64,000 bases of DNA. It comes from a virus. Its lineage: Duplodnaviria > Heunggongvirae > Uroviricota > Caudoviricetes. Each line of letters begins with the position of its first letter. Within the stretch, counting starts at the first letter, position 1. Below the pieces are notes generated by a model. It made no database searches, had not been told where the DNA came from, and saw nothing but the letters and a program-made list of their open reading frames with translations. Below, in pieces: positions 1-64,000 of this stretch. The stretch spans positions 19,467 to 83,466 of the IMG/VR virus record IMGVR_UViG_3300010430_000005, one strand, 5' to 3'. The position numbers were made by a program, and so were the translations under genes.

Positions 1-600
1 GGTTACAACGAGTATCTAGAAACACAAAAGCAAGATTCCAAGGAAAGCGGAATCGAAACTTTCGTTTCTCTTTATAAATTTAACGGTAATGACGTTATTA
101 ACGTTATCGACCGAAAGTCTATTGAAGACGTAGAGTCACTGACGACTTCTCAATACACTCCAAACGGCATGACGAATCTTTATGATGCTGTAGGGTCTGT
201 TATGGCTACGATCAATAAGGATCTATCATCCAAGAAAAAAAAGAATCGCGATTCTATCATTATTACTATCTTGACAGACGGCGGTGAGAATGCGTCGAGG
301 TCATTCAATAACAAAGATGTCAAAATGATGGTCGAGAAAGCAGAGGGTAAGAACTGGGGCTTCATGTTCCTAGGTGCTAACATTAATGCTTTTGACGTAG
401 GCAGTGTTATGGGATTTAAAGCCGAAAACACCATCCAATACGAAACAACTAGCATGGGCGCTACTATGCGTACAGCATCTGCTATGACATCGCGACTAAA
501 ACACTCATACGATACCGGCGTAGCGACAGCGGACGCGTATGTGTCTAATGCGTTTACTCCCGAAGAGAGGATGTCTGTAGTGGGCGATAAAGATGCCTAA
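1..600 (+). CDS. vWA (von Willebrand factor A)-like domain protein, C-terminal part (5' end outside window)
   Basis: Frame is open from nt 1 with no stop. Contains the motif ILTDGGENA and TNLYDAV, typical of vWA/MIDAS-fold proteins. Confidence 0.45.
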   Translation, partial: GYNEYLETQKQDSKESGIETFVSLYKFNGNDVINVIDRKSIEDVESLTTSQYTPNGMTNLYDAVGSVMATINKDLSSKKKKNRDSIIITILTDGGENASRSFNNKDVKMMVEKAEGKNWGFMFLGANINAFDVGSVMGFKAENTIQYETTSMGATMRTASAMTSRLKHSYDTGVATADAYVSNAFTPEERMSVVGDKDA

Positions 601-853
601 AACACCGTATGAAATTAGGCTAGACGTACTTCGTCTAGCCAACGAAATCGCTTCTAAAGATTTTAACTCTAAAATGGAAGTGTTTGCCGAAGAAGTTACT
701 ACTATGAGGCAACAGAGTGATTGGAGCACGGTAAACCACATACGCACCAACACTCCTAAAATGTACAGCGTCGATGACATAAAAAAACAAGCATCTTCGT
801 TGTATGAATTTGTAATTGACAAAAATCCTAAGAAAGGAAAACATAATGAATAA
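593..853 (+). CDS. hypothetical protein
   Basis: 86-aa ORF whose ATG overlaps the upstream stop (ATGCCTAA). Confidence 0.35.
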   Translation: MPKTPYEIRLDVLRLANEIASKDFNSKMEVFAEEVTTMRQQSDWSTVNHIRTNTPKMYSVDDIKKQASSLYEFVIDKNPKKGKHNE

Positions 854-1088
854 ACTAGCAATCGCAACCGTAGCAGTTACAATTTTCGGTGCAACCGCGG
901 CAACAGCAAATGAATTGACTTGGGTAGCAGGTGCCGAATATGCTATAGAAGCAGACACCGCAGAGACAACCGCAGGTCTTGAGTACGCAGTTAACGATTT
1001 TACTTTTGCGCCTTTGCTGACTGTTAATGATGCCTCTGGCAGTTTCGACTATGCAGAAACGACTGTAGGTTTCGCGGTTCGCTTCTAA
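846..1088 (+). CDS. small secreted/exported hypothetical protein
   Basis: RBS aaaggaaaacatAATG. N-terminal hydrophobic signal-like segment NKLAIATVAVTIFGATAATA. Confidence 0.4.
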   Translation: MNKLAIATVAVTIFGATAATANELTWVAGAEYAIEADTAETTAGLEYAVNDFTFAPLLTVNDASGSFDYAETTVGFAVRF

Positions 1089-1171
1089 TAGCGAGATAGG
1101 TTGGACGCTAAAAATAGTCCCGCGCGAGGCCAACGGTAAGCCTCGCAACTTATACACAGAAGGAGAATAAT

Positions 1172-1414
1172 ATGAATAAGCCACAAGTAAAAATTGGCAA
1201 AAACGGATATGAAATTCGCTCGGATATCCTGGAAATAGCTCACCAATATGTCATGGACGAATACAAGTTCAAGATGATGGGATGGGAAATGTCTGCGACT
1301 AAAGGTGACGACGGAAGTGTCACTACAAAGGTAGAGATGCCATCGTTCCCTGGTAAAGAGCAAGTGCTTGAGACGGCAAGAATTTTCTATGGGTTTGTCG
1401 ACGAAAAACGATAA
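1172..1414 (+). CDS. hypothetical protein
   Basis: 80-aa ORF with strong RBS gaaggagaataatATG. Confidence 0.5.
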   Translation: MNKPQVKIGKNGYEIRSDILEIAHQYVMDEYKFKMMGWEMSATKGDDGSVTTKVEMPSFPGKEQVLETARIFYGFVDEKR

Positions 1415-1425
1415 GGATAAAGTTA

Positions 1426-1619
1426 TGCTTGTTTCTACACACTACAAAGAAGGCCATGGTCGGGCAGAAATCAAAAAAGCCGATTCAGGTTATGTCGTGG
1501 AATTCTATAACGAACGAGGCGACATGATAGAAAGTAAAAACTTCTTCGATAAATCGATCTACTTTGTCGAAGATGTTGCCGAAAATTGGACTCTTGGTTA
1601 CAAGGTTATCAACGGATGA
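1426..1619 (+). CDS. hypothetical protein
   Basis: ORF with RBS aaggataaagttATG. The track's alternative start at 1368 overlaps the upstream gene. Confidence 0.4.
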
Positions 1620-1849
1620 TAGTAAGACTGTCTGCTGAAATTATTCACAGAGAGATAAGCCCCATGCTACAAAATGGGGCCTCTTACATCGATGCGTTGA
1701 CTATATACGCACACGATAACAATATGGAAATAGAGGCTCTGGCCAGCATAATTTCAAAGTCTGAAGTTATCGTCGAGAAGATTAGGTCAGAAGCTGTTTC
1801 TATGAGACTAGTTAAAGACGAAAGAATCAATGCAACAATTTGCGACTAG
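1615..1849 (+). CDS. hypothetical protein
   Basis: ORF overlapping the previous stop (ATGATAG). Start is uncertain; the track gives 1586. Confidence 0.3.
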
Positions 1850-2420
1850 AGAAGCATTTGTTACATATGTCGATTACTTAGCGCTCAAACGCCACTTCAC
1901 AACAACAACTTATGATTACCACAAATTCAACGGTAAAATTCGTTGCGGGTTGGATTCTTTCAAGAAAAGACGTGACGTTGAGGTTTTTTACAGACTTTCG
2001 AAAGAAAGCGATAGCCACAATATGTTGCTTTCGAATTTTGTAGAAAAACCTAAGTTTTGGGTCGGAAAAATACTTGACGCCGAATCTAAAGACATATATA
2101 ACGATTGGAAACGACGGACACAGTCGTTTGAGTATTTGTTTAGCTTAGATCTTAATAAGTTAGACGATAATTTCCAAAACAATTTTTATATTCGCCAGGG
2201 TGAGAATCCCCTGCTGCTTGACCTATACATGAGAAAACAAATCATGATAGAGACGGTAGCAGTCTTGCTCAAAACTACGAATACATTAGAGTATTGGAAG
2301 ACAAATATTTCTGATAAGATAATAGCATTAGACAAAATCAATCATATCGGAAATTACATTCCTTTCGTAAAATACAACGAAAAGAATATTGAAAAAAAGT
2401 TACGTGAAATGTTCTTTTAA
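1830..2420 (+). CDS. hypothetical protein
   Basis: 196-aa ORF with no recognisable motifs. Confidence 0.45.
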   Translation: MQQFATREAFVTYVDYLALKRHFTTTTYDYHKFNGKIRCGLDSFKKRRDVEVFYRLSKESDSHNMLLSNFVEKPKFWVGKILDAESKDIYNDWKRRTQSFEYLFSLDLNKLDDNFQNNFYIRQGENPLLLDLYMRKQIMIETVAVLLKTTNTLEYWKTNISDKIIALDKINHIGNYIPFVKYNEKNIEKKLREMFF

Positions 2421-2441
2421 CCATAGTTTCGTTATAAATAA

Positions 2442-2449
2442 ACATGCCC
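2442..2449 (+). promoter_or_regulatory. T4-type late promoter box TATAAATA upstream of gene 32
   Basis: Exact TATAAATA about 60 nt upstream of the SSB gene start. Confidence 0.35.
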
Positions 2450-2508
2450 TAGAGGCGAAACATACTGCGTAATACAACAAAATACATTAAAATACAGGAG
2501 AAATACAA

Positions 2509-3438
2509 ATGGCTTCATCATTTAGTTCACTTAAAAAATCCCGCACCAATGCTTTTGATAAGCTCAACAAACAGCTTTCTAGCATGGCAAACAGCGGTTA
2601 TTCCAACCCAGACGAAGATAAATATTGGCAGCCTAAAGTAGACGCTTCGGGTAACGGTATGGCTATCATCAGATTCCTTCCGGCACCTAACGGTGAAGAT
2701 ATGCCCTTTATTCGTCTTTGGACACACGGTTTTCAGGGCCCTTCGGGCAAATGGTATATTGAAAACTGCCGTTCTACAATTAACGAAGATGACCCGGTCA
2801 ACGATCTCAACAACACTCTTTGGAATAGCGGTGTTGAGGCAGACAAAGAAATCGCACGTAAACAAAAACGTCGTTTGAGCTACATCTCAAATATCTATGT
2901 TGTGCGCGATCCTAGCAACCCAGATAACGAAGGTAAAGTATTCTTGTACAAGTACGGCAAGAAAATCTTCGATAAGCTGAACGATGCTATGAACCCAGAG
3001 TTTGAGGGCGAAGTGGCCGTTAATCCGTTCGATTTCTGGGAAGGCGCAAACTTCCGTCTAAAGATCCGTAAGGTAGAAGGTTATCGCAACTACGATAAAT
3101 CGGAGTTTGATTCTCCAGAGGCATTGCTAGATGACGATGATAAACTAGAGGAAATCTGGAAACAGCAACATTCCTTGCAGGAAATCATCGACCCTAAAAA
3201 CTTCAAGCCATACGATGAGCTAAAGAAAAAGCTGGACATGGTATTGGGTAAAAACACTTCTTCTTCCTCGGCTGCGACAGCAAATGACGAAGATATGGGT
3301 AGCAGCAGCGACTTTGATCTATCTAAACTAGGTTCCTCGGACCCCGAACCAGAAATCAATTCCTCCTCTTCTGAAGATAGTGGTTCTGGCGAAGTTGATG
3401 ACGATATCGCGTTTTTCCAATCTCTAGCAAATAGCTAA
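2509..3438 (+). CDS. 32: single-stranded DNA-binding protein (T4 gp32 family)
   Basis: The blocks WQPKVDASGNGMAIIRFLPAPNGEDMPFIRLWTHGF...GKWYIENCRST, FLYKYGKKIFDKL and WEGANFRLKIRKV are colinear with T4 gp32. Acidic C-terminal tail. Confidence 0.9.
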   Translation: MASSFSSLKKSRTNAFDKLNKQLSSMANSGYSNPDEDKYWQPKVDASGNGMAIIRFLPAPNGEDMPFIRLWTHGFQGPSGKWYIENCRSTINEDDPVNDLNNTLWNSGVEADKEIARKQKRRLSYISNIYVVRDPSNPDNEGKVFLYKYGKKIFDKLNDAMNPEFEGEVAVNPFDFWEGANFRLKIRKVEGYRNYDKSEFDSPEALLDDDDKLEEIWKQQHSLQEIIDPKNFKPYDELKKKLDMVLGKNTSSSSAATANDEDMGSSSDFDLSKLGSSDPEPEINSSSSEDSGSGEVDDDIAFFQSLANS

Positions 3439-3445
3439 AAAGAAA

Positions 3446-3477
3446 AGCGGTAAGGCCCCGAGTCTTACCGCTCTTTT
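3446..3477 (+). terminator. rho-independent terminator
   Basis: AGCGGTAAG-gccccgagt-CTTACCGCT followed by CTTTT. Confidence 0.6.
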
Positions 3478-3482
3478 GCCCA

Positions 3483-3731
3483 ATGGCAATAAATGATTTT
3501 GGCTTCTCTTTTATTGACGATACTAGAGACGAACTTGAAAGAGTCACAAACGAAAAAGAAGTAACTATAGGCGATCTCCAGAATCGGCTTCAGTTAATGT
3601 ATGATGCTATAGATCCGCTACTAAATAATCTTGCATCCAATCCAGAAAAAACAACAATATATTGGCCCAATCGAGAAGAGGTTATTAAACAGTTTCGTTC
3701 TGAACTGGAAGCCTTGCTACGAATAGAATAG
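3483..3731 (+). CDS. hypothetical protein
   Basis: 82-aa ORF between gene 32 and uvsX. Confidence 0.35.
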   Translation: MAINDFGFSFIDDTRDELERVTNEKEVTIGDLQNRLQLMYDAIDPLLNNLASNPEKTTIYWPNREEVIKQFRSELEALLRIE

Positions 3732-3740
3732 GAGAATAAT

Positions 3741-5186
3741 ATGAGCCTTTTAGATAAAATGCTTAAGAGCGGCAGCACTAAGAATACTACACTATTGTCC
3801 AAGTCGGACTTTTTCGGAGGAGACGAGTCCAACATTGTTCCTATTGGCATTCCGATTCTTAACACGGCTTTCAGCGGAGAAATTGACGGCGGTTTGACAC
3901 CAGGACTTATTGTTGTCGCGGGAGCGAGTAAGACGTTCAAAACTATGATTTCTTTGCTATGTATGAAAGCATTCTTAGATAAATACGATGACGGTATCGC
4001 TCTGCTTTATGATTCAGAATTTGGCATTACACCTGAGTATATCGAAAGTTTCGGGATCGACACAGAACGAGTTGTCCATATACCCATCGAGAATATCGAA
4101 ATACTGAAATTTGACCTTGTAGGTAAGCTACAAGAAATCGATAAAAAAGATAATGTCTTTATTATGATAGATTCTGTAGGCAACTTGGCTTCTAAAAAGG
4201 AAGTCGAAGACGCCGAGAATGAAAAGTCTGTAGCAGACATGACTCGTGCTAAATCTCTCAAATCGTTGTTTAGGATCATCACTCCTCACCTAACAATGAA
4301 AAAGATTCCTTGCTTGGCTATCAACCACATATATCTCGAGCAGGGTCTTTATCCGAAAGCTATTGTCTCGGGTGGATGCTTAGATGGTTCTACGGAAATT
4401 ATTATGTCCGACGGTTCAACAAAGAAGATTCAAGACATAGACGCTGGCGAATCCGTACTTACTCTTGAAGGCGGGCGTGAAGTTACGCACACATGGGACC
4501 CCGACACATTAGAAGAAGGAACGCCAGAGTGTTACGAAATAAAGTTCGACGATGGTAGTAGTGTCATTTGCTCGGATTCGCACCGGTTTATGAATATGAA
4601 CGGTGAATGGGAAGAAGTGTCATTACTTAACGTCGGAGACGTTCTGGGGCAAGAAACAAAAAAAATCACTTCTATAAAAAAAATAGGTAAGCGGCCCGTA
4701 TACGATATTACAGTCAGTGACGTGGCCCATTACATCTTAAAAAACGGCTTAGTGTCTCACAACACAGGTGTGATGTATTCTGCAAACCAAGTGTTCATCA
4801 TTACTAAATCGCAAGAAAAAGATGGCACTGATCTAGCAGGTTACAAATTCACCATCAACATTGAAAAATCGAGATATGTACGAGAAAAAGCCAAACTTCC
4901 ATTTACTGTTTTGTACGAAACAGGTATCAGAAAATGGTCAGGAATGTTTGACTTAGCACTCGAATTCGGTTATGTTGTAAAAGCGAATCAAGGCTGGTAC
5001 AACAAGGTAGACTTCGAAACAGGCGAAGTGATTGAACCTAAGTGCCGAGCCAAAGACATAGACAACGATGACGAGTTCTTCGAAGCGCTAGTTAAAGATT
5101 CGGCTTTCAAAAAATTCATAGAGAAAAAATATAAGTTGGGTGCCCCGTTGTTAGATCAAGGGGAGCATCAGGAACCTGAGGAGTAA
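3741..5186 (+). CDS. uvsX: UvsX/RecA-family recombinase interrupted by an in-frame mini-intein
   Basis: RBS ggagaataatATG. RecA-type Walker A in GLIVVAGASKTFKT. Extein similarity to UvsX resumes after the insert (TGVMYSANQVFIITKS). Confidence 0.8.
   Translation: MSLLDKMLKSGSTKNTTLLSKSDFFGGDESNIVPIGIPILNTAFSGEIDGGLTPGLIVVAGASKTFKTMISLLCMKAFLDKYDDGIALLYDSEFGITPEYIESFGIDTERVVHIPIENIEILKFDLVGKLQEIDKKDNVFIMIDSVGNLASKKEVEDAENEKSVADMTRAKSLKSLFRIITPHLTMKKIPCLAINHIYLEQGLYPKAIVSGGCLDGSTEIIMSDGSTKKIQDIDAGESVLTLEGGREVTHTWDPDTLEEGTPECYEIKFDDGSSVICSDSHRFMNMNGEWEEVSLLNVGDVLGQETKKITSIKKIGKRPVYDITVSDVAHYILKNGLVSHNTGVMYSANQVFIITKSQEKDGTDLAGYKFTINIEKSRYVREKAKLPFTVLYETGIRKWSGMFDLALEFGYVVKANQGWYNKVDFETGEVIEPKCRAKDIDNDDEFFEALVKDSAFKKFIEKKYKLGAPLLDQGEHQEPEE
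4377..4763 (+). other. mini-intein (Hint domain) inside uvsX
   Basis: Insert starts at Cys (CLDGSTEIIMSDG, block A-like) and ends in ...LVSHN followed by Thr (+1 nucleophile). About 129 aa with no homing-endonuclease domain. Confidence 0.7.
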
Positions 5187-5191
5187 TTTTT

Positions 5192-6616
5192 GTGATCGAA
5201 AAGACTATTTTATCGAATCTACTATATAATGAGGAGTATGCTCGAAATGTTTTTCCTTACATCAAAGAAGAATATTTCGAGAGTCAATCACAGAAAAAAT
5301 TATTCCAGGCTTATAGCGAATACATGGACAACTTTAAGGAGCCTCCTTCAATGGAGGCTCTTCAAATCACTATCGAAAATTTGAAGGGTGTTAACGAAGA
5401 GACGTTCAAAGAAATAAACAAGCTGTGCGATAGTTTGGAAGTAGACGAAAAGACTAATCAGCAATGGCTAGTCGGAGAAACAGAGAAGTTTTGTCAAGAA
5501 AGAGACCTATACAATTCTATCCATCGAGCTATCCTCATCATCCAAGGCGAGGATAAAGTTAACGATAAAGGCAACATTCCTAAGATGCTGTCTGACTCGC
5601 TAGGAATTAGTTTCGACAGTAACCTAGGACACGACTACGCCGAAGACTTAGACGAGCGATATGAATTTTACCACAGGAGAGAAGAGCGCATAGAGTTTGA
5701 TATTGACCTCCTCAACACCATTACAAAAGGCGGTCTGCCTCGAAAATCCTTGACTGTTTTTATGGCCGAAACAGGCGGCGGTAAGACTATCGTTAAGTGT
5801 CACGCGGCGGCAGCAGCATATGCTCTAGGCAAAAATGTCCTTTACATTACAGCAGAAATGGCAGAAGAACGCATCGCCGAACGTATAGACGCTAATCTAT
5901 TGGGTGTTACTATGGATGAAGTGAAGGAAATTCCGAGAGACGTATTTGCCAAAAAAGTCAATCGCGTTAAGAGCAAAACTCCTGGCAGACTAAAGATTAA
6001 GGAATACCCCACAGGTGCCGCACACGCGGGACACTTTAGGCATTTCATTAATGAACTCCAAATGAAAGAGAACTTTGTCCCCGATATCATTTTTATAGAT
6101 TACTTGAACATATGCGGGTCCTCAAGAATCAAAGGTGCGGCTGCGGCTAATTCTTATACGTTGGTTAAGTCCATCGCAGAAGAACTACGTGGTCTAGCTA
6201 TGGAATTCAACCTACCCATTGTAACCTCGACTCAGCTAAACAGGGGCGGTTATGGTAACAGCGAGGTTGACTTGACTAACATCTCCGAATCCATGGGTCT
6301 TGGACACACTGCAGATGCTATCTTTGCTATTATCAATTCGGAAGACTTGAGTGACAGAGGGCAGATAATGTTCAAGCAATTAAAGAATCGCTGGGGAGAT
6401 CTAAATTATTACAGAAAGTTTGTAGTGGGTATAGACCGTTCTAGAATGAAACTATATAACGTAGATTTATCCGCACAATCGGAAATTGAAGGCAACAACA
6501 GCCAAAAGTCGAACAATTCTAGCGGGCCGTCGAGCAAGTTAGATTTCGACACGCCGACATTCGATAAAACTAGATTTGGTAAAAAGAGAAACTTTTCTAC
6601 AGGAGGAATAAAATGA
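5192..6616 (+). CDS. 41: DnaB-like replicative DNA helicase (T4 gp41 family)
   Basis: GTG start with GGAG RBS. Walker A FMAETGGGKT. DnaB-family motifs (YITAEMAEERIAERI, SESMGLGHTAD). Confidence 0.85.
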   Translation: MIEKTILSNLLYNEEYARNVFPYIKEEYFESQSQKKLFQAYSEYMDNFKEPPSMEALQITIENLKGVNEETFKEINKLCDSLEVDEKTNQQWLVGETEKFCQERDLYNSIHRAILIIQGEDKVNDKGNIPKMLSDSLGISFDSNLGHDYAEDLDERYEFYHRREERIEFDIDLLNTITKGGLPRKSLTVFMAETGGGKTIVKCHAAAAAYALGKNVLYITAEMAEERIAERIDANLLGVTMDEVKEIPRDVFAKKVNRVKSKTPGRLKIKEYPTGAAHAGHFRHFINELQMKENFVPDIIFIDYLNICGSSRIKGAAAANSYTLVKSIAEELRGLAMEFNLPIVTSTQLNRGGYGNSEVDLTNISESMGLGHTADAIFAIINSEDLSDRGQIMFKQLKNRWGDLNYYRKFVVGIDRSRMKLYNVDLSAQSEIEGNNSQKSNNSSGPSSKLDFDTPTFDKTRFGKKRNFSTGGIK

Positions 6617-6777
6617 GCTATGTCGTGAAAGAATCCAAAATCGTCGAAGAAGAAACCGAAACCGTTATTGAATTCAAAAAACCCACAACCCAACTAAACA
6701 CCTTGTGTCGAAAGTTGAATCTAGGATCCGGGTTTGTCGGTTTTACTCCTCTATTTTTTGCGGAGTCGTGGAAATGA
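6613..6777 (+). CDS. small hypothetical protein (54 aa)
   Basis: Strong RBS acaggaggaataaaATGA overlapping the gp41 stop. Not in the ORF track because it is under 60 aa. Confidence 0.3.
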   Translation: MSYVVKESKIVEEETETVIEFKKPTTQLNTLCRKLNLGSGFVGFTPLFFAESWK

Positions 6778-7184
6778 ACATAACTTTTGAAGGGGCGGTT
6801 CCGGATTTCATAACAGAAGAAATGCAAAAATTATCTGACTTTGTTGTTGAGTATTTTGGCCCTGGGTTAGACTGCGAAGTGGTAATGGTTTTTGACGATA
6901 ACATGGCAGAGCACGAGCACGGATTTATTGGGCAGACTAATGATGATAGCTACGAAGCGGAGATAAACTCTAACATGTCGTACGAGGAAACCATTCGAAG
7001 CATATTTCACGAAATGGTACATGCGCACCAGTTGTTCTCTGGTAAATTGGTCGTGGAGAAAAGCAATAAATACTGGGAAGGACAATGTTTTTCGCAATGC
7101 GAATATAGCGATTCTCCTTGGGAAATAGAAGCCCACCAAAAAGAAAATGACATGTATTCATTATGGGAGTTCAAGTATGGATGA
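6774..7184 (+). CDS. hypothetical protein with HExxH (zinc-metallopeptidase-like) motif
   Basis: ATGA overlap start. The motif FHEMVHAHQ contains HEMVH. Confidence 0.4.
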   Translation: MNITFEGAVPDFITEEMQKLSDFVVEYFGPGLDCEVVMVFDDNMAEHEHGFIGQTNDDSYEAEINSNMSYEETIRSIFHEMVHAHQLFSGKLVVEKSNKYWEGQCFSQCEYSDSPWEIEAHQKENDMYSLWEFKYG

Positions 7185-8805
7185 GATAGACACAAAACAG
7201 CTAATAATAGAAGCTTATCTAGATATAGTAGAAACGAATATGGCCGTGCCGGTCCAAAGCGATTTTGTCGAATACGGCATAAAACGAGGCGCCATCCGTT
7301 ACCATTTTGGTAACATGGAAAACCTGCATAGATATATAAGCAATAACCATAAAAATGCTATTAGCGAATATTTCTCTACGGTAGACAATGTCTTCAAAGG
7401 CGGCGAGTACGTCGAGCAAAATATGAACAAGAAAAAATATGTCGTGACAACTGCTGTTGCGGATGCTAAGGCACACAAAGGTTTTCTTGATTCTATAAAA
7501 CATTACTGCAAAACCCACGATGCTAGCATAATAATAATGCCTTGCGAAAGCATCACTAACAGTTTTGAGCGCAGAACTGCGACTTTTGATAAAGAATTCA
7601 ACAACGAAGATTATATATTCGTCACAGACGACACTCAGCTAAACGAAAATATTTCGTTATGTAGCATTCAAGTATCGGCCAAGCAAATAAAGCCCATAAC
7701 GGGCCTTAACCGAATAGGTCACCGTGAGGGTTCTTATGTTTTTGCGAGTCCGAAGCAATTCTTAGAGTACGTACCCACAGGACATTCTAGGGGTAAAAAC
7801 TATGCTGTCATGACTCCGGGCGCATGCACCAAACCAAGTTATTATTCGGATACGTTTGTTTCTAAACGACTTTCCTACATCGCGGACCATGACCACACAT
7901 ACGGTGCACTAATAATCGAGATAGAGGACGACAAGACTTTCCACTTCAGACAAGTGCAGGCAGATGAAGAAGGTAAATTTATTGATTTAGGTGTGATGTA
8001 CTCGCCCGAAGGAACAACTAAAGATGTAGAAACTAATGTTATATTGGGCGATGTGCATGCGGCGCAGGTAGACAAAGATGTAGTAGATTCTTTCATAGGA
8101 GCAATGAAAGACATAAACATAAAAAGGTGCTTCCTACACGACATATTTGACGGACACTCTATAAACCACCACATTACAACAATAGGCGAAAGAGCTATGA
8201 GAGCTCTGTATAAAGAGCAATCACTAGAAGAAGAGCTCAGAGTTACTTGGTCCGTAATCAATCACATAAGAGAAGGTTTGGGTGCTGACCACACATATGT
8301 AGTAAAATCTAACCACGATGAGTTTCTTGATCGTTACTTGAAAGAAGGTAGGTATATAGATGACCCAGAAAACCATTACATTAGCTTAAAGATAGCACCT
8401 TCTCTTTTTGGGGAGCTTTGCGGAGATCCTTTGGTGGCCGGTCTAATTTTATCGAACGGTATAGAAACTTTCGAGAACATAACATTCCTTCGTCGCGATT
8501 CGGACGTTACTGTGGGCGGTTCTCAATGCGCAGCACACGGAGACCTAGGCTTGAACGGTGCCAAATCCTCCCTCAACGGTTTAGAAAAAATATACGGTAA
8601 TTGTGTAGTCGGGCATGTCCACAGCGCTGCTATACAACGAGGTGTTTTTCGAGTAGGCACGTTCACTAAGATGGATATGGGATACAACAGAGGGCCTTCG
8701 TCGTGGACACATACTGCATGTCTCTTGTACGAAAATGGCCAACGACAACTCATCAATTGCGTAAATGGTAAGTTTTACAAAGATCAAGAACAAAATACGC
8801 AATAA
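7177..8805 (+). CDS. calcineurin-like metallophosphoesterase domain protein
   Basis: Ordered motifs LGDVHA (GDxH), FDGHS, KSNHDEF (GNHD/E) and VVGHVHS (GHxH). Has a large N-terminal extension. Confidence 0.55.
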   Translation: MDEIDTKQLIIEAYLDIVETNMAVPVQSDFVEYGIKRGAIRYHFGNMENLHRYISNNHKNAISEYFSTVDNVFKGGEYVEQNMNKKKYVVTTAVADAKAHKGFLDSIKHYCKTHDASIIIMPCESITNSFERRTATFDKEFNNEDYIFVTDDTQLNENISLCSIQVSAKQIKPITGLNRIGHREGSYVFASPKQFLEYVPTGHSRGKNYAVMTPGACTKPSYYSDTFVSKRLSYIADHDHTYGALIIEIEDDKTFHFRQVQADEEGKFIDLGVMYSPEGTTKDVETNVILGDVHAAQVDKDVVDSFIGAMKDINIKRCFLHDIFDGHSINHHITTIGERAMRALYKEQSLEEELRVTWSVINHIREGLGADHTYVVKSNHDEFLDRYLKEGRYIDDPENHYISLKIAPSLFGELCGDPLVAGLILSNGIETFENITFLRRDSDVTVGGSQCAAHGDLGLNGAKSSLNGLEKIYGNCVVGHVHSAAIQRGVFRVGTFTKMDMGYNRGPSSWTHTACLLYENGQRQLINCVNGKFYKDQEQNTQ

Positions 8806-8933
8806 AATTTTATTGCGACTATTGGAAGGATATAGTGGACATATTCGCAAAAATGAGTCTAAATGGAAATCGGTTAGTGACGAAGAAAAAGCTAGCGTAA
8901 CAAACTTAATTAGATATGTGCGTTACCGAATAA

Positions 8934-8960
8934 GAGAGGGCCTTTAGGGCCCTTTCTTTA
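8934..8960 (+). terminator. rho-independent terminator
   Basis: GAGAGGGCC-ttta-GGGCCCTTTC hairpin followed by TTTAT. Confidence 0.5.
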
Positions 8961-8992
8961 TAAATAAAATAAAACCGAAGGAGACTCTTATT

Positions 8993-10720
8993 GTGACTAA
9001 AAAAGAAAAAGACCCGGAGATCAAAGACGTATCTAAGTATGTTGATTTTGATCCAGAGATTACAGAGAACGAACAAGTATCTGAAGCCCTAACACCCGCA
9101 GAAAGAAGGAAACGCGGCCAAGTTATGCGTCGCTATAAGTCCAAAATAGCTGCCGGTAAGCGAAGAGCATCCAAGAAGAGAGCTACGCCGGAGAAACTAA
9201 AGAAAAGAGCTATTAAAAAAGCTAGAGGGTTGATCAAGGACAAGCTGAACAAGTCTAAGTCATATTCCGAAATGTCTGCTGCCGAAAAGGTGGCGCTAGA
9301 TAAGAGAATGGAAAAGATTCCGCAGGCTAGAATAGACAGGTTGGCCAAAAAGCTATTGCCTCAAGTCAAAAAAGACGAGTTAGAACGTATGTCTAAGAAG
9401 AAATCGACGAATGAAGAATTCGAATTATTTCTTGAAAATTGCTGTTTCCCAAAAAGATATCATAAATTACTCACTAAAGACAACTGCGTAAACATAGATC
9501 GTAGATTCAAGATGTACAGGCAGAGGTTTTTAGAAGACGAAAATTTGCACGAAGTTCTAAAGAAAGTAGATGGTAGATGGGCTCTAGTAAGCCGTAAAGA
9601 TCCGTCTAAAGTTCTCCAATATTACGATGGTGAAGGCAAACCTTCAGATGAGTGGGTAAATAAAGTCGAAAAAAGAGTTCAGATGTTTAAACACATGGGT
9701 GAAGAGCATGGCGCTGGCGAATGGGGTACTGACGAGCTAACAGACAAATACAAAAAAGATACTCCAGGTGAAAGCTTGAATGAAAATGCTCTAGGTGCTC
9801 TTAGGTGGGCTACAAAGGCACATTCTGGCCAGAAAAGAAGAAGTGGGGAGCCTTACATTAACCACCCAAAAGAAGTTGCTAGGTTCGTCAAGCAGTTTAA
9901 GAAGTCTCATAACCTGGATGCTCTAATATCGGCAGCTTACTTGCACGACACAATCGAAGACACTGACACGACCCACCAAGACTTAGTTCGTCAATTCGGT
10001 GGCCTTATAGCCGATATGGTTAAAGAACTTACTAGCGACAAAAAAGCTATCGAAGCCATGGGCAAGGGAGAATACATCGCTCAGAAAATGACCAAAATGA
10101 GCAGTTGGGCCCTAGTCGTAAAGCTAGCAGACAGGCTAGCAAATGTCCAAGACATAGATTCGCAATCGCCAGAGTTTCAGAAGAAGTATGCCAACCAAAC
10201 CAAGGTGGCGTTAGACAGGCTGAGAAAAGACCGCGTTTTGACAAAGGCCCACGGTGACCTTATTGATGCTATAGAGAAAAAGATAAAAGAGTATGTCACC
10301 GAGGGTAACCTAATGGGTGTAAACGAGTCTTTCGAGGCTTTGTTAGAGCAAGATTCGTGTGATATAATCACAATGGGGCAAATGAAGGCTTTTGAAAAAT
10401 TTGTGGATAGGATATTCGATAAGTACGATATAGATTTCCAATTCACAAAACACTTCGGAGACCGCATGAGTGACGATAGAAATAAACCATGCATAAAGAT
10501 GAAAGAATTAGCCGACTTTGTTACGAAGATATATAAAAGACAAGGTAAATCCCTAAAAGCAGAAGTAGGCGCCGAAGCAGTAATAAAAGATATGCAATCA
10601 GATTTGAATATTCCTTTGGTTGTGAAATATGACCAAAAGAATGACGAATTCGACATTGTTATGAAGACTATAATGCGCAAAAAGAATTTCAAAACGCCAA
10701 ACAAAGTGATAGAATACTGA
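8993..10720 (+). CDS. RelA/SpoT-type HD-domain protein (candidate (p)ppGpp / alarmone hydrolase) with Lys/Arg-rich N-terminus
   Basis: GTG start with GAAGGAG RBS. HSGQKRRSGEPYINHP...AAYLHDTIEDT matches the RelA/SpoT hydrolase HD motif (R-x-SGEPYI-x-HP ... LHDxxEDT). Preceded by TATAAATA at 8960. Confidence 0.6.
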   Translation: MTKKEKDPEIKDVSKYVDFDPEITENEQVSEALTPAERRKRGQVMRRYKSKIAAGKRRASKKRATPEKLKKRAIKKARGLIKDKLNKSKSYSEMSAAEKVALDKRMEKIPQARIDRLAKKLLPQVKKDELERMSKKKSTNEEFELFLENCCFPKRYHKLLTKDNCVNIDRRFKMYRQRFLEDENLHEVLKKVDGRWALVSRKDPSKVLQYYDGEGKPSDEWVNKVEKRVQMFKHMGEEHGAGEWGTDELTDKYKKDTPGESLNENALGALRWATKAHSGQKRRSGEPYINHPKEVARFVKQFKKSHNLDALISAAYLHDTIEDTDTTHQDLVRQFGGLIADMVKELTSDKKAIEAMGKGEYIAQKMTKMSSWALVVKLADRLANVQDIDSQSPEFQKKYANQTKVALDRLRKDRVLTKAHGDLIDAIEKKIKEYVTEGNLMGVNESFEALLEQDSCDIITMGQMKAFEKFVDRIFDKYDIDFQFTKHFGDRMSDDRNKPCIKMKELADFVTKIYKRQGKSLKAEVGAEAVIKDMQSDLNIPLVVKYDQKNDEFDIVMKTIMRKKNFKTPNKVIEY

Positions 10721-10721
10721 T

Positions 10722-11171
10722 ATGCTAAAATATAAAGATTACGTTTCCGGTTTGGAGGTCTACACGCCAAACCGGAAACAAACATTAGATATGCCTAGAG
10801 GCAGAATGCCCCAAGTTCCTGACGACGCTTTGGGTGAGCTTGCAGATTTCTTTGACGGTAAGGGGATAACTCTGACCTCTAAAAAGGTTAAGGCAGATAC
10901 GCTCCAAGCATCTCAGCGCAATTTCAATAAAGATAAGATACTCAGTGCGGCAGCAAACTATGCTACATCAGACAAAGCCCCACCAATAATAGTATCTAAA
11001 GATAATTATGTTATAGATGGGCACCACAGATGGTTAGGTGCGCTTAATGTTGGGGGCGAAATTCGTGTGTTACAATCTTCAGAAAACGCTAAAGAAACCA
11101 TAGAAGCTATGCTAGACTTTCCTAAGTCATTCAAAAAGAACATAAACGAGAGCTCACAAAGAATGATTTGA
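10722..11171 (+). CDS. ParB/sulfiredoxin-fold nuclease-like protein
   Basis: Contains the DGHHR motif (VIDGHHRWLGA). Confidence 0.5.
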   Translation: MLKYKDYVSGLEVYTPNRKQTLDMPRGRMPQVPDDALGELADFFDGKGITLTSKKVKADTLQASQRNFNKDKILSAAANYATSDKAPPIIVSKDNYVIDGHHRWLGALNVGGEIRVLQSSENAKETIEAMLDFPKSFKKNINESSQRMI

Positions 11172-11797
11172 CTTCCATGAGACATTGCGGCGTTGAAGGG
11201 GTCGATGAGCTTTTATGGGTCAGTAAAGATAAGGGCGCATTTGGTTCTATGACTGACGGGCCTCTTTTCGACTGGATATCCGATAGTGTTAAATTCATGG
11301 AAAACGTCAAAAAATTCGAAACTGTTTTACAGGCTGGCGGTAATTGCGGAATGTATGCTAGATTCTACAGTAATTATTTCGACAGAGTAATAACATTCGA
11401 ACCAGAACCTCTTAACTTCTATTGCTTAGATCGTAATTGCGTAGGTCCTAAATTTGTTAAATACAACGGAGGCTTAGGAAACACCACAACAGAGATGGGC
11501 ATCAAGCAAGGACCGCCGACTAACGTAGGCATGCATAAGATGGTGCCTGGGGAGGGTACTAAAATGTATCGCATAGACGATCTAGATATTAACTCATGCG
11601 ATCTAATCCATCTCGATGTGGAGGGGTACGAAACGGAAGCATTAAAAGGTGCTATAGAGACAATCAAAAAGTTCATGCCAATTATCATAACCGAAAGGTC
11701 AAATGGCGAAAGTATACTAAGAGATTTAGGGTACGTTATGCAAGAGAAATTGAGGATGGATACTGTCTATGTCCCAAAAAATAAAACTGAAGTATAA
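11168..11797 (+). CDS. FkbM-family SAM-dependent methyltransferase
   Basis: Contains GGNCGMYARFYSNYF...VITFEPEP and IHLDVEGYE, typical of FkbM methyltransferases. Start uncertain (TTG at 11168 or ATG at 11177). Confidence 0.55.
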   Translation: MTSMRHCGVEGVDELLWVSKDKGAFGSMTDGPLFDWISDSVKFMENVKKFETVLQAGGNCGMYARFYSNYFDRVITFEPEPLNFYCLDRNCVGPKFVKYNGGLGNTTTEMGIKQGPPTNVGMHKMVPGEGTKMYRIDDLDINSCDLIHLDVEGYETEALKGAIETIKKFMPIIITERSNGESILRDLGYVMQEKLRMDTVYVPKNKTEV

Positions 11798-12350
11798 CAT
11801 ATCATCTTGGGATGCGTCCGGTCTTAATTTCTGGGGAATCACCAAATCAGGCAATACGTCGGTTAAACTAGCATTAATAAGTATACGAGACAGAGAGAGC
11901 AAAAGCCTTGGCGGCACTGAACAGTGGGCCCATAGTGAAAAAATGGCGAACTACATAACACCTGACGAAGCACTAGAAAATGGCAATTACAATTTTTCTG
12001 TTACGCGTCATCCTTTTGATCGTTTCGTTAGCATGTATAAAGATGCTTTAAATAGAAGAAACATATATGGTTTTTCTGGGCATTCGATCGACGATTTTAT
12101 CGAGTATGTTAAAAAGAGACCAGACTCTGAGAACAATATACATGTTAGATCACAGTCATATTTTATAGGCGATAACAATATCGAAACTATCGACTTATAC
12201 GACACCGACAGAATAGAAGAATTATTAGGTGTGCCAATATCGAAAGCAAACCCGTCCGAAGGTTTTGCAGAATTAAATGAAAAACAAAAACAAATCGTAT
12301 ATTCTTTATACGAGAAGGATTTCGAAAGATTAGGCTATGAATACAGATAA
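11769..12350 (+). CDS. sulfotransferase-family protein (PAPS-binding motifs)
   Basis: GITKSGNTS resembles the 5'-PSB loop (PKSGTTW). RHPFDRFVS resembles the 3'-PB motif (RDPxDxxxS). Confidence 0.5.
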   Translation: MSQKIKLKYNISSWDASGLNFWGITKSGNTSVKLALISIRDRESKSLGGTEQWAHSEKMANYITPDEALENGNYNFSVTRHPFDRFVSMYKDALNRRNIYGFSGHSIDDFIEYVKKRPDSENNIHVRSQSYFIGDNNIETIDLYDTDRIEELLGVPISKANPSEGFAELNEKQKQIVYSLYEKDFERLGYEYR

Positions 12351-12933
12351 ATTACTATTAGTGGCTAGCGGATTCAGTGCTAAGCAAATTAATGACTATG
12401 ACTATAAAGGAAATGGATGGAAAATAGTAACCATAAACAACGGCTGGATGGCATGTGAGGATTGGGATTATTGGGTAAGATCAAGAGATTTTACCGGGGA
12501 AAGACCAACATCTATAAAGGACTCTCAATTCGAAGTTAGAAAATACGCAGGCTCTCTAAATAAGTTCGGAGGTCATGCTGCGTGTGGGTACTCGATAACC
12601 TTATGTGCGGGATATTGGTGTTTAGATAATCTAAACCCGAAAGTTATAGGTTACTTGGACGCTGACATGAATTACACACCTGACGGTAAGGGTCACACTC
12701 ATATATACGGTGTGGGTTACGACATAGAGAAAAGAGGTATACCTGACCCAGACAGAATGGCAGAAATGCACGGAAAAGGGAACCCAAACTACCTTACAGA
12801 CATATACAATAGATTCCGAGATATAGCTAAAGATAACGATTGTAGTGTTTATAATTTCTCAAAAGATACGAATACGAGACTACCTTATAGTAAAAACGAT
12901 CCTTCAATTATAGATAAGGAGATAGAGAGTTGA
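12337..12933 (+). CDS. hypothetical protein (overlaps neighbours; same operon as methyltransferase/sulfotransferase)
   Basis: 198-aa ORF overlapping both neighbouring genes by a few codons. Confidence 0.4.
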   Translation: MNTDKLLLVASGFSAKQINDYDYKGNGWKIVTINNGWMACEDWDYWVRSRDFTGERPTSIKDSQFEVRKYAGSLNKFGGHAACGYSITLCAGYWCLDNLNPKVIGYLDADMNYTPDGKGHTHIYGVGYDIEKRGIPDPDRMAEMHGKGNPNYLTDIYNRFRDIAKDNDCSVYNFSKDTNTRLPYSKNDPSIIDKEIES

Positions 12934-13763
12934 TTACGAAAAACGATTTAAGCAAGTTAATCAAAAAAGATGTAGATGAATGGTTTGACATTATATCAGA
13001 ATTGCTGCCCATCTATAAAATAGACACTCCAGAAAGAATTGCCGGATTCCTCTCTCAGTGTTTACATGAAAGTGCTGGGTTTTCTGTGTTAGAGGAAAAC
13101 CTAAATTATAGCGAAGCCGGCCTAAACAGAACATTCGCAAAATACTTCAAAAAAGCGGGGAGAGACGCTAAACCTTATGCGAGACGACCCGAAAAGATAG
13201 CAAATCTAGTTTATGCTAATAGGATAGGTAATGGGAGTGTTTCTTCAGGAGACGGTTGGCGTTATAGAGGACGCGGAGTGATACAACTCACAGGGAAAAG
13301 CAATTACAGAGATTTTGCTAAATTCCTAAACATTAGTGTAGAAAGAGCGATTGGGTACCTAGGGACGAAGAAGGGCGCCATGGAGTCTGCGTGTTGGTTC
13401 TGGTATAAGAACAACATTAACGATTTAGCGGATAAAAGGGATGTTACCAAAATGACGAGAAAAGTCAACGGTGGCAGGCACGGTTTAGCCGAAAGAAAGC
13501 GTTGGTATAATATCATTATTGGCTTGTTTGAAGGTGATTCTTCAGAAAAAGAGGCAGTCAATTCTATAAACTTGCCTACGTTAGGTGTAGGCGATCGTGG
13601 AGATAGTGTCGCTAAGATGCAAAAAGCACTAGGTTTAAGAGCAGACGGCATATTCGGACCAAACACTAAAAGAGCAGTTAAGAAATATCAAAGAAGTAAT
13701 GGCCTAATTGCTGACGGTGTTGCGGGCCCTAAAACATTGTCAAAATTATATGGTGCACAATGA
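12930..13763 (+). CDS. endolysin: GH19 chitinase-like lysozyme with C-terminal peptidoglycan-binding domain
   Basis: The N-terminal GFLSQCLHESAGF...NYSEAGLNRTF is GH19-like. The C-terminal GDRGDSVAKMQKALGLRADGIFGPNTKRAVKKYQRSNGLIADGVAGPKT is a PG_binding_1 repeat. Confidence 0.7.
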   Translation: MITKNDLSKLIKKDVDEWFDIISELLPIYKIDTPERIAGFLSQCLHESAGFSVLEENLNYSEAGLNRTFAKYFKKAGRDAKPYARRPEKIANLVYANRIGNGSVSSGDGWRYRGRGVIQLTGKSNYRDFAKFLNISVERAIGYLGTKKGAMESACWFWYKNNINDLADKRDVTKMTRKVNGGRHGLAERKRWYNIIIGLFEGDSSEKEAVNSINLPTLGVGDRGDSVAKMQKALGLRADGIFGPNTKRAVKKYQRSNGLIADGVAGPKTLSKLYGAQ

Positions 13764-13927
13764 TAAATTTTAAACAGCATACCATCGTCGAATCTTTTCA
13801 GAAAGGCGATAAGATAGTCATAGACGGAGAATCCGTGACTATTACCAAAGTAGACAAAGAGTTTGAGATTGTATATTTTGAAGACAGTGAAGGAAAAAAA
13901 GATTCTAGAGGATTTGAAGAATTATGA
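13760..13927 (+). CDS. small hypothetical protein (55 aa)
   Basis: ATGA overlap with the endolysin stop and with the next start. Confidence 0.25.
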   Translation: MINFKQHTIVESFQKGDKIVIDGESVTITKVDKEFEIVYFEDSEGKKDSRGFEEL

Positions 13928-14478
13928 AGAATTTTTTCGAACACAATATACAAATGGCTATCGAATACCATATAGAAAAAGGCATACCTTTTAGCGAAAA
14001 TGTCTTCAGGCCCCACTCAAAAACAAACTACGCTTTATTCAGAGAAGCATCTACCATGCTAAAAGAGGGCAACTATACTCCTAACGATGAGCTAGAAGAA
14101 GAATTGTTGATGACAGATATAGGAAATTTTGGCATATACGAAGGTAAGGAAGTGCCACTAGATTTTCCTCTAAGCGAAGCAGAATACAAAGGCAGAGATG
14201 TAGATTTAGATACGCCCAAAAGAGGCGGGTCTAGAAAGTTCTATGTGTACACCAAAAACCCCGATACGGGTAAAGTCATTAAAGTAGAGTTCGGTGCTAA
14301 AGATGGCGGGCAAGATCTAGCAATTAAAATAGACGACCCCAAGGCTCGGAAAAACTTTGCCGCGAGGCATAATTGCAAAGACAAAAAAGACAAAACCAAA
14401 GCAGGCTATTGGAGTTGTAGATTGCCGTATTACGCGAAATCTTTGGGTCTATCGACCGGAGGAAACTTTTTTTGGTGA
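13924..14478 (+). CDS. hypothetical protein
   Basis: 184-aa ORF. Confidence 0.45.
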   Translation: MKNFFEHNIQMAIEYHIEKGIPFSENVFRPHSKTNYALFREASTMLKEGNYTPNDELEEELLMTDIGNFGIYEGKEVPLDFPLSEAEYKGRDVDLDTPKRGGSRKFYVYTKNPDTGKVIKVEFGAKDGGQDLAIKIDDPKARKNFAARHNCKDKKDKTKAGYWSCRLPYYAKSLGLSTGGNFFW

Positions 14479-14744
14479 AGCCTTATACAGACGTTGCGCT
14501 ATGCGAAAATTCATGGATTAGGATATTCGACATAAACAATGCAAAAGAACAAGATTTTGTTTGGCACAGAGATAGTCGAGATAGAAAGATTAAAGTCATA
14601 TATGGCGCCAATTGGTATTTCCAATACGATGATTCTATGCCTATCAACATTACAGAAGGCGATGTTTTATATGTAGAGGCAATGGAGTATCACAGACTTA
14701 TTATGGGCGATACTACTTTGGCGTTATACATACAAGAACTATGA
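14472..14744 (+). CDS. hypothetical protein
   Basis: 90-aa ORF with a non-ATG start in the track. Confidence 0.3.
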   Translation: MVKPYTDVALCENSWIRIFDINNAKEQDFVWHRDSRDRKIKVIYGANWYFQYDDSMPINITEGDVLYVEAMEYHRLIMGDTTLALYIQEL

Positions 14745-14748
14745 TATT

Positions 14749-14756
14749 ATAAATAA
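14749..14756 (+). promoter_or_regulatory. T4-type late promoter TATAAATA
   Basis: Exact TATAAATA 35 nt upstream of the 14792 gene, which has a structural-like composition. Confidence 0.4.
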
Positions 14757-14791
14757 AAAAGAACTCATAACAATAACAAAAGGAGAAGTTC

Positions 14792-15349
14792 ATGTCACTT
14801 TGGGGCAATACAGATAACCTTGCGGGTGCGCCTAAATGGCTAGCGCCAACATTAACTATAGACGCAACATCAAATACGGTTGTTATTGCGGCGTCGGATT
14901 CTATAGTTTATGCTGACCATGGCCTAGTTACTGGAGACCCAGTAACTTATTCTAGCGACGATGCAAATAACGTAATAGTCGGCCTTACCGACTCTACTCT
15001 ATACTACGCTATCAGAGTAGACGAAGACACTATCAAATTAGCTAGCAACACATCAAACGCAATTGCGGGTACTGCTGTTGATATTACAGATGTTGGTCTT
15101 AACGATGCTGACACTCTACAGAAAACACCAGATAACCTTTATTTTGTAGACACGACTGAAGTAGGTGTTGCTGCAAACAAAGCAAAGGGCTTCACTGCTC
15201 CTGGCTGGTGGGTATACGAAACATATACAGATAGCGGCTCAAATACTCGCCATAAAGCTGTTTGTGTTGCGGAACTATCTGTTGCGGTCGGTACATCTGG
15301 CGATGCTGGCGTCGACGGTAGCGATGACGCGGTTGTTGCTGATTCCTAA
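14792..15349 (+). CDS. Ser/Thr/Asp/Ala-rich hypothetical protein, possibly virion-associated
   Basis: RBS aaaggagaagttcATG. Composition resembles capsid-decoration or fibre proteins. Has a late promoter. Confidence 0.45.
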   Translation: MSLWGNTDNLAGAPKWLAPTLTIDATSNTVVIAASDSIVYADHGLVTGDPVTYSSDDANNVIVGLTDSTLYYAIRVDEDTIKLASNTSNAIAGTAVDITDVGLNDADTLQKTPDNLYFVDTTEVGVAANKAKGFTAPGWWVYETYTDSGSNTRHKAVCVAELSVAVGTSGDAGVDGSDDAVVADS

Positions 15350-15366
15350 TAGGGTCACATAAATAA

Positions 15367-15750
15367 ATGGAACTAAGAGAATCAACCTTCATTAGATATG
15401 CAATGAACCATTACGACAACCCTCATTGCACAAGTGTAGATGAATTTGAAGAAGACATAAAAAGATTTATGTATGTTCGAAAACTGTTCAACAAATACGA
15501 ATCTTTAGGCGATCTTAATGAGAGGTTGATTCTCAACCATTTAATAATTTTATTTAACTGTTTTGGTCAAGCAGCGACTAATATGCTATTCTTTCAAATG
15601 CAGGAATACCACAGCTACTTGAAACCATTTATAGTGTTGCTTAATTACATGCCAGATGCAATACATTATGAAAACAAAACAATAATATCAAAAAACGTCG
15701 AATCAGATATTAGGATATCTGTTAGATTAGAAAAAATCGCAAAGGCATAA
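15367..15750 (+). CDS. hypothetical protein
   Basis: 127-aa ORF. Confidence 0.4.
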   Translation: MELRESTFIRYAMNHYDNPHCTSVDEFEEDIKRFMYVRKLFNKYESLGDLNERLILNHLIILFNCFGQAATNMLFFQMQEYHSYLKPFIVLLNYMPDAIHYENKTIISKNVESDIRISVRLEKIAKA

Positions 15751-15751
15751 C

Positions 15752-16312
15752 ATGTTAGACTTATTTCTATTATATCAATTTATTAGGCGCTTGGCCACAC
15801 CTTTTAATAAGTGGAAGGCGTATGACTTAGGCATAATAGATGAAAGAGGAGAGATACTCAAGCCAAGAAAATCACTCAAAACAGTCAAAGAAAGAGACGC
15901 ATTTGGCTTATTCGACGTCCTTATTTTGAATATCAAAAAATTAATCGAAAAGGCACCCGGCGGTAAATCAAGACTAGCTTCATACGCTGCCGCATTATAT
16001 TTGATAAAAGAACACAATATGTTTAACAAAAACAAAACATTGTTAAACGAACAAATAATAAACATAAATTATCATTTATTACAACAATATGTTGAGTATA
16101 CAGTCAACGAGAAGTTTGTCAACACAAAAATAGAGGAATCTTTAGAAATGTTGAAGGAAGAGATAACCATGTCTGCAGGTTCAGGACAAGTAGCAGGCAT
16201 AGGTATCGGCCCTGATGGCGAGCCGGGTGTTACTCCCGAAAAACAAAAAGAATACAAAAAGAAAAACCGTAAATCTTACAAAAAATTCGTAAAGGAATTA
16301 GAGGTAGATTGA
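15752..16312 (+). CDS. hypothetical protein with basic C-terminus
   Basis: 186-aa ORF ending KKNRKSYKKFVKELEVD. Confidence 0.4.
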   Translation: MLDLFLLYQFIRRLATPFNKWKAYDLGIIDERGEILKPRKSLKTVKERDAFGLFDVLILNIKKLIEKAPGGKSRLASYAAALYLIKEHNMFNKNKTLLNEQIININYHLLQQYVEYTVNEKFVNTKIEESLEMLKEEITMSAGSGQVAGIGIGPDGEPGVTPEKQKEYKKKNRKSYKKFVKELEVD

Positions 16313-16313
16313 T

Positions 16314-16784
16314 TTGAGACAGTGGGTAATTATAGGAATTCTTGTTTCGGTCATGTGCGCGGCTGCGTATGTGTACTTTACCTATACCCAAAACACCATA
16401 AATGATCTGGTCGAAGAAAAGTCTACCCTTGAAGAAAATTTATCTTCGCTCGAAATCGCCAATAACGAAAACTTAAATACCATCGAAAGTATGAACGAGT
16501 CTTATGCCGAAATACGTAGAAATTTCGATTCTCTGGAAAGAGATTTCAAAGATATAAGCTCTAAGAACAATGAGTTGCTAGAAAGATTGTCGAAGCACGA
16601 CATAGGTGCTTTAGCATATTCGAAACCTAACTTAGTCGAGAATATAGTGAACAATGCCAGCAGTAAGGCTCTTAGGTGTTTTGAGATAATGTCAGGTGCA
16701 CCCTTAACAAACAAAGAAAGGAACGCTAGTAATGCTAAAGAGTTTAACTCTGAGTGTCCTTGGCTTTTCGGTACTGTTGACTAG
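16314..16784 (+). CDS. i-spanin-like protein (N-terminal TM + periplasmic coiled coil)
   Basis: TM segment WVIIGILVSVMCAAAYVYF followed by heptad-rich, charged coiled-coil sequence. Confidence 0.45.
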   Translation: MRQWVIIGILVSVMCAAAYVYFTYTQNTINDLVEEKSTLEENLSSLEIANNENLNTIESMNESYAEIRRNFDSLERDFKDISSKNNELLERLSKHDIGALAYSKPNLVENIVNNASSKALRCFEIMSGAPLTNKERNASNAKEFNSECPWLFGTVD

Positions 16785-17082
16785 CGCGTGTTCGACACAA
16801 CCTATCGAAAAAATAGTAGTAAGAAAAGAATTAATAGAGAAACCCGCACCTATAATTCCTTCTATAGAGCCTGTAAATCTCAAGCCAGTACAGTGGAAAG
16901 TGATAACAGATAAAAACAGCGATACGGTCTTTGCAGAGATTCGTAACACAGGTAAAGACCCTGTTGTGTTCGCTTTAACTAAAGATCAATATGAGAATAT
17001 TTCATATAATTTGAATGACCTTAGGTCGTACATAGCCAAACAACAAGAAGTTATAAATACGTATAGACGTTCATACAAATAA
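16732..17082 (+). CDS. o-spanin-like outer-membrane lipoprotein
   Basis: Lipobox LLTSAC after a hydrophobic signal. Pro-rich mature region. 5' end overlaps the i-spanin-like gene in another frame (Rz/Rz1-like architecture). Confidence 0.45.
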   Translation: MLKSLTLSVLGFSVLLTSACSTQPIEKIVVRKELIEKPAPIIPSIEPVNLKPVQWKVITDKNSDTVFAEIRNTGKDPVVFALTKDQYENISYNLNDLRSYIAKQQEVINTYRRSYK

Positions 17083-17093
17083 GGAGAATTAAC

Positions 17094-17573
17094 ATGTCTG
17101 TGGATAAAATCCTAACAGAAGCAGTAAGCGAAAACCCTATCGCATTTAAAAAACTCGTAGAAGAGGAAATCCGTTCTAGGGTTGTTTTAGCTTTAGAAGC
17201 AAAAAGAGAAGAAATGGAAGCTGACGAAGAAGAAATGGAAGCTGACCAGCTTGATGAAATGCGTAATGGTAAGATTGTAAAGGATCTCGGTAGAGGTATA
17301 AAGGTAACTATTGAGGACGGCGGTGCTGTTATTTCCGATAGAACAGCACCTGGTGGGCGCCAGATGGTAGTTTTGGAACCAGAGCAGGTTGAAAAAATGT
17401 CTTCGATGGTGAAGTCAAAAAAATCTGTAAAGGGTGAAAATCTTGGCAGCGGAATAAAAATGAGCATAGATGGTGACGGTGCTGTGGTTTTGACTGATAG
17501 GACATCACCCGGTGGCCAGGAAATGGTGGTTCTAGAACCAGAGCAGGTCGATAAAATTATGAGTATGGTCTAA
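17094..17573 (+). CDS. acidic protein with internal tandem repeats
   Basis: RBS aaggagaattaacATG. Contains a duplicated EEEMEAD and two ~42-aa repeats of GxGIKxxIxDGGAVxxDRTxPGGxxMVVLEPEQVxKxxSMV. Confidence 0.5.
   Translation: MSVDKILTEAVSENPIAFKKLVEEEIRSRVVLALEAKREEMEADEEEMEADQLDEMRNGKIVKDLGRGIKVTIEDGGAVISDRTAPGGRQMVVLEPEQVEKMSSMVKSKKSVKGENLGSGIKMSIDGDGAVVLTDRTSPGGQEMVVLEPEQVDKIMSMV
17283..17570 (+). repeat. two tandem ~125-nt coding repeats inside the 17094 ORF
   Basis: Repeat 1 (~17283-17414) and repeat 2 (~17445-17570) encode near-identical peptide units. Confidence 0.5.
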
Positions 17574-17625
17574 TATTTCTAGAACAACACGGAATAACAC
17601 TCCGTTAATTTCGCAGAAGCAGTTA

Positions 17626-17667
17626 GAAGAAGTGGCGGTTTTTTATGGACCGCCACTTCTTCTTTTA
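17626..17667 (+). terminator. rho-independent terminator
   Basis: AGAAGAAGTGGCGG-loop-CCGCCACTTCTTCT (14-bp perfect stem) followed by TTTT. Confidence 0.65.
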
Positions 17668-17678
17668 TAAATACGTAT

Positions 17679-17975
17679 ATGAGACGAGATAAAGAAAGTT
17701 GGATACAGTCCCATTGGAGACCAATGGTCGCTGTTGTTTACGTTATGATAATCATATTCGATTTTATGGTAGCGCCGATAATGTGGAGTATCCTTCAATG
17801 GATAGCTTCTGGTGATGTTGTTTCACAATGGGTGCCCCTCACAGCCACATCCGGTGGCTTGTTTCATGCTGCGATGGGCGGCATAATAGGTGCAAGTGCT
17901 TTTACACGCGGCCAAGAAAAAGTAGAACGTATAAAAGCAGAGGGAAAATTCGATGACATCGAACGAGGAATTTAA
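17679..17975 (+). CDS. small membrane protein
   Basis: Two predicted TM helices. TATAAATA at 17666 immediately upstream. Confidence 0.45.
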   Translation: MRRDKESWIQSHWRPMVAVVYVMIIIFDFMVAPIMWSILQWIASGDVVSQWVPLTATSGGLFHAAMGGIIGASAFTRGQEKVERIKAEGKFDDIERGI

Positions 17976-18372
17976 CGAGATAAAAACAGACGTAGCTTTA
18001 ATAAAAAATGATCTCAAGAACCTAAGCGAAAATCTTAAGATCATAACAAACATAAGCAAAACATTGGCGGTTCAGGAGAATATGTTGTCTACGGACAATG
18101 TACGAATGAACAAGTTAGAGACAGAAGTATTGGCACTTGAAGAAACAAATGCACGCCTCCAGAAGGAATTTATTCAGTATATAGACAAAAGAAACGACGA
18201 GTTGTTAGATAATATACGCGAAATGAATAAGTCCTTTAGCGATAAGCAGGAAATTCTAGAAAAGAAAATAAACCGTCACGACAATCTTTTCAACTATCTG
18301 TTTGGTGCTGCTTTTGTGGTTGGTTTTATTATAGGAAAAACTCCCATACTGACTATGCTTTTCGGAGGGTAA
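17953..18372 (+). CDS. coiled-coil protein with C-terminal membrane anchor
   Basis: Heptad-rich sequence ending in hydrophobic LFGAAFVVGFIIGKTPILTMLFGG. Confidence 0.45.
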   Translation: MTSNEEFNEIKTDVALIKNDLKNLSENLKIITNISKTLAVQENMLSTDNVRMNKLETEVLALEETNARLQKEFIQYIDKRNDELLDNIREMNKSFSDKQEILEKKINRHDNLFNYLFGAAFVVGFIIGKTPILTMLFGG

Positions 18373-18375
18373 GGT

Positions 18376-18404
18376 GTTGACACACTAGCAGAAAACGTTT
18401 AGTG
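18376..18404 (+). promoter_or_regulatory. sigma70-like promoter (TTGACA-17-TAGTGT) within a GTGTTGACAC palindromic element
   Basis: -35 TTGACA at 18376-18381 and -10 TAGTGT at 18399-18404. Flanked by the inverted repeat CACACTAG/TAGTGTG and a second TTGACA at 18409. Confidence 0.4.
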
Positions 18405-18438
18405 TGTTTGACATCGAATTTAACCACTAAGGATTATT

Positions 18439-19455
18439 ATGAGCTACCTTGATGTGAAATATGCATCTTTTCTATCTACTAGGCTCGATAGATACAAAGT
18501 TGTACAGACGTCACCATACAGGGCCAATTTTAGGTGCCCTGTATGTGGTGACTCCAGTAAAAACAAAACTAAAGCTAGAGGATGGTTGCTCGAATCGACC
18601 AGAGACCAAGGGATGGTCTTCTATTGCCATAACTGTGGTGCGTCTATGGGGTTTCGCAACTTCTTGAAACAACAAGACCCTTCTCTCTTTGACGAATATG
18701 TGTCGGAATCTTTCTTCAAAAATAAGAGAGAAACACTAACTAAACCCGTAAAAGAAAAACCTAAATATGAAGCGCCCGTCTTCGATAAGTCTCCCTTGTC
18801 TAAGATTAAGAAGATTAGCCAGCTGAAGCACGATCATCCTGTTAAGAAGTATATCTTAGAAAGACAAATCCCTGCAAACCAGCACTATAGGTTATACTAT
18901 GCGCCCAAGTTTAGGAATTGGGTCAATACTATGATACCAAACAAGTTTCCAAAAATCGTTAAAGATGAGCCTCGACTCATTATGCCTTTCCTAGACAAAA
19001 ACAAAAAATTCTTCGGTATGGCTGCGAGGGGGTTTGATCCCAAAGGTCTGAGATATATGAGCATTATGATGAGTGACTCTCATCCGAAGGTTTTTGGTTT
19101 GGACGTCGTCGACTTTAATAAGCCATATATGGTCGTAGAAGGTGCAATAGATAGCCTATTCTTGAGTAATGCCATTGCTATGGCGGGCGCTGACGGTAGT
19201 GCTCTGGATTCTATCAATAAAGACAATGCCATATTAGTTTACGATAATGAGCCCAGAAACAAGGAAATTTGCTCTCGAATGTTGAAGAATATCCGTGCCG
19301 GCTATGCTGTTTGTATCTGGCCAAAACACATAGAACAAAAAGATATTAACGATATGTGGTTGAATGGGTATCGTAACGTCGAAGACATAATTAAAGAGAA
19401 TACTCATTCTGGCCTCAATGCAGAATTACGTCTTGCGGCTTGGAAAAGGTGTTGA
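18439..19455 (+). CDS. 61: DNA primase (T4 gp61 family)
   Basis: N-terminal zinc ribbon CPVCGDSSKN...YCHNCG. Toprim-like VVEGAIDSLFL ... VYDNEPRN. Confidence 0.8.
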   Translation: MSYLDVKYASFLSTRLDRYKVVQTSPYRANFRCPVCGDSSKNKTKARGWLLESTRDQGMVFYCHNCGASMGFRNFLKQQDPSLFDEYVSESFFKNKRETLTKPVKEKPKYEAPVFDKSPLSKIKKISQLKHDHPVKKYILERQIPANQHYRLYYAPKFRNWVNTMIPNKFPKIVKDEPRLIMPFLDKNKKFFGMAARGFDPKGLRYMSIMMSDSHPKVFGLDVVDFNKPYMVVEGAIDSLFLSNAIAMAGADGSALDSINKDNAILVYDNEPRNKEICSRMLKNIRAGYAVCIWPKHIEQKDINDMWLNGYRNVEDIIKENTHSGLNAELRLAAWKRC

Positions 19456-19503
19456 CGCCGTAGTGTGTCAATGTTAAAACCGTGTTACAAAAGGAGACGT
19501 AAC

Positions 19504-20640
19504 ATGTTTTACACTATCCCAGCAGCGCGTAAAAAGGCAGTCGAGTTTCGTATTTTTAAACTCGCCAAGAAAGCGAAAAAATACGGTAACGAAGATATCA
19601 ATATTACGTTCTCGGACCCTTACTTTTCAGAAATGAAAGACGTTCACGGGATAGAGAGAACGGTAGAGCTAGTAGACGTGGAAGTAACCGGAGAGGCGCC
19701 TGTTTATCAGGAAGGCTGGTCACTTATTGCTCGTGTAGAGCTGCTGGGTGACGAAAATCTTGTACATGAGGTACCCACCAAGTCGGTAGAAATTGACGGT
19801 CGGTTTCGTACACATAATGGTAACTGCGAACACTGTAAGAAATTGCGTAAGCGTAACGATGTTTATGTTTTCGATAATGGCGAAGAACAGATCGCAGTAG
19901 GTCGGCAGTGTCTCAGAGATTTTATTGGTGCCGATGACCCAAAAGCTATTGTGTCTCGAGCCCAGTTTTTTGAGAGTGTTAAGCGAGATATCGACGAAGA
20001 ATGCGAAGGCTTCGCCAAATCAGCCATTTATGTTGAGGACGCACTAGCATTGACCTCGGCGTTTATTCGCAAAGACGGCTGGGTTTCGAAAGCCAAGATG
20101 CGCGACACTGGCACTATTTCGACCGCGGATTGTGTACTTAATAGCATGAACCATGTTAAGGGTTATGATATGAAAGTCGACGACGAGGACATGGACTTGG
20201 CAGAAGAAGTCGTTGCTCGTTTCCGTAACTCCAAAGGAGAAGAAAACAATTATATGGAGAACCTCCGTGTTCTTATCAAACAAGACATGGTGCAGGAAAA
20301 GAATCTGGGTCTTCTGTGTAGTGCGGTGTCGGTTCTCATTGAAGAGAAAACTGTTAAGGCAGAATCGGAAAGTTCGCGGTCCGAATACGTAGGAGAAATT
20401 AAGCAGCGCATCCGTGGGTTGGGAGTTACTGTAAGTAAAGAGATTTATTTGGGTACTTCGGAATTTGGCGAACGGTATGTGTACAACTTCGTTACCCGTG
20501 AGGACGATGTGTTGGTTTGGTTTACTGGCAAGAAAGATGTTAGTGTCGGCGATGAAGTTAACCTCGATTTTACTGTTAAAGACCATAACGAATATAGAGG
20601 AATCAAGCAGACCGTAGTAACAAGAGCAAAAATCAAATGA
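19504..20640 (+). CDS. hypothetical protein
   Basis: RBS aaaaggagacgtaacATG. The track's alternative start is 19465. Confidence 0.45.
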   Translation: MFYTIPAARKKAVEFRIFKLAKKAKKYGNEDINITFSDPYFSEMKDVHGIERTVELVDVEVTGEAPVYQEGWSLIARVELLGDENLVHEVPTKSVEIDGRFRTHNGNCEHCKKLRKRNDVYVFDNGEEQIAVGRQCLRDFIGADDPKAIVSRAQFFESVKRDIDEECEGFAKSAIYVEDALALTSAFIRKDGWVSKAKMRDTGTISTADCVLNSMNHVKGYDMKVDDEDMDLAEEVVARFRNSKGEENNYMENLRVLIKQDMVQEKNLGLLCSAVSVLIEEKTVKAESESSRSEYVGEIKQRIRGLGVTVSKEIYLGTSEFGERYVYNFVTREDDVLVWFTGKKDVSVGDEVNLDFTVKDHNEYRGIKQTVVTRAKIK

Positions 20641-20646
20641 GGTATT

Positions 20647-21459
20647 ATGGAAGTCAAATGGGCAGTAAGCACTGGAGTTTTTGATAGACCAGGCTTTCTT
20701 AAAATAACAGACGCTCTTGATAGAGCAGGCATAGAGTATTTTCAGAGTGAATATGATACAGTATCTCGAAAATACAAAGACATACCATATGGCGTAGATG
20801 AATGTGTCGTCATGTATGGTCCTATCCAATTCGTTAAAAATAATGACAAAGGATTTTTGCCTGGTCCTTTTGGGTACGAAAACCCAAACACAACTCAATA
20901 TATGTCCAAATTGCCTATAGAATGGTTCTTTAATAGTGAATCTATCTATCTTCCGTTTGGGCAAATAATGTCTAAGATCGACTTTATAAATAAGGTGTAC
21001 GGTGACAGACTATTCATAAGACCAGATTCGGGGTTCAAAAGTTTCACCGGATTTAACGTCAACATCGAAGATTTAGAATTTGAATTATCCTCTAGGGCAC
21101 AGACAGAACCTGTTTTTTATGACGAATTGTGTCTTGTAGCTAAAGAAAAACAAATACTTGGAGAATATAGATTTGTCATTTGCGACAAAAAAGTCGTAAC
21201 TGGCTCCCAATATAGATATGACGGAGTGTTGGATATTCGTATTGACGTAAACAGCGATGCTCTGAAAATGGCAGAGAAAGTCGCTCAACACCCTTGGCAG
21301 ATGGATACATGTTACGTTGTAGATATATTTCTGGACGCTCTAGGTGCGCCTAGCATTGGAGAATTCAATAGTTTTTCGAGTAGTGGGCTTTATAGTTGCG
21401 ACGTGGATAAGATAGTAAAAGAAGTAAGTGCTTGTGCACTAAAAGAATGGGAATTTTGA
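20647..21459 (+). CDS. hypothetical protein, possibly ATP-grasp fold
   Basis: The C-terminal SIGEFNSFSSSG resembles the ATP-grasp E-x-N motif. Weak evidence. Confidence 0.35.
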   Translation: MEVKWAVSTGVFDRPGFLKITDALDRAGIEYFQSEYDTVSRKYKDIPYGVDECVVMYGPIQFVKNNDKGFLPGPFGYENPNTTQYMSKLPIEWFFNSESIYLPFGQIMSKIDFINKVYGDRLFIRPDSGFKSFTGFNVNIEDLEFELSSRAQTEPVFYDELCLVAKEKQILGEYRFVICDKKVVTGSQYRYDGVLDIRIDVNSDALKMAEKVAQHPWQMDTCYVVDIFLDALGAPSIGEFNSFSSSGLYSCDVDKIVKEVSACALKEWEF

Positions 21460-21939
21460 ATGATAAGAGCGATTTTAGCTTGCGACGACGGTTGGGGTAT
21501 AGGTAAAGATAATAAACTCCCTTGGCCTCATAACAGTGCGGATCTTAAATGGTTTAAAGAATGCACATATAATGGCATCGTTGTTATGGGAAGAAACACA
21601 TGGGATAGCTTGCCATCAAAACCTCTTAAAGGTAGGACGAACATGGTCGTTTCTGATACCATGAGCCCAAGAAATGATTGCGAGGTTGTCAAGTCTGACA
21701 TATTCAAGTCTCGCATGTCTGTAGTGAAAGGTCACGAAACAAGGGACTTGTGGGTCATAGGTGGCGCTAAACTTTTCTCTACTGCATTAGACATAATTGA
21801 TGAGATTTGGTTAAGTCGTATAGAATACGAGTATGGTTGCGATGTGTTTCTGCCATCTTCAGATATAAAGTCACAGTTTGTATTATCTGAGAACATGTTT
21901 GGAGAAGGGTTACATATTGAGAAGTGGACACGTAAATGA
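21460..21939 (+). CDS. frd: dihydrofolate reductase
   Basis: ILACDDGWGIGKDNKLPW ... VMGRNTWDSLP ... LWVIGGAKLF match DHFR motifs. Confidence 0.85.
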   Translation: MIRAILACDDGWGIGKDNKLPWPHNSADLKWFKECTYNGIVVMGRNTWDSLPSKPLKGRTNMVVSDTMSPRNDCEVVKSDIFKSRMSVVKGHETRDLWVIGGAKLFSTALDIIDEIWLSRIEYEYGCDVFLPSSDIKSQFVLSENMFGEGLHIEKWTRK

Positions 21940-22808
21940 AACAGTATTTAGATGCTTTGAGATTCGTTAAAGAAAATGGGGAGTTTGTAGATGACCGGAC
22001 CGGTGTGGGAACTAAATCAGTCTTTGGATACCAAATGCGATTTAACTTGCAAGATGGCTTTCCTGCAGTCACAACAAAAAGACTTGCATGGAAATCAGTC
22101 GTCGGAGAACTTATCTGGTTTATTGAAGGAAGCACAGATGAACGAAGATTGGCTGAAATTACATATGGAAAGCCTAGAGAAGCCCTTGTGGGAAAGAATA
22201 CTATTTGGACAGCAAATGCTGATAAGCAAGGCAAAGAACTCGGATACGAAAACCACGATATGTATAAAGGACTCGGCCCAGTCTACGGCGCGCAGTGGCG
22301 CAACTTCGACGGCTTCGGATCATACAGCGGAACAGACCAGCTCGAATGGCTTGCCAATGAAATACGAACCAATCCAGATTCGAGACGACTTATCTTATCA
22401 GCATGGAACCCTAACCAGCTGGACGAAATGGCATTGCCGCCCTGTCATACTCTCGCCCAATTCCGTGTATATAACGGCAAGTTGAGTTGTCAGTTATACC
22501 AAAGATCGGCGGATTTGCCTTTGGGAATTCCGTTCAATATTGCATCATATTCGCTGTTAACGCACATATTTGCGCAACTATGTGGGCTTGAAGTAGGCGA
22601 CTTTGTCCATACCATAGGGGATGCGCACATATACCAGAATCAAATTCCGTTCGTTGAAAAGCAACTTGAAAGAAAACCGAAGTCGCTGCCTACTCTTCAA
22701 ATGCCAACATTCACGACATTAGAAGAAGTTTTTGATACGACTCCTAGCGACTATAAACTAATCGGATACGACCCTTATCCTACTATAAAAATCCCCTTCG
22801 CAGTATAG
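21936..22808 (+). CDS. td: thymidylate synthase (no intron)
   Basis: PPCHTLAQF active-site motif, DLPLGIPFNIASYSLL and GDAHIY. Continuous 290-aa ORF. Confidence 0.9.
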   Translation: MKQYLDALRFVKENGEFVDDRTGVGTKSVFGYQMRFNLQDGFPAVTTKRLAWKSVVGELIWFIEGSTDERRLAEITYGKPREALVGKNTIWTANADKQGKELGYENHDMYKGLGPVYGAQWRNFDGFGSYSGTDQLEWLANEIRTNPDSRRLILSAWNPNQLDEMALPPCHTLAQFRVYNGKLSCQLYQRSADLPLGIPFNIASYSLLTHIFAQLCGLEVGDFVHTIGDAHIYQNQIPFVEKQLERKPKSLPTLQMPTFTTLEEVFDTTPSDYKLIGYDPYPTIKIPFAV

Positions 22809-22998
22809 TTTCTAGGTCCTCCTTTTTTAAATAAAATTAAAAAGAAAACCAAAGGCACTGCCTAAATTGGTAATGCCTAAAATAAATTCGATAAATAAAC
22901 AAGCGGTGAGTAACTTGTCCGTAGGCGATTTCATCCTAGAAAGTTACGACCCGATAGATTCAATTAAAGCACCGATGGCGGTCTAAAAAAACAAAAAA

Positions 22999-23029
22999 AG
23001 AACAGAGCTTCTGTGCCTGTTCTTTTCTT
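22999..23029 (+). terminator. rho-independent terminator
   Basis: AGAACAG-agcttctgtgc-CTGTTCT followed by TTTCTT. An A-run upstream could extend the stem. Confidence 0.5.
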
Positions 23030-23046
23030 ATTCTAAAGAGGTATTG

Positions 23047-25332
23047 ATGATAAACGTAATAAAAAGAGATGGTAGTAAAGAACCACTGGATCTAAACAAA
23101 ATACACAAGGTTGTTGGGTGGTCATGCGAAGGCATAACGGGAGTATCTGTTTCTCAGGTGGAATTAAAATCTCATATCCAATTCTATGACGGCATAACAA
23201 CAGAAGACATCCACGAAACACTTATTAGTTCGGCGTCGGAACTAATATCTGAAGACACACCTAATTACCAATACGTTGCGGCCAAATTGATAAATTTTGA
23301 TCTCAGGAAAAGAGCCTACGGAAAATATGAGCCAGATACGTTGAAAGAGATAGTTGAGCGGGGCGTGAAAGACGGTTTTTACAATCCGGATCTTTTAACC
23401 GAATATAACGATTCTGATTGGTCTTTTATGGAAGGTGTTATAAATCATGATCGTGACAATTACATCTCTTATGCTGGCATGGTGCAGTTCAAAACCAAAT
23501 ACCTAGTAAAGAATAAGATAAGTAACCATTATTACGAAACACCTCAAGTCGCTTATATGCTGATCGCGGCAAGCGGGTGTCTAGTAGAAGAAAAAGAAAG
23601 TCGTCTCAAAACAATAAAACAAGTGTATAACCATTTGTCTAAGTTTGACTTTACTCTACCTACACCGATCATGGCCGGTTTGCGTACTAAAGTAAAGCAG
23701 TTCTCTTCCTGCACTCTTATTGACTCGGGCGACTCTTTGGATTCTATCAATGCTGCCGCATCTGCCATAGTTAAATATGCTGCGAACCGCGCCGGTATAG
23801 GTTTGAATATTGGACGCATTCGTGCTGTTGGTTCCCCCATAAGAAACGGAGAAGCAACTCATACGGGTATTGTGCCTTTCATCAAATATTTCAATTCTGC
23901 ATTGAAAAGCTGTAACCAAGGCGGTTTGAGAAATTCCAGCGGAACATTCTATTACCCTATGTGGCATTATGAATACGAAGATCTCATCGTCCTGAAAAAT
24001 AACAAAGGTACCGAAGATTCGAGAGTCCGTTCTGTAGACTATGGCGTGCAGCTAAATAGATTTTTGATACAGCGTCTCATTAACGGTGAGGACATAACTT
24101 TATTCTCACCTAGCGATGTGCCTGGACTATATGACGCTTTCTTCGCAGACCAAAAGAAGTTTGCTGAGCTTTATGTGAAATACGAAAAAGATAAATCCAT
24201 TAGGAAAAAGACAATCAGCGCGATGGATGCTTTTGGTCACTTGGCTCAAGAGCGAGTCGAAACGGGCAGAATTTATATACAGTTCGTAGACAATACTAAC
24301 GAGCAAGGCATGTTAGGTGAAGACAACCTTGTTGTCATGTCGAACTTGTGTGCGGAAGTTGTACAAACAACAAAACCCATGGAGTCTGTGTTTGATTCTG
24401 ACGGTATGGTATCTCTATGTACATTAGCCGCATTCAATATGGGCAATATTAAACAGCCTTCCGACTTTGAGAAGCTTTCTAGAGTTATGGTGCGGTTCAT
24501 TGATAACGTGTTAACTTATCAGACGTACCTTTTACCTGCTTCGGAGAACTCGACTCGTATGTTCCGGAATATAGGTATAGGCATGTCTAACTTGGCTTAT
24601 TTCTTGGCTAAAAACGGATACAAATATACCGACTCTGAAGCACCGGCGTTTATGCACCCTTATATGGAAGCTATGGGATACTACTCTATAAAAGCATCTG
24701 CAGAGTTAGCAAAAGAGCGAGGTTCCTTTGAAGCTTTCGATACGACAAAGTGGGCTAAAGGTATTCTTCCGATAGATACTTACCGTGATGCTGTCGACGA
24801 AATCGCGGCGGCGGAATATGAACTGGACTGGGAAGAATTGAGGCTTTTGACTAAAGAAGGTATGAGAAACGCTACAGTTCTTAGCTTCATGCCCGTGGAA
24901 ACCTCGAGTCAGTTGGTTAATGCCACGAATGGTGTAGAACCACCGCGTGGGTTGATCTCTGTTAAAGGATCAAAAGACGGTGTTATGAAGCAAGTAGTTC
25001 CCGAAATACACAGACTGAAGAACAAGTATGATCTGCTTTGGGATCAGGAAAGCCCAAGAGGATATTTGAATATTATGGCTGTAATGCAAAAATTTGTAGA
25101 CCAGTCCATATCGGTAAATACTTCTTATAATCCAGAGTTTTATGAAGACGGTAATATACCACTAACAGACATATTGGGAGACATAATTTATGCTTGTAAG
25201 ATGGGCCTAAAGACACTATATTACAACAACACATTTGATATGAGTGGCGAAGTCGAATTTAAAGACGAAGAACAAGCGCCACTAACCGAAGAAGAAGAAT
25301 CTGAAGAATATTGCGATTCTTGTGTACTTTAA
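23047..25332 (+). CDS. nrdA: ribonucleotide reductase class Ia large subunit
   Basis: ATP-cone at the N-terminus. Contains NLCAEV, PMESVFDSDG and MPVETSSQ. Acidic C-terminus with CDSC. Confidence 0.9.
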   Translation: MINVIKRDGSKEPLDLNKIHKVVGWSCEGITGVSVSQVELKSHIQFYDGITTEDIHETLISSASELISEDTPNYQYVAAKLINFDLRKRAYGKYEPDTLKEIVERGVKDGFYNPDLLTEYNDSDWSFMEGVINHDRDNYISYAGMVQFKTKYLVKNKISNHYYETPQVAYMLIAASGCLVEEKESRLKTIKQVYNHLSKFDFTLPTPIMAGLRTKVKQFSSCTLIDSGDSLDSINAAASAIVKYAANRAGIGLNIGRIRAVGSPIRNGEATHTGIVPFIKYFNSALKSCNQGGLRNSSGTFYYPMWHYEYEDLIVLKNNKGTEDSRVRSVDYGVQLNRFLIQRLINGEDITLFSPSDVPGLYDAFFADQKKFAELYVKYEKDKSIRKKTISAMDAFGHLAQERVETGRIYIQFVDNTNEQGMLGEDNLVVMSNLCAEVVQTTKPMESVFDSDGMVSLCTLAAFNMGNIKQPSDFEKLSRVMVRFIDNVLTYQTYLLPASENSTRMFRNIGIGMSNLAYFLAKNGYKYTDSEAPAFMHPYMEAMGYYSIKASAELAKERGSFEAFDTTKWAKGILPIDTYRDAVDEIAAAEYELDWEELRLLTKEGMRNATVLSFMPVETSSQLVNATNGVEPPRGLISVKGSKDGVMKQVVPEIHRLKNKYDLLWDQESPRGYLNIMAVMQKFVDQSISVNTSYNPEFYEDGNIPLTDILGDIIYACKMGLKTLYYNNTFDMSGEVEFKDEEQAPLTEEEESEEYCDSCVL

Positions 25333-25347
25333 CGTGAAAGGATTATT

Positions 25348-26433
25348 ATGGCTTTAAATGTAGATTATAAAGGACGGAAGATGTTCCTCGATGGTTCTGT
25401 GGATATTGCACGGTACGATCAGATACAATACCCGACCTTGGATAGGATTGTTAAACAACAGCGAGGATTCTTTTGGGTCCCCGAAGAAATCAACGATATT
25501 AACAAAGATAAGGTTGATTTCAGGAAACTAAACGAGCACGAACAGCACATATTCATTTCGAACCTACTAAGGCAGACCCTACTAGATAGTATTCAGGGTA
25601 GAGCCCCTTCCGAAGTCTTTAGTCCGATTACTTCTGTACCCGAAGCGGAGATTTGGACTCAGACATGGGCATTTAGCGAAACAATTCATTCTTATTCGTA
25701 TACGTATATCATACGGAATGTGTTTTCGAATCCCGACGAAGTGTTTGGCCGTATGCCCGAAATTCAAGAGATTGTCGATTGTTCTGTAGACGTTTCTAAG
25801 TATTACAACGAACTGGACGATTTTAATAAGCTAGTTTCTTTGTACGGTTACGAAGACGGTCGGACATTGCGAAAACATAAAGAACTTCTATGGAAATGTC
25901 TCATGTCTGTTAACATCTTAGAAGGCGTGCGCTTTTATGTTTCGTTTGCGTGTTCTTGGAATTTTGCCGAACGTAAATTGATGGAAGGCAATGCGAAAAT
26001 CATCAAGTTGATCGCAAGGGATGAGAATTTGCACCTAGCGTCTACGCAATATATGCTAAGAGAACTTGTCCGTACAGATCCCGAATTTGCAGAGATCGCC
26101 AAAGAAACTGAACAAGAGTGCATAGAGTTGTTTAACGCTGCTATAGATCAAGAAAAAGATTGGGCTAAGTACCTATTCAAAGATGGCTCTATGGTTGGTC
26201 TAAATGAAAACATACTGTGCGAATATGTTGATTATATAGCAAAACAGCGTATGAAAGTTGTGGGTCTACCTTCAGACATAGAGATAACACAGAACCCGCT
26301 ACCTTGGACCTTGAAATGGATCGGCGGCAAGGAAATGCAACCGGCAGCACAAGAAACCAACATCACATCTTATCGAATAGGCGGGCTGAAAAGCGATGTT
26401 AGTAAAAACTCGTTCAAAGGTTTTGAACTTTGA
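25348..26433 (+). CDS. nrdB: ribonucleotide reductase small subunit
   Basis: Di-iron ligand helices: ETIHSYSYTYI, ILEGVRFYVSFA and ARDENLHLA. Confidence 0.9.
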   Translation: MALNVDYKGRKMFLDGSVDIARYDQIQYPTLDRIVKQQRGFFWVPEEINDINKDKVDFRKLNEHEQHIFISNLLRQTLLDSIQGRAPSEVFSPITSVPEAEIWTQTWAFSETIHSYSYTYIIRNVFSNPDEVFGRMPEIQEIVDCSVDVSKYYNELDDFNKLVSLYGYEDGRTLRKHKELLWKCLMSVNILEGVRFYVSFACSWNFAERKLMEGNAKIIKLIARDENLHLASTQYMLRELVRTDPEFAEIAKETEQECIELFNAAIDQEKDWAKYLFKDGSMVGLNENILCEYVDYIAKQRMKVVGLPSDIEITQNPLPWTLKWIGGKEMQPAAQETNITSYRIGGLKSDVSKNSFKGFEL

Positions 26434-26831
26434 ATAAGTGGGATGAAGCATACATGAAAACGGCAGAGACTTTTGGGTCTCTGTCTTCGGCTAAAAAGCT
26501 CAAGGTGGGTGCGATAGTAGTCAAAGAAGACAGAATCATATCTATAGGATATAACGGAACACCTAACGGGTGGGGTAACGAATGCGAAGATGATGACCAC
26601 AAAACTAAGCCGGAAGTCGTACATGCCGAGGCTAATTGTATTACTAAGTTGGCTAGATCTGTAGAATCTGCCTATGGTTCTACCATGTATGTCACCCATG
26701 CGCCTTGTATTGAATGTGCTAAATTAATTGACGGAGCGGGAATAACTAAGGTTTTTTACCGAGAAGATTTTAAGAACACTAAAGGTCTGAATTTTCTTAT
26801 ATTGAGGGGCATCGCTGTAGAAAAATTATAA
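26430..26831 (+). CDS. cd: dCMP deaminase
   Basis: Zinc-binding HAEANCI ... PCIECAKLI (CDA fold). Confidence 0.8.
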   Translation: MNKWDEAYMKTAETFGSLSSAKKLKVGAIVVKEDRIISIGYNGTPNGWGNECEDDDHKTKPEVVHAEANCITKLARSVESAYGSTMYVTHAPCIECAKLIDGAGITKVFYREDFKNTKGLNFLILRGIAVEKL

Positions 26832-26836
26832 ATAAA
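26829..26836 (+). promoter_or_regulatory. T4-type late promoter TATAAATA
   Basis: Exact TATAAATA 19 nt upstream of the 26855 start. Confidence 0.4.
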
Positions 26837-26854
26837 AAAAAAACAGGAGACACC

Positions 26855-29095
26855 ATGAAACACTTAGATGAATCTTTGGATGAAATATATCCAATACAAC
26901 GACAAGAATCCAAAATATCTCATATATTTGACCATTGGTCTTTTGATGTTGAGAATGGGCAAGAACACGCCGTTAGATTCGTTAAGGGCCAAAATGGACC
27001 AAAAACTTCTAGAATTGTCTTTGGGGTTAAAAGAGGCAAAAAGATTGTTTCGAAAATCGAAAGTGTGCCAAACATTAGGAAGTATTTAGCTACTGTTATG
27101 CGTGCGGTAGAGACAGCTTTAGAAAATCCGACAAAAAAGGTTAAGGGCAGGATAGATGGTTTTGAGGTCAACGTGCCGCAAAAAGCATTTGATATTCTTG
27201 GTGATAGGATGATACGCATCTTGAGTAAGAGGCTCAGGGCAAGATTTAATGTGGCGGATAAATACACCGAGATGAAAGAGGATGGTTTTTCTTGCATTTT
27301 TGTTTGGAAAAAATCCAAACAATTTTCGGCAGTATTTCAAGAGTTAGATAAATCGGACATTGATGTTATGACCGAATTAGGTGACGTTGCGGGCATCGCG
27401 TCTAAAAAACACACGGAACATATGACCGATACATCTTCGGATAGGAGTCCTCAAGATGCTATCTCTTCAGTATCTTCGACTGCTTCAGCAGATTCGGAAA
27501 TCGATTTCGAAACAAACACTAAACAAAAAAGCGAAACAGATGTTGTTATAGATAAGAAGTCTGTAGTTTATAGTATGGGCGGGAAAGATATACGTAAAAA
27601 ACTATCTCAACAGGAAATAGAAAACAAAGTCAAGCGTCTGGCGATTTTGTCTGGCATTACCTCTTTCTATCATAGCAAAGAAATTTTTACGGATGTGCCG
27701 GTGTACGGGCCCGACGACATATCGTCTCTTATAGCCTCGGGTGGCGAAATATATATGGATTTCCCTAAACTTATATATTCTTTGATGTATAAAATAAAAG
27801 GTGTCTACACTGATGATATAATGTGGGGAAGCGACTATGCGTATTTAAGTGATGCTATAAAAAAAGCTACAGGTAATTATATAGATGTTAAGAAAGATGT
27901 GCAAGACATAATCGAAAAGAAGTTGCCTTCAGATTATGTTGTGGAAATGGCTTTGAATGTAGACAATATAAACAAAACGTTTATTGACAGGTATGGTGTA
28001 TCTGCTACAGATATAGTTAATGCTATGAAAGAAATGGATCCTAAGGGGTATAAGCATAAAAATCTAGAATTGAATAGTTCATCTTTTGTTAGTGGCATAG
28101 AAGACACGAAACAGGCTATTTTAGACGCCCTAGCTTCATCTGATACGCTGGAGACATCTGAGATGTACAAATTTGAAGAATCGATTGACGGTAAGCGAAT
28201 GATTAGAGGCAAGAATTATACCTTCGAAGACGTTCCTGCTAATCATTATTTGCAATCTTTAATACGACAAGCAAAAGAATTACCGCCTGAAGAATACCTA
28301 GAGATACAAAAGGTATTGCCCGAACATCTAAAAGATTATGTTATTTCTGATGATCTCGAATATTTTGAGACAATGATGGTTTCCGGCTGGACTATTTCTG
28401 GCGGTAATGTTGTGCAGACATTGGCGCATAGATATGCTAGTGAGGTAGGAGTTAATGCAGAATTGGGCGAATTTTGGAACTCGTCGAGTGAGGATTTTTC
28501 AAAAGAAAACGTAAGCAAAGCATATGATATTATGGCCGATAAGATCGCTGGCAATTTCGAAAGTATCTACGGAAAAACACAATCTTTCTATAAGAATAAA
28601 ATGAATAAAAAGTACGAGACTGCCAAAATCAAGTTATATAGAGGAATCGGCCAGAAAGACGTAGGTACTTATACTCCTGGTTCTTTAGAGTCTTGGACAT
28701 CTGTAGTATCTACGGCTAAAAAATTCGCTAAAATGATGTCCGATGCTGATAATGAAGGTACAATACTTTATGCTGAAGTGCCTATACAGCACATATTTGG
28801 CTCTTACGAATCGTTTTATGAAACTTGGCCCAACGAACAAGATCTGAAAGGCAAAAAAGAGTTTATAGTTATGGGCGGCACTTTTGCTACGACTCCTTTA
28901 TACTTATATGATCCTAGCACAAAAGAGAAGGTGTCTACATTGAACTTTAAAGAATGGATTGAATTGAAAGAGTCTAAGGAAACAAAATCAATTAAAGTGG
29001 TAACACCTTCCGATGATGGTTTTGATCCTAATGATCCTAAAGCTGCTTTTGGTAACGATCCGAAAGAAGAAAAAATCGACAAGAGAGAAGAATAG
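26855..29095 (+). CDS. large (746 aa) protein with possible C-terminal ADP-ribosyltransferase (R-S-E, Alt-like) domain
   Basis: RBS acaggagacaccATG. The C-terminal region has LYRG (R), about 20 aa later ESWTSVVST (S-T-S), and about 45 aa later YETWPNEQDLKGKKEF (candidate Q/ExE ARTT loop). Late promoter upstream, as for T4 alt. Confidence 0.35.
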   Translation: MKHLDESLDEIYPIQRQESKISHIFDHWSFDVENGQEHAVRFVKGQNGPKTSRIVFGVKRGKKIVSKIESVPNIRKYLATVMRAVETALENPTKKVKGRIDGFEVNVPQKAFDILGDRMIRILSKRLRARFNVADKYTEMKEDGFSCIFVWKKSKQFSAVFQELDKSDIDVMTELGDVAGIASKKHTEHMTDTSSDRSPQDAISSVSSTASADSEIDFETNTKQKSETDVVIDKKSVVYSMGGKDIRKKLSQQEIENKVKRLAILSGITSFYHSKEIFTDVPVYGPDDISSLIASGGEIYMDFPKLIYSLMYKIKGVYTDDIMWGSDYAYLSDAIKKATGNYIDVKKDVQDIIEKKLPSDYVVEMALNVDNINKTFIDRYGVSATDIVNAMKEMDPKGYKHKNLELNSSSFVSGIEDTKQAILDALASSDTLETSEMYKFEESIDGKRMIRGKNYTFEDVPANHYLQSLIRQAKELPPEEYLEIQKVLPEHLKDYVISDDLEYFETMMVSGWTISGGNVVQTLAHRYASEVGVNAELGEFWNSSSEDFSKENVSKAYDIMADKIAGNFESIYGKTQSFYKNKMNKKYETAKIKLYRGIGQKDVGTYTPGSLESWTSVVSTAKKFAKMMSDADNEGTILYAEVPIQHIFGSYESFYETWPNEQDLKGKKEFIVMGGTFATTPLYLYDPSTKEKVSTLNFKEWIELKESKETKSIKVVTPSDDGFDPNDPKAAFGNDPKEEKIDKREE

Positions 29096-29103
29096 GTTGA
29101 CTT

Positions 29104-29150
29104 AGCCTCTTATTTGTGTTAGATACATACAACATGAATAAGAGGCTTTT
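29104..29150 (+). terminator. long hairpin followed by TTTTAT (terminator-like) with embedded promoter-like boxes
   Basis: AGCCTCTTATT ... AATAAGAGGCT (11-bp stem, with inner TGTT/AACA pairing) then TTTTAT. TTGACT (29097) -17- TAGATA overlaps the 5' arm. Confidence 0.35.
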
Positions 29151-29152
29151 AT

Positions 29153-29776
29153 ATGATTGTCATGCAGGGTAAATTGCCGCGTAAAGTTAGTGTAGCATGT
29201 AGCGGGGGTGTCGATAGTATGGCCGTCGTCGACTTCCTAAAACGAAATCATAATGTGACTTTGTTGTTTTTTCATCACGGCACAGAAACCAGCGAAAAAG
29301 CATACCAATTCCTTAAATCGTATTCTTCAGCTAACGGCGTAGAATTAATATCAGAACGCATTAAAGATACTTCTGTTCCTAAAGATCAGAGTCAAGAGGA
29401 ATATTGGCGTAATTGTCGATATAAGTTTTTCCTTAACCGCGACGAGCCCGTTGTAACATGCCACCACCTTGACGATTGTGTCGAGACTTGGGTTTGGAGC
29501 TCTTTGAATGGAAACGGCAAGATCATTCCTTACAATAACCGTAACGTTATTAGGCCCTTTAGGGTCAATAAAAAGTCTGAATTTGTTTCTTGGGCCAAAC
29601 GAAATGATGTGCCGTGGGTAGAGGACGAGAGCAACAAAGATACAAAATATACTCGAAATTTTATTAGACACGAAATGATGCCAAAAGTTTTGACTGTTAA
29701 TCCCGGCATCCACAAAACTATTGCTAGAAAGGTGAGAAAAGATTATGGGAAATTATGTAGTAAAACCTCCTGTTGA
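29153..29776 (+). CDS. PP-loop (SGGxDS) ATP-pyrophosphatase family protein (TilS/QueC-like N-type ATPase)
   Basis: VACSGGVDSMAVVDFL PP-loop motif near the N-terminus. About 207 aa. Confidence 0.55.
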   Translation: MIVMQGKLPRKVSVACSGGVDSMAVVDFLKRNHNVTLLFFHHGTETSEKAYQFLKSYSSANGVELISERIKDTSVPKDQSQEEYWRNCRYKFFLNRDEPVVTCHHLDDCVETWVWSSLNGNGKIIPYNNRNVIRPFRVNKKSEFVSWAKRNDVPWVEDESNKDTKYTRNFIRHEMMPKVLTVNPGIHKTIARKVRKDYGKLCSKTSC

Positions 29777-30233
29777 GATTAAACAAGACGATAGGCTATC
29801 TATATTTTTGGGTGGCAGTATTGAGATGGGCAAAGCCGAAGACTGGCAGTCTCGTCTAGCTAATGACCTGTCAGAATACTCGGATAAAATCATGCTCATC
29901 AATCCACGCAGAGATGACTGGGATTCCTCGTGGGTGCAAGATCCCACCAAAGGCACTAAATTCCACGAGCAAGTAGATTGGGAATTGAAAGGTCAGTTGC
30001 GCCATTCTGATATATGTGTATATTACTTCTCTCCAGAGACGAAATCGCCTATCACTCTAATGGAATTGGGTATGATGGGCACAATCGACCCATATAACGT
30101 CATTGTTTGTTGCCCTAAAGAATTTTATCGTTATGGTAATGTTGTTATGTTCTGTAAAGAAATTGGTGTAGAATATTGCGAATCTTACGAAGATTTTCTT
30201 GAAGCAATAAAGACTATGATAATTACTCCTTGA
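29745..30233 (+). CDS. nucleoside 2-deoxyribosyltransferase-like protein
   Basis: Composition and size resemble the NDT/Rcl fold: LINPRRDDWDSSW ... SDICVYYFSPETKSPITLMELGMM. Weak evidence. Confidence 0.35.
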   Translation: MGNYVVKPPVEIKQDDRLSIFLGGSIEMGKAEDWQSRLANDLSEYSDKIMLINPRRDDWDSSWVQDPTKGTKFHEQVDWELKGQLRHSDICVYYFSPETKSPITLMELGMMGTIDPYNVIVCCPKEFYRYGNVVMFCKEIGVEYCESYEDFLEAIKTMIITP

Positions 30234-30249
30234 TTTGCGAGATATTAAA

Positions 30250-30414
30250 ATGACAGAAATGCCTAGTGACGAAGATATAGAAAAGTTTGTTAAGCAATAC
30301 GAAGGTAAAGGTGTTCCAAACCCGACGAACTACCCAAAATCATTCATGTTTTATTGGAAATTGTTCGAAAGATCAAATAAAGGCGTTGATGTTGTCGTCA
30401 GAGACAACCCATGA
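30250..30414 (+). CDS. small hypothetical protein (54 aa)
   Basis: ATG ORF with a weak RBS. The alternative overlapping track ORF is 30287..30505. Confidence 0.2.
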   Translation: MTEMPSDEDIEKFVKQYEGKGVPNPTNYPKSFMFYWKLFERSNKGVDVVVRDNP

Positions 30415-30429
30415 TGAAAGGTACATATT

Positions 30430-30657
30430 ATGTCTAAAAATAGGTTTTACGTCTGTGTGGGTGATGTTATCGAGGATTTTGACGGTAATGTCTATGATAT
30501 TCTAGATGAGCGCAAAAGCATCAATCAAAACAGCCACACTGTCGCGACTAATATGGACTATTTGTGTCGAGATAAAGGCCGCGGCAAAGAACGTTGGGTT
30601 CGCGATTCGACTATGATTATCATGCACAATGAAGGCAAACTTGAGAAATTGTGTTGA
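30430..30657 (+). CDS. hypothetical protein
   Basis: 75-aa ORF with RBS gaaaggtacatattATG. Confidence 0.35.
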   Translation: MSKNRFYVCVGDVIEDFDGNVYDILDERKSINQNSHTVATNMDYLCRDKGRGKERWVRDSTMIIMHNEGKLEKLC

Positions 30658-30682
30658 CACGGGTCATGTGATGTGTTAGCTA
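30654..30682 (+). promoter_or_regulatory. possible sigma70-like promoter (TTGACA-17-TAGCTA) in GTGTTGACAC element
   Basis: -35 is perfect but -10 is weak. Located upstream of the 30704 gene. Confidence 0.3.
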
Positions 30683-30703
30683 TAAGTTAACAAGGAGAGT
30701 AAC

Positions 30704-30958
30704 ATGACACACACAAAGATCACTGCAGATAACATTTTTAATTTTTCTCTCGGTACAAAAGTTGTGATGAATTGGGGAGCATATCACCCCATCGAAGAAG
30801 GTATGGTTGTGGATTATAAAGTAACCCCAGCCTCGAAGCATTTTCCGGCCATGTATGAATTGGTTATTGAAGACAGCGAAGGCGAAGAACATACTACTTC
30901 GATGCTAGTTACAAAAGGTATCGGTGTGTATCTCGAAGAAGAGTATTACAAGGTCTGA
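30704..30958 (+). CDS. hypothetical protein
   Basis: RBS caaggagagtaacATG. Confidence 0.45.
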   Translation: MTHTKITADNIFNFSLGTKVVMNWGAYHPIEEGMVVDYKVTPASKHFPAMYELVIEDSEGEEHTTSMLVTKGIGVYLEEEYYKV

Positions 30959-30994
30959 GGTAGATCTATTGGTGCGCAAATAAAGGAGTTTAGA

Positions 30995-31507
30995 ATGAAG
31001 ATGATTACACTATCAGAAGCCATGGAGGCTGCAAATTATCATGTTTGTGGTGGAGAAACTTACGGTTGGTCGTGTTTCGGACCGAACGCCAGGTATCTGG
31101 ATTTTTACTCTGAGCCTGATAGGTATATGAGTGTAGTTTACGATACGGAGACGCAAGAAGTTTATTGTGCCCAAGTATCAGATGACACCAACAACTATAT
31201 GTTAATCAACGAAGACTACAGGAAAGAATATGAGAAAGAGGCATCGTCGAAAGCACTGCGACCTTATATCGCATATGATGATGTAGAATATACTATTCTG
31301 TCTTGTGGCGAAGATTACCTAGAAAAAGCATCTGCTATTTCGAATGGTGAACCTTACGATACGCGAGTGGCGATTCCGATGTCGTTGAATAAACAAGAAG
31401 CTCTAAATGCGATGACTATCGCTCATCGAATGGATATTACTTTTAATGAGTATGTCGCCATTGCTATCGAAAATGCGATCGAGCAGGACTGGTCCGATCA
31501 AGAATAA
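30995..31507 (+). CDS. hypothetical protein
   Basis: RBS aaaggagtttagaATG. 170 aa. Confidence 0.45.
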   Translation: MKMITLSEAMEAANYHVCGGETYGWSCFGPNARYLDFYSEPDRYMSVVYDTETQEVYCAQVSDDTNNYMLINEDYRKEYEKEASSKALRPYIAYDDVEYTILSCGEDYLEKASAISNGEPYDTRVAIPMSLNKQEALNAMTIAHRMDITFNEYVAIAIENAIEQDWSDQE

Positions 31508-31552
31508 TGGTTGCTACCGCAACCGTGTAATGAATTATGAAAGGATAAAAAT

Positions 31553-32464
31553 ATGAAAAGTGTGGCTAAAATCTTTGGTGGACTACTGCTCGCTTCGACT
31601 CTATCGGGTTGTATTGGTGAGAAAGTAGAAATTCCGCCTGCAAGTGTTGGCATGGTACTGGGAGCAAATGGTTATCAGGGCGATATCATTCCTCCGAGCC
31701 GATTCCGTCTCCCAGCATGTTTTACTCAGTGTGATAAACTAGTTGTGATTGAAGCTGGCGATATTGGCATGAAAGAGGACATGAAAGTGTTGATGCCAAA
31801 AGATAACCTTGACCTCGGTGTAGATGTGCGATTCACTCTGGCGATGTCTCAAGATAAAGCCCAAATTCTATCAGTTTTTGATCGGGTAGTGCCTGTTCGT
31901 CTGGAAAGCGGGAACTATGGCGCAACCCTACAAATGATCTATACCACATATGGTCAAGCTGTTGTTCGTAATGTTGTTCGCTCAACATTGTCAGAATACT
32001 CCATTGCAGAAATTGCCAATAACCAGAATGCCGTTTCGGAGCGACTTCGCCAGGAAGTGTCGAAGGCACTTGAAAAGACCCCGCTTGAAATCAAACAGTT
32101 TGGCCTTGCCAATATCGTTTACCCCAGCGTAGTGACAGAAGCTCGCGAAGCCACTATGTCGAAGAAAATTGAGGTCGAACGTGCAGAAGCCGAAGCTCAG
32201 GTCGATATTCGTAAAGCACAGGCTCGCCTAGAAGTGACCCGCGCAGAACGTGAGGCTGACCTGCTAGCGGCACAAACTATTGCAGAACAGAATCGTATCT
32301 TGGCTGATGGCGTAACCCCCGAAGTACTTCGTTACATGGAACTGGAAGTGCTGAAGAAAATGGCAGAGAACCAAAACACCATTTTCTTCCCTGTAGATAT
32401 GATGGGGAGCGAAGCCGGACGAACTGCTCTTACTAACCGTGTTCTTAAAGAAGGTGCTAAATAA
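31553..32464 (+). CDS. SPFH/band-7 (stomatin/prohibitin-like) lipoprotein
   Basis: Lipobox LSGC in LLLASTLSGCIG. SPFH-like core with an Ala/Glu/Arg-rich coiled coil (ERAEAEAQVDIRKAQARLEVTRAEREADLLAAQ). Confidence 0.6.
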   Translation: MKSVAKIFGGLLLASTLSGCIGEKVEIPPASVGMVLGANGYQGDIIPPSRFRLPACFTQCDKLVVIEAGDIGMKEDMKVLMPKDNLDLGVDVRFTLAMSQDKAQILSVFDRVVPVRLESGNYGATLQMIYTTYGQAVVRNVVRSTLSEYSIAEIANNQNAVSERLRQEVSKALEKTPLEIKQFGLANIVYPSVVTEAREATMSKKIEVERAEAEAQVDIRKAQARLEVTRAEREADLLAAQTIAEQNRILADGVTPEVLRYMELEVLKKMAENQNTIFFPVDMMGSEAGRTALTNRVLKEGAK

Positions 32465-32805
32465 TGGGCGTTGATTTTATGACGGGGGCGACTTTGTTCG
32501 CCCTGGTTAACCTAGTCGGAATTGCTTTTGTGGTTTTGGTTGGTTATCGAATTTGGACTAAAGTTTCGGCTTTCGTTAAAAGTGGTGAAGACAAAACACT
32601 CAATATCAAATGGGAACTGATTGTTTTTGCTTTGATTATATTCTTCGGTATTTTTGCCGGATCTGTTATGCGGCCAAAAGTAACTATTGATGTTCCTATT
32701 AATCGAGAACTAAAACAATACCAAAACAACAACCAGGAGATTGTTATTGAAACGCCTGCTCCTCGGACAGAAAAGTTAGATGGTTTCAAACCTCTAGGTG
32801 AATAA
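32464..32805 (+). CDS. small membrane protein downstream of SPFH gene
   Basis: Two TM helices. ATGA overlap with the SPFH stop. Confidence 0.45.
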   Translation: MGVDFMTGATLFALVNLVGIAFVVLVGYRIWTKVSAFVKSGEDKTLNIKWELIVFALIIFFGIFAGSVMRPKVTIDVPINRELKQYQNNNQEIVIETPAPRTEKLDGFKPLGE

Positions 32806-32854
32806 CGTTTAATGTCGCTAAATACAAGAGGAGGCAAAGCAGTCTCCTCTTTAT

Positions 32855-33484
32855 TTGGGAGCTACTATGGATGATTCTGATGCGTGGGCTTTGTATCCTC
32901 ATCATAGGTTATGGTTCGATAAATTATGGTTATCTGAAAAATTAGGGCACTTATGTGGCCCTTGTGGGGTGGCTCCTAAGGTATCTCAGAAATATATTGT
33001 TCGGCCGATATACAACCTTTCCGGAATGGGTGTCGGGTCTAGATATAGATATATTCGAGCAAACGATTGTACTCAAGTACCTCCCGGATATTTTTGGCAG
33101 GAGTTCTTTAGTGGTGATCACTACAGCATAACGTATCGTCAAGAAAAAGGTCGGTGGGAACAAGAATCGTGTTTTCGAGGGTTCAATAGCTCTACAGACT
33201 TAACGAAGTTTAGTCGATGGCGACGAAGTAACCTAACCATCAAATTACCGCCTATTATGGATGCTTTGTTAGATGTTGATATAATCAACGTTGAGTTCAA
33301 AGGAGATAAAATTATCGAGGTCCATCTAAGGGGCACTCCCGACCCAGATTACGACGAGATTATTCCGGTTTGGGGAGACACCGATGTCGACCATTATACC
33401 CAAGAAGGATATCAGTATATCGACTCATACGATGACGCAGACGGGTTTCTACTAAAGCCTCGAATGGGTTTCATGGTAAAGTAA
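32855..33484 (+). CDS. hypothetical protein, possibly ATP-grasp-like
   Basis: IINVEFKGDKIIEVHLRGTPD resembles the ATP-grasp C-terminal signature. Weak evidence. Confidence 0.35.
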   Translation: MGATMDDSDAWALYPHHRLWFDKLWLSEKLGHLCGPCGVAPKVSQKYIVRPIYNLSGMGVGSRYRYIRANDCTQVPPGYFWQEFFSGDHYSITYRQEKGRWEQESCFRGFNSSTDLTKFSRWRRSNLTIKLPPIMDALLDVDIINVEFKGDKIIEVHLRGTPDPDYDEIIPVWGDTDVDHYTQEGYQYIDSYDDADGFLLKPRMGFMVK

Positions 33485-33488
33485 TACG

Positions 33489-33517
33489 TTGACATCACCG
33501 ACGTGATATACTATATT
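33489..33517 (+). promoter_or_regulatory. sigma70-like early promoter TTGACA-17-TATATT
   Basis: Perfect -35 at 33489-33494 and -10 TATATT at 33512-33517. Confidence 0.5.
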
Positions 33518-33545
33518 GTGTTTAGAATAACTAAGATATCATGGG

Positions 33546-33749
33546 ATGTTTACAATGATGAAAATTGAGGTTAAAGAGATTGATGGAGTTTGGTATGCTA
33601 TGACCATTTATTGGAAGATTGCATGTGCTAATCGGGAAAATGCCAATCGCTGTGCGGATATTATTGAGCATTTCTACAATATGGGTCGAAAAGACCTACA
33701 AAAAGAATTGCGAGATCTAATCATACCAACAGAAGGGCATGGGCTTTGA
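33546..33749 (+). CDS. hypothetical protein
   Basis: 67-aa ORF downstream of the promoter. Confidence 0.35.
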   Translation: MFTMMKIEVKEIDGVWYAMTIYWKIACANRENANRCADIIEHFYNMGRKDLQKELRDLIIPTEGHGL

Positions 33750-34072
33750 TTAATAAAGATAATATGCGTCAAGCCGTTAAGGACTACAAAAACGATTTTC
33801 GGTCTGCATTGTGGGATTATGGAGGCATGATCGAAGATGCGCTGGAACACATCGAGCAGCTAGAGAGGGCTCTTGATATCTATAAACGAGAGCGGGATCG
33901 TTACGCTCACGCTACTCCCGAAATGACCGGCCAATATTTTCTGGCAGGTGGGTTAGGCGAAGAGGATAAAAACCTATTGCCGGAGTATGTTGAGATTTGT
34001 CCGGCGTACGGCTGTGCTTGGACGCAACTTTATAAAAGAACCGAAAAAACAATCAATATGGAAGGATCGTGA
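33746..34072 (+). CDS. hypothetical protein
   Basis: 108-aa ORF with ATGA overlap. Confidence 0.4.
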   Translation: MINKDNMRQAVKDYKNDFRSALWDYGGMIEDALEHIEQLERALDIYKRERDRYAHATPEMTGQYFLAGGLGEEDKNLLPEYVEICPAYGCAWTQLYKRTEKTINMEGS

Positions 34073-34332
34073 TGCACACTCTAATTGAAAATAATACACT
34101 GTATATCTTCTCTAGCGAAGAATTGATGGTAAAAGCCGCTTCGATGTCTGGCCAAATGAGAAAAATGTATGCTGCGACATTCGTAATGAATTTAAAATAT
34201 TACAATGATAGACGTTGGTGCAATTTTATTAAAGATAGGTCGGGCTTTTTTAATAAAAATGTGTCGATGGACTTGGAGTTGGTATTGTCTTTAATCAAAA
34301 CATACGAAAATTACCATAATAATAAAGGATAA
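34069..34332 (+). CDS. hypothetical protein
   Basis: 87-aa ORF with ATGA overlap. Confidence 0.4.
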   Translation: MMHTLIENNTLYIFSSEELMVKAASMSGQMRKMYAATFVMNLKYYNDRRWCNFIKDRSGFFNKNVSMDLELVLSLIKTYENYHNNKG

Positions 34333-34336
34333 CATT

Positions 34337-34810
34337 ATGACTAAACTTTTCAATGACTGCGAATTCAACGAGTTTGGTGGCGATCTTATTTCGATGGCTC
34401 TTGTTGCAGAAAATGGGCAAGAGTTTTATGAGGTGCTGAATCTAGAGAATAATTACAATTATGGCCCTTGGGTGTCGAAAAACGTCGTCCCGATTTTGAA
34501 CAAAGACCCCATCATTAAAGATTTGTTCACTAATAGACTTTGGCACTTCCTGAATCAATGGAAAGAAGTCCATATTATCGCCGATTGGCCTGACGACATT
34601 AAATATTTCTGCATGTCTCTTGTTACAGGCCCAGGAAGAGCAATCAACACACCTCCGAAAATGACTATGCAAATAGATAGGGAGTTATCGGCAGAAACAA
34701 GTGCTATTCCGCATAACGCTCTTGAGGATGCTAGGGCAATTAAACGAAGCTGGGAGCGCCGTGAGAAAGAGATGATCGGTTACGGGATAAAAGGTGTTGA
34801 CTTTGTGTAG
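34337..34810 (+). CDS. DEDD-family (DnaQ-like) 3'-5' exonuclease
   Basis: The N-terminal acidic motif region (DCEFNEFGGDLISMA) and C-terminal PHNALEDARA (Exo III H-x4-D) fit the DEDDh fold. Confidence 0.5.
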   Translation: MTKLFNDCEFNEFGGDLISMALVAENGQEFYEVLNLENNYNYGPWVSKNVVPILNKDPIIKDLFTNRLWHFLNQWKEVHIIADWPDDIKYFCMSLVTGPGRAINTPPKMTMQIDRELSAETSAIPHNALEDARAIKRSWERREKEMIGYGIKGVDFV

Positions 34811-34914
34811 GTTGCATTTATAATAAAGACTATACAAAGGATAGGAAACATGGTAAAACATTGGATGAATTACGACGACTTCTAAGGCAACAACAACCTT
34901 AGAAGGAGAAGAAA

Positions 34915-35415
34915 ATGGCGAGAACTTATCGCAAATCAAAAATTAAAGAAACCAAAGAAGAATACATCAACCGTCGTATCGCACGTCTTAAAAATCACTA
35001 TACTGTCGAATATTATATGACAGAACACGACAGACTGAACTATGAGCGCGCAATGGAAGAATATAAAATTGCGTATAAGGTTTGGTTGAATTCTGAGCGT
35101 TGTTTTGATCCATGCTTTTGGAAGCGCCCAAAAGAACCAACAATGTGGGAATTTAAACGCCGCCGTTACACAAAAGTGGAATACGACTATGATTATGAAG
35201 TCGAAAGGCTCGGCAAAGAATATGATGATTTTAAACGTGACGGGAGACTTTGCGAAACCGGAAGAAACATGTCTTTCAAAAAGCATTGTGCTAAAGACCT
35301 AAGACACAAAAACAAAGAAGTCATCAACAAAATCCTAAAAGATGACGAAAGTTGGGAAGACAAACCATTTCCCGATACTTACCTTGGTAAACAATATGTC
35401 TGGGATTATTGGTGA
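34915..35415 (+). CDS. basic hypothetical protein
   Basis: RBS aaggagaagaaaATG. Lys/Arg/Tyr-rich. Confidence 0.4.
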   Translation: MARTYRKSKIKETKEEYINRRIARLKNHYTVEYYMTEHDRLNYERAMEEYKIAYKVWLNSERCFDPCFWKRPKEPTMWEFKRRRYTKVEYDYDYEVERLGKEYDDFKRDGRLCETGRNMSFKKHCAKDLRHKNKEVINKILKDDESWEDKPFPDTYLGKQYVWDYW

Positions 35416-35506
35416 TTATTATGAAAGGCGTCCTAAATGGTTACTACCTATAGTTCCAGAAATCGCGGTCAAAGTATTCATTTTTGTATGAAATGCGCGA
35501 AACAAA

Positions 35507-35959
35507 TTGGCGAATTGGCAAAGGATGGAAATGATGAAGTTTGAGAAACAAGAAATTGTAGAATATGATGTTGATAAAATTCATTGCATGATGGGTGTCC
35601 GGTATTGGGAAGATGCTCGTGTGAACGGCGAAGAAGATACTGATGGCGACAAAATCCCACTTCGTAAAGGAGATACTTGGGATATCACTATTGATCTTGA
35701 AAGCGGAACAATTGAAAATTGGACAAAAGGTGTTGTCGCGTCTGTTCACTACAAAGTTTGTGATGCTGGTGTATATCGACTCATTTCAACTGATGGTAAT
35801 GTTGTGGTAGAGCGAGATGGTTATGTACCAAGTTTTCTTTGCCCTAATAAAAACGGGTATGGCGATTACGTAATCATGGACATTGACGAAAATGGAAATA
35901 TTGGTGAGTGGTATATTTCATCTGGTGATTTGGATGATTATTTTCAAAATGAGTATTGA
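35507..35959 (+). CDS. hypothetical protein
   Basis: 150-aa ORF. Confidence 0.4.
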   Translation: MANWQRMEMMKFEKQEIVEYDVDKIHCMMGVRYWEDARVNGEEDTDGDKIPLRKGDTWDITIDLESGTIENWTKGVVASVHYKVCDAGVYRLISTDGNVVVERDGYVPSFLCPNKNGYGDYVIMDIDENGNIGEWYISSGDLDDYFQNEY

Positions 35960-36429
35960 AGGATTCGTTTGGATATGTTATAAAGAGCACATTAAAAGGA
36001 GATTTAGACATGACTCGTGACGAATTCCAAAAAATAGTAGATGAAATAACTGGTGGGAAATATTACTCGCCAGAACGTAAGCGAAAAAACACAGGTATAC
36101 AAGGTCGTAAAGGTTATTACGGACCTACTATTGAACTAAAAGTAGAATGGATGACTGGTGGTGCTTGGGGTGGAAACTGTTGGGATGATTCGGACCCAAG
36201 TAGTTATTGCCCAGAACCTGACAAAGAACCAGAGTTAGAACACATAGATCAAATTTTGGAAAAGGTTGCCCCTACGATTGGGTTTATTCAATACAAGACT
36301 TTGATGCAAAAAGTTGAGTATGATACCAGAACTGAACTTGAATACTATGGAAACCATACCAGTTACGGTATCAAGAAAATTCTAATAGAAGATATTTGGG
36401 AATTTTTGCAGGAAAAGGGTTATGTATAG
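35956..36429 (+). CDS. hypothetical protein
   Basis: 157-aa ORF with ATGA overlap. Confidence 0.4.
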   Translation: MKDSFGYVIKSTLKGDLDMTRDEFQKIVDEITGGKYYSPERKRKNTGIQGRKGYYGPTIELKVEWMTGGAWGGNCWDDSDPSSYCPEPDKEPELEHIDQILEKVAPTIGFIQYKTLMQKVEYDTRTELEYYGNHTSYGIKKILIEDIWEFLQEKGYV

Positions 36430-36799
36430 TGACATAATATTGTGGGTTGGCCTACCTGGTTCGGGCAAAACCTACAATGCCCAAAAATACTGTGATATTG
36501 TCATTGATGATATCACTGACCTTTCGCAGTTACCATCCTCAGAAGAAATTAAAGGAAAGCGATTGGGTATCGCAGATGTAAACTTCTGCGACAAGAAAAT
36601 TCTTCACAAAGCAATATCAAAAATCTTGGAAATTTATCCAAGCGCAATGATTGACATATATTATTTTGAAAATGACGTCGACAAATGTCGTGCTAATGTG
36701 TTATATCGTAATGATGGTAGAAATGTAGAAGGAACCATTCTAAGATTTGAAAAAATATACGAACCGCCTAAGTGGGCGGCTAAAATATGGAGTGAATAA
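36422..36799 (+). CDS. P-loop kinase (polynucleotide 5'-kinase-like, stand-alone)
   Basis: Walker A VGLPGSGKTY at the N-terminus. 125 aa. Sits directly upstream of an RNA ligase. Confidence 0.45.
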   Translation: MYSDIILWVGLPGSGKTYNAQKYCDIVIDDITDLSQLPSSEEIKGKRLGIADVNFCDKKILHKAISKILEIYPSAMIDIYYFENDVDKCRANVLYRNDGRNVEGTILRFEKIYEPPKWAAKIWSE

Positions 36800-36800
36800 A

Positions 36801-37853
36801 ATGCTACTAACACGCGACGAATTCAGAAATAAAGTTTTTGAACGAGATAACCATCGTTGCGTGATATGTGGCGCAACTGAAAGTGATACTGTCAAACTTG
36901 ATGCACATCACATCATTGAACGCCGTTTGTGGTTGGATGGTGGCTATTATGTTGATAATGGGGCAACTCTTTGCGATAAAGGCGAAGATGGTTGTCACAT
37001 GAAAACAGAAATCACAACATTGTCAGTTGACGATATTCGCATTGCTGCCAACATTCAAAAACCTATCATACCAGAAGATATGTATGCAGACCACGTTTAT
37101 GACAAATGGGGTAATATCATATTGGGCAATGGAACCAGAACTAAGGGTCCGTTGTTTGGAGACGAATCTGTTCAAAAGGTTTTGTCGAAACATCCAAACT
37201 TTGAAAGTTTGTTTGTTGACTATGTGAAATATCCGAGAACTTATCACCTTCCATGGTCATTGGGTATTACGGATGATGATCGTATTATGCGTGATTTGTC
37301 TAATTTCGAAGGTAAGCGTGTTATTGTTACACGTAAAATGGATGGCGAAAATTTCACAGGATATAATGACTATAGTCATGCACGTTCTGTGGATGGACGC
37401 CACCATTATACCAGAGATTGGGCAAAGAATTTTTGGATGCAGCGTTCTTATGAATTGCCAAAAGGATGGCGTGTATGCGCTGAAAATCTCTATGCAGTCC
37501 ATTCAATTCGGTATGATGATCTTGACAGTTATCTTATGGGGTTTTCGATTTGGAATGATAAAAACGAATGCCTGTCTTGGGATGAAACAGTAGAATGGTT
37601 TCAACTTCTAGACATTCCTAGCGTTCCAGTCTTGTATGACGGTATCTTTGATGAAGAAAAGATCAAATCTCTTTATGATGTAAAGGAAGATTATGATAAT
37701 CATGAAGGGTATGTTATGCGAACTGCGGATGGGTTCAACTATGGAAATTTTAAAAATTGTGTTGCTAAATTCGTAAGACCAAATCACGTGCAATCGCAAA
37801 AGCACTGGTTTTATGGGAGAAGCGACCATGATGTAAATGGGATGAAAGAATGA
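36801..37853 (+). CDS. HNH-motif domain fused to Rnl2-like ATP-dependent RNA ligase
   Basis: RBS ggagtgaataaaATG. N-terminal HNH motif CVICG...LDAHHIIERRLW...NGATLC...CH. Nucleotidyltransferase motif I VTRKMDGENFTGY (compare Rnl2 KIHGTNF). Confidence 0.5.
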   Translation: MLLTRDEFRNKVFERDNHRCVICGATESDTVKLDAHHIIERRLWLDGGYYVDNGATLCDKGEDGCHMKTEITTLSVDDIRIAANIQKPIIPEDMYADHVYDKWGNIILGNGTRTKGPLFGDESVQKVLSKHPNFESLFVDYVKYPRTYHLPWSLGITDDDRIMRDLSNFEGKRVIVTRKMDGENFTGYNDYSHARSVDGRHHYTRDWAKNFWMQRSYELPKGWRVCAENLYAVHSIRYDDLDSYLMGFSIWNDKNECLSWDETVEWFQLLDIPSVPVLYDGIFDEEKIKSLYDVKEDYDNHEGYVMRTADGFNYGNFKNCVAKFVRPNHVQSQKHWFYGRSDHDVNGMKE

Positions 37854-38122
37854 GTATACATTTCAATTTCGACATAACAAATCCGTTTGTAAAAAAACAC
37901 TGCGGCAAAACCATTTTTTTCTTTGAACCAAAAGTATCTAAAAACAAGGCAATCTGCTTCCAGTTCGATGGATTTGATTGGAAGCAGATATTTGAAATTG
38001 GTTTTTGGTGGAGAGATAAAACTATGGGTCATTGGGGTATGAGTATAGAATTCGGACTTTTAGGGTTTTGGTTCAACTTAGACTTTTATGATATCAGACA
38101 TGTAGAGGAAGATGATGAATAG
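37850..38122 (+). CDS. hypothetical protein
   Basis: 90-aa ORF with ATGA overlap. Confidence 0.35.
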   Translation: MSIHFNFDITNPFVKKHCGKTIFFFEPKVSKNKAICFQFDGFDWKQIFEIGFWWRDKTMGHWGMSIEFGLLGFWFNLDFYDIRHVEEDDE

Positions 38123-38627
38123 AAAATATCTTGTATTTTTGGACATTGACGGTGTTTTTACATCGTCAAGAGTCCATTATGCACATAATGCAGAATATGG
38201 TATGTGGCATAGGTTTGATCCTGTTGCGGTCGATTTTTTGAATCGTATCCATGACACTTATCCTGTTGAATTTGTTCTAATGTCAACATGGAAAAATAAT
38301 ATAAAATATGATCATAAAATGATCGAACATTGGGTTCGTTCTGCATTTGCTAATAGTGGGTTTCGTGGAATGATTGCCAAACCATGGAAGGCTGATCCGG
38401 ACGATTTTGCGGTAATGAAGCGTTGGGATAGGGCACATGAAGTCAAAGATTATCTAGAAAACTTCGGAGAAGATGTAAAAGACTTCATCTTGTTTGATGA
38501 TAACGCATATCGTTTCAAGGAAATTCTTGGTAAAGGTAGACTTGTTAGAACCGATCCAGACAATGGATTGCTACATAAACATATGCTAAATGCTATGTCT
38601 ATCATGGGAACTTGGGTGGAGAAATGA
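38112..38627 (+). CDS. HAD-superfamily phosphatase (DxDG motif; Pnk-phosphatase-like)
   Basis: N-terminal LVFLDIDGVFTS matches HAD motif I DxDx(T/V). Motif IV-like FDDNAYR. Confidence 0.5.
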   Translation: MMNRKYLVFLDIDGVFTSSRVHYAHNAEYGMWHRFDPVAVDFLNRIHDTYPVEFVLMSTWKNNIKYDHKMIEHWVRSAFANSGFRGMIAKPWKADPDDFAVMKRWDRAHEVKDYLENFGEDVKDFILFDDNAYRFKEILGKGRLVRTDPDNGLLHKHMLNAMSIMGTWVEK

Positions 38628-38718
38628 AATAGACTGTCGGATTTTGAACATATTCGCAGTATGGCCCATTGCGGGAACAAACTTTTACTTTCTGTCTACG
38701 CAAAAAAGGAGAAAAATA

Positions 38719-39018
38719 ATGAAAAAGTTCTTGACAGCAGTTGCTATTTGTGTTACTCTGCCAACAATCGCACTAACAGAAACAGTTTATTACCCACAAG
38801 AATCTTGTGCAGAAATTGTTTCTCAAGAATATTCTACTGGTGGCGGTAATACGTCTTGGCAATATCTGGAAATCCTGTGTAAAGACAAAGATGGTAAATA
38901 TACTGGTTTTGTCGCTAGTTGGGGTTCTGTTGCAGGGTTTCTTGGCGCTGGTCGTTGGGATATGGTCGATCGTTTCGATTATGTTCCGTACAAAGGAAAA
39001 ACTCTGAAAGTAGAGTAA
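38719..39018 (+). CDS. small secreted protein
   Basis: RBS aaaaggagaaaaataATG. N-terminal signal peptide KKFLTAVAICVTLPTIALT. Confidence 0.45.
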   Translation: MKKFLTAVAICVTLPTIALTETVYYPQESCAEIVSQEYSTGGGNTSWQYLEILCKDKDGKYTGFVASWGSVAGFLGAGRWDMVDRFDYVPYKGKTLKVE

Positions 39019-39025
39019 AAAGTTC

Positions 39026-39054
39026 TTGACAAGCACATATACATGTAGTATAGT
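39026..39054 (+). promoter_or_regulatory. sigma70 consensus promoter TTGACA-17-TATAGT driving the tRNA-like RNA
   Basis: -35 at 39026-39031 and -10 at 39049-39054. Predicted TSS around 39061, 7 nt before the acceptor-like stem. Confidence 0.6.
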
Positions 39055-39067
39055 GCTTAAATAGTTT

Positions 39068-39187
39068 CCCGCTGTGGTGTAACGGTTAGCACACGTGCAC
39101 AAAGTCAATCCTGCAAAGGATTGTTACAGCAACAAAATTGCATATCATTGGAAGATCGTGGTCTAGGTTCGATTCCTAGCGGCGGGA
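39068..39187 (+). ncRNA. tRNA-like non-coding RNA, ~120 nt, non-canonical (candidate Y RNA, or intron/insert-containing tRNA)
   Basis: Acceptor-like stem CCCGCTG/CGGCGGG (one G-U pair). D-arm GTGT-AACGGTTAGC-ACAC. Canonical T-arm CTAGG-TTCGATT-CCTAG. Discriminator A with no encoded CCA. About 67 nt lie between the D- and T-arms instead of about 22-40, containing the hairpin CAATCC-TGCAAA-GGATTG, so no standard anticodon arm could be drawn by hand. Confidence 0.5.
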
Positions 39188-39261
39188 CTGTTAATTGAAT
39201 ACCTAGGTTAGATTCGGCAGAGTCTAATTAAAACAAAACTAACCTGAAAGGAGAATATAAG

Positions 39262-40686
39262 ATGAACACTTTTTCTAACGCAGTTGCTAATATCAAATCA
39301 AAAGAAATCTCACGCACCGAAAACGGTATGAAAGCTTTTGCTACTTCCGATTCTAAAGTTCTTGACCTATTTGGTAAGATCGGTTCTGGTCGCGGTCGTG
39401 ATATGTCTCGCGAATTTATGGCAGCACTTGGTGAAGATCAAGAACTTGCGATTCGTGTTCTCCTATGGGCACGTGATGTTCGTGGTGGTGCGGGTGAACG
39501 CGAAACTTTCCGTTCGCTACTAAAGGCGCTAGAAAACGGCAATCCGACACTTGCTGGTAAAATCATGCACCTAATCCCGGTTCTGGGTCGTTGGGATGAT
39601 CTGTTCGTGTATGAGGATGCTATCAACCGTAAAGCAGCACTTCGCATGTATGCAGATGCTCTTACGGACGGAAATGGTCTAGCCGCAAAATGGGCACCGC
39701 GTGAAAAGTCAACCAAGAAAGAACGTGCAGCAATGCTACGCAAATTCATGGGTCTTTCACCTAAGGAATATCGTAAACTCCTAGTCTCGAATACGAATGT
39801 TGTGGAGACTCAAATGTGCGCGAAGGACTGGGGAGGTATCGACTTTTCGAAAGTTCCTTCTCTAGCGTCTGCACGTTATCAAAAGGCATTTGGTCGTAAT
39901 GCGAGCGAGCAATATGCAGCATACATTCGTGAACTCCAAAAGCCTCAGGCAGAGCGCAATCCGAAAGTTAAAATTAATGCTGGTGCAGTATACCCATATG
40001 ATATTGTGAAGTCTCTATCAAAAGGTAATGCTGCTGTTGCGGATGCACAATTCGAAGCACTCCCAAACTATGTAGGTGATTCTAAAATCCTACCAATGGT
40101 TGATGTTTCGGGTTCTATGTATACTCCACTTGCTGGAAATACCAATGCACTTGAAGTTGCTATCTCACTAGGTCTGTATCTTTCTGACCGCACCAGTTCT
40201 GATTTTAAGGACATGTTCCTTACTTTCTCTGGTGAGTCAAAGATCGAAACCCTAAAAGGTAGTCTGTCACAGAAGTATAACCAACTTCGTCGTGCGGAAT
40301 GGGGAATGAACACTAACCTACACTCTGCGTTTGAGGAAATTCTTCGAGTTGCAAAGGACGGCAATGTCTCGCAAGAGAACATGCCAGACACTGTTCTTAT
40401 CCTTAGTGATATGCAGTTTGATCGTTGCGTTCGTCACGATGACAATGCTCTTGGCATGATTAAACGCAAATATGCAGAAGCGGGATACACTATGCCTTCT
40501 GTTGTATTCTGGAACCTAACTGCACGTGCTGATAACACACCAGTTAAAACTAACGACAAAGGCGTTGCCCTTGTTTCGGGTTTTAGTCCAGCGATCATGG
40601 CAACGGTTCTTGGTGCGGATCCTACGGAATTTACACCATATGCAATGATGCTAAACACTATCATGAGCGACCGTTACAATTTTTAA
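39262..40686 (+). CDS. rsr: Ro60-like protein (TROVE domain + C-terminal vWA/MIDAS domain)
   Basis: RBS aaaggagaatataagATG. N-terminal TROVE-like region (LFGKIGSGRGRD...IRVLLWARDVRGGAGER...LIPVLGRWDDL). vWA MIDAS motif MVDVSGSM with a downstream Ser/Thr/Asp series. Same architecture as bacterial Rsr. Confidence 0.65.
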   Translation: MNTFSNAVANIKSKEISRTENGMKAFATSDSKVLDLFGKIGSGRGRDMSREFMAALGEDQELAIRVLLWARDVRGGAGERETFRSLLKALENGNPTLAGKIMHLIPVLGRWDDLFVYEDAINRKAALRMYADALTDGNGLAAKWAPREKSTKKERAAMLRKFMGLSPKEYRKLLVSNTNVVETQMCAKDWGGIDFSKVPSLASARYQKAFGRNASEQYAAYIRELQKPQAERNPKVKINAGAVYPYDIVKSLSKGNAAVADAQFEALPNYVGDSKILPMVDVSGSMYTPLAGNTNALEVAISLGLYLSDRTSSDFKDMFLTFSGESKIETLKGSLSQKYNQLRRAEWGMNTNLHSAFEEILRVAKDGNVSQENMPDTVLILSDMQFDRCVRHDDNALGMIKRKYAEAGYTMPSVVFWNLTARADNTPVKTNDKGVALVSGFSPAIMATVLGADPTEFTPYAMMLNTIMSDRYNF

Positions 40687-40688
40687 TA

Positions 40689-40712
40689 AAAGGGGCTCTA
40701 CGGCGCCCTTTT
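40689..40712 (+). terminator. probable rho-independent terminator
   Basis: AAAGGGGC-tctacg-GCGCCCTTTT directly after the rsr stop. Confidence 0.45.
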
Positions 40713-40753
40713 ACAATAAGGACTGATTCGTGAGAATTGAAAGGTAAAATGAT

Positions 40754-40957
40754 ATGAGCGAAAAATATGAAGTATGTACCATTGAAAGTGAACGTGGTTG
40801 GGGTCAGAAAAGAGAATATGACCTTTTTGATACTTATGAAGAAGCAAAAAAATATCGCGATCATATAAACAGTTTCAACAAACCTCTAGAAAAAGGCGAA
40901 ATTGCCCCTGATTGGTATATGATTGCAGAACAAGAAATACGAATAGTTGAAAATTGA
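40754..40957 (+). CDS. hypothetical protein
   Basis: 67-aa ORF with RBS gaaaggtaaaatgatATG. Confidence 0.4.
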   Translation: MSEKYEVCTIESERGWGQKREYDLFDTYEEAKKYRDHINSFNKPLEKGEIAPDWYMIAEQEIRIVEN

Positions 40958-40968
40958 TTAAAGAGGGG

Positions 40969-40997
40969 TTGACAATGCCTCTCTTTCGCTTTATGTT
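40969..40997 (+). promoter_or_regulatory. sigma70-like promoter TTGACA-17-TATGTT
   Basis: -35 at 40969-40974 and -10 at 40992-40997. Confidence 0.45.
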
Positions 40998-41025
40998 AAT
41001 ACTGTAGATGTAGATAGGTTATAGC

Positions 41026-41274
41026 ATGTATAATAGCGAAGCAGAAAAGAAAGAGCGTCGGAAACAAATGGTAGAATCCGCTCTTTCGGATTACCGAAAC
41101 AAAACCAATACAACAAACGCTGGAGTTAATATTTTGCGTTATTCGAATCAGGGTCTGATTAGAGTAAAAGAATTTGTTAGTCCAAACGAGTTTATGGATT
41201 GGTATCCCCGCCATCAAGGTTATGTAATTCTTCGTCTGGCAAAACTTGGTCTTTTAGTATATAACGACAACTGA
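41026..41274 (+). CDS. hypothetical protein
   Basis: 82-aa ORF. Confidence 0.4.
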   Translation: MYNSEAEKKERRKQMVESALSDYRNKTNTTNAGVNILRYSNQGLIRVKEFVSPNEFMDWYPRHQGYVILRLAKLGLLVYNDN

Positions 41275-41303
41275 CGATATGTGCTTGTATATTATGGACG
41301 CAA

Positions 41304-42428
41304 ATGAAAGGACATGTAATGTTCGTTGAAGCTTTAATGTTTATTGTTCCGGTTCTTGTGTGGCTATGCGTAGTAGTGCTGTATTTCCATTTCACCGTAA
41401 CATGGAAAGAGGCTCTGCTACAGGGCGGAATAACGGTATTAGTCATTACTTTGGTTTTTGGTGCTGGTAGCTATAGTGCAACACACGACGTTAAGTACGT
41501 CAATGGCGCCGTAACTTCTAAAAAGATTAAGCAACAGAGTTGTCCTTGGGGTTGGAACGACTACACTGACGGTTTCTGTACAGAGTATAGAACTCGTTCT
41601 GTTCCTGATGGCAAAACGTGCACGACAGATTCAAAGGGTCGCCGCTCGTGCCGTACCAAGTATAAGACGCAATATAACTACATCTATCCGTGGGAGCGAA
41701 AATATTATGTCTTTAGCGACATAGACAGGACTTTCACTATCAGTAGGGTAGACCCGCAAGGCGCTAACACACCGAGTCGTTACGATGAAGCTCAAAAAGG
41801 CGATCCGGTCGCGGCTACTGTTAATTACACCAATTACATCAAAGGAGCATCTGACAGTCTTTTTAACGAAAGCTTGGATGATCTCCCTCCTATTGCATAT
41901 CCTAGGGTAAAGGATTATTACAAAGCAAATAGATTTATTGTTTTTGGGTACAAATACTCTAACGATAGCTTTAAACTATGGAATAGTCGCCTAGCCGAAG
42001 TGAATCGAAATATTTCAAAAACAGGCGCGAACGCTATTATTGTGGTCACAGAGCAACCTAAACAGTTTGCAGATAAATTAGCAAAGGCCTGGGACGCACA
42101 TAATATCAATGATGTGGTTACTGTGATAGGCATGCAGGGAGACAAAGTATCTTGGGTAGATGTACGAAGCTGGAGCGACAATAGCATTACGAATTTGAAC
42201 ATTCGAGATGGTATTACCGAAGTAGGAGAGCTTGACGTCGACAAGATTATGTTTATAGTAGAAAATGCGATACGTGAAGGATACAAACTAAAGCCGATGG
42301 AAGACTTCGAATACCTCGCAGACGACATTAAACCTCCTATGTGGGTATATGTTTTTGGCATGATTGTACTGTTAATATGCACACCGTTGGCAACTTTGGC
42401 CCTACACAAATATGATATCTTTAAATGA
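41304..42428 (+). CDS. membrane protein (N- and C-terminal TM segments, large extracytoplasmic domain)
   Basis: N-terminal TM segments FVEALMFIVPVLVWLCVVVLYF. C-terminal TM segment WVYVFGMIVLLICTPLATLAL. Confidence 0.45.
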   Translation: MKGHVMFVEALMFIVPVLVWLCVVVLYFHFTVTWKEALLQGGITVLVITLVFGAGSYSATHDVKYVNGAVTSKKIKQQSCPWGWNDYTDGFCTEYRTRSVPDGKTCTTDSKGRRSCRTKYKTQYNYIYPWERKYYVFSDIDRTFTISRVDPQGANTPSRYDEAQKGDPVAATVNYTNYIKGASDSLFNESLDDLPPIAYPRVKDYYKANRFIVFGYKYSNDSFKLWNSRLAEVNRNISKTGANAIIVVTEQPKQFADKLAKAWDAHNINDVVTVIGMQGDKVSWVDVRSWSDNSITNLNIRDGITEVGELDVDKIMFIVENAIREGYKLKPMEDFEYLADDIKPPMWVYVFGMIVLLICTPLATLALHKYDIFK

Positions 42429-42438
42429 AGGAAAGAAA

Positions 42439-42990
42439 ATGAAAACACTAATCGCAGTTATTGCAGTTATCGTCGGAATCGTAGTTATCGGGTTCGCTAG
42501 TTATGTTAGTGCACACAACAGCGGCAATAGGCTCGAACAAACAATCAAAGCTACCTACGAAGATAACCAAAACGTTCTGGCGCAATATAGCAACAAGATT
42601 GCCGAAGCTGCCCAAATCCCAGCGATGCAACGAGACGACCTGAAAGAAGTTGTTACCGCTGCCCTTGGGTCTCGATATGGCGAAGAAGGTTCTAAGGCAA
42701 TGTTCCAATTCATCCAAGAACAAAACCCACAGATCGATAGTTCTGTTTACACTCAACTCCAGCGTATGGTTGAAGCTGGGCGCGATGACTTTAAGAACTC
42801 CCAGACTCGACTAATTGACCAAAAGCGAGTTTACGAAACAAAACTGGGTACTTTCTGGGGTGGTATGTGGATGCGAATTGCCGGTTATCCGAAGATCGAT
42901 CTGGACGACTACAAAATCGTGATCAATGACCGCACCGAGAAAGCATTCGAAACTGGCAAAGAAGAAGCCATTCAGATTAGGAAGCAGTGA
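42439..42990 (+). CDS. LemA-like signal-anchored protein
   Basis: RBS gaaggaaagaaaATG. N-terminal TM MKTLIAVIAVIVGIVVIGF followed by soluble LemA-like sequence (tentative). Confidence 0.4.
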   Translation: MKTLIAVIAVIVGIVVIGFASYVSAHNSGNRLEQTIKATYEDNQNVLAQYSNKIAEAAQIPAMQRDDLKEVVTAALGSRYGEEGSKAMFQFIQEQNPQIDSSVYTQLQRMVEAGRDDFKNSQTRLIDQKRVYETKLGTFWGGMWMRIAGYPKIDLDDYKIVINDRTEKAFETGKEEAIQIRKQ

Positions 42991-43331
42991 TGGAAGCTCA
43001 AGAACCAGCAACAGGTATTCTCAAACATGGCGACTTCGGTGATGTTAAGTTCTACTATATTCAATGTACTTGTGGGAGCGAAGATTGTTCCCACGACATT
43101 GAAGTAGAAGCTGGCGAGGTTGGTGTTAGTGTTTATATATATGTTACGCAACACACTAAATGGTGGGAAGCTAATCGTTGGAAGCAAATCTGGCAGATTC
43201 TCACAAAGGGATACGCAGAAATTAAGTCTACAATTGTAATGGACCAACAAACAGCATTTAACTACGCCAACGCGTTGACTTCTGCTGTAGAAGATGTTAA
43301 ACAGTTTCGTAACGATTCTAAGAGGAGGTGA
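42990..43331 (+). CDS. hypothetical protein
   Basis: 113-aa ORF. Confidence 0.4.
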   Translation: MEAQEPATGILKHGDFGDVKFYYIQCTCGSEDCSHDIEVEAGEVGVSVYIYVTQHTKWWEANRWKQIWQILTKGYAEIKSTIVMDQQTAFNYANALTSAVEDVKQFRNDSKRR

Positions 43332-43333
43332 AT

Positions 43334-43666
43334 ATGTTATATCCAGATAATTGGGTTGTTATTAAGATAAAAACTGAAGAAAATGGAATAATCTATAAAG
43401 TTTTAGCAGGCTGGTCCGGCGGATACACGCAGGGGTCGTCTTGGAAGTTGAATAGCGGCATTACTGGAGTATCACTCGAAGATGATCGGTATATCTTTAA
43501 AGGACATTCAGGTTCAATTTATAGCTGCCATAAAAATTCTTACGGTTTGCGTGTGAATAATGCTTATATTTGGAATCGGTTACAAGAACTTTGCAAAGAC
43601 AAAGTAGAAATGATGCCTGAAGATACAGACTGGTTGAATGTAGATTGGCTAGCGAATAAAGTATGA
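43334..43666 (+). CDS. hypothetical protein
   Basis: RBS agaggaggtgaatATG. Confidence 0.45.
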   Translation: MLYPDNWVVIKIKTEENGIIYKVLAGWSGGYTQGSSWKLNSGITGVSLEDDRYIFKGHSGSIYSCHKNSYGLRVNNAYIWNRLQELCKDKVEMMPEDTDWLNVDWLANKV

Positions 43667-43824
43667 AAGTAGAAATAGATAAAGCCGGTTTCATTCGAAT
43701 AACCGCCGAAACTATCGAAGAAGCATTTGCATTGAAATATGTAATGAAAGACCATAGAGGCGAATCTAAAGTTATTGTGGATTGCAGTATTTTAACAGAT
43801 AAAGATAATGACAAAATATATTAA
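43663..43824 (+). CDS. small hypothetical protein (53 aa)
   Basis: ATGA overlap with the upstream stop. Confidence 0.25.
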   Translation: MKVEIDKAGFIRITAETIEEAFALKYVMKDHRGESKVIVDCSILTDKDNDKIY

Positions 43825-43851
43825 TTGATGATGTAGAAAGGCACGGATAAA

Positions 43852-44109
43852 ATGAAAGTAAAAGAACTAATTGAAGTATTGAAAGAACTTGATCCAGAAA
43901 TGGAATGCATTATGCAAAAAGATAGTGAAGGTAATGGATATAGCCCGCTTTCTGGTGCTGATCCAGATGGGATTTATATTGCAGATTCAACTTGGAGTGG
44001 TGATGTATATGATTCCAATTGGAGTGCAAAAGATGCTGCTATGGATGAGGAAGAATGGAATGAAATTCTTGAAATGCCACGTGCATTGATTCTTTTTCCT
44101 AATAATTGA
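43852..44109 (+). CDS. acidic hypothetical protein
   Basis: 85-aa ORF. Confidence 0.4.
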   Translation: MKVKELIEVLKELDPEMECIMQKDSEGNGYSPLSGADPDGIYIADSTWSGDVYDSNWSAKDAAMDEEEWNEILEMPRALILFPNN

Positions 44110-44173
44110 ATCATAATATAGTTACTATTTCTCCGATAATATATGTCGACCCCTAAAATGAAGGAAACTAAAA

Positions 44174-44359
44174 ATGTTTGTATATAGTGGATTTGAAGCT
44201 GTTTTGATTTTTGTGATTGTTCTGTGCTTTGCGATTTTTGCGGGTGGTTCTTATTATGGAAAAATGGAACTCAAAAACGAAGCAGCTGAACGTGGGTATG
44301 CCACATATTGTTCGCACGATGGTTCGTGGGCATGGGAAGGTGAATGCCAAAATGAGTGA
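44174..44359 (+). CDS. small membrane protein
   Basis: RBS aaggaaactaaaaATG. One TM segment, AVLIFVIVLCFAIFAGG. Confidence 0.4.
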   Translation: MFVYSGFEAVLIFVIVLCFAIFAGGSYYGKMELKNEAAERGYATYCSHDGSWAWEGECQNE

Positions 44360-44669
44360 TATGGTTGAAATGTTAAACCGTGTTCTTTGGGAATACGAAG
44401 AAAACAGAAGACAGACTGGAAGAACAACCAGACTAGTAGAGCAAGCAAAGAAAACAAATTCTATAATTGTTTGCCATAATTGTAGTTGGGCATCTTATCT
44501 ACAAAAAGATTTTGGCGTAAAGGCGATTTCTCTTGACGCTTATCTTGATCCGTATTATCATCTCGGAAAGATGAAAAAAGAAAAGCATATATTTGATAGT
44601 CCAGCAGAAGTTGAACTTATCATGAGAAAATTGAAAGAAGCGAAAAGGATAATAGAAAATGGGCCGTAA
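44352..44669 (+). CDS. hypothetical protein
   Basis: ATGA overlap with the upstream stop. The track's longer start at 44217 overlaps the previous gene. Confidence 0.4.
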   Translation: MSDMVEMLNRVLWEYEENRRQTGRTTRLVEQAKKTNSIIVCHNCSWASYLQKDFGVKAISLDAYLDPYYHLGKMKKEKHIFDSPAEVELIMRKLKEAKRIIENGP

Positions 44670-44910
44670 ATACGAAGTAGAGTGGTTGACAGAACAACCA
44701 CATCTAACAGAAGATGAATATGTTACACTCGAAAAAGAGATTGATTATATTTCTGAGAGCATCGAAAAAGCAAGTGATCTTATTTTTCATACTGTCAATC
44801 TGACGGATGATCCTGATGTTCGTGTTATTATTATTGATAGCAAAGATGGGGTCGACAACACACTTTACTTAACGTATTATGACAAAATTGAACATGTGTG
44901 GGTGGCATAG
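44659..44910 (+). CDS. hypothetical protein
   Basis: 83-aa ORF. Confidence 0.4.
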   Translation: MGRKYEVEWLTEQPHLTEDEYVTLEKEIDYISESIEKASDLIFHTVNLTDDPDVRVIIIDSKDGVDNTLYLTYYDKIEHVWVA

Positions 44911-44956
44911 ATAGCAACACCCAAATTGAAAAGCAATATTGAAGGAGATTTATATT

Positions 44957-45409
44957 ATGGGAACACGTTCAATTACTCGAATTCAAGTTGATGGCGAAAC
45001 TCTAGTCGCAGTATATCGTCAATACGATGGATATATTGATGGTCAAGGACAAGATTTGGCGAATATCTTGAAAGATAGAAAAATCGTCAATGGTATTACG
45101 TTTGGTAGCGAAAACAAAGTGTTCAACGGACCAGGTTGCCTTGCTGCAAACATTATCTGCGAAATGAAGCGCAAAGATAATGGAGATGCAGGTGGGGTTT
45201 ATATTAATAGTGTTGAATGTGATGACGAAGAATTCACTTATAACGTGAATGTGATTACAGATGAAAACGAAGGTGGTTGGCCACTGTCTTATCAAGATTA
45301 TCCAATCGTTACCGTAATCTGTTGGGGCGAAAAAATCTTTGAAGGAAATTCTATCGAATTTTATGAATTCACCCAAAAAGGTGATGTTTACGATGATGTA
45401 GACGAATAA
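44957..45409 (+). CDS. hypothetical protein
   Basis: RBS gaaggagatttatattATG. Confidence 0.45.
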   Translation: MGTRSITRIQVDGETLVAVYRQYDGYIDGQGQDLANILKDRKIVNGITFGSENKVFNGPGCLAANIICEMKRKDNGDAGGVYINSVECDDEEFTYNVNVITDENEGGWPLSYQDYPIVTVICWGEKIFEGNSIEFYEFTQKGDVYDDVDE

Positions 45410-45422
45410 CGGTTGACATAAA

Positions 45423-45451
45423 CAGAACAATAACATATATTGCTTAGGTAA
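45423..45451 (+). promoter_or_regulatory. sigma70-like early promoter TTGACA-17-TATATT
   Basis: -35 at 45423-45428 and -10 at 45446-45451. Confidence 0.5.
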
Positions 45452-45469
45452 GTAGAAAGGGACATAGAC

Positions 45470-45889
45470 ATGGAAACATTTTTTGTGACATATAACACTG
45501 GCGAATATGACTCATATTATGAGCATGTCTATGCCATTGATGCAGAATCCAAAGAAGCATTGTATGTAGAGATTCATGATGCTTTTGATGCATACGTTGA
45601 ATATCAAACAAAATACCGTGAAGGCCAAAAACAAGTTAACGAAAAATATCGCCCAAAATCTTCAAGCGCGGGCGAAAAACAATACAAATTGTATCATGAA
45701 AAACTGCTGGAATTTTATGAGAAATATCCATATGTGAGCGATTTTGTTGTCTTTGGATATAAAATTCCTTCATTCGATGAAGCGATGACCTCTGAAAAAG
45801 ACGATGTTTTTTCAAACGCAGGTCTTGAAATCCATTCTGTTTCCGAGTATATTGAGTTTGTTCGCCCACAGAAGAAAGAAAACAAATGA
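45470..45889 (+). CDS. hypothetical protein
   Basis: 139-aa ORF. Confidence 0.4.
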   Translation: METFFVTYNTGEYDSYYEHVYAIDAESKEALYVEIHDAFDAYVEYQTKYREGQKQVNEKYRPKSSSAGEKQYKLYHEKLLEFYEKYPYVSDFVVFGYKIPSFDEAMTSEKDDVFSNAGLEIHSVSEYIEFVRPQKKENK

Positions 45890-46125
45890 CAAAAGTTACA
45901 ATCGAATATGACGATAGCGAACTGCTTGGTTGTATGTTTCGGGATGCCATCATACATTGTCATACGATGAAGATGGAATTGTTAGTCAAAATGGGCAAGG
46001 AAAAAGATACTGCAACCGAAGAACAAAAACTGCTTGACAATCATATGCTAGAGTTTTATGATGACAAAATTGAAGCATATGAAAAGATGCGCGACAGTAT
46101 GTCTTGGGAGAACAAAAATGTTTGA
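45886..46125 (+). CDS. hypothetical protein
   Basis: 79-aa ORF with ATGA overlap. Confidence 0.4.
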   Translation: MTKVTIEYDDSELLGCMFRDAIIHCHTMKMELLVKMGKEKDTATEEQKLLDNHMLEFYDDKIEAYEKMRDSMSWENKNV

Positions 46126-46378
46126 CGAATTTTCACTTCCTGAATTGGTTAATCTTGCAAAATGGATTCTTGATAAAAAAGGCGAAGCAGGTCTAATCAA
46201 CTATCAAGTTTTCTATGGCATGTGTGGTTGCATGGGTCCAGCGAAGGGTGAACGTCTTTGTTCCTGTAAAAAAGCAGTCACGTTAAAAACCAATATGGTT
46301 GAAGTTGTTGCGCAGTTTGATGAAGAACTCGCGAAAAGAATTTGGTTGGCACATTTTGTAAAAGGATTGCCAGGATGA
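46118..46378 (+). CDS. hypothetical protein (Cys-rich)
   Basis: Start overlaps the upstream stop. Contains CGCMGPAKGERLCSC. Confidence 0.4.
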   Translation: MFDEFSLPELVNLAKWILDKKGEAGLINYQVFYGMCGCMGPAKGERLCSCKKAVTLKTNMVEVVAQFDEELAKRIWLAHFVKGLPG

Positions 46379-46761
46379 TGGAAAAGATTGGATATACTGT
46401 TGGTATTTGTATTGCTTGCGTGACAGTTTCTTTTGCGAGCTATAGCGGCATGTTATATGAACGGCATACTGCACCAGAACCTTGCATCACAAACTTGTCA
46501 ATCCATAGTTATCCCACCTTTGAATCGGAACAGATTATGCTTGACAATATTGTTGATTACAACGAAGATAGCGATTTCTATCGGAATGGCATCCAAACGA
46601 GCGAAGAACTTGCAGAAATGCTAGTTGAAATGAGTCAAGATAGCAAATGGCCAAGTTCAATTTATACCAATCCACAAGACGGGCGCAGATATTATGTTCC
46701 GGGTTTGTGTTATGTGGGTGAAGTGAATGTCTTTGGAGAACCAGTTCTATATAGGAGATAA
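46375..46761 (+). CDS. hypothetical protein with N-terminal TM segment
   Basis: ATGA overlap with the upstream stop. Confidence 0.4.
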   Translation: MMEKIGYTVGICIACVTVSFASYSGMLYERHTAPEPCITNLSIHSYPTFESEQIMLDNIVDYNEDSDFYRNGIQTSEELAEMLVEMSQDSKWPSSIYTNPQDGRRYYVPGLCYVGEVNVFGEPVLYRR

Positions 46762-46762
46762 A

Positions 46763-46933
46763 ATGGATATATATATAGAATTCTTACTGTTTTTTTCTAT
46801 CTTGACTGTAATAATCTTGTCTTATGTAGTCTTAACTCGAGAACCGAATCAGGGTTATTCACACCTTGCCTCAGTAGATTGCGAATCTATTCCTACAAAA
46901 TTGCTTCATGTGACGGGGATTACAAATGATTAG
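46763..46933 (+). CDS. small membrane protein (56 aa)
   Basis: RBS ataggagataaaATG. One TM segment. Confidence 0.35.
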   Translation: MDIYIEFLLFFSILTVIILSYVVLTREPNQGYSHLASVDCESIPTKLLHVTGITND

Positions 46934-47321
46934 AGACTTTATTGTTTGGGTAAGTGAAGGTCTATTCTGGTTGCAGGGTGGAGTTATGCTTGTTAACACA
47001 CCTTGGATTATCGCGTGGGTTTTATTTTGGAGTCTATTGATTGCGTCTCCGGTGGTCTATCACACACATATAAATCCAAACCCAATTGCTCTTCCAGTAT
47101 TTTTAATCATATTCTTTCCGGGATTGTTTATGGCAATATCGCCAAGAATTATCCAACAGCAAATGATAGGCGAATGTCGTGATACTGTTTCGGAATTGAA
47201 CATTATTGTTGATGGTGAAGTGACCGAACAATCTGAAATCAATATCAGACAGTGCCGGTACAAGGAAAACTATTACGACGAAGAATATGGAGAATGGCAG
47301 ATCGTGGGGCAGAGACAATAA
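46926..47321 (+). CDS. membrane protein (3 TM)
   Basis: 131-aa ORF, hydrophobic. Confidence 0.4.
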   Translation: MIRDFIVWVSEGLFWLQGGVMLVNTPWIIAWVLFWSLLIASPVVYHTHINPNPIALPVFLIIFFPGLFMAISPRIIQQQMIGECRDTVSELNIIVDGEVTEQSEINIRQCRYKENYYDEEYGEWQIVGQRQ

Positions 47322-47357
47322 TTGTGTTTACAATATATGTAAATTAGTATATACTGG

Positions 47358-47365
47358 TATTATTC
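47358..47365 (+). promoter_or_regulatory. T4-type late promoter TATAAATA
   Basis: Exact TATAAATA followed by the RBS aggagttaacattATG of the next gene. Confidence 0.35.
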
Positions 47366-47386
47366 TTATAAATAGGAGTTAACATT

Positions 47387-48553
47387 ATGGGAAGTGAAAT
47401 TCATCGCAAATTGGCATCTATTCAGCGAATTGAAGAAGTTCGGGACATTGAAGGCGCAGATCTAATCCAAGCATACCGCGTTCTAGGTTGGTGGGTAGTT
47501 GATAAACGTGCTGCACATAAAGTAGGCGATCTCGTAGTATACATTTCTATTGATTCATGGGTGCCACATGAACTTGCACCTTTCTTGTCCAGTGGAAAAG
47601 AACCCCGCGAATACAACGGTGTGAAAGGTGAACGTCTTCGCACAATCAAACTTCGTGGACAGGTTTCGCAAGGATTGCTCATCAAAATTTCAGATATTCC
47701 TATTCACGTATTTGCCACTGAGAATGTAGATACTGGTGAAGTATATGCAATGGATGAAATCGTTTGGAATGAAGGAGACGATCTTACTCTTGATCTAAAC
47801 ATCCAAAAGTGGGAAGCACCAATTCCTGCACAACTTCAAGGACAAGCAAAAGGCACATTCCCTACCAGTCTTATTCCTAAGACTGACCAGGAACGCATTC
47901 AAAACTGCTTTGGTGCTATCCAAAAGCGTGATGGTCTTTTCTTGACTGAAAAGTTTTGGAATGAGGAATTGCAAGAAGTCCAAGAGCGTGATGTTGTTCT
48001 TCCAGAAGATTTCAAGAAGCCTACTTATGAGGTTACCATGAAACTTGATGGTAGCAGTATGACCATTTTCCGTTGGGAAGATGAACTTCGTGTTTGTAGT
48101 CGCAACATGGAACTGAAAATTAACGAAGAAAATGCCGATAACACTTTTGTTAAAATGGCATTGAAACTTGATGATTGCATCCCAGAAGGACTTGCTTTCC
48201 AAGGCGAACTTTGCGGCGAAGGAATCCAAGGCAACCGTGAAGGGTTTAAGGGGCATCACTTCTTTGTGTTTGATGTTTTCGACATAAAAGAACACAAATA
48301 CCTTTCGCCTTCCGAACGGCATGATATCATAAAAGACATGAATTCCATCATGGGATTGCCGTTCATCGACCATGTTCCTGTTCTTGGAACAGACTGGAAT
48401 GCACCTGAGAGTGTTGCAAAGGGTCTTGAACTGGCAGAAGGCCCAAGCATTAATCACAAGGTTCGCGAAGGTCTTGTGTGGAAATGCAATGAAGACCCGA
48501 GTTTCAGTTTCAAAACGATCAGCAACAAATTCTTGCTCAAAGGTGGGAATTGA
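47387..48553 (+). CDS. ATP-dependent RNA ligase-like nucleotidyltransferase (KxDG family)
   Basis: Motif I EVTMKLDGSSMTIFRW (compare Rnl1 KEDGS). N-terminal extension precedes the NTase domain. 388 aa. Confidence 0.45.
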   Translation: MGSEIHRKLASIQRIEEVRDIEGADLIQAYRVLGWWVVDKRAAHKVGDLVVYISIDSWVPHELAPFLSSGKEPREYNGVKGERLRTIKLRGQVSQGLLIKISDIPIHVFATENVDTGEVYAMDEIVWNEGDDLTLDLNIQKWEAPIPAQLQGQAKGTFPTSLIPKTDQERIQNCFGAIQKRDGLFLTEKFWNEELQEVQERDVVLPEDFKKPTYEVTMKLDGSSMTIFRWEDELRVCSRNMELKINEENADNTFVKMALKLDDCIPEGLAFQGELCGEGIQGNREGFKGHHFFVFDVFDIKEHKYLSPSERHDIIKDMNSIMGLPFIDHVPVLGTDWNAPESVAKGLELAEGPSINHKVREGLVWKCNEDPSFSFKTISNKFLLKGGN

Positions 48554-48554
48554 C

Positions 48555-48893
48555 ATGAAGCGTGTTATATCGCTTATTCTTCTGGTAGGCACTCTTTCGG
48601 GGTGCCTACCAGAAAATCCTATTCCAACACACTGGAATGCGGATTATGCACAATATATGCAGGAATTTGGATATACATACAACGAAAACGATGGGGTCAT
48701 TTTAAAGAATGGTGTTACAATATGGGCACTTCCCATACATTGTATTCGTTACTGTGTCTCTTCTTATGTAGGCCCACATGGTTTACAAGGCGATTTAGCT
48801 GAAGATTACAACCGAGCAATTGAGCAATCTATTAAGGCGTATAAGCAAGAAAATTTGCAAATTTTAGGATTGGACGAAGAATATGAAAATTAA
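48555..48893 (+). CDS. lipoprotein
   Basis: Lipobox LSGC in LLVGTLSGC. Confidence 0.45.
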   Translation: MKRVISLILLVGTLSGCLPENPIPTHWNADYAQYMQEFGYTYNENDGVILKNGVTIWALPIHCIRYCVSSYVGPHGLQGDLAEDYNRAIEQSIKAYKQENLQILGLDEEYEN

Positions 48894-49605
48894 TATCGGT
48901 CCCTACAAAAATTGGTTCGGCCCTTACCAGCTGGCCGAATTTATATTTTTTTGGGCTAAGACAAAACCAGACGAATATGGTATAATCGACAAGCCAGATT
49001 GGGTGCATAGTTTTGGAGAATGGTTAGCGTACGGAAGTGTACAGCCAAAACCCAAAGTAGGCGACATTACTAGTTTAGAAGACCCGCGTAAGCCCACATT
49101 GCTCTATTCTTTTTTGACTTGGGTATACTCGCTACGCAACCGAAAAATATCTGTTCGTATCGACGAGTATGATACTTGGAGCATGGATAGCACCCTAGGT
49201 TATGTTATCTTGCCGATGCTCAAGCAAATCAAAGAACAGAAGAACGGCTCGCCTTGGGTAGAATATGACGATGTGCCCGAAAATCTTTGGCCGCCTGAAG
49301 GGCAAGAAAATCTGCACGAAGAAGGCGAAATAGACGATAATCACCACAATAGGTGGGATTGGGTACTTGATGAGATGATTTTTGCCTTTGAGACGAAAGT
49401 CGGGTCTTTGCAGGATTGGGAAGACCAGTTCAGAAAAGGTACAGTCGACATCAAATTTAAAGAACTCGAAAACGGCCTTAGCCAGACCGCGTATGGACCA
49501 AACCACACCTACGAAACTGATCTTGAAGGTTTGAGAGAGTATCAGAAACGAATCAGTAACGGGTTTCGTCTGTTTGGAAAGTATTACGAATCGTTGTGGT
49601 CATGA
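48883..49605 (+). CDS. hypothetical protein
   Basis: 240-aa ORF. Confidence 0.45.
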   Translation: MKINIGPYKNWFGPYQLAEFIFFWAKTKPDEYGIIDKPDWVHSFGEWLAYGSVQPKPKVGDITSLEDPRKPTLLYSFLTWVYSLRNRKISVRIDEYDTWSMDSTLGYVILPMLKQIKEQKNGSPWVEYDDVPENLWPPEGQENLHEEGEIDDNHHNRWDWVLDEMIFAFETKVGSLQDWEDQFRKGTVDIKFKELENGLSQTAYGPNHTYETDLEGLREYQKRISNGFRLFGKYYESLWS

Positions 49606-49826
49606 TTTTAATCAAAAAGAAAACGCTGTTCATAAAAAGAAACGGCAAATGGATAAATGTGAGACTAGAAACCATCGGCAACGGCGGGGGCCTAAAAGGA
49701 TTCTTACATTTTTTGAAGGAATTGGTTGCTTGCCTAGCAGGTAAACATACGTATATCCATACATTCAACACTCCTAACATGACTACTCGTGTAGAATGTA
49801 AATATTGCAGAAAGGAAAGTTTATGA
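49596..49826 (+). CDS. hypothetical protein
   Basis: 76-aa ORF with ATGA overlap. Confidence 0.3.
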   Translation: MVMILIKKKTLFIKRNGKWINVRLETIGNGGGLKGFLHFLKELVACLAGKHTYIHTFNTPNMTTRVECKYCRKESL

Positions 49827-49872
49827 ATTTTAAAAATTGTTGCGATTTTCTTTGGAATACTAAGGAGGTGTC

Positions 49873-50334
49873 ATGGAAATAGAGTACAGAAAAGGCGACC
49901 TGATGGATACAGATGCGCACGCTATCTTGCATGGTTGCAATGCTCAGGGTGTAATGGGGTCGGGAGTGGCTGCTTTGGTTCGAAAGAAATACCCCGAGGC
50001 ATATGAGGTATACCGAAAAACATATGAGATGACCGACCACTTCGTACCGGGCTTAATTATCCCTGCGGTGTGTGATTACGGCATTAACGTAAAAATTATC
50101 ATTAACGCGATAACCCAAGAATACTACGGTCGAGACGGAAAACGATATGTTAGTTATGACGGGGTGGCTGAATGCCTAAAAAAAGCAAATTCTTGGTTAT
50201 ATTCGCATAACGTGAATCGACTAGCAATGCCTCAGATAGGGGCTGGTTTAGGTGGCGGCGACTGGCGCGTGATTGAGGCCATTATTGAGAGCGAAATGAC
50301 CAACGTCAAACCAATTGTTTATGTGTATAGGTAA
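49873..50334 (+). CDS. macro-domain protein (ADP-ribose binding / de-ADP-ribosylating hydrolase fold)
   Basis: RBS taaggaggtgtcATG. Macro signatures GDLMDTDAHAILHGCNAQGVMGSGVAALV... and PQIGAGLGGGDW. Confidence 0.6.
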   Translation: MEIEYRKGDLMDTDAHAILHGCNAQGVMGSGVAALVRKKYPEAYEVYRKTYEMTDHFVPGLIIPAVCDYGINVKIIINAITQEYYGRDGKRYVSYDGVAECLKKANSWLYSHNVNRLAMPQIGAGLGGGDWRVIEAIIESEMTNVKPIVYVYR

Positions 50335-50337
50335 ATT

Positions 50338-50577
50338 ATGTTTACAGTAGAAATGGACTTTGACGAGACGGCTGTTCGTATTCTAGACGATTCGGGTAGC
50401 TATGAAGATTTAGAGTTGTTTCTTTATGATGATATTGTTATTATTAGGCAATGGGACGAAGAAGAGCAGAATTTTTGCACTTTATATATGTCTCCTGATA
50501 TGTTAAATGAGATGCGAGAGTCGTTCAATCAGAGCGAAGGTGTATACCATATGCGCAAAGTTAAGGAAAATAAATGA
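50338..50577 (+). CDS. hypothetical protein
   Basis: 79-aa ORF. Confidence 0.4.
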   Translation: MFTVEMDFDETAVRILDDSGSYEDLELFLYDDIVIIRQWDEEEQNFCTLYMSPDMLNEMRESFNQSEGVYHMRKVKENK

Positions 50578-50990
50578 ATATCAAACATAGACCGCACTTC
50601 GACACAGATAAGGCAGCCAGACTTTATTCTGAGAAAGACGGGGCCCCTGTCAAATATGTGTGTACGTCTTCGGCTACAGGACAAGGTGCCGAATCTGGAG
50701 ATATATTCTACAGAGAAACGCCCCATCCAGAATTCGGAAACCGGTACTTTATCTTGTTTCGTAAGGCCGGCGGTATCTACATCGGAAATGCTGATTCTAT
50801 AGAAAAATTGGATTTCTACATGGTCGATGTAGATGGCGAACTGCATTACAGCCAACATAGACACGATTATAATGTTGTTAACGATACTGCTATTGATGGC
50901 GGAAGGGCGTACTTGCGTCGATCAGGCAATCTAACATACCCAGTAAAGCGTCTGAACATTGTTGACGGTAACTTTGTGGATAACGAATGA
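50574..50990 (+). CDS. hypothetical protein
   Basis: 138-aa ORF with ATGA overlap. Confidence 0.4.
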   Translation: MNIKHRPHFDTDKAARLYSEKDGAPVKYVCTSSATGQGAESGDIFYRETPHPEFGNRYFILFRKAGGIYIGNADSIEKLDFYMVDVDGELHYSQHRHDYNVVNDTAIDGGRAYLRRSGNLTYPVKRLNIVDGNFVDNE

Positions 50991-51241
50991 CTAAGTACAA
51001 ACAATATCCATGGAAATTCGAGCTAAAATGGAACGGCATCGAGTGGGGCCAGTCTGAAGTAACATTAGATTCGGGCACTTATTTTTATTACTTCTATTGG
51101 TTCGATTGGATTTCAAAACCTGAGAACCGTTTTATTGGGTACGAATATATGTATTATGACGGGCCCCATCGAATGTTGTGTTTCTGGTGGTTTTGCATGT
51201 GTTGGTCGACTCCCTGGAGTAAAGTCAAAAAAAGTAGTTGA
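50987..51241 (+). CDS. hypothetical protein (Trp/Cys-rich)
   Basis: 84-aa ORF with ATGA overlap. Confidence 0.4.
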   Translation: MTKYKQYPWKFELKWNGIEWGQSEVTLDSGTYFYYFYWFDWISKPENRFIGYEYMYYDGPHRMLCFWWFCMCWSTPWSKVKKSS

Positions 51242-51266
51242 CTGTGTCTATCGTGCCCTATACATT
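51238..51266 (+). promoter_or_regulatory. sigma70-like promoter TTGACT-17-TACATT
   Basis: -35 at 51238-51243 and -10 at 51261-51266. Confidence 0.4.
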
Positions 51267-51291
51267 ATTAGTATAAACAAGGAGATACACG

Positions 51292-51513
51292 ATGTTGACT
51301 CAAGAAACTAAAAAACTGTTTGTTTCTTTCGCAAAAGATGCGCCGAACTGGAGCGGAACTCCTCTACTTGACATCACATCGGCCCAACGAGGCAATTTGT
51401 CCGACCTCAAGAAAAAGGGGCTGGTCGAAACATTTCGCGATGAAGGTTGCGATTGGGTTATCTTTACAAAGGCCGGTGAAGAGTTGGCGGCAGAATATGG
51501 TTATGAGGTGTGA
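51292..51513 (+). CDS. hypothetical protein
   Basis: RBS caaggagatacacgATG. Confidence 0.45.
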   Translation: MLTQETKKLFVSFAKDAPNWSGTPLLDITSAQRGNLSDLKKKGLVETFRDEGCDWVIFTKAGEELAAEYGYEV

Positions 51514-51514
51514 A

Positions 51515-51874
51515 ATGAATTATTTCTTGTTTATCGACGATGAACGAAACCCGGAAGATGTTACTTGGGCTCCACAGCGAGTCAAAGACCTATATAACAA
51601 TCGCAGTTGGGTTGTGTGTCGTAATCATTGCGATGTGATGAAAACAGTATCTAGCTTAGGTATGCCGACATTCGTTTCTTTCGATCACGACTTGGGCGAG
51701 GTCTCGAAAGACGGGTATTGGATTGCTAAAAAGTTAGTCGATACCGAGCTAAGTGGTCTGTTCAGTTTTCCTGGCGAGTTTGATTATTATGTCCACAGCA
51801 AGAACCCCATCGGCAAAGCAAATATCGAAATGTACCTTAATGGGTATATGACAACAAAATTAACAGTGACGTGA
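51515..51874 (+). CDS. hypothetical protein
   Basis: RBS gaggtgtgaaATG overlapping the previous stop. Confidence 0.4.
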   Translation: MNYFLFIDDERNPEDVTWAPQRVKDLYNNRSWVVCRNHCDVMKTVSSLGMPTFVSFDHDLGEVSKDGYWIAKKLVDTELSGLFSFPGEFDYYVHSKNPIGKANIEMYLNGYMTTKLTVT

Positions 51875-51886
51875 AGAAACACATAG

Positions 51887-52225
51887 ATGAAATTTACACA
51901 CACAGATAACGCAAAATATAGAGTTGGCATTGGGTATGTCCCCAAACCATGGGTTGACTATGGGAAAAGTCACAAAGACAGCATCATGGGATACTTTGAA
52001 GATAAAGTAAGGGTTTGGGATGCCGACATTTGTGGCGATGTTAAAATCGACTTCGTTTTCGAAGACGGCAAAGCATATAGGTTGGACTATTCATGGTGGT
52101 GTAATGAATTTGGCGAAGAAGACGAATATGGAGAAAAACCATGGATCATGGATGAATATTTTATCGAAGAAATTTCAATTGATGATGCAGACGTGAAAGA
52201 AAAAAGAGAGCGGGATTGGCTATGA
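51887..52225 (+). CDS. hypothetical protein
   Basis: 112-aa ORF. Confidence 0.4.
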   Translation: MKFTHTDNAKYRVGIGYVPKPWVDYGKSHKDSIMGYFEDKVRVWDADICGDVKIDFVFEDGKAYRLDYSWWCNEFGEEDEYGEKPWIMDEYFIEEISIDDADVKEKRERDWL

Positions 52226-52389
52226 AAAGACAAGATGTAGCAGATATGGTATACGCAATCATACAAGAGGCAGACTACGACTTGGCAAAACAGTTAAATG
52301 AAGAAACCGCAGAAGAACCGGAATTTGCAGAAGAGTTTATGGGTTCTTTGATCTATGTCGCAGGACAGTGGGTCGAAATAGAAGAATAA
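52222..52389 (+). CDS. small acidic hypothetical protein (55 aa)
   Basis: ATGA overlap with the upstream stop. Coordinates may be off by 1 nt. Confidence 0.25.
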   Translation: MKRQDVADMVYAIIQEADYDLAKQLNEETAEEPEFAEEFMGSLIYVAGQWVEIEE

Positions 52390-52395
52390 TTTCTG

Positions 52396-52424
52396 TTGAC
52401 AAGCCCAAAATGTTTCTGTATTTT
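52396..52424 (+). promoter_or_regulatory. sigma70-like promoter TTGACA-17-TATTTT
   Basis: -35 at 52396-52401 and -10 at 52419-52424. Confidence 0.45.
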
Positions 52425-52451
52425 GTAATAGAAACAAAAGAGAGATATGAA

Positions 52452-52679
52452 ATGTTCAACGAATTTATGAATAAAATCTACAATGCAATCGGCAGCGAAG
52501 TTTCGGGTTTCCGCAACGGAAAACCATTTCTCGGAACCATCACTGCGACTCGGGTCGCATATGGAAATGATATTCGTGTTACTGTTGAAGAAAACGACAA
52601 TATTTTCTTGATCGACGGTTCGACTTTGTATAAAGGTGAAGATGGGGTATACACTAATCTTCACGTATACTTCCAATAA
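52452..52679 (+). CDS. hypothetical protein
   Basis: 75-aa ORF downstream of the promoter. Confidence 0.4.
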   Translation: MFNEFMNKIYNAIGSEVSGFRNGKPFLGTITATRVAYGNDIRVTVEENDNIFLIDGSTLYKGEDGVYTNLHVYFQ

Positions 52680-52694
52680 GCGAAAGGCGATAAA

Positions 52695-53324
52695 ATGAAC
52701 ATCAACGAAAATCTCAATAAAATATCCCAAAACGAAACTCTTGATGGTCGGACTGTTGCTGCCCTAAAGCGTAAAGGTTACGTGCAAAGCGACGGATCTC
52801 TTACTATGCATGGGTTGCACCAAATTGGTGAATATAAGCATGTCCCGCAAGTTCCATATGCAGATATTGAAAAATGTGTTGGTAAAATCATTCAAATTAA
52901 CGAAGTAATCATAGTTGGTTGCGAGTGTTGTGGAAGTCAATACACCGAAACTTATCTTGTTTCTGCGGAAAAACTAGCCAAAGAATATAACCAATATGTG
53001 GATTGGATGAACAAAAAACTTCACGATATGTGGGGCGAAACTTTCGACTATGACGTCGAATCTGGGTTTTCGACTAAAAACATTGGTCGAGTCTTCATCA
53101 GTTCTTTGAAGCGTGAACACTACAGTGACAAACCTGATTTTGATCGTCGCTACATCCAAGATATTCTTAATGGTGCGATGGAACAAATGGTAAATGGCAA
53201 AACACAAGGCTATAAAAGTTCCAGTTACAAATATTCGATCACCGACACTATTGGAGAAATCGAAGATTTGCTGATGGATGAAGGCGAAAAAATCTTTACT
53301 CTTGAAGTTGAAATTTATCGGTAG
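52695..53324 (+). CDS. hypothetical protein
   Basis: 209-aa ORF. Confidence 0.45.
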   Translation: MNINENLNKISQNETLDGRTVAALKRKGYVQSDGSLTMHGLHQIGEYKHVPQVPYADIEKCVGKIIQINEVIIVGCECCGSQYTETYLVSAEKLAKEYNQYVDWMNKKLHDMWGETFDYDVESGFSTKNIGRVFISSLKREHYSDKPDFDRRYIQDILNGAMEQMVNGKTQGYKSSSYKYSITDTIGEIEDLLMDEGEKIFTLEVEIYR

Positions 53325-53328
53325 GGTG

Positions 53329-53357
53329 TTTACATTCGGGTAAAACTCGGTTATTTT
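53329..53357 (+). promoter_or_regulatory. sigma70-like promoter TTTACA-17-TATTTT
   Basis: -35 at 53329-53334 and -10 at 53352-53357. A second TTGACA lies at 53371. Confidence 0.4.
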
Positions 53358-53407
53358 GACGATTACTGGTTTGACAATCAAATTATGCAAATGAAGGAGA
53401 ATGTATA

Positions 53408-53863
53408 ATGGGTCTTGATATGTATATTACCGCACGGCGTTATCTCTGGGATTTTGGGGATCATGATGACGTTAAAATTGCACAAGCAATTGGTGACTTG
53501 TTTCCAGAACTAAAAGGGCAGAAAGCAAAAACTGTTTCTGTCGAAGCAATGTATTGGCGCAAAGCAAATGCAATTCACAAGTGGTTTGTTGATAATGTCC
53601 AAGATGGGGTGGATGAATGTCAAGAGACTTATTTGAATCGTGAAGATATGCAAAATCTTCTAGATGTTTGTCGGGCAGTTATTGCAAGTCCAGATCAAGC
53701 AAATGTGCTTTTACCTGCACAAAGTGGTTTCTTTTTCGGTTCGACTGATTATGATGAGTGGTATTTTGACGATGTGAAAAAGACCATCGAATTCCTTGAA
53801 AATCTATTTTCGAATGAAAAAATGATGAAACATTGGGATTTTTACTACCAGTCAAGTTGGTGA
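53408..53863 (+). CDS. hypothetical protein
   Basis: RBS aaggagaatgtataATG. Confidence 0.45.
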   Translation: MGLDMYITARRYLWDFGDHDDVKIAQAIGDLFPELKGQKAKTVSVEAMYWRKANAIHKWFVDNVQDGVDECQETYLNREDMQNLLDVCRAVIASPDQANVLLPAQSGFFFGSTDYDEWYFDDVKKTIEFLENLFSNEKMMKHWDFYYQSSW

Positions 53864-53868
53864 TTGAT

Positions 53869-54510
53869 ATGAAATGGTCTAAAGTATATGAAACTGATTT
53901 GGGCATTTATGCCCAAAATCTTATTTCAGAAAACACAAAAAAATATGGTTTAGAATATCATAACATGGATCATATTGTTTCTATGTATGATTATCTGGAT
54001 AAAACAAATGAACCTTATGATGAAGCATTAGATTGGGCGGTTCTTTTTCATGACATTGTATATGATGATCAACCGAAAAAAGAATGGCGTTCTTCTCTCG
54101 AATTTTCCAAATCGTCAAAAGAATATTGTGGGTGTAGTTTAAGTCTTTATGATATTTCAAAAGTGTCTGGTCTTATCATGATGACAGAAAAACATTGTCT
54201 AGAAAGTAAAAATCTTGACAGGACATATTCAGCGATCATTCGTGCAGATTTGCATCAATTGGGTGATCGAGTGAAGGCATTCACCAATTATTATAAAATC
54301 ATGCAAGAAAGTATGAATTTGTATAATGTTGATGAAGTCGCTTTTGCACAAGCAAATCTTGACTTCATGAATGGTCTGTATCAAAGGGTTGGTGAAAACT
54401 ATTACAAATATGATAGGGACTATCAAGAATTTCACAAATCGGTTGGTGATGGTGTTTTGATGACAATTAATCTTTCTGAAACTCTTTTGGGGTTGACAAC
54501 TCACATGTGA
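53869..54510 (+). CDS. HD-domain phosphohydrolase-like protein
   Basis: H...HD pattern: EYHNMDHIVSMYDYL ... AVLFHDIVYD. Confidence 0.45.
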   Translation: MKWSKVYETDLGIYAQNLISENTKKYGLEYHNMDHIVSMYDYLDKTNEPYDEALDWAVLFHDIVYDDQPKKEWRSSLEFSKSSKEYCGCSLSLYDISKVSGLIMMTEKHCLESKNLDRTYSAIIRADLHQLGDRVKAFTNYYKIMQESMNLYNVDEVAFAQANLDFMNGLYQRVGENYYKYDRDYQEFHKSVGDGVLMTINLSETLLGLTTHM

Positions 54511-54550
54511 TTCTTTATAACTATAAGGACTAAACAGAAAAGGTTAAAAC

Positions 54551-55057
54551 ATGAAAACTTGTTATGTTATGGTCGGGTTGCCTGCTTCCGGCAAATCTAC
54601 CTTTATCGAAGAGATGTGCAAAATGGATCCTAATGCTTATGTCTATAGCACAGACAACATCATCGAAGACGCAGCAAAACGGCTTGGGAAAACTTACGAT
54701 CAAGTATGGAAAAAACATATCAAAGGCGCGCAAGCCGAAGCAGATATTTGGTTGGATGAAGCAACCAAAAACGATTTGAATATCATTTGGGACCAAACCA
54801 ATCTTTCTGTTAAAAAACGGCGCGGTATTATTGATAAAATGGTTCGTAAGAACTATCAGATTGAATGCATCGCTTTTCGTATGCCAGAAAGTGTTGATGA
54901 TATTACGGAATGGAATCGTCGTCTGCATAGTCGCAAAGGTAAATCCATTCCAGATTTCGTCATCCAAAATATGGTCAAGACATATGTCGAACCTACTCTT
55001 GATGAAGGTTTTGATCGTGTGACGATTATGGATATTTATGGTAAGGTTGTCCAATGA
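54551..55057 (+). CDS. P-loop NTPase / nucleotide or polynucleotide kinase-like protein
   Basis: Walker A MVGLPASGKST. Size is typical of zeta-toxin/AAA_33-type kinases. Confidence 0.5.
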   Translation: MKTCYVMVGLPASGKSTFIEEMCKMDPNAYVYSTDNIIEDAAKRLGKTYDQVWKKHIKGAQAEADIWLDEATKNDLNIIWDQTNLSVKKRRGIIDKMVRKNYQIECIAFRMPESVDDITEWNRRLHSRKGKSIPDFVIQNMVKTYVEPTLDEGFDRVTIMDIYGKVVQ

Positions 55058-55308
55058 GAAAAATCACTTTGTATCAATATTGTGAATGGGATGGTGGCGA
55101 CCGTCATTTTCCTAAAGATATTTGTTTTGAAAGTAGAGAAGAAGCAAATTTGTTTCTTGGATCAAACAAATATGATCGTGTCGAAAAAAAGGTATTCACG
55201 GTTTTTGAAACTGCTGATGAATATGAGCAAAGCAAATCAGAAGAACTAAAAAAATCTGCATTGGCAAAATTGACCGATCTTGAAAAGAAAGCATTGGGTT
55301 TGATCTAA
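55054..55308 (+). CDS. hypothetical protein
   Basis: 84-aa ORF with ATGA overlap. Confidence 0.4.
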   Translation: MRKITLYQYCEWDGGDRHFPKDICFESREEANLFLGSNKYDRVEKKVFTVFETADEYEQSKSEELKKSALAKLTDLEKKALGLI

Positions 55309-55469
55309 TGAACCTAATAGAAAAGGGGCGCGAACTTGGATATACACCTGCCCAAGTTCGCGCCATGATAAATGAACAAAGACTTTATAACGAAGTCTTG
55401 GAATGCGAAACCGTAGAAGATATAAAAATATTGCTACTACATTGGATAGAAAAAGGAAAGATACGATGA
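55308..55469 (+). CDS. small hypothetical protein (53 aa)
   Basis: TAATG overlap start. Confidence 0.25.
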   Translation: MNLIEKGRELGYTPAQVRAMINEQRLYNEVLECETVEDIKILLLHWIEKGKIR

Positions 55470-55936
55470 AAGAGATTATGGATAAAATTGCAGTAACCAC
55501 TAAGGCAATTCAGGATGCAAAAGAGGCATATAGTGTTGCTTTGAAAGAAGCAGTAGATCCAACACTAGACCATATCGCAAAAAATTGTGGTGAACTTGAC
55601 GTTATTACAATCATTGGTTACACCCCAGGGTTTAATGACGGTGAACCTTGCACACATGGTTCTTATTGGGGTTTTGGGTGGGGTTTCCTTGCAGGTTATG
55701 GAATCGAAGATTACGTAGAAGATTATATCGAAGTCGATGACGAAGATTTGCTAGAAGAAAAAATGGATGAACTTCTCAACAAAAAAGTAACAGTTTCACA
55801 AGAAGTGGAAGATTTTGTCCGCGAAGTTCTTGATCCATACTTTGAAGAAAAGTTGGAAACCGACTATCGTGTTCATATTCTCTTTGAAAATGGAACTTAC
55901 AAAATCGAAGAACATGAATATGACTGCGGTTACTAA
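55466..55936 (+). CDS. acidic hypothetical protein
   Basis: ATGA overlap start. Glu/Asp-rich. Confidence 0.4.
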   Translation: MKEIMDKIAVTTKAIQDAKEAYSVALKEAVDPTLDHIAKNCGELDVITIIGYTPGFNDGEPCTHGSYWGFGWGFLAGYGIEDYVEDYIEVDDEDLLEEKMDELLNKKVTVSQEVEDFVREVLDPYFEEKLETDYRVHILFENGTYKIEEHEYDCGY

Positions 55937-56510
55937 AAAAGTGAAGTTCAATAGGGGGTTGAAATATACCCCCGTCGAACTCAATAAATTTGAATATCCA
56001 AAAGTGAATTGGAAGTATGCTTCTGCTAAGTGGGTTTTAGCACATGCAGAATCTACAAACGATACGCTTAGGGATATTATCCTTCAATGTCCTATCGAAG
56101 GAAATCACAAAAGAATTTTGCTTGATGTGAAGGTCCAGGATCTGGTTCCTTCAAAGACTTCATGTATTCCTGGTTGGCATCTTGACGGGCCCGAAAATCC
56201 TCTACATGATTCAAAACCAGAAATCCATCATTTGTATATTCACGAAGAAGGTGGAGAAACCGAATTTATTAAGGATGAATTTGACCTTAAAGTTAATGAT
56301 AAAATGACGCAAAAGCAAATCGTGGGTATGATTCCGGATGATGTTAATGTCACAAAATGCTCTGCTGGATATTTCACAACTTTCACTCGTTTTGACTTCC
56401 ATAGGGGAATTAATGTAAAGAAGCCAATGCGCAGATTGCTGGTTAGACTTACTGAAACTGATGTGATTTTGCCTCGCAATAAACCTTATCTCCATGCGGT
56501 TGGGACTTGA
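55914..56510 (+). CDS. hypothetical protein
   Basis: Start overlaps the upstream gene's end. Confidence 0.4.
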   Translation: MNMTAVTKKVKFNRGLKYTPVELNKFEYPKVNWKYASAKWVLAHAESTNDTLRDIILQCPIEGNHKRILLDVKVQDLVPSKTSCIPGWHLDGPENPLHDSKPEIHHLYIHEEGGETEFIKDEFDLKVNDKMTQKQIVGMIPDDVNVTKCSAGYFTTFTRFDFHRGINVKKPMRRLLVRLTETDVILPRNKPYLHAVGT

Positions 56511-56534
56511 CAATTAATATTTTTCGTGTAGTAT
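56507..56534 (+). promoter_or_regulatory. sigma70-like promoter TTGACA-16-TAGTAT
   Basis: -35 at 56507-56512 and -10 at 56529-56534. Confidence 0.45.
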
Positions 56535-56567
56535 ATGAATTACACGAATCGAAAAGGAAACTTTGTT

Positions 56568-57365
56568 ATGAAAAAAGACGAATTCGGCGATCGTATGAAG
56601 CACTATGAACGAGCATACACAGATGTTCGTATCCCAATTGATGTGCCTCTTTGTGTTCGTATCGACGGCAAAGGATTCAGTAAATTCACCAAAGGATTTG
56701 CGAAACCGTTTGATAAAGATTTGACCCAAGCAATGATCGATACCACAAAGCATTTGGTTAAAGAGACCAATGCAAGTGTCGGTCATACACAATCAGATGA
56801 AATTACACTAATCTGGTTCCGACGTAGCGAAAAGCAAAGCGAACACATCTTTGGCGGCAAAGTATCCAAAATCAATAGTATTCTTGCTAGTATGGCGTCA
56901 GCAGCGTTCAATCACTATATTGCTAAGTATTCCCCCGACGCTTATGCGGGCAAGGGATTGGCTTATTTTGATTGTCGCGCATGGTCTGTTCCGAGCGATA
57001 TTGAAGCAAGTAATGTTCTGCTTTGGCGCATTCAGGATGCTAAAAAGAATAGTATCTCCTGTCACTATCGTTGGACACTTGGACATAGCAGTATGCACGG
57101 ACTCAACGGTAAGCAGATGATGGATAAGCTGAAATCAAGTGGTAATGACTGGGAACAGTTGCCAGCAAAATATCGATATGGCGTTTGTGTTCGTCGCAAG
57201 AACCGTATGGTTGAACTAGATGGCGAAACTCTTGCAAAGATTCCAGTTGACAAGCAACCAGAAAATGCTATAGTAACGAGAAGTGAATATGTTGAAGAAC
57301 GAGCAGATGAGTTTGTTAAGCGCAATCTCAAAACTCGGGTAAAATATGTCAAAGGAGAAAAATAA
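56568..57365 (+). CDS. Thg1-like protein (tRNA-His guanylyltransferase family; 3'-5' nucleotide addition)
   Basis: RBS aaaggaaactttgttATG. VRIDGKGFSKFTKGF matches the Thg1 core (VRxDGRxFxxF). Size fits (about 265 aa). Confidence 0.55.
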   Translation: MKKDEFGDRMKHYERAYTDVRIPIDVPLCVRIDGKGFSKFTKGFAKPFDKDLTQAMIDTTKHLVKETNASVGHTQSDEITLIWFRRSEKQSEHIFGGKVSKINSILASMASAAFNHYIAKYSPDAYAGKGLAYFDCRAWSVPSDIEASNVLLWRIQDAKKNSISCHYRWTLGHSSMHGLNGKQMMDKLKSSGNDWEQLPAKYRYGVCVRRKNRMVELDGETLAKIPVDKQPENAIVTRSEYVEERADEFVKRNLKTRVKYVKGEK

Positions 57366-57757
57366 TGTCAGTAAAAGACAAACTTGATAGCATTCGTTGT
57401 CGTGTTCTTAATGGTGCTGCAATGGTAAACGAATACCGTGAACATTGGGGTGATGATTATTGCTTCAAAGAACTTGGTAACGCACTTTCAACTAAAGAAG
57501 GTTTTGGTTGGAGCAAAATTGATATTATTTCACAATCTGATCTGAAAACTATTGATAGACAAACTCTTTATACGTATGGGTTTGGTAATTGGGATGGCAA
57601 GTTGATCCTTATTCCGCTTTGGTTGGCGAATTTCATGGACCAAACCGAAAAAGTCATTTCCATTCTGGGCGATGTATCTACACTTGCAGATTGCGATAAA
57701 GATGTTCGCGGTGGTTGCCTTGCATTTGGGTTTCATTTGGGGGATGACAATGGTTGA
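57365..57757 (+). CDS. hypothetical protein
   Basis: 130-aa ORF with ATGA overlap. Confidence 0.4.
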   Translation: MSVKDKLDSIRCRVLNGAAMVNEYREHWGDDYCFKELGNALSTKEGFGWSKIDIISQSDLKTIDRQTLYTYGFGNWDGKLILIPLWLANFMDQTEKVISILGDVSTLADCDKDVRGGCLAFGFHLGDDNG

Positions 57758-58229
57758 AACCATTACGACTGTAAAATTCAAATCCAAAGATGGTAATGTT
57801 TACGACACTTTGGAAAAAGCAGAACTTGCGGATAAAGAATTTGATCGTAAGAACTCTTTTGATCCTGCTAAAGAAGTTGCAACATTTCAAAAGATGTGCG
57901 AAAACAACTTTTCCCGCATTCGAAAACGCATTGATGCCGGGAAAAAACAATTTCCGTCTTTCTGGATGACAGAGCAAAAATACGGTCAAGATTACTATAT
58001 GTGTAATAGTTTTGATGATATGGAAGAGATGGGTTGGTCTGCATTTATCATGTGGTATGACTACTATATGTGTGAAACTGATGAAACCGTCGCGGTCGCA
58101 AAATTGATCAAAGAAACCGAAAACAAAAAAGCAGCACTTGCATTCGTTCTTGATCGTTGCTCAGAAGGCTACGAATATGAGCGCATGGAACAAATTTACG
58201 TGAAAACATTTGGAGATAAAAATGTCTAA
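57746..58229 (+). CDS. hypothetical protein
   Basis: About 160-aa ORF. The track's alternative start is 57672. Confidence 0.4.
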
Positions 58230-58584
58230 TTATAAAATTGGTGATACGTTTACTATCACTATAAATCACCTTATGTTGCTAATGAATATGCACGTATACT
58301 TCGATGATTATGACTATGATGGTGCTCCAGCGGTAGACGGCAAGCGCCCGTATGGTAATTCTGGTGATGTCGCTTATGAAGTCTATCGTGTTCTAAACGA
58401 CGAAGATTGGGATTGGGGCGAATACGATGACAATGAAATGCCCGAAGAACTACACGAACAGCTTTACAAAATTCACAAAGAAACTGCAACCGCACTTCAG
58501 ATTTGTCTTGTAATGCAGGAATTTAAGACTGGCACATTCAAAAAAACTTTCTATGGAAACACTTCATGGGAAAGAATCTCTTGA
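58222..58584 (+). CDS. acidic hypothetical protein
   Basis: RBS tttggagataaaaATG. Confidence 0.4.
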   Translation: MSNYKIGDTFTITINHLMLLMNMHVYFDDYDYDGAPAVDGKRPYGNSGDVAYEVYRVLNDEDWDWGEYDDNEMPEELHEQLYKIHKETATALQICLVMQEFKTGTFKKTFYGNTSWERIS

Positions 58585-58609
58585 CATATAAGCGTGAATA
58601 GTCTATATT
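58581..58609 (+). promoter_or_regulatory. sigma70-like early promoter TTGACA-17-TATATT
   Basis: -35 at 58581-58586 and -10 at 58604-58609. Confidence 0.5.
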
Positions 58610-58639
58610 GATCTTGTAGACAGAAAAAGGTTAACTCAG

Positions 58640-58813
58640 ATGACAAAACAAGATGCAATCAAAATGTTCCTTGAAATGTGGCGTGAACAAACGGTATATT
58701 CGAAAAACGATACTGTTGCGAAAATCACAGAATGGAATGATTTTACTGACATGCTGAATCGCAATGGCGATATTACAGATAAACAATATGCAAATTGGAG
58801 CAATCCTTTCTAA
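58640..58813 (+). CDS. small hypothetical protein (57 aa)
   Basis: RBS aaaaagg then ATG. Lies downstream of the promoter. Confidence 0.3.
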   Translation: MTKQDAIKMFLEMWREQTVYSKNDTVAKITEWNDFTDMLNRNGDITDKQYANWSNPF

Positions 58814-58834
58814 AAAGCAAAAGGAGTTTTTGCA

Positions 58835-59470
58835 ATGGAAATTATTATGGCAATCGTAAATTATTTCTCAGGAACATGGGGAATGGTCGAACTAGCAGGG
58901 ACTATCTTTAGTCTTATCTGCGTATATCTCGCAACAAAACACAATCAATGGACTTGGTTCTTTGGAGCATTGGGGGTCATTCTCTTTGGCGCTCTGTTTT
59001 ATCAGTTTAAGCTATATTCTGATGCTGGCCTACAAATTCTTTTCTTCTTGCCCATGCAAATTTGGGGATTTTATGTCTGGCGAAATATGTCAAAACAGGA
59101 GCACAACTCCTCAGTAACAAAGTCGTTTGTCTCGGACGGCATCAGTAAAGTTTTTTCGTGGGATATCGTTATTGTTGCTATTGCAGGACTAACCGCGATC
59201 AACGGGGCACTGATGATGAAATATACCGATGCGAGTTTTCCCTTTGCTGACGCTTTCACAACTTGGATGAGCGTGTTTGCACAAGTCCTCATGGTTAAAA
59301 AATATTGGGAGTCATGGGTATTGTGGGTCACTATGGATATTGTTGCAATTGGTATCTATTTTGCAAAAGGACTTTATGTAGTGTCATTTTTGTACGTTAT
59401 ATTCCTTATCCTTGCTACTATCGGCCTAATCAAATGGTATCGTGATTGGAAGAGTCAGCAAATTGTATAA
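58835..59470 (+). CDS. pnuC: PnuC-family nicotinamide riboside/NMN transporter
   Basis: RBS aaaggagtttttgcaATG. Multi-TM protein carrying the PnuC signature region QWTWFFGALGVILFGALFYQFKLYSDAGLQILFFLPMQIWGFYVWR. Confidence 0.65.
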   Translation: MEIIMAIVNYFSGTWGMVELAGTIFSLICVYLATKHNQWTWFFGALGVILFGALFYQFKLYSDAGLQILFFLPMQIWGFYVWRNMSKQEHNSSVTKSFVSDGISKVFSWDIVIVAIAGLTAINGALMMKYTDASFPFADAFTTWMSVFAQVLMVKKYWESWVLWVTMDIVAIGIYFAKGLYVVSFLYVIFLILATIGLIKWYRDWKSQQIV

Positions 59471-59477
59471 GAAACAG

Positions 59478-59509
59478 GTCTCCATCGAATCTTTCGATGG
59501 AGACTTTTA
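59478..59509 (+). terminator. rho-independent terminator
   Basis: GTCTCCATCGA-atctt-TCGATGGAGAC (11-bp perfect stem) followed by TTTTAT. Confidence 0.65.
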
Positions 59510-59518
59510 TGTTAAATA

Positions 59519-59561
59519 TTGACATAGTGCTTGACGAGTCTTTAGTGCCGTGTTATACAAT
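59519..59561 (+). promoter_or_regulatory. promoter-like region with tandem TTGACA/TTGACG -35 boxes
   Basis: TTGACA at 59519 and TTGACG at 59531, with TATACA / TACAAT candidates downstream. Exact -10 is unclear. Confidence 0.3.
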
Positions 59562-59586
59562 ATATAGCAACAAGAAAGAGCCTGGT

Positions 59587-59853
59587 ATGAAAATTAACAT
59601 CGTAAACACTCCCGCAATTGAAATTGTAGCAGACGAAAACTTGCGTGTTTTCTTCGTAAACAAAAATGTTGTGGAAGTTGATAAAATGTCGATGACACTT
59701 GCCGATCTTGTGCAACACCGAGGTCTTTCGGAAAAAATCATTTACGATTTCAACGACGGTATGGTTAACAACGGCCAAGGCATCGGCTCTCTTGTATGTA
59801 ATGAAAATGCCGACAGAATTACAGCCGGCGCATTTAAAATTATAGACGGCTAA
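59587..59853 (+). CDS. hypothetical protein
   Basis: About 88-aa ORF after RBS aagagcctggtATG. Confidence 0.4.
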   Translation: MKINIVNTPAIEIVADENLRVFFVNKNVVEVDKMSMTLADLVQHRGLSEKIIYDFNDGMVNNGQGIGSLVCNENADRITAGAFKIIDG

Positions 59854-59924
59854 GGAGGAGACTACCAATCAATGGTAGGCTTTATTATACAAACATCGAA
59901 CAACCTTAATATGGAGTTTATACT

Positions 59925-61592
59925 ATGACAAGCAATGCAGCATCACTAAAGCGCAAAGAACAACTGGATGAAATCCTTAATGTTCGTGGTCGTGCGGCAC
60001 CAACCAAACAGCAAAAAGAAGAAGTCGAAGCAAAGGATTCTCGGTTTGCAAATATCGAATCAAACCCATTCTTTCAGGCGGTTTTTGATGAAGCAGCTTC
60101 GCCAGAAGAAAAACAAGCCGCAGTCACTAAACTGCTAACTTTTGTGGGCACCCGCGAAGAAAATCGTGAACGTGTCAAAGCATTTGACACATTTAAAGAA
60201 TACCTACAAGCAGAGCGCGAAGTTATGGCAACGCAGATTATTAAAATGTCTGACACCAAAAACTTCGCAACACTGAAACAGGTCTTTGAAGAAATCAACA
60301 CTGCACTTCTTGATTTTGAAAAAGATATGGAACCTCTTACTGATATCATTGATGCACTTCATGAACTTCGTGCCGAAAACCAAACTCTAGATGCTTTCCG
60401 CGAAATCAAAGATGATGAGGCGCGTCAAGAAAAAATTCAAAAGCGTGAAAAGGAACTGAATGAGCAAATCTCTATGGTTCAGAACACTATCAATGAACTA
60501 AAAGCGCAAAACAAAATCAAACAAGAAGAGAAATCATTCTTCGGCCTTGGTTCTACAAAGCAATCTGCCTTGGAAGATATTGCACGCAACAACGTGACAA
60601 TTGAAAATAACCTTGATCAGATTCGTTCTCTTCAACAACAAATTGAAGAAACAAACAAATCAGATGCGCCAGAATCCAAAATCAAGAATGTAGAGGCAAA
60701 GCAAAAACTGAAAGAAATGCTTGATCTTGCAAGTGATGAGCACCAACAGCGTTCGCAAAATCTTGTCAACTCTGCGGTAAATTTCGTCGAGACTTCGAAA
60801 AACAAGATTCAAGACATTCGCGGCCATCTCGGTAATATGGCGGACCAAACCAAAAATCTTGAAGACGCAAATGGTCAGATGAGTTTTATCTATGCCATTC
60901 TAGGCGAAGGTGTGAAGGGCGCAGAAGAAGAAAACAAGAAAATTCGCGAAGAAATTCTGAAAACCCCGGCCACCGAAAATATGGTCGAAAAATTGACTCG
61001 CGAAGGCAAGCAACGTGATCTAGATGAACACATTCAAATGTTGGAGGTATCCTCTGTTGATACGCAAGCAACTGTTGCGGACTTGACAAGCGCATCTATT
61101 CGTATTAAGAATATGATTGATGCTAACCAACAACAGTCGCAAATGGCACGTGATATGCATTCGCGAGGTGTTGCTGGTGTCGCAGATCGTTTGTCAACAG
61201 TCATCCAAGCAGTGGGAGCAGCAGCAATCGCAGAATCTAACGCAATGACTGCGGAAACTTTGAATGCGATGTCAGATAACACTGATATGATTGCGCAAAA
61301 AGAATCTATGCGTCTGGCATTGGGTCTTGATGAACGTAATAGTGAACTAAACCGCGCAATCGAAAGTCTCGCACAATACGGCGAAGTGAACAAAGTTGCA
61401 ACAGATTTTACTCGTCGAGGCATCTCAGAAATGAAAGAAAACCTTGCGGTGCTTGAAAACACTGCCATGGAAGTTGCCGAAACTGTTCGCGAAAGCAAAT
61501 CCGCATATGCAGATATTGTTATGGGCAAAGACGGTTCTTCTGACAAGCAACAAACCAAAAAAGCAACAACCAAAAGCCCCTTTAAACTGTAA
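59925..61592 (+). CDS. large coiled-coil protein
   Basis: 555 aa, rich in Glu/Lys/Gln/Ala heptads. No enzymatic motifs. Confidence 0.5.
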   Translation: MTSNAASLKRKEQLDEILNVRGRAAPTKQQKEEVEAKDSRFANIESNPFFQAVFDEAASPEEKQAAVTKLLTFVGTREENRERVKAFDTFKEYLQAEREVMATQIIKMSDTKNFATLKQVFEEINTALLDFEKDMEPLTDIIDALHELRAENQTLDAFREIKDDEARQEKIQKREKELNEQISMVQNTINELKAQNKIKQEEKSFFGLGSTKQSALEDIARNNVTIENNLDQIRSLQQQIEETNKSDAPESKIKNVEAKQKLKEMLDLASDEHQQRSQNLVNSAVNFVETSKNKIQDIRGHLGNMADQTKNLEDANGQMSFIYAILGEGVKGAEEENKKIREEILKTPATENMVEKLTREGKQRDLDEHIQMLEVSSVDTQATVADLTSASIRIKNMIDANQQQSQMARDMHSRGVAGVADRLSTVIQAVGAAAIAESNAMTAETLNAMSDNTDMIAQKESMRLALGLDERNSELNRAIESLAQYGEVNKVATDFTRRGISEMKENLAVLENTAMEVAETVRESKSAYADIVMGKDGSSDKQQTKKATTKSPFKL

Positions 61593-61604
61593 GGAAACTA
61601 TAAT

Positions 61605-63731
61605 ATGAAATACCTTATTACAGGTCACGAAATGCTAGAAACTGCGCCCGACTTTAAACTGGTCGGGCGCAACAAGGACATGACACGACTAACGTCTGTG
61701 CTACTTCGCAACAAAGCGGCATCTGTTATCCTTGTCGGCCCTGGTGGTGTTGGTGTAACATCACTGATTATGGGTCTACAGTCCCTTAAAAACCAATCTG
61801 ATGTCCCCTTTGATATTGTCTCGAAGCGCATCTTTTGGTTGAAAACAGATGAACTCTTTTCGTCTGGTGATAATGAGCAGATTAATAAAGGGTTTGGGAA
61901 TGTGTCAAACATCCTGAAACGAACGCCTGATTCAATTCTCGTTATCGAAGATACTCGCGACTTCATTGAAGCATGTCGTAATCATGGTTCAATGCATTTT
62001 ATCAATTCTATCAATTCTATGGTAAAATCTGGTCATACACAAGTCATTCTTGAAACTCGTGACCCTGATATCGAAATGGTTTTGAATGCACACTCTGATA
62101 TGCGTCAATGCTACACTATTGTGGATATCAATGAACCGATTGGAGATGATCTTAAACTGATTGTCAACGAAACAACATCTTCGCTTTCGAAACACCATGA
62201 TATCATGGTGTCGGAGGGTGTGATTGAGACTGCCATTGAATTGACCAATAAGTATCGCACTCGTGATTCGAGTCTTAGTCGTGCCCAGCCAGAACGTAGC
62301 ACAAACTTGATTGACCGCGCTTTGTCTTCATATCGTCTAGAAGCACATAAACGCCACCCAGACGCTATCATGTTGCTTTCCGAAGGTGTTGACGAAAATG
62401 ATCCTCGCATTCGAGAACTCGACGCCGAATTCGAAAAGATGCAAGAGCGTATCAAATATCTGTTTAACATGCAACGCGAAGGCGAAACCGCCATCATCGA
62501 ACTTGAAGAACAAATCACTACAATCAAAGAACAAGAAAAAGAAAGCCCGAAAGAGGTCGTTGAAGAAAACATGAACAATCGCCGTATTCAAATGTTTTCT
62601 AATGTTGCGAGTGTTGGTGGGATCGAAAGCGCAGAAATTCGTGCTTTGCGTGATAAAATTCGTCAATTCGAAGAAGTTATCAAAACAAACAAAGCAGAAT
62701 TTGACACACTGACTTCTAGTATCAATGAAAAACTTTTGTTGACAAAGGACCATGTTCTTGCTGAATTTAGTCGCCTTTCTGGTATCCCGGCAAGTAAACT
62801 AAATGAGAACGAAAAAGAGAAACTTCGTAATCTTGAAGCAGTTTTGAATTCTCGCGTATTTGGTCAAGAAAATGTCATTAAAAAGATTTCAGATGCTATT
62901 AAAGTATCTCGGATTGGTCAACGTAATGGTGGGAAACCACAAGCATCTTTCCTTATCATGGGTCCGAGTGGCACGGGTAAGACAGAAGTTTGTAAAGCAC
63001 TGGCACATGCATTGAAAGATGATGAAGCGGCACTAACACGTTTTGATATGTCAGAATACATGGAAAAGCATAGTGTTGCAAAACTCATTGGTGCCCCTGC
63101 TGGTTATGAGGGTAGTGAACGTGGTGGTATTCTAACCAATGCTATGCGTCAAAATCCGCACCGCATCATTCTTTTTGATGAAATTGAAAAAGCAGACCCT
63201 GCTGTGTTTGACTTGTTCTTGCAAATTCTTTCAGATGGTCGCCTTACAGACAACCATGGTCGGACTGTTAATTTTTCGGAATCAATGGTCATCATGACTA
63301 CCAATATTGGGCAATCGTTTTTCCTTGACGAAACCCTATCGGACGAAGAATCCGAACGCCTTGCAAACATTGAATTGGACGAAATTTACCGACCAGAATT
63401 TTTGAACCGTTTTGCTGGTCGTCAAAATATTGTGTGTTTTAATCGTTTGGGTATTGACTCTATCGTCAAAATCGTTAAAAGAGAACTATCTGCATTGAAA
63501 AGTGCATATGCCAATAATGGAGTTGATATTCGTATCAGCGAACAAGACATTGTTAGTTTCTGCGAAGATCACTATGAAGCAAAGCATGGTGCCCGTGGTC
63601 TACAAGGTTATATTGTTGCCAATGTCGAACCATTGATCGTTAACATGATTCTTTCGTCTGACGTTGATGGTAAAGTTCTTGATCTTGAATACAACAAAGA
63701 AACCAAGAGTTTTGATACTGTAGTCACATAA
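61605..63731 (+). CDS. ClpB/ClpA-like AAA+ ATPase (intact second NBD, degenerate first)
   Basis: RBS taaggaaactataatATG. The second NBD has FLIMGPSGTGKTE (Walker A), ILFDEIEKA (Walker B), a sensor region and the ClpB-type KLIGAPAGYEGSE. The N-terminal module VILVGPGGVGVTSL lacks the Walker A lysine. Confidence 0.6.
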   Translation: MKYLITGHEMLETAPDFKLVGRNKDMTRLTSVLLRNKAASVILVGPGGVGVTSLIMGLQSLKNQSDVPFDIVSKRIFWLKTDELFSSGDNEQINKGFGNVSNILKRTPDSILVIEDTRDFIEACRNHGSMHFINSINSMVKSGHTQVILETRDPDIEMVLNAHSDMRQCYTIVDINEPIGDDLKLIVNETTSSLSKHHDIMVSEGVIETAIELTNKYRTRDSSLSRAQPERSTNLIDRALSSYRLEAHKRHPDAIMLLSEGVDENDPRIRELDAEFEKMQERIKYLFNMQREGETAIIELEEQITTIKEQEKESPKEVVEENMNNRRIQMFSNVASVGGIESAEIRALRDKIRQFEEVIKTNKAEFDTLTSSINEKLLLTKDHVLAEFSRLSGIPASKLNENEKEKLRNLEAVLNSRVFGQENVIKKISDAIKVSRIGQRNGGKPQASFLIMGPSGTGKTEVCKALAHALKDDEAALTRFDMSEYMEKHSVAKLIGAPAGYEGSERGGILTNAMRQNPHRIILFDEIEKADPAVFDLFLQILSDGRLTDNHGRTVNFSESMVIMTTNIGQSFFLDETLSDEESERLANIELDEIYRPEFLNRFAGRQNIVCFNRLGIDSIVKIVKRELSALKSAYANNGVDIRISEQDIVSFCEDHYEAKHGARGLQGYIVANVEPLIVNMILSSDVDGKVLDLEYNKETKSFDTVVT

Positions 63732-63741
63732 GGAAATCCAA

Positions 63742-64000
63742 ATGGATGATGATATCGACAAATTCATTCGCGAAACAAATAAAAACATTGATCGCGATAA
63801 CGAAACAATCGAAAACCACTGGTTCACTCGCTTGAAAAAGCGGGTGATCGGTCTTGAAGCGATTGCAACTTTCCTATACACTGTGTTTTCTTTTGTTAGA
63901 AAATACATTGCCAAACCTTTTTGGAGTGTCGTAAGTTTCTTTTGGGGACATTACCAAAAAATCTGGAAACGTTTTGCGTATGTTAAAAACGAAAAAGGCA
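63742..64000 (+). CDS. hypothetical protein (3' end outside window)
   Basis: RBS aaggaaatccaaATG. Open to the window end. Confidence 0.4.
   Translation, partial: MDDDIDKFIRETNKNIDRDNETIENHWFTRLKKRVIGLEAIATFLYTVFSFVRKYIAKPFWSVVSFFWGHYQKIWKRFAYVKNEKG

Follow-up and report, generated by a model that had tools for sequence, protein, structure and literature searches.

Does the uvsX gene described here encode a recombinase with an additional domain, or a recombinase interrupted by an element that removes itself from the protein? The gene lies in a stretch of 64,000 nucleotides, hereafter the window (positions 19,467 to 83,466 of IMG/VR record IMGVR_UViG_3300010430_000005), between two replication genes, and its reading frame can be divided as follows.

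2509..3438, + strand: gene of the gp32 single-strand DNA-binding protein, upstream of uvsX (PF08804 gp32, on the identical contig)
3741..5186, + strand: uvsX precursor ORF, 481 aa and 53.6 kDa, stop codon included (Pfam T4_UVSX_C and RecA; phrog_97, UvsX-like recombinase)
3741..4376, + strand: N-extein, aa 1-212, ending in ...YPKAIVSGG, comprising the Walker A motif, loop L1 and the greater part of loop L2; corresponds to T4 UvsX chain 3-186
4377..4763, + strand: putative mini-intein of class-1 type, 129 aa and 14.2 kDa, devoid of an endonuclease domain (Pfam, TIGRFAM, AF2, Foldseek)
4764..5183, + strand: C-extein, aa 342-481, starting with Thr342 in TGVMYSANQ...; corresponds to T4 UvsX chain 186-321
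5192..6616, + strand: gene of a gp41-like, DnaB-family replicative helicase, intein-free (PF03796 DnaB_C, on the identical contig)

The insert comprises 387 nt, or 129 aa, in frame with uvsX (CLDG…VSHN, then Thr). An earlier note, made from the letters of the window, had UvsX similarity interrupted after SGG by 129 aa between 4377 and 4763, and these coordinates proved exact. In the ORF translation the insert starts with Cys213 (TGC, nt 4377-4379) and ends with His340-Asn341 (CAC-AAC, nt 4758-4763), and the next residue is Thr342 (ACA, nt 4764-4766), so that the Cys start, the HN end and the following Thr had also been read correctly. T4 UvsX (3io5; phmmer against the PDB, E = 7e-93) was aligned on both sides, residues 29-212 of the query with chain 3-186 and residues 341-475 with chain 186-321. 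As there is no gap in the T4 sequence between the two flanks, the insertion is clean and the exteins have not lost any residue. The six closest intein-less relatives, with 71-76% extein identity, read VSGG-TG(I/V)(M/Y)YSAN without a gap. The insert is thus absent from T4 UvsX and from all six, and the possibility that it would align as native UvsX sequence, which the note had named as a refutation, fails. The precursor has a calculated mass of 53.57 kDa, and splicing would convert it into a product of 39.36 kDa and an intein of 14.23 kDa, in line with the 53 and 39 kDa announced. The same sequence is present in two further, independent assemblies, ENA ERZ27250943 (99.99% nucleotide identity) and IMG/VR 3300005590 (99.97%), and is therefore no assembly artefact of the window.

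Intein profiles, the check that had been proposed, recognized the insert above their cut-offs in all three cases: Pfam Intein_splicing PF14890 with 42.2 bits (cut-off 35.8), the intein N-terminal model TIGR01445 with 32.5 bits (cut-off 24.5), and TIGR01443 intein_Cterm with 27.0 bits (cut-off 15.6). The AF2 model of the insert (pLDDT 96.7) is a single all-beta domain with the HINT fold. Its best PDB match by Foldseek is the gp41-1 intein 6qaz (TM 0.84, rmsd 2.0, 30% identity), which also matches the insert over its full length by phmmer (E = 1.8e-9), and all of the top 50 PDB matches belong to inteins, BIL domains or Hedgehog HINT domains. The profile and phmmer matches are more than a chance resemblance of motifs. 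No nuclease module, whether LAGLIDADG, HNH or another, was found among Pfam or NCBIfam families in the 129 aa, and no other family member has a shorter linker between blocks B and F. The single-domain, HINT-only model agrees with the earlier view that an endonuclease domain is missing. The intein motifs could be placed along the insert.

4377..4415, + strand: block A (CLDGSTEIIMSDG); the N-terminal nucleophile is Cys1 (nt 4377-4379), shared by 24/24 family members
4494..4532, + strand: family-specific motif WDPDTLEEGTPEC, with invariant W40, P42, T44, L45, P50 and C52
4563..4592, + strand: block B (VICSDSHRFM); S66-x-x-H69 corresponds to the TxxH motif, both residues invariant in 24/24
4635..4664, + strand: variable loop (GDVLGQETKK), the break point of split homologs according to the alignment of contiguous and split inteins
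4692..4748, + strand: block F (RPVYDITVSDVAHYILKNG) with Asp110; V108, D110, Y119, N123 and G124 are invariant, Y109 is found in 23/24
4749..4763, + strand: block G (LVSHN), with the penultimate His128 and the terminal Asn129, both invariant in 24/24

Six residues, C1, S66, H69, D110, H128 and N129, are thus common to all 24 members of the family. Ser66 of block B replaces the usual Thr, and this Ser is itself invariant within the family. On the extein side, G211 and G212 are invariant among 27 UvsX homologs, and the 21 intein-bearing homologs all have Thr or Ser at +1, where intein-less relatives have Thr. The insert therefore combines the features of a class-1 intein: it is in frame, it has Cys1, a block B S-x-x-H and a His-Asn end followed by Thr, it adopts a HINT fold in the model, and it passes the profile cut-offs. 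We infer, with a probability of about 0.88, that nt 4377..4763 are a canonical class-1 mini-intein in the uvsX gene of an uncultured T4-like, cyanomyovirus-like phage, splicing being deduced from conservation. Megablast of the uvsX gene against 50,697 phage records returned no match, which indicates that this phage has no close cultured relative.

According to the established intein mechanism, splicing would start with an N-to-S acyl shift at Gly212-Cys213 of the 53.6-kDa precursor. The hydroxyl of Thr342 would then attack the thioester and give a branched ester, and cyclisation of Asn341, assisted by His340, would free the 14.2-kDa intein. A final O-to-N shift would leave a peptide bond between Gly212 and Thr. 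The predicted product is a 39.4-kDa UvsX reading ...AIVSGG-TGVMYSAN..., with the same junction as the intein-less relatives. Because the intein directly follows the conserved Gly-Gly that ends the DNA-binding loop L2, the unspliced precursor is expected to be inactive, and efficient splicing should consequently be selected for. The invariance of the catalytic residues across 24 divergent homologs indicates purifying selection on splicing.

The insertion site, after this conserved Gly-Gly at the end of L2, is written GG|T below. In RecA and RadA, the documented intein hotspot is the P-loop, and insertion points a to e have been catalogued (Topilina et al. 2015; PMC4513877): RecA-a in M. tuberculosis, RecA-b in M. 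leprae, the P-loop insertion c of RecA and RadA, RecA-d in A. baumannii (216-370), and e, an insertion in the ATP-binding site of RadA. The earlier statement that the intein sits near the RecA core, at a known hotspot, was therefore no more than loosely right: the end of loop L2 is neither the P-loop hotspot nor RecA-a, -b or -c. We mapped the GG|T site with the E. coli RecA sequence, in a numbering that reproduced Cys252, and take it to be the equivalent of G212|N213, 8 residues downstream of RecA-b (VMFG|SPE, 206); it would thus differ from RecA-a (Mtu 252), from RecA-b and from the P-loop insertion RecA-c. Residue 216, where the A. baumannii RecA-d insertion starts, is presumably Phe in that sequence and could not act as a +1 nucleophile.

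Like the RecA and RadA inteins, the intein of the window is hosted by a RecA-superfamily recombinase and is inserted in a functionally critical, conserved motif, and the splicing domain of the Mtu RecA intein is a structural match (TM about 0.8). However, identity with RecA and RadA inteins is only about 20%, and RecA inteins mostly carry LAGLIDADG endonuclease domains, unlike that of the window. Thr at +1 is shared by the Pho RadA intein, another mini-intein. The closest solved structure and sequence is the gp41-1 intein (6qaz, 6riz), which shares with our element a very small HINT domain (about 128 aa) and a T4-like cyanophage replication-gene context. Its host is the gp41 helicase, not UvsX, it is naturally split whereas ours is contiguous, and its +1 residue is Ser rather than Thr. 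The helicase gene of the window is, as listed above, intein-free, and the family HMM detected no second intein in six-frame translations of the window, nor was there an intein-HMM match elsewhere in it.

The GG|T site is occupied by an intein in about 21 metagenomic UvsX proteins, about 46 cluster representatives and 199 IMG/VR loci. The intein is therefore one of a large family, a point that the earlier note did not have. Split homologs occur in cultured T4-like phages, namely Escherichia phage HY03, Yersinia phage vB_YenM_TG1 and Proteus phages Pm5461 and PM2, and further ones in Vibrio phage vB_VmeM-32, Shewanella phage Thanatos-1, Pseudomonas phage PspYZU05 and others. The annotation of such loci goes no further than ‘DNA repair protein’, ‘homing endonuclease’ and ‘recombinase’. 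In HY03, TG1 and VmeM-32 the N-half ORF stops, an endonuclease gene follows, and the C-half ORF (MKIKS...) starts, all at the variable loop, and IMG/VR loci are built likewise. The N- and C-intein halves were on separate ORFs in 63 of the 80 IMG/VR loci examined. These split UvsX inteins have the insertion point of the window's intein (GG|C ... HN|TG), the same blocks and the family motif W(D/N)PxTLxxGxPxC. They are also 52-53% identical to it, the top values among all inteins compared, although their exteins are only 48-51% identical. They differ in that the loop between blocks B and F is interrupted, which leaves an N-half of about 97 aa and a C-half of 35 aa on either side of a homing-endonuclease gene of GIY-YIG or another type, whereas the intein of the window is one polypeptide without an endonuclease gene. 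Having their halves on two ORFs, they would need to splice in trans. In the cultured phages concerned, uvsX must function.

When 185,579 genomes of bacteria and archaea were scanned, only two marginal, partial matches to the family were obtained, and tblastn on plasmids gave one weak match in Streptomyces. From this near-absence, the family appears to be confined to phages.

Could the intein be more than a passenger? Splicing might depend on a signal, for instance ssDNA, redox state or temperature, which would place UvsX under post-translational control. The insertion in the DNA-binding L2 / Gly-Gly element of a recombinase would suit such a control, Cys52, invariant in 24/24 beside the catalytic Cys1, makes a disulfide trap conceivable, and the Pyrococcus horikoshii RadA intein is a precedent for splicing controlled by the extein (PMC4513877). 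We nevertheless hold a regulatory role to be unlikely, as gating is nowhere evident in the sequence, many closely related phages do without the intein, and its occurrence in split or HEG-fractured form is easier to reconcile with a selfish element than with a conserved regulator.

Much less probable still is a decayed relic that no longer splices, leaving uvsX inactive, or working with a 14-kDa insertion. The missing endonuclease domain could mark a late stage of the homing cycle, and block B has Ser instead of Thr. However, the ORF is uninterrupted, the AF2 model is a compact and confident HINT fold, and every catalytic residue is present and unchanged in 24 homologs that share only 42-55% overall identity. 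Moreover, T4 needs UvsX for recombination-dependent replication, so that selection should act strongly against a non-splicing insertion at the DNA-binding loop.

It is hardly credible that the insert is a native, lineage-specific UvsX domain or a BIL domain, of HINT type and either retained in the mature protein or cleaving without ligation: weak, sub-threshold Pfam matches to PT-HINT, Vint and Hint point that way, but the insert is absent from the closest relatives with a perfect junction, it has a His-Asn end and a nucleophile next to it within an invariant, functionally critical motif, and the intein-specific models are above their cut-offs while other Hint families are below. BIL domains typically lack a +1 nucleophile, are located in variable regions of non-conserved proteins, and lead to cleavage rather than ligation; Thr at +1 and the position after the invariant G211-G212 of a conserved recombinase speak against one.

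The window element itself is a conventional mini-intein, a textbook case of a type already familiar, and RecA and RadA inteins are well known. What is new is the context of the UvsX intein family, with its GG|T site and its split relatives. No description of a UvsX intein was found in the searchable literature, which leaves out most subscription journals.

‘Fractured genes’ of cyanophage-like metagenomic loci, together with a gene-breaking model, were reported by Dassa et al. 2009 (PMC2677866), where UvsX is only an upstream neighbour. Three stages of that model are represented in the UvsX intein family: contiguous, HEG-fractured, and split without an HEG. The window uvsX is a single uninterrupted ORF (3741..5186), hence not a naturally split or fractured gene, and the split homologs in cultured T4-like phages suggest that it is the unbroken form of a natural split-intein family. 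In a neighbour-joining tree of the N-halves, built without support values and used solely for interleaving and not for the direction of change, split and contiguous forms were interleaved. Tentatively, and at somewhat less than even odds, we propose that the intein of the window is the unbroken, cis-splicing member of a natural family whose split forms fracture uvsX in T4-like coliphages in culture and in related phages, and that public data contain every stage of gene breaking (contiguous mini-intein, HEG-fractured intein, decaying endonuclease remnants, endonuclease-free split intein) at one perhaps uncatalogued site of the RecA superfamily, L2 / Gly-Gly. The interleaving would then imply repeated fracture, re-fusion, or both. 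If this holds, the family would be a natural test system for the origin of split inteins, and a source of small gp41-1-like cis and trans pairs. As contiguous and split forms coexist at Gly-Gly|Thr, the idea that endonuclease invasion gives rise to split inteins (Dassa et al. 2009) can be tested with natural sequence pairs.

For annotation, the window locus should be described as a single intein-containing uvsX, with a 352-aa recombinase as its product. The two-ORF ‘DNA repair protein / recombinase’ pairs of cultured T4-like phages should be taken as the split-intein halves of one UvsX. UvsX appears to be a hotspot for inteins, which enter it at three or more points, in the P-loop, 9-10 residues before the Gly-Gly, and at Gly-Gly|Thr. 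An intein of 129 aa, related to gp41-1 and with natural split relatives, is also a candidate tool for protein ligation.

How does the element move? It is selfish, without an endonuclease of its own, and probably owes its persistence to the fact that uvsX can be restored only by a precise deletion. Its spread between phages probably occurs by recombination during co-infection, possibly with the help of free-standing homing endonucleases of the sort encoded within the split versions. By phmmer, none of the proteins of the 64-kb window was a relative of these endonucleases (best E = 0.046), which makes this route of mobility speculative. Identity of the inteins to that of the window is flat, 42-53%, as against 48-68% for the exteins, and over 276 pairs intein and extein identities were uncorrelated (Spearman rho 0.02). 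This suggests, from sequence comparison, horizontal movement of the UvsX intein, as expected of a mobile element. Saturation, instead of transfer, could account for part of the flat identities. The GC content of the intein, 0.434, is little different from that of the exteins, 0.403, and thus provides no hint of a recent acquisition.

The uvsX reading frame continues through the inserted segment, and the codons at both junctions can be read directly from the sequence:

3741 to 5186, + strand: uvsX precursor reading frame, 481 aa, uninterrupted
4377 to 4379, + strand: codon TGC, Cys213
4758 to 4763, + strand: codons CAC-AAC, His340-Asn341
directly after 4763, + strand: codon ACA, Thr342

The insert, 4377 to 4763, is 387 nt long, or 129 codons in frame. 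A phmmer search of all PDB sequences matched the window protein to T4 UvsX (3io5, E = 7e-93) in two blocks, query residues 29-212 with chain residues 3-186, and query residues 341-475 with chain residues 186-321. T4 UvsX is unbroken over the junction (VMGGG-TGPMYSAD), where the window protein has 129 added residues between AIVSGG and TGVMYSAN. The codons and the T4 alignment confirm to the base the segment that the earlier note had proposed as a mini-intein. By calculation the precursor weighs 53.57 kDa, spliced UvsX 39.36 kDa and the intein 14.23 kDa. GC content is 0.434 in the intein, 0.403 in the exteins (the parts of UvsX on either side) and 0.399 in the window, and shows no sign of a recent arrival. 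The intein-bearing allele is real, because two public assemblies from separate projects match the window with hardly a difference, ENA ERZ27250943 (99.99% over 8,092 nt) and IMG/VR 3300005590 (99.97% over 3,443 nt).

On the insert, Pfam Intein_splicing scored 42.2 bits (cut-off 35.8), TIGR01445, the intein N-terminal region, 32.5 bits (cut-off 24.5), and TIGR01443, the C-terminal region, 27.0 bits (cut-off 15.6), all cut-offs being the curators' own thresholds. Hom_end_hint, PT-HINT, Vint and Hint scored under theirs, and profile searches matched no nuclease family in the insert. The nearest solved intein by sequence is gp41-1 (6qaz, 128 residues), which aligns end to end (E = 1.8e-9). An AlphaFold2 model built from 22 sequences is one all-beta domain (mean pLDDT 96.7), for which gp41-1 is also the first Foldseek match in the PDB (TM 0.84/0.85, rmsd 2.0 Å, 30% identity). 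Lower matches are the NpuDnaB, MchDnaB-1, NpuDnaE, Ssp DnaB, Msm DnaB, Mtu RecA and Pho RadA inteins, and BIL and Hedgehog HINT domains are found among them too. From the profile scores, the likeness to gp41-1 and the modelled fold, we therefore conclude that the insert is an intein-type HINT domain without an endonuclease module, that is, a mini-intein, as the earlier note had read it.

Catalytic residues were compared in an alignment of the window intein with 20 contiguous metagenomic homologs and 3 split homologs from cultured phages. At an overall identity to the window intein of only 42-55%, Cys1, Ser66 and His69 (the S-x-x-H form of the block B TxxH motif), Asp110 in the block F 'VYD', His128 and Asn129 are each invariant (24/24), and every intein-bearing homolog has Thr or Ser at +1. 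Because just those residues on which the four-step class-1 pathway depends are conserved, the intein probably splices. By established intein chemistry, an N-S acyl shift at Gly212-Cys213 would be followed by transesterification onto Thr342, cyclisation of Asn341 aided by His340, and an O-N shift. A family motif, W40-x-P42-x-T44-L45...P50-x-C52, is likewise invariant in 24/24, with a possible structural role or a possible Cys52-Cys1 disulfide; as W-x-P-x-T-L-x-x-G-x-P-x-C it spans intein residues 40-52 (window 4494 to 4532), Cys52 included. The window element has all the sequence and structural features of a class-1 mini-intein, none of those tested being absent. We give a probability of nearly nine in ten that it is a cis-splicing selfish mini-intein, its activity being predicted from the invariant catalytic residues.

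UvsX relatives were collected by a search of 5.8 billion clustered proteins, which found the same protein on an ENA contig. Among the 120 best matches listed, most UvsX proteins are of ~355 aa, and ~21 are of 480-497 aa. In the alignment of UvsX homologs (A1), each of the 21 long proteins carries its 129-140-aa insert at one and the same position, GG|C...HN|(T/S), the bars marking the junctions. Six short proteins, with extein identities to the window of 71-76%, run gapless as VSGG-TG(I)(M/Y)YSAN; no protein with the intein is as near to the window by its exteins (at most 68%). With six near relatives gapless, the insert does not align as native UvsX sequence; such an alignment is what the earlier note had named as counting against its reading. 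The intein occurs sporadically, as a mobile element would. Compared with the window, intein identity stays flat (42-53%) over extein identities of 48-68%, and the two are uncorrelated (Spearman rho 0.02, 276 pairs). The pattern is consistent with inteins passing horizontally from one uvsX allele to another, and saturation of a small constrained domain may contribute to it.

Two PHROG profiles divide the intein and gave a first hint of split relatives, phrog_8337 ending within its N-part and phrog_18112 starting in its C-part. By tblastn on 50,697 phage records, split relatives were found in Escherichia phage HY03 (Tequatrovirus), Shigella phage SP21535, Yersinia phage TG1, Proteus phages Pm5461 and PM2, Vibrio phage VmeM-32, Shewanella phage Thanatos-1, Pseudomonas phage PspYZU05, and several Salmonella, Enterobacter and Klebsiella phages. 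Each of these phages has uvsX as two annotated ORFs with a homing-endonuclease gene in between, of the GIY-YIG type in TG1 and of other types elsewhere. In translation, the upstream ORF reads ...GG|C(V)(V/I)xGT..., continues for ~97 intein residues and stops, and the downstream ORF starts MK(I/V)KS(V/I)K..VG.K.V(Y/F)D...HN|TG.... The two ORFs carry the N- and C-halves of the window's kind of intein, inserted at the identical position and interrupted in the variable block B-F loop. Such a 'fractured gene' arrangement was described for gp41, NrdA, NrdJ and IMPDH, in cyanophage-like metagenomic loci, where UvsX is mentioned only as a neighbouring gene (Dassa et al., PMC2677866); in split uvsX the arrangement is the same but the host gene is another. 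Of all the inteins compared, the split ones in enterobacterial phages come closest to the window intein (52-53%), and their exteins are the most distant (48-51%). The phage collection (50,697 records) held no full-length match to the window intein within a UvsX gene, its only full-length matches being distant ones (31-33%) in Salicola phage SCTP-2 and Lak phages.

At the HY03 locus (L001, NC_031047.1 99514-101999), uvsX is fractured by the split intein and a 240-aa endonuclease gene, and its pieces go under 'DNA repair protein', 'homing endonuclease' and 'recombinase' in RefSeq. The UvsX C-extein of HY03 appears nearly identical to that of T4, judged from the T4 sequence and the 3io5 alignment. 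In VmeM-32 (L003 1-1417), the DNA polymerase directly upstream of split uvsX is itself annotated in two neighbouring ORFs, named 'DNA polymerase' and 'putative DNA polymerase', and may be another broken replication gene.

Inteins, mini-inteins, RecA/RadA inteins and split inteins with intervening endonuclease genes are already established. We found no description of an intein in UvsX in the literature, of which coverage was incomplete; GenBank has carried split versions for years, and one is marked with a 'HintC' note. The window element alone is of modest interest. The added value lies in its tie to the split-intein family, the split relatives being the most informative result, and in the view of UvsX as an intein hotspot with several sites.

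At E ≤ 1e-3, 2,079 of 1.84 billion representative proteins matched in an exhaustive HMMER scan. In the best 150 of these, 42 have UvsX-like exteins and ~46 a GG|C junction, about half of the latter being contiguous and half N-halves that stop 1-7 residues past the break point. Nothing relevant was found in bacteria and archaea (one genome per species) or plasmids. A scan of IMG/VR gave 199 loci, and the best 80 comprise 12 contiguous forms, 3 with a longer in-frame linker and 63 split forms. Halves of split loci are spaced by 28-2,040 nt, with a gap of at least 700 nt, room for an endonuclease gene, in ~45 of the 63. Short-gap loci have a stop codon, then a short spacer and an ATG between the halves, and in some a ...RWHNDNCK peptide recurs, apparently what is left of the C-terminus of a decayed homing endonuclease. 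Short- to long-gap loci would then form a decay series of an endonuclease gene inside the split intein (examples within L014-L087 are L015, L021, L026, L033, L065, L082 and L085). Split and contiguous forms are interleaved in a neighbour-joining tree of N-halves, built without support values. The N-parts of P0156 (contiguous, 477 aa) and P0244 (137 aa, classed as a split N-half) are essentially identical; they are either contiguous and split versions that parted very recently or the result of a gene cut short where a contig ends.

Gly211-Gly212, directly before the insert, is invariant in 27/27 aligned UvsX proteins. Aligned with RecA structures, it corresponds to E. coli RecA G211-G212, the Gly-Gly at the end of DNA-binding loop L2 and the start of the helix that follows; these residues presumably contact the DNA backbone, as in RecA-DNA structures. 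Topilina et al. (PMC4513877) list RecA/RadA insertion points a to e: a at M. tuberculosis residue 252, b at residue 206, c in the P-loop, d at A. baumannii 216-370, and e an ATP-binding-site insertion in a RadA protein. Our mapping used an M. tuberculosis RecA sequence whose numbering reproduces Cys252 as the first intein residue. On that sequence point b maps to VMFG|SPETTTGG, eight residues ahead of the GG|K that is equivalent to the UvsX position, and the GG|T site is therefore not a, b or c. The earlier note's 'known intein hotspot' holds for the RecA family generally, but not for this exact site.

Two further sites were seen in UvsX. One lies 9-10 residues upstream of the Gly-Gly (…NH(V/I)Yxxx|C…HN|S(M/K)xxK…), in P0016, P0123, P0124, P0126, P0128, P0142, P0143 and P0155; its intein is contiguous in P0016 and P0123 and split in proteins that begin with a C-half, as P0244 also does. 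It often co-occurs with the GG|T intein, so some UvsX genes have two inteins. The other is the Walker A P-loop (…GxSKxFK|C…HHN|T…), the classic RecA/RadA 'c' hotspot, in P0133, P0139, P0164, P0170, P0176, P0231 and P0239, and also P0141 and P0265. Several proteins have both the P-loop and the GG|T intein, others (P0170, P0176, P0239) both the P-loop and the upstream-site intein, and the RecA-like P0141 appears to have three intein segments.

Gene order around the element is gp59 - gp32 - small ORF - uvsX - gp41-type helicase. A homolog on a 174-kb contig has genes for heme oxygenase and bilin reductase nearby, both of them typical of T4-like cyanophages. The small ORF had no match to an endonuclease in the searches done; it has the same position on the identical contig L004, and a 105-aa ORF takes its place at the related locus L005. 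Intein-free class I ribonucleotide reductase genes lie further along the window. No Pfam match was found for the large ORFs 7147 to 8805, 26855 to 29095 and 59925 to 61592. Other genes of the window include:

3483 to 3731, + strand: ORF of 82 aa between gp32 and uvsX
8993 to 10720, + strand: HD-domain protein, 575 aa
39262 to 40686, + strand: DUF7788/DUF2828 vWA-like protein
61605 to 63731, + strand: ClpB-like AAA+ ATPase, 708 aa (AAA_2, ClpB_D2-small)

Follow-up and report, generated by a model that had tools for sequence, protein, structure and literature searches.

Phage alarmone hydrolases have already been documented experimentally (PMC7229694), and the question raised by the locus described here is what such a hydrolase is doing inside a phage protein of 575 amino acids, and what the remainder of that protein might be. 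Within the window (i.e. the whole 64-kb stretch of viral DNA that was analysed), the open reading frame claimed by a previous sequence-only reading is present exactly as stated, at 8993..10720 on the + strand; it is complete, begins with GTG, and encodes a mosaic of five modules in the order N-M2-M3-HD-C. A gene-fusion or assembly artefact of the window is ruled out by the uninterrupted frame and by the presence of an identical 575-residue protein on independent JGI and ENA contigs, the longest of 150,280 bp. The source is a T4-like, probably marine, myovirus, and no near-identical DNA to the window was found among GenBank phages.

The earlier call of a RelA/SpoT-type, Mesh1-like hydrolase domain proved right, with profile matches far beyond chance. 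This domain (HD_4, Mesh1/SAH-like; residues ~265-440, 9785..10312, + strand) matches Pfam HD_4 (PF13328) over residues 269-403 with E=7.7e-17 and 61.9 bits, exceeding the gathering threshold of 27.2, and NCBIfam TIGR00691 (spoT_relA) over residues 269-404 with E=1.4e-27; as the latter match is confined to profile positions 1-138 of 687, it comprises the hydrolase portion only. The NCBIfam long-RSH models match only over their first ~140 positions, the best NCBIfam models being those for bacterial SpoT/RelA, and (p)ppGpp synthetase and TGS/ACT domains are absent, with Pfam at E<=1 giving only HD_4 and HD. The domain is also matched by phrog_990 ('metal-dependent phosphohydrolase', E=1.1e-32), and the top-scoring solved structure in the PDB is human MESH1 (3nr1; E=1.4e-17, residues 267-398), Rel/SpoT hydrolase domains giving E-values of 1e-16 to 1e-12.

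Both of the motifs quoted in the sequence-only reading were located, RRSGEPYINHP at residues 282-292 and LHDTIEDT at 317-324, and a KLADRLANV motif is also present at residues 377-385. That reading had also proposed comparing the metal-binding His and Asp residues with the hydrolase motifs, and on doing so we found every catalytic and metal-binding residue of metazoan MESH1/HDDC3 (PDB 3nr1, 5vxa) to be aligned with the HD domain: R282, Y288, H291, H318 and D319 with MESH1 R24, Y32, H35, H61 and D62, and E322, D323, D380 and N384 with E65, D66, D122 and N126, all nine being invariant among 91 homologues. The Mn2+ ligands of MESH1 (H35, H61, D62, D122) are thus kept as H291, H318, D319 and D380, as are the catalytic Glu-Asp dyad (E322-D323) and the substrate-contact positions (R282, Y288, N384). 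The alignments show the HD domain to be a RelA/SpoT homologue of the hydrolase-only type in which, as judged from its residues, the Mesh1/SpoT catalytic centre is complete. Phage SAHs are likewise phage-encoded, hydrolase-only RelA/SpoT homologues in which HD_4 carries an H...HD...ED...D...N centre (PMC7229694), but these are single-domain proteins, and MESH1 is a 179-residue stand-alone animal enzyme, whereas the phage protein has added N- and C-terminal modules and its HD domain is one module of five. At 575 residues, with four further conserved modules, the protein lies outside the 'small', single-domain definition of the SAH class, and its hydrolase is better described as an SAH-type domain that forms part of a larger whole.

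The N- and C-terminal regions, previously considered to be no part of known small alarmone hydrolases, are indeed foreign to them, and belong, as conserved and mobile modules, to a large family of phage proteins. The conserved N-module (residues ~25-180; 9065..9532, + strand) is as highly basic as the first reading had held, with 34% Lys+Arg and a net charge of +25 over residues 28-135, and has the consensus QRRxRAxxMRRxKxKIAxAR...RARKxAI...Y..LSPxEK..IDKRV...RIAKKLLPxVRK...KRxH...KDGxVKxDxRF. It has no Pfam match, and a PDB profile search gave nothing significant (best E=0.22); from its charge only, the N-module would be predicted to bind nucleic acid. The module has 92 members among the collected proteins, nearly always together with the C-module (residues 443-575; 10319..10717, + strand). 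Between N and HD lie the M2 mini-domain (residues ~183-236; 9539..9700, + strand), a mobile module containing VLKKVDGRWALVSRKDPSKVLQYYDGEGKPSDEWVNKVEKRVQMFKH, and the M3 motif (residues ~237-264; 9701..9784, + strand), GAGEWGTDELTDKYKKDTPGE, which in sister proteins stands directly before the C-module. Each of these modules occurs once only in the window, with no second copy.

An HMM-based module census of the collected relatives gave N-(cargo)-M3-C as the usual scaffold order, with N-M3-C in 47 proteins, N-N-M3-C in 14 and M3-C in 11, and more than 20 different module orders. The present protein carries the same scaffold, i.e. a basic N-module upstream of M3 and a C-module in one polypeptide, and the arrangement with the hydrolase between M3 and C (N-M2-M3-HD-C) was seen in one protein cluster only. 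Cargo among the relatives comprises CTP_transf_like (NMNAT-like), Zeta_toxin/AAA_33 (P-loop kinase), DUF5824, ParB-like, HNH and GNAT domains, and CTP_transf_like and P-loop kinase domains are also found combined. The mosaic protein is matched by phrog_23027 (E=8.2e-56), to which belongs gp159 of the Sinorhizobium phage phiM12, the only cultured-phage protein found with both an N- and a C-module. These occur in the same order in the two proteins, the N-module being 35% identical to gp159 residues 223-393 and the C-module 52% identical; however, gp159 is without the HD domain, having ~90 unrelated residues instead, and has an extra N-terminal region of ~220 residues. On these comparisons an intact SpoT/Mesh1-type hydrolase domain has been placed within a scaffold that is widespread in phages and unannotated, and it is this architecture that is the new part.

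The first structural lead for the scaffold family comes from its C-module, which structure prediction shows to have a RegB/RelE endoribonuclease fold. An AlphaFold2 model from 28 close homologues was unusable (pLDDT 47), and the fold was read from one built on an alignment of diverse representatives; the predicted helix, followed by a 4-5-stranded sheet, is that of the BECR fold found in T4 RegB (PDB 2hx6) and the RelE/HigB/ParE/YoeB toxins. There is no significant sequence similarity to accompany this: HMM searches in both directions between the C-module and the T4 RegB family were not significant, and the only stretch aligned by hhalign sets module H45-x-x-D-R on RegB H48-x-x-D51-R52, pairing H487 with RegB H48 at a probability of 2.7%. 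Family-invariant residues of the C-module are E468, D472, H487, F488, R491, R496 and N497, together with N539, P541, K558, T559, R562 and K563; H487 starts the helix spanning positions 44-50 of the module, and T559 lies two residues past the strand at 110-115. Whilst T4 RegB is a stand-alone early protein associated with GGAG cleavage and S1, the C-module occurs both stand-alone, as in the Melnitz and Paraglaciecola phages, and as a shuffled domain, forming 1,281 clusters at 50% identity that have no Pfam entry; a Pfam search with the module itself gave no family at E<=10. A PDB profile match to the designed repeat protein Tako8 (E=3.5e-8) was discarded as an artefact of eight weak repeat matches summed. 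The window contains no gene for a canonical RegB, and an argument from synteny, i.e. that T4 regB lies near primase/helicase genes, was dropped, an annotated T4-like genome having regB in the e-vs-tk region.

The explanation that we favour, and as a whole consider reasonably probable, is that of a mosaic multi-effector protein uniting an alarmone hydrolase with an RNA-directed RegB-like module. Its most likely function is in host takeover or counter-defence, through hydrolysis of alarmones (possibly of tRNA 3'-pyrophosphates) coupled with the RNA-directed module. The HD domain would be an active Mn2+-dependent 3'-pyrophosphohydrolase acting on (p)ppGpp, and possibly (p)ppApp; by removing the 3'-diphosphate it would reduce the alarmone content of infected cells, leaving the stringent response, or abortive infection based on alarmones or toxSAS, unable to stop phage production. 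The sequence-only reading had likewise suggested that such an enzyme could hold off the stringent response, or else degrade nucleotides used in defence. More tentatively, the RegB-like C-module, which has an invariant His at a helix start and an invariant Thr at a strand end, may act with the strongly basic N-module to bind, and possibly cleave, RNA on or close to the translation machinery. This could either keep the hydrolase at the place of ppGpp synthesis by RelA, or contribute RegB-type inactivation of mRNA. PADLOC defence models matched neither the mosaic protein nor its neighbours.

The logic proposed here is also that of Atd1, a phage MazG-like (p)ppGpp pyrophosphatase whose depletion of alarmone blunts abortive infection (Ho et al., 10.1101/2022.06.09.495361), although Atd1 is a single domain of unrelated fold (MazG vs HD). 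With SAHs countering toxSAS toxins and Atd1 countering TIR effectors, alarmone-erasing phage enzymes are an emerging counter-defence theme, and here such an enzyme is built into a large, unannotated modular phage family that is common in marine metagenomes. A wider proposal, in our view unlikely, is that the N...M3-C scaffold is a general carrier bringing interchangeable nucleotide enzymes to RNA or the ribosome, whereby the SpoT-type hydrolase would break down ppGpp where it is made, or remove the 3'-pyrophosphates that toxSAS of the CapRel/FaRel2 type add to tRNA, whilst the RegB-like domain cuts mRNA. Such targeting would explain why many nucleotide enzymes are swapped into one frame, and would offer an experimentally tractable way into the question of how marine phages cope with hosts that grow slowly under nutrient limitation and may have high ppGpp. 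The family would then be a class of modular takeover or counter-defence proteins not described before, and one that is abundant in T4-like phages of the ocean; were the proposal false, one more phage alarmone hydrolase and a new RegB-like domain family would still have been annotated.

Among the alternatives to the favoured explanation, the HD domain might instead repair tRNA, its substrate being the 3'-pyrophosphorylated CCA end generated by toxSAS (CapRel, FaRel2, PhRel), with the N- and C-modules binding tRNA or the ribosome and cleaving nothing. Transfer RNA pyrophosphorylated by FaRel2 regains aminoacylation through the action of MESH1 or the ATfaRel SAH (10.1101/2021.04.30.441581), toxSAS toxins that target tRNA are neutralised by phage SAHs (PMC7229694), MESH1 is the solved structure closest to the HD domain, and that domain sits between an RNA-enzyme-like fold and the +25 charged region. 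However, stand-alone SAHs of ~180 residues do the same without RNA-binding modules, the cargo of the N/C scaffold elsewhere includes NMNAT-like and kinase domains, which are not obviously connected with tRNA ends, and no toxSAS is known for the host. We give this account a low probability.

The signals upstream of the gene bear on when, and perhaps where, the protein acts. A GC-rich hairpin (AGGGCC-TTTA-GGCCCT; 8937..8953, + strand) followed by a T-rich tract, which is a consensus match only, looks like a terminator ending the upstream transcription unit, and a terminator scan flagged the same palindromic stem, there assigned to the - strand. The box TATAAATA (8959..8966, + strand) lies 27 nt upstream of the start codon and equals the T4 late-promoter consensus, and the Shine-Dalgarno sequence AAGGAG (8978..8983, + strand) is placed 9 nt 5' of the GTG. 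The total of eight TATAAATA matches in the window is not significantly above that in shuffles (mean 4.7), and we read the box as a promoter because of its strand and position bias and not its total count: every match is on the coding strand, and comparison with the ORF list places seven of them in short intergenic gaps directly upstream of ORFs. With a terminator-like hairpin, a T4-late-type box and a ribosome-binding site of its own, the mosaic gene probably forms a separate transcription unit, expressed late at least in part. A sigma-70-like site within the gene, at 10340-10368 and upstream of Met461, was considered as a source of stand-alone C-module and rejected, because no Shine-Dalgarno sequence precedes the Met461 ATG and promoter-like matches are not above chance.

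This late-type unit (a comparable hairpin and CTAAATAT are found upstream of phiM12 gp159), together with the extreme basicity of the N-module, would suit a protein that is made late, packed in the capsid with its N-module on DNA in the manner of T4 internal proteins, and injected, so that both activities, hydrolase and RNase, are at work within seconds of the start of the next infection. We think this improbable, as TATAAATA also precedes the gp32 homologue in the window, and T4 late promoters are likewise found before non-structural genes, e.g. gene 32. The neighbours of the mosaic gene, moreover, are gp59, gp32, UvsX, gp41-like helicase and RNR genes, i.e. a replication and nucleotide-metabolism region and not virion genes, and in phiM12/phiN3 the homologue is labelled 'hypothetical protein' whilst the gene two positions upstream is 'virion structural protein', which suggests that the homologue was not detected in virions. 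Polyvalent proteins with PBECR RNases (Iyer et al. 2017, PMC5512222) offer a precedent for such an effector, since they too string several unrelated effector domains on one polypeptide by shuffling, often BECR-fold RNases with ParB-like nucleases, kinases and GNATs, and the five modules and varying cargo of the present family share this mosaic character. Unlike these proteins, the present gene lies in a replication module, and linkage to the virion or DNA delivery (MuF, portal, T4SS) is missing, with no MuF, portal or metallopeptidase domains found; RelA/SpoT synthetase domains, but not a hydrolase domain, have been described in polyvalent proteins (PMC5512222). Injection is a matter of delivery and timing, and is compatible with any of the biochemical readings.

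Least probable of all is a housekeeping role in nucleotide or NAD salvage, with the HD domain an NADPH (2'-phosphate) phosphatase like metazoan MESH1, or another phosphorylated-nucleotide enzyme, and the scaffold a mere tether: the closest relatives of the HD domain are in very many cases fusions with cytidylyltransferase-like (NMNAT/PPAT-type), NT5C 5'-nucleotidase or dCMP deaminase domains, the CTP_transf_like and P-loop kinase domains of scaffold relatives are reminiscent of NadR, and the surrounding region includes RNR, yet all residues of bacterial Rel/SpoT (p)ppGpp hydrolysis are kept, the NCBIfam models that match best are those of bacterial SpoT/RelA, the mosaic gene has no identified NAD-pathway enzyme beside it in the window, and the RegB-like module is left unexplained. 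The NADPH phosphatase activity of MESH1 on which this role draws is cited in 10.1101/2021.04.30.441581.

The M2 mini-domain recurs, at 55-72% identity, in N-terminal or internal positions of many small proteins of marine origin. The Pfam domains cupin, acid phosphatase, NUDIX or DUF5661 are present in some of these, and some are named 5'(3')-deoxyribonucleotidase in their source records.

The open reading frame at 8993..10720 (+ strand, GTG start) encodes a 575-aa protein (the query), and the sequence-only reading of it as a phage protein with a RelA/SpoT-type HD hydrolase domain is confirmed by matches to Pfam HD_4 (E=7.7e-17; 61.9 bits, cutoff 27.2), to NCBIfam TIGR00691 spoT_relA (E=1.4e-27, with the match confined to the hydrolase portion of the profile, positions 1-138 of 687) and to human MESH1, the best solved structure in a PDB sequence search (E=1.4e-17). 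All sequence tests, including a match to phrog_990 'metal-dependent phosphohydrolase' (E=1.1e-32), agree on this identity for residues 265-440, which lie between the modules termed M3 and C below; the motifs RRSGEPYINHP (residues 282-292) and LHDTIEDT (317-324) cited in that reading are present, as is a further one, KLADRLANV (377-385), and Pfam and NCBIfam profile searches found no synthetase domain. Next after MESH1 in the PDB ranking come long Rel/SpoT enzymes, matched in their hydrolase domains (1e-16 to 1e-12), and weaker matches (about 1e-5 to 1e-6) are given by PaSAH, other 'small alarmone hydrolases' and the (p)ppApp hydrolase 7smg. When the query is aligned with MESH1 and 91 homologues, its residues R282, Y288, H291, H318, D319, E322, D323, D380 and N384 correspond to MESH1 R24, Y32, H35, H61, D62, E65, D66, D122 and N126, respectively, and all nine positions are invariant across the 91 homologues; the metal-binding His and Asp residues, misalignment of which had been named as counting against a hydrolase, are therefore in register. 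With these catalytic residues intact, the domain looks catalytically competent. A JGI contig of 150,280 bp and an ENA contig each encode an identical protein.

We consider it highly probable that the HD domain has Mn2+-dependent 3'-pyrophosphohydrolase activity, and somewhat favour (p)ppGpp or (p)ppApp as its physiological substrate, hydrolysis of which would avert stringent-response or alarmone-based shut-down of the infected cell. The idea of a phage alarmone hydrolase is not new, because phage small alarmone hydrolases (SAHs) and Atd1 are already documented: the SAHs of PVP-SE1 (PbcSpo) and SSU5 (PaSpo) neutralise every alarmone-synthetase-type (toxSAS) toxin tested, and SAHs have been proposed as a phage bypass of alarmone-based defence (PMC7229694); 'HD-alarmone PDEases' are noted in jumbo phages (PMC7824862), Pseudomonas phage Adele has an annotated SAH (PMC12846349), and the MazG-like phage enzyme Atd1 gives protection from TIR effectors as well as depleting (p)ppGpp (10.1101/2022.06.09.495361). 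MESH1 and ATfaRel are able to strip tRNA CCA ends of the pyrophosphate added there by toxSAS enzymes (10.1101/2021.04.30.441581), and the query could be a tRNA 3'-pyrophosphate repair enzyme acting against such toxins, which we regard as unlikely. That it is a polyvalent effector, packaged in the virion and injected, is likewise doubtful; this proposal concerns delivery, and is compatible with alarmone hydrolysis, with tRNA repair and with the phosphatase activity considered next. Fusions to cytidylyltransferase-like, NT5C, dCMP-deaminase, DUF6934, DUF5661 or DUF6267 domains are frequent among the closest HD domains; that the query is instead a MESH1-like phosphatase of NADPH or nucleotides, linked to NAD/nucleotide salvage, is nevertheless quite improbable.

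Whilst the hydrolase domain is of an already known type, the architecture around it is new. Database searches and local HMM mapping divide the query into five modules, namely N (residues ~25-180), M2 (a ~50-aa mini-domain, ~183-236), M3 (GAGEWGTDELTDKYKKDTPGE, ~237-264), the HD domain and C (443-575). The Sinorhizobium phage protein phiM12 gp159 (602 aa; phrog_23027, unknown function) is 35% identical to query residues 27-176 and 52% identical to residues 452-573, and contains no match to the HD domain. The commonest multi-module orders among the collected proteins are N-M3-C (47), N-C (21), N-N-M3-C (14) and M3-C (11), with N-M2-M3-HD-C confined to the query's own cluster. M3 and the C-module are normally contiguous in these proteins, which suggests that an ancestral scaffold protein acquired the HD domain by insertion where M3 meets C. 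Other cargo in scaffold relatives comprises cytidylyltransferase-like (NMNAT/PPAT-type) domains, Zeta-toxin/AAA_33 P-loop kinases, DUF5824, ParB-like and HNH nucleases, and GNAT. We found no description in the open-access literature of a SAH-type hydrolase within the N...M3-C scaffold, or of the RegB-like nature of its C-module set out below; this architecture and scaffold family, in which the novelty lies, are worth modest follow-up.

The nearest HD_4 relatives (P0061-P0098 and others) are very often ~389-aa fusions of HD_4 to a cytidylyltransferase-like (NMNAT/PPAT-type) domain, encoded on contigs of up to 237 kb, and others add NT5C, dCMP deaminase, GNAT, DUF6934, DUF5661 or DUF6267; the pairing of alarmone-hydrolase fold and nucleotidyltransferase is thus recurrent. 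M2 and M3 (together 9539-9784) have the consensus sequences GRWALVSKxxPxKVLQYYxGxGKPSxEWVxKVEKRVQxFKH and GAGEWGTDELTxxYxKDTPGQ, respectively (proteins P0242-P0275), and are short, highly conserved and recurrent at the termini of many small marine phage proteins, behaving like portable tags or docking motifs. M2 also begins many small marine proteins, a subset of which contain Pfam cupin, acid-phosphatase, NUDIX or DUF5661 domains or are labelled 5'(3')-deoxyribonucleotidase by their source. In several scaffold relatives the N-module is followed by another shuffled element, DPDIKDxxGTQPxxYYxGLxKSTKxKRxAHFxK, possibly the N-terminal part of DUF5824.

An exhaustive profile search for the C-module returned 1,281 clusters (50% identity), 924 of them with E<=1e-10. 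Of 139 representatives examined, 85 have it at the C-terminus, 27 internally and 22 at the N-terminus, and in 6 it stands alone; at the 90% identity level the stand-alone form (~132 aa) is very frequent in marine samples, those of Tara included. Cultured phages that carry it are the phiM12 group, Methylophilales phage Melnitz, Paraglaciecola Antarctic GD virus 1 and Flavobacterium phage immuto, where its proteins are always annotated as hypothetical. The module matches no Pfam family at E<=10, and sequence searches of the PDB gave no genuine match either. An AlphaFold2 model from a diverse 44-sequence alignment (pLDDT 92.3, pTM 0.82) returned HigB2 as its top Foldseek match in the PDB, at E=0.1 only; amongst viral predicted structures, family members ranked first, followed by small T4-like and jumbo phage proteins, one of them annotated 'site-specific RNA endonuclease', a RegB annotation (E=8.8e-5, probability 1.0). 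Profile-profile comparison with a RegB family alignment (T4 and six diverged homologues) gave a probability of 2.7%, i.e. no statistical support, its sole aligned stretch setting the invariant H-x-x-D-R on RegB H48-x-x-D51-R52, where weak HMM alignments also fall. The invariant residues are E468, D472, H487, F488, R491, R496, N497, N539, P541, K558, T559, R562 and K563 (full-length numbering); the model has H487 at the beginning of a helix and T559 after a strand, a placement that fits a RegB/RelE-type enzyme but is suggestive only. We read the C-module as a RegB/RelE-fold domain that is not demonstrably in the RegB sequence family and would probably be an endoribonuclease or, failing that, an RNA binder; that it does cleave or bind RNA we rate at about even chances.

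The basic N-terminus remarked on in the sequence-only reading is real, residues 28-135 being 34% Lys+Arg with a net charge of +25, and belongs to a conserved module (92 members collected) nearly always accompanied by the C-module; no relatives were found in Pfam or the PDB. From its charge, nucleic acid binding can be proposed tentatively.

Directly upstream of the query gene lie a GC-rich hairpin and T tract (8937-8953), then TATAAATA (8959-8966, + strand), the T4 late-promoter consensus, and a ribosome-binding site, AAGGAG, 9 nt before the GTG. The region upstream of phiM12 gp159 (phiM12 sequence L001, 5240-5300) has a similar layout, with a terminator-like hairpin, AGCCGGTTTCGACCGGCTTTTT, followed by CTAAATAT. 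TATAAATA occurs eight times in the window (2433, 8959, 14748, 17052, 17666, 20985, 26827 and 47367), always on the coding (+) strand and in seven cases in a short gap just ahead of an ORF, the gp32 homologue among them. This positional bias, rather than the raw count, which shows no excess over chance, suggests that the motif is functional; the strand and position pattern likewise suggests that this phage has a late transcription system of the gp55 type, and the query gene is probably a separate transcription unit expressed at least partly late.

Coding in the window is nearly all on the + strand and includes genes of T4 type for replication and nucleotide metabolism (gp59-like loader, gp32, UvsX, DnaB/gp41-like helicase and ribonucleotide reductase); its UvsX is ~52% identical to those of T4-like coliphages, and the window has no close DNA relative among GenBank phages. 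The gene directly upstream of the query (7147-8805, +) encodes a 552-aa protein matching phrog_1745 'DNA transfer protein' (E=1.2e-100), with no Pfam match at E<=0.01. A 149-aa ORF (10722-11171, +), whose start codon lies 2 nt past the query stop, has a ParB/sulfiredoxin-like DGHHRW motif and no Pfam family at E<=0.01, and aligns with inner regions of large multi-domain phage families (phrog_2859, E=7e-24; phrog_3041 'cytidyltransferase', E=1.4e-7; phrog_1033 ParB-like, E=1.2e-6). In a sister scaffold protein (P0035) the cargo between the N and C modules is a ParB-like nuclease, so this ORF may be a cargo-type domain, here a separate gene. Just downstream (11168-12350, +), neighbouring genes for an FkbM-type methyltransferase (PF05050, E=1.3e-9) and a sulfotransferase (PF03567, E=1.2e-12), a pair unusual for a phage replication region, may modify a glycan or other small molecule. 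Upstream of the ribonucleotide reductase gene, 20647-21459 (+) encodes a protein of 270 aa that contains an R2K-clade ATP-grasp domain (PF14243/PF18299, E=1.8e-9).

What the first reader, a model, noticed from the sequence alone, without database searches (positions are those of the whole stretch)
10722..12933. Overlapping four-gene cluster: ParB-like nuclease, FkbM methyltransferase, sulfotransferase and an unknown protein
The genes overlap by a few codons, which suggests translational coupling. They encode a DGHHR nuclease fold, an FkbM-family O-methyltransferase and a PAPS-type sulfotransferase (KSGNTS / RHPFDRFVS). Sulfotransferases are rare in phages. Together with a methyltransferase this suggests modification of a glycan, a virion component or a host envelope polymer (for example superinfection exclusion), or a nucleotide or sugar modification pathway.
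Basis: partly seen in the sequence, partly recalled or inferred. Interest (0 to 1): 0.6.

Follow-up and report, generated by a model that had tools for sequence, protein, structure and literature searches.

The report
Phage sugar-tailoring cassette around new transferase
An uncultured large phage carries a methyltransferase, a sulfotransferase and a previously unannotated sialyltransferase-like enzyme that together look like a kit for building a methylated, sulfated sugar decoration, something not yet described for phages; the fourth gene, the "ParB-like nuclease", belongs to a different module.

Summary
The four + strand ORFs are real and the quoted motifs are present. Profile searches confirm the FkbM methyltransferase (11177-11797) and a Sulfotransfer_2 enzyme (11769-12350) with both PAPS-binding motifs and an invariant candidate catalytic His.

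The "unknown" 198-aa protein X (12337-12933) is the key gene. It has no Pfam or PHROG match. Its high-confidence model (pLDDT 94.7) is closest to the Maf flagellin glycosyltransferase and GT42 sialyltransferase, and next to MptE/thiamine pyrophosphokinases.

X defines a family of about 290 clusters at 50% identity. In relatives, X is the constant element. It sits next to, or is fused with, variable sulfotransferases, methyltransferases and GT-A glycosyltransferases. This supports a glycan-building and tailoring cassette. The acceptor is unknown: virion protein is my best guess, and DNA or a small molecule are not excluded.

The ParB/Srx-fold protein (10722-11171) travels instead with the upstream mosaic HD protein and its relatives, in a polyvalent-protein-like module. 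Nuclease activity is not shown. Gene overlaps are genome-wide, not specific to this cluster.

Verdict: partly supported; a new variant of a known kind; moderately interesting.

The parts
12337..12933 (+). X: 198-aa soluble protein and conserved core of the cassette. It has the Maf/GT42 sialyltransferase-like (DUF115 superfamily) Rossmann fold and is a predicted nucleotide-sugar transferase. Family-wide conserved residues: S11, N34, D51, G84, D110, Y113, Y124, G125, D137, N173.
11769..12350 (+). PAPS-type sulfotransferase (Sulfotransfer_2), 193 aa. 5'-PSB TKSGNTS is at nt 11841-11861, 3'-PB RHPFDRFVS at nt 12006-12032, and the candidate catalytic His55 is invariant.
   Evidence: PF03567 E=1.2e-12. 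Alignment A2 invariants are K6, G28, H55, R80, P82, F110 and F185. A weak profile match to plant SOT16 aligns the His and the 3'-PB. A 42% identical homolog sits directly upstream of X in L005, L013, L016 and L018.
11177..11797 (+). FkbM-family SAM-dependent methyltransferase, 206 aa from ATG 11177 (209 aa if TTG 11168 is used).
   Evidence: PF05050 E=1.3e-9. TIGR01444 scores 50.6 bits against a cut-off of 37.7. phrog_8156 E=6e-29. Homologs flank X in L004, L008, L010, L012, L024, L032, L033, L036 and L038.
10722..11171 (+). Single-domain ParB/Srx-fold protein (149 aa) with an invariant DGHHRW motif (nt 11016-11033). It is a neighbour, NOT part of the transferase cassette. It belongs to a module with the upstream HD protein.
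8993..10720 (+). Context: a 575-aa mosaic protein with a basic N-terminus, an HD_4 (RelA/SpoT-type hydrolase) domain and a C-terminal module. It shares modules with the 475-1138-aa proteins that lie next to X and the ParB-like gene in relatives; those of about 840-1138 aa that were scanned carry CTP_transf_like and DUF5824 domains.
   Evidence: ParB-like homologs P0245-7 carry a segment of this protein at their C-terminus.
12930..13763 (+). Context: endolysin (GH19-like lysozyme plus PG_binding_1) with a TTG start that overlaps the X stop by 4 nt. It is a backbone gene, not part of the cassette.
   Evidence: phrog_181 E=4e-74 and PF01471. In relatives it follows the ParB-like gene rather than X.

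Best explanation
Genes 11177-12933 form a three-gene glycan-building and tailoring cassette. All three enzymes are soluble and cytoplasmic.

Proposed mechanism:
- X is a small, single-domain member of the Maf/GT42 (sialyltransferase-like, DUF115) fold. It most likely transfers a sugar from a nucleotide-activated donor onto an acceptor. By analogy with its closest folds, the donor would be a CMP-activated acidic sugar such as Kdo or a nonulosonic acid supplied by the host.
- The Sulfotransfer_2 enzyme then adds sulfate from host PAPS.
- The FkbM enzyme adds an O-methyl group from SAM.

Across related phages X is constant while its partners are swapped: sulfotransferases of three Pfam families, several methyltransferase families and GT-A glycosyltransferases. 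This is the pattern expected for a structure under diversifying selection.

The acceptor is not identified. My best guess is a phage virion protein glycosylated before assembly.

The ParB/Srx-fold gene is a separate element, tied to the mosaic HD protein in a polyvalent-protein-like early module.

Shown: the folds, motifs, family assignments, synteny and fusions. Inferred: that X is catalytically a glycosyltransferase, the donor type, the order of reactions and the acceptor.
For: (1) MT and ST assignments score above curated thresholds, and the PAPS motifs and His55 are conserved.

(3) hhalign aligns the X N-terminal loop and NN motif with Cst-II residues 1-34, including GNGPS and Asn31. The family-wide D110-x-x-Y113...Y124 motif resembles the Cst-II D154-x-Y156...Y162 motif that binds the ribose and phosphate (conservation; Cst-II residue roles from my own knowledge).

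(4) Rosetta-stone fusions in relatives:
- Methyltransf_11-X (L015, L017, L019, L020).
- Sulfotransfer_1-X (L023), and a homologous N-terminal domain fused to X in L024, L026, L027, which on its own gives only a sub-threshold Sulfotransfer_3 hit (E=0.044).
- PF11397 GlcNAc-transferase-X (L030, L031, L035).
Among 147 family representatives, the only Pfam domains found besides one Pterin_4a are methyltransferases, sulfotransferases and glycosyltransferases (GT2, GT32-type, GT44 TcdA/B, GT77, GT90, Stealth).

(5) Immediate neighbours of X in about 25 distinct loci are Sulfotransfer_2, Methyltransf_21, Methyltransf_11/23 or GT25.

(6) The same ST, MT21 and MT11/23 enzymes also cluster together without X, beside other GT-like genes, as expected of a tailoring toolkit.

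(7) None of the proteins has a transmembrane segment.

(8) Maf enzymes can use CMP-Neu5Ac and CMP-Kdo (bioRxiv 10.1101/2020.06.03.131540, title and abstract).
Against: - No sequence-level link exists between X and any curated GT family: no Pfam hit for any member and no PDB sequence hit.
- The fold core is shared with pyrophosphokinases at nearly the same Z (MptE 10.0, SteA 10.0, TPK 9.6).
- No equivalent of the Cst-II catalytic His188 was identified. An invariant Asp (D137) is only a guess.
- No CMP-sugar synthesis genes were seen among the window ORFs scanned with profile libraries.
- No acceptor was identified.
- The cassette lies among early, replication and nucleotide-metabolism genes rather than structural genes.
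- ST homologs also occur without X.
- One family member is fused to Pterin_4a.
Confidence: 0.5

Rival explanations
1. X is a pyrophosphokinase or kinase, like MptE (HPPK) or thiamine pyrophosphokinase. The cassette then caps or activates hydroxyl groups (pyrophosphate, sulfate, methyl) on a small molecule, for example a pterin-like or nucleoside metabolite, a host immune signal or an antiphage compound, rather than building a glycan.
Against: Fewer residues align with the kinases (116-126) than with Maf and Cst-I (150-157). Fusions and neighbours include at least seven different glycosyltransferase families, which a small-molecule capping role does not explain. The conserved Tyr pair fits the GT42 pattern (plus own knowledge).
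Confidence: 0.15
2. The cassette hypermodifies phage DNA: a sugar is attached to a modified base and then methylated or sulfated, to evade restriction, as in T-even hmC glycosylation.
For: The location is among replication and nucleotide-metabolism genes (gp32, gp59, UvsX, DnaB, primase, RNR, ThyA). A dCMP deaminase lies next to X in L011. A constant core with variable tailoring is typical of an arms race. The enzymes are cytoplasmic.
Against: The window encodes a canonical thymidylate synthase (PF00303 E=2e-97; 48% identical to E. coli ThyA, with the Asn of PFNIASY and the C-terminus intact). No dCMP or dUMP hydroxymethylase was found among the window ORFs scanned. No known DNA glycosyltransferase has this fold (own knowledge). 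GT44, GT90 and PF11397 partners are typical protein glycosyltransferases (plus own knowledge).
Confidence: 0.1
3. The cassette remodels a host envelope polymer at the cytoplasmic face (a lipid-linked LPS or capsule precursor, or flagellin before export). This would block superinfection or alter the receptor.
For: Maf enzymes glycosylate flagellin in the cytoplasm, and GT42 enzymes sialylate LOS (one search hits; own knowledge). GT25 (an LPS family) is a neighbour. There is a weak KpsS/C-like neighbour in L058.
Against: This appears to be a lytic-type large phage: no integrase or lysogeny genes were seen among the window ORFs scanned. The enzymes have no membrane anchor. X lacks the flagellin-binding flanking domains of Maf (198 aa against 632 aa).
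Confidence: 0.12
4. There is no joint function: the four (or three) genes are unrelated accessory genes that happen to be packed together in a compact genome.
For: Overlaps are genome-wide. ST homologs occur without X. X occurs alone in L022, L028 and L037.
Against: There are repeated independent fusions of X with ST, MT and GT domains, and recurrent adjacency across loci in which X is only 43-66% identical to the window protein.
Confidence: 0.05

Closest known systems
Maf (motility-associated factor) flagellin nonulosonic-acid glycosyltransferases (DUF115/MAF_flag10; PDB 5mu5)
   Different: Identity is only 10%, and neither X nor any of its 147 family representatives gives a Pfam PF01973 hit. 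X is 198 aa and lacks the N- and C-terminal acceptor-binding domains of the 632-aa Maf. The context is a phage, with no flagellar genes.
GT42 sialyltransferases Cst-I/Cst-II of Campylobacter jejuni (PDB 2p56, 1ro7)
   Different: hhalign probability is only 27%. No counterpart of the catalytic His188 was identified. The spacing between the two Tyr residues is 11 rather than 6. There is no membrane-association tail.
MptE-type 6-hydroxymethyl-dihydropterin pyrophosphokinase and thiamine pyrophosphokinases (PDB 8sd5, 3mel, 9hjc)
   Different: Fewer residues align (103-126). The partner domains of the X family are glycan enzymes, not cofactor-pathway enzymes.
Carbohydrate sulfotransferases of Pfam Sulfotransfer_2 (HNK-1ST/CHST, HS2ST type), and phage sulfotransferases of unknown role
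   Same: Profile match above threshold, with 5'-PSB and 3'-PB motifs and a conserved His.
   Different: It is short (193 aa) and soluble, with no Golgi-type anchor. There is no detectable relative in deposited phage genomes. Phage sulfotransferases reported so far belong to Sulfotransfer_3 and are functionally unassigned (PMC10580990).
Phage glycosylation cassettes of glycosyltransferase plus O-methyltransferase (mycobacteriophage virion glycosylation); T-even DNA glucosyltransferases
   Same: Phage-encoded, cytoplasmic and variable between related phages, combining a transferase with tailoring enzymes (own knowledge; virion-glycosylation papers listed).
   Different: The glycosyltransferase fold differs (GT-A/GT-B there, Maf/GT42-like here). 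Sulfation is not described there. The target here is unknown.
ParB/Srx superfamily domains of phage polyvalent proteins (DdrB-like ParB; Iyer et al. 2017, PMC5512222)
   Same: The ParB-like gene is a solo ParB/Srx domain with the conserved active-site Arg (DGHHRW). Its modules are shuffled with a large mosaic protein carrying HD or nucleotidyltransferase domains.
   Different: It was not shown to belong to the DdrB-like clade. It lies in an early/replication context rather than next to virion genes. No nuclease or NTPase activity was tested.

Membership tests
Sulfotransfer_2 (PF03567) PAPS-dependent sulfotransferases | Profile score above Pfam's gathering threshold | tested here: met
   49 bits against a cut-off of 22, E=1.2e-12, residues 19-141.
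Sulfotransfer_2 (PF03567) PAPS-dependent sulfotransferases | 5'-phosphosulfate-binding loop (K-x-G-x-T-S/T) and 3'-phosphate-binding motif (R-x-P-x-x-R-x-x-S) | tested here: met
   TKSGNTS at residues 25-31 and RHPFDRFVS at 80-88. G28, R80 and P82 are invariant in 9 homologs; K26, T30, R85 and S88 are invariant in the 5 close ones.
Sulfotransfer_2 (PF03567) PAPS-dependent sulfotransferases | Catalytic base His between the two motifs | tested here: inconclusive
   His55 is invariant and aligns with the catalytic-His region of SOT16, but only in a weak profile match (E=0.76).
Sulfotransfer_2 (PF03567) PAPS-dependent sulfotransferases | Sulfate transfer from PAPS to a carbohydrate hydroxyl | not testable with these tools
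   Needs an enzyme assay.
FkbM-family methyltransferases (PF05050 / TIGR01444) | Profile score above curated cut-offs | tested here: met
   PF05050 scores 38.9 bits against 22.7. TIGR01444 scores 50.6 bits against 37.7.
FkbM-family methyltransferases (PF05050 / TIGR01444) | Glycine-rich SAM-binding motif I | tested here: inconclusive
   The sequence 'VLQAGGNCGMY' lies at the start of the profile match. It was judged by eye only.
ParB/Srx superfamily | ParB/Srx alpha+beta fold | tested here: met
ParB/Srx superfamily | Conserved active-site Arg in the box II-equivalent motif | tested here: met
   DGHHRW is invariant in 14 sequences and aligns with the ParB motif 'GERRW'.
ParB/Srx superfamily | Pfam ParBc/ParBc_2 profile above threshold | tested here: not met
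   PF08857 gives E=0.034, 14.7 bits against 23.6. However, homologs at 35-40% identity carry PF02195.
Chromosome/plasmid partition ParB | HTH DNA-binding and C-terminal dimerisation domains, with a ParA partner | tested here: not met
   The protein is 149 aa with a single domain. No ParA is adjacent.
   Structural neighbours include kinases (SbnI, SerK, sulfiredoxin) and CTP-binding proteins as well as ParB-type domains annotated as nucleases.
GT42 / Maf (DUF115, PF01973) CMP-sugar glycosyltransferases | Sequence-profile membership | tested here: not met
   No Pfam hit for X or for the X domain of 147 representatives. No PDB sequence hit. hhalign against Cst-II gives probability 27%.
GT42 / Maf (DUF115, PF01973) CMP-sugar glycosyltransferases | Fold | tested here: met
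GT42 / Maf (DUF115, PF01973) CMP-sugar glycosyltransferases | Nucleotide-binding loop after strand 1, Asp for the ribose and two Tyr for the phosphate (Cst-II G8-S12, D154, Y156, Y162) | tested here: inconclusive
   S11/G12, N34, D110, Y113 and Y124 are 94-99% conserved in 193 sequences. Only the N-terminal part was aligned by a program; the rest is by eye and from memory.
GT42 / Maf (DUF115, PF01973) CMP-sugar glycosyltransferases | Catalytic base (Cst-II His188) | tested here: inconclusive
   There is no conserved His. H122 is variable, and invariant D137 is a candidate only.
MptE / thiamine pyrophosphokinase | Fold core | tested here: met
MptE / thiamine pyrophosphokinase | Pathway context (folate or thiamine genes) and ATP-dependent pyrophosphoryl transfer | tested here: not met
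   Neighbours and fusions are ST, MT and GT enzymes, with a single Pterin_4a fusion. Activity is not testable here.

The most novel reading that the evidence does not exclude
X founds a new glycosyltransferase family that, so far, is found mainly on phage-like metagenomic contigs. It has a Maf/GT42-like fold and no sequence link to any curated family. With its interchangeable sulfotransferase and methyltransferase partners, it would place a sulfated, O-methylated acidic sugar (for example Kdo or a nonulosonic acid taken from the host CMP-sugar pool) on virion proteins, or less likely on DNA. That would be the first sulfated glyco-modification described for a tailed phage, and a functional answer to the question of what phage sulfotransferases do.
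Probability: 0.3. Interest if true: 0.75.

Novelty: new variant of a known kind. Interest (0 to 1): 0.55.

Why it matters
Phage-encoded sulfotransferases are repeatedly noted in metagenomes, but their role is explicitly unknown (PMC10580990). This locus ties one to a conserved transferase core and to methyltransferase and glycosyltransferase partners. That gives a concrete hypothesis that can be tested by expression: a sulfated, methylated glycan made in the infected cell.

X is an unannotated family of about 290 clusters at 50% identity. It is absent from Pfam, PHROGs and all deposited phage genomes. It would merit a new family definition and could supply a compact (about 190 aa) sugar transferase for glycoengineering.

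The variable-partner architecture also suggests an arms-race surface or nucleic-acid decoration in a lineage of uncultured phages, whose contigs range up to 145-210 kb.

Tried and rejected
- DNA and protein searches of the cluster, the ST and X against 50,697 phage records found nothing.
- Close-pattern IMG/VR scans with single proteins found nothing. Alignment-based scans worked.
- The word-based homolog search for the ST found only itself, and its exact-sequence look-up failed.
- PDB sequence searches with X, with its profile and with the ST gave only spurious or weak hits.
- The afdb50 fold library was unavailable.
- The bacterial context of distant X homologs in Phyllobacterium was uninformative: a lone gene between sodB and a histidine kinase.
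- Literature searches for MptE, DUF115, Maf or sialyltransferase in phages found nothing on this family.
- I considered and rejected a four-gene operon that includes the ParB-like gene (synteny).
- I rejected overlap as evidence of specific coupling.
- I rejected hydroxymethyl-pyrimidine DNA as an obvious acceptor, because the thymidylate synthase is canonical.
- I rejected membrane-bound envelope enzymes, because there are no TM segments.
- Promoter and terminator scans were no better than shuffled sequence.
Full report
OBSERVATION

The window is a gene-dense, single-strand stretch of a large uncultured phage. The crude coding fraction is about 0.95 and all long ORFs are on the + strand. Identified genes include gp32, gp59, UvsX, DnaB, primase, class I RNR, ThyA, a T5 A1-like protein, RNA-repair genes and an endolysin. 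There is no DNA match in 50,697 deposited phage genomes. The closest cultured relative of the A1-like protein is Ochrobactrum phage vB_OspM_OC, at 42% identity.

They recur with 100% identical products on three independent metagenome contigs (L001-L003), so this is a circulating genome and not an assembly artefact. The motifs DGHHR, (T)KSGNTS and RHPFDRFVS are all present.

The junctions are as follows:
- MT/ST overlap by 29 nt.
- ST/X overlap by 14 nt.
- X/endolysin overlap by 4 nt.
- ParB-like/MT overlap by 4 nt only with a TTG start. The ATG at 11177, which gene callers use and which fits homolog alignments, leaves a 5-nt spacer.

Such overlaps are the rule in this genome. With crude longest-ORF calls, 46 of 104 adjacent pairs overlap, and a continuous run of overlapping or nearly abutting genes (gaps of at most 1 nt) spans 8993-14744. 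The overlaps therefore say nothing specific about these four genes.

THE TWO ANNOTATABLE ENZYMES

The second gene is an FkbM-family methyltransferase. PF05050 scores 38.9 bits against a cut-off of 22.7. TIGR01444 scores 50.6 bits against 37.7. phrog_8156 gives E=6e-29.

The third gene is a Sulfotransfer_2 enzyme, at 49 bits against a cut-off of 22. In an alignment with homologs from related phages, G28, H55, R80 and P82 are invariant. Within the closer group the whole 5'-PSB loop and 3'-PB motif are invariant. A weak profile match to plant SOT16 aligns His55 and the 3'-PB motif with the catalytic His and the R-x-x-x-D-x-x-x-S segment of cytosolic sulfotransferases.

One public gene call truncates this protein to 135 aa and loses the PSB loop. 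The 193-aa form is the conserved one.

THE UNKNOWN PROTEIN X

X (12337-12933) has no Pfam, PHROG, NCBIfam or PDB sequence match. It does have 86 close homologs of about 190 aa, all metagenomic hypothetical proteins. An exhaustive profile search found 287 representatives at 50% identity.

Viral structure hits are weak and include proteins labelled MptE-like. X therefore belongs to the DUF115/Maf/GT42/TPK structural superfamily. More of the protein matches the glycosyltransferases than the kinases.

hhalign places the first strand, its loop and the NN motif of X on Cst-II residues 1-34 (probability 27%). I checked that the Cst-II sequence I used is identical to 1RO7.

Across 193 family sequences the most conserved residues are S11, N34, D51, G84, D110, Y113, Y124, G125, G127, D137, P138 and N173. 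The D110-x-x-Y113...Y124 pattern resembles Cst-II D154-x-Y156...Y162, which bind the CMP ribose and phosphate. Those Cst-II roles come from my own knowledge of the Cst-II literature and were not tested here. No equivalent of the catalytic His188 is evident. D137 is only a candidate base.

COMPARATIVE CONTEXT

This is the decisive evidence. I collected contexts of X from exact-protein look-ups (L004-L009) and from an alignment-based IMG/VR scan (L010-L038). I compared them by BLAST, clustering and Pfam.

X is the constant element and its partners vary:
- Sulfotransfer_2 lies directly upstream in the window, L005-7, L013, L016, L018, L023, L033 (two copies) and L036. In L032 one small ORF separates it from X.
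- Methyltransf_21 lies beside X in the window, L004, L008, L010, L012, L024, L032, L033, L036 and L038.
- Methyltransf_11/23 lies directly upstream in L008, L012, L014 and L021. In L010 a second, shorter methyltransferase ORF separates it from X.
- GT25 lies directly downstream of the MT11-X fusion in L015 and three genes upstream of X in L038.

X is also physically fused to partner domains:
- A Methyltransf_11 domain (L015, L017, L019, L020).
- A Sulfotransfer_1 domain (L023). L024, L026 and L027 carry a homologous N-terminal domain (41% identical full-length to the L023 fusion) that on its own gives only a sub-threshold Sulfotransfer_3 hit (E=0.044).
- A PF11397 GlcNAc-transferase domain (L030, L031, L035).

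In the 147 best family representatives the X domain never hits Pfam. The domains fused to it are methyltransferases (Methyltransf_23/21/12/11/31/25/24, TylF), sulfotransferases (Sulfotransfer_2, Sulfotransfer_1, Gal-3-O-sulfotransferase) and glycosyltransferases (PF11397, GT2, Gly_transf_sug, TcdA/TcdB, Nucleotid_trans, GT90, Stealth). There is one Pterin_4a fusion.

Conversely, the same ST, MT21 and MT11/23 enzymes cluster together without X, next to other weakly GT-like genes (L055, L058). None of the window proteins has a transmembrane segment.

This pattern fits a cytoplasmic glycan-assembly and tailoring toolkit with X as its usual core.

THE ParB-LIKE GENE IS A DIFFERENT MODULE

In relatives the usual order is [tailoring enzyme]-[X]-[MT21]-[large protein]-[ParB-like]-[endolysin] (L005, L010 and L013, and L022 where X has no tailoring partner). 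In L012 the ParB-like gene lies two ORFs beyond the large protein. The large protein shares N- and C-terminal modules with the window's 575-aa HD_4 protein. In most relatives it carries a cytidylyltransferase-like domain plus DUF5824 instead of the HD domain. Some ParB-like homologs carry a segment of the HD protein at their C-terminus.

In the window, the MT-ST-X block sits between the ParB-like gene and the endolysin. In relatives the X cassette lies upstream of the large protein. Solo and shuffled ParB/Srx domains in mosaic phage proteins match the 'polyvalent protein' theme, where they are proposed to be NTP-regulated DNases or NTP sensors of early infection (PMC5512222). The four-gene unit is therefore really one gene plus three.

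MECHANISM AND RIVALS

Best explanation (confidence 0.5): X transfers a sugar from a nucleotide-activated donor, probably a CMP-activated acidic sugar from the host pool. Maf enzymes are reported to use CMP-Neu5Ac and CMP-Kdo (10.1101/2020.06.03.131540). The sulfotransferase and the FkbM methyltransferase then decorate the product using host PAPS and SAM. The variable partners imply diversifying selection on the product.

The acceptor is unknown. A virion protein is my preferred guess. A Ser/Thr-rich structural-like protein lies 2 kb downstream (14792-15349), but nothing links it to the cassette.

Rivals:
- DNA hypermodification (0.10). The early, nucleotide-metabolism location fits. However, the phage has a canonical ThyA (48% identical to E. 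coli ThyA), and no hydroxymethylase was found among the window ORFs scanned.
- Host envelope or flagellin remodelling (0.12).
- Chance adjacency (0.05), which the repeated fusions contradict.

NOVELTY

Phage glycosylation cassettes and phage sulfotransferases are known as categories. The latter are explicitly without known function (PMC10580990). What is new here:
- A sequence-orphan family with a Maf/GT42-like fold, absent from Pfam, PHROGs and all deposited phage genomes.
- Its systematic coupling to sulfotransferases and methyltransferases.
- The implied sulfated glycan.

I rate this a new variant of a known kind, with interest 0.55. All functional statements beyond fold, motif and context are inference. 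The experiments that would settle them are listed under next steps.

Noticed in passing
window 8993-10720: A 575-aa mosaic protein with a very basic N-terminus, an HD_4 domain of the RelA/SpoT hydrolase type, and a C-terminal module. It shares modules with the 475-1138-aa proteins found next to X in relatives; those of about 840-1138 aa that were scanned carry CTP_transf_like and DUF5824 domains. ParB-like homologs elsewhere carry a piece of it. The pattern looks like polyvalent-protein-style domain shuffling and may point to alarmone hydrolysis early in infection.
   Followed up: partly
window 7147-8805: A T5 A1-like metallophosphoesterase ('DNA transfer protein', phrog_1745). Its best cultured match is Ochrobactrum phage vB_OspM_OC at 42%, a hint that the host may be an alphaproteobacterium. 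A 186-kb 'Hyphomicrobiales MAG' contig (L039) also carries a 53% identical X.
   Followed up: partly
window 29153-29776, 36747-37853, 39262-40686, 47387-48553, 51320-51874, 56535-57365: A dense RNA-repair-like gene set: a PP-loop ATPase, two RNA ligases (one with an HNH domain), a Ro-like RNA-binding protein, a cREC_REC cyclic-phosphate receiver domain and a Thg1-like tRNA-His guanylyltransferase. It may counter host tRNA-cleaving defences.
   Followed up: no
window 14792-15349: A 185-aa Ser/Thr/Asp-rich protein with fibre-like repeats and a 'head protein' (phrog_613) C-terminus, 2 kb downstream of X. It is a possible glycosylation target, but no evidence links it to the cassette.
   Followed up: no
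window 20647-21459 and 21936-22808: An ATP-grasp protein of the R2K clade lies just upstream of a canonical thymidylate synthase (48% identical to E. coli ThyA), separated from it by one small ORF (21460-21939).
   Followed up: partly
window 58835-59470: A PnuC-type nicotinamide mononucleotide transporter, which points to phage NAD salvage.
   Followed up: no
window 11769-12350 (public call P0001): A JGI gene call starts the sulfotransferase at Met59 (135 aa), which deletes the PAPS 5'-PSB loop. The ENA calls and the homologs support the 193-aa form.
   Followed up: yes
protein P0140 (X-family representative, 369 aa): A distant X-domain protein of bacterial-like composition is fused to a Pterin_4a (PCD/DCoH) domain. 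This is curious because MptE, a structural relative, is a pterin pyrophosphokinase. It is the only non-glycan partner domain among the 147 representatives.
   Followed up: partly
L043-L050 (Phyllobacterium chromosomes), e.g. L045 7827-8726: X homologs of about 30% identity and about 300 aa occur as lone chromosomal genes between sodB and a histidine kinase/response regulator pair, with no glycan cluster nearby.
   Followed up: partly
L055 1981-3798; L058 2606-5517: The same tailoring enzymes cluster without X. L055 has MT21, ST and MT23. L058 has MT11 and ST beside weak GT2-like and KpsS/C-like (Capsule_synth) genes. This suggests a portable sugar-tailoring toolkit shared among uncultured phages.
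   Followed up: partly
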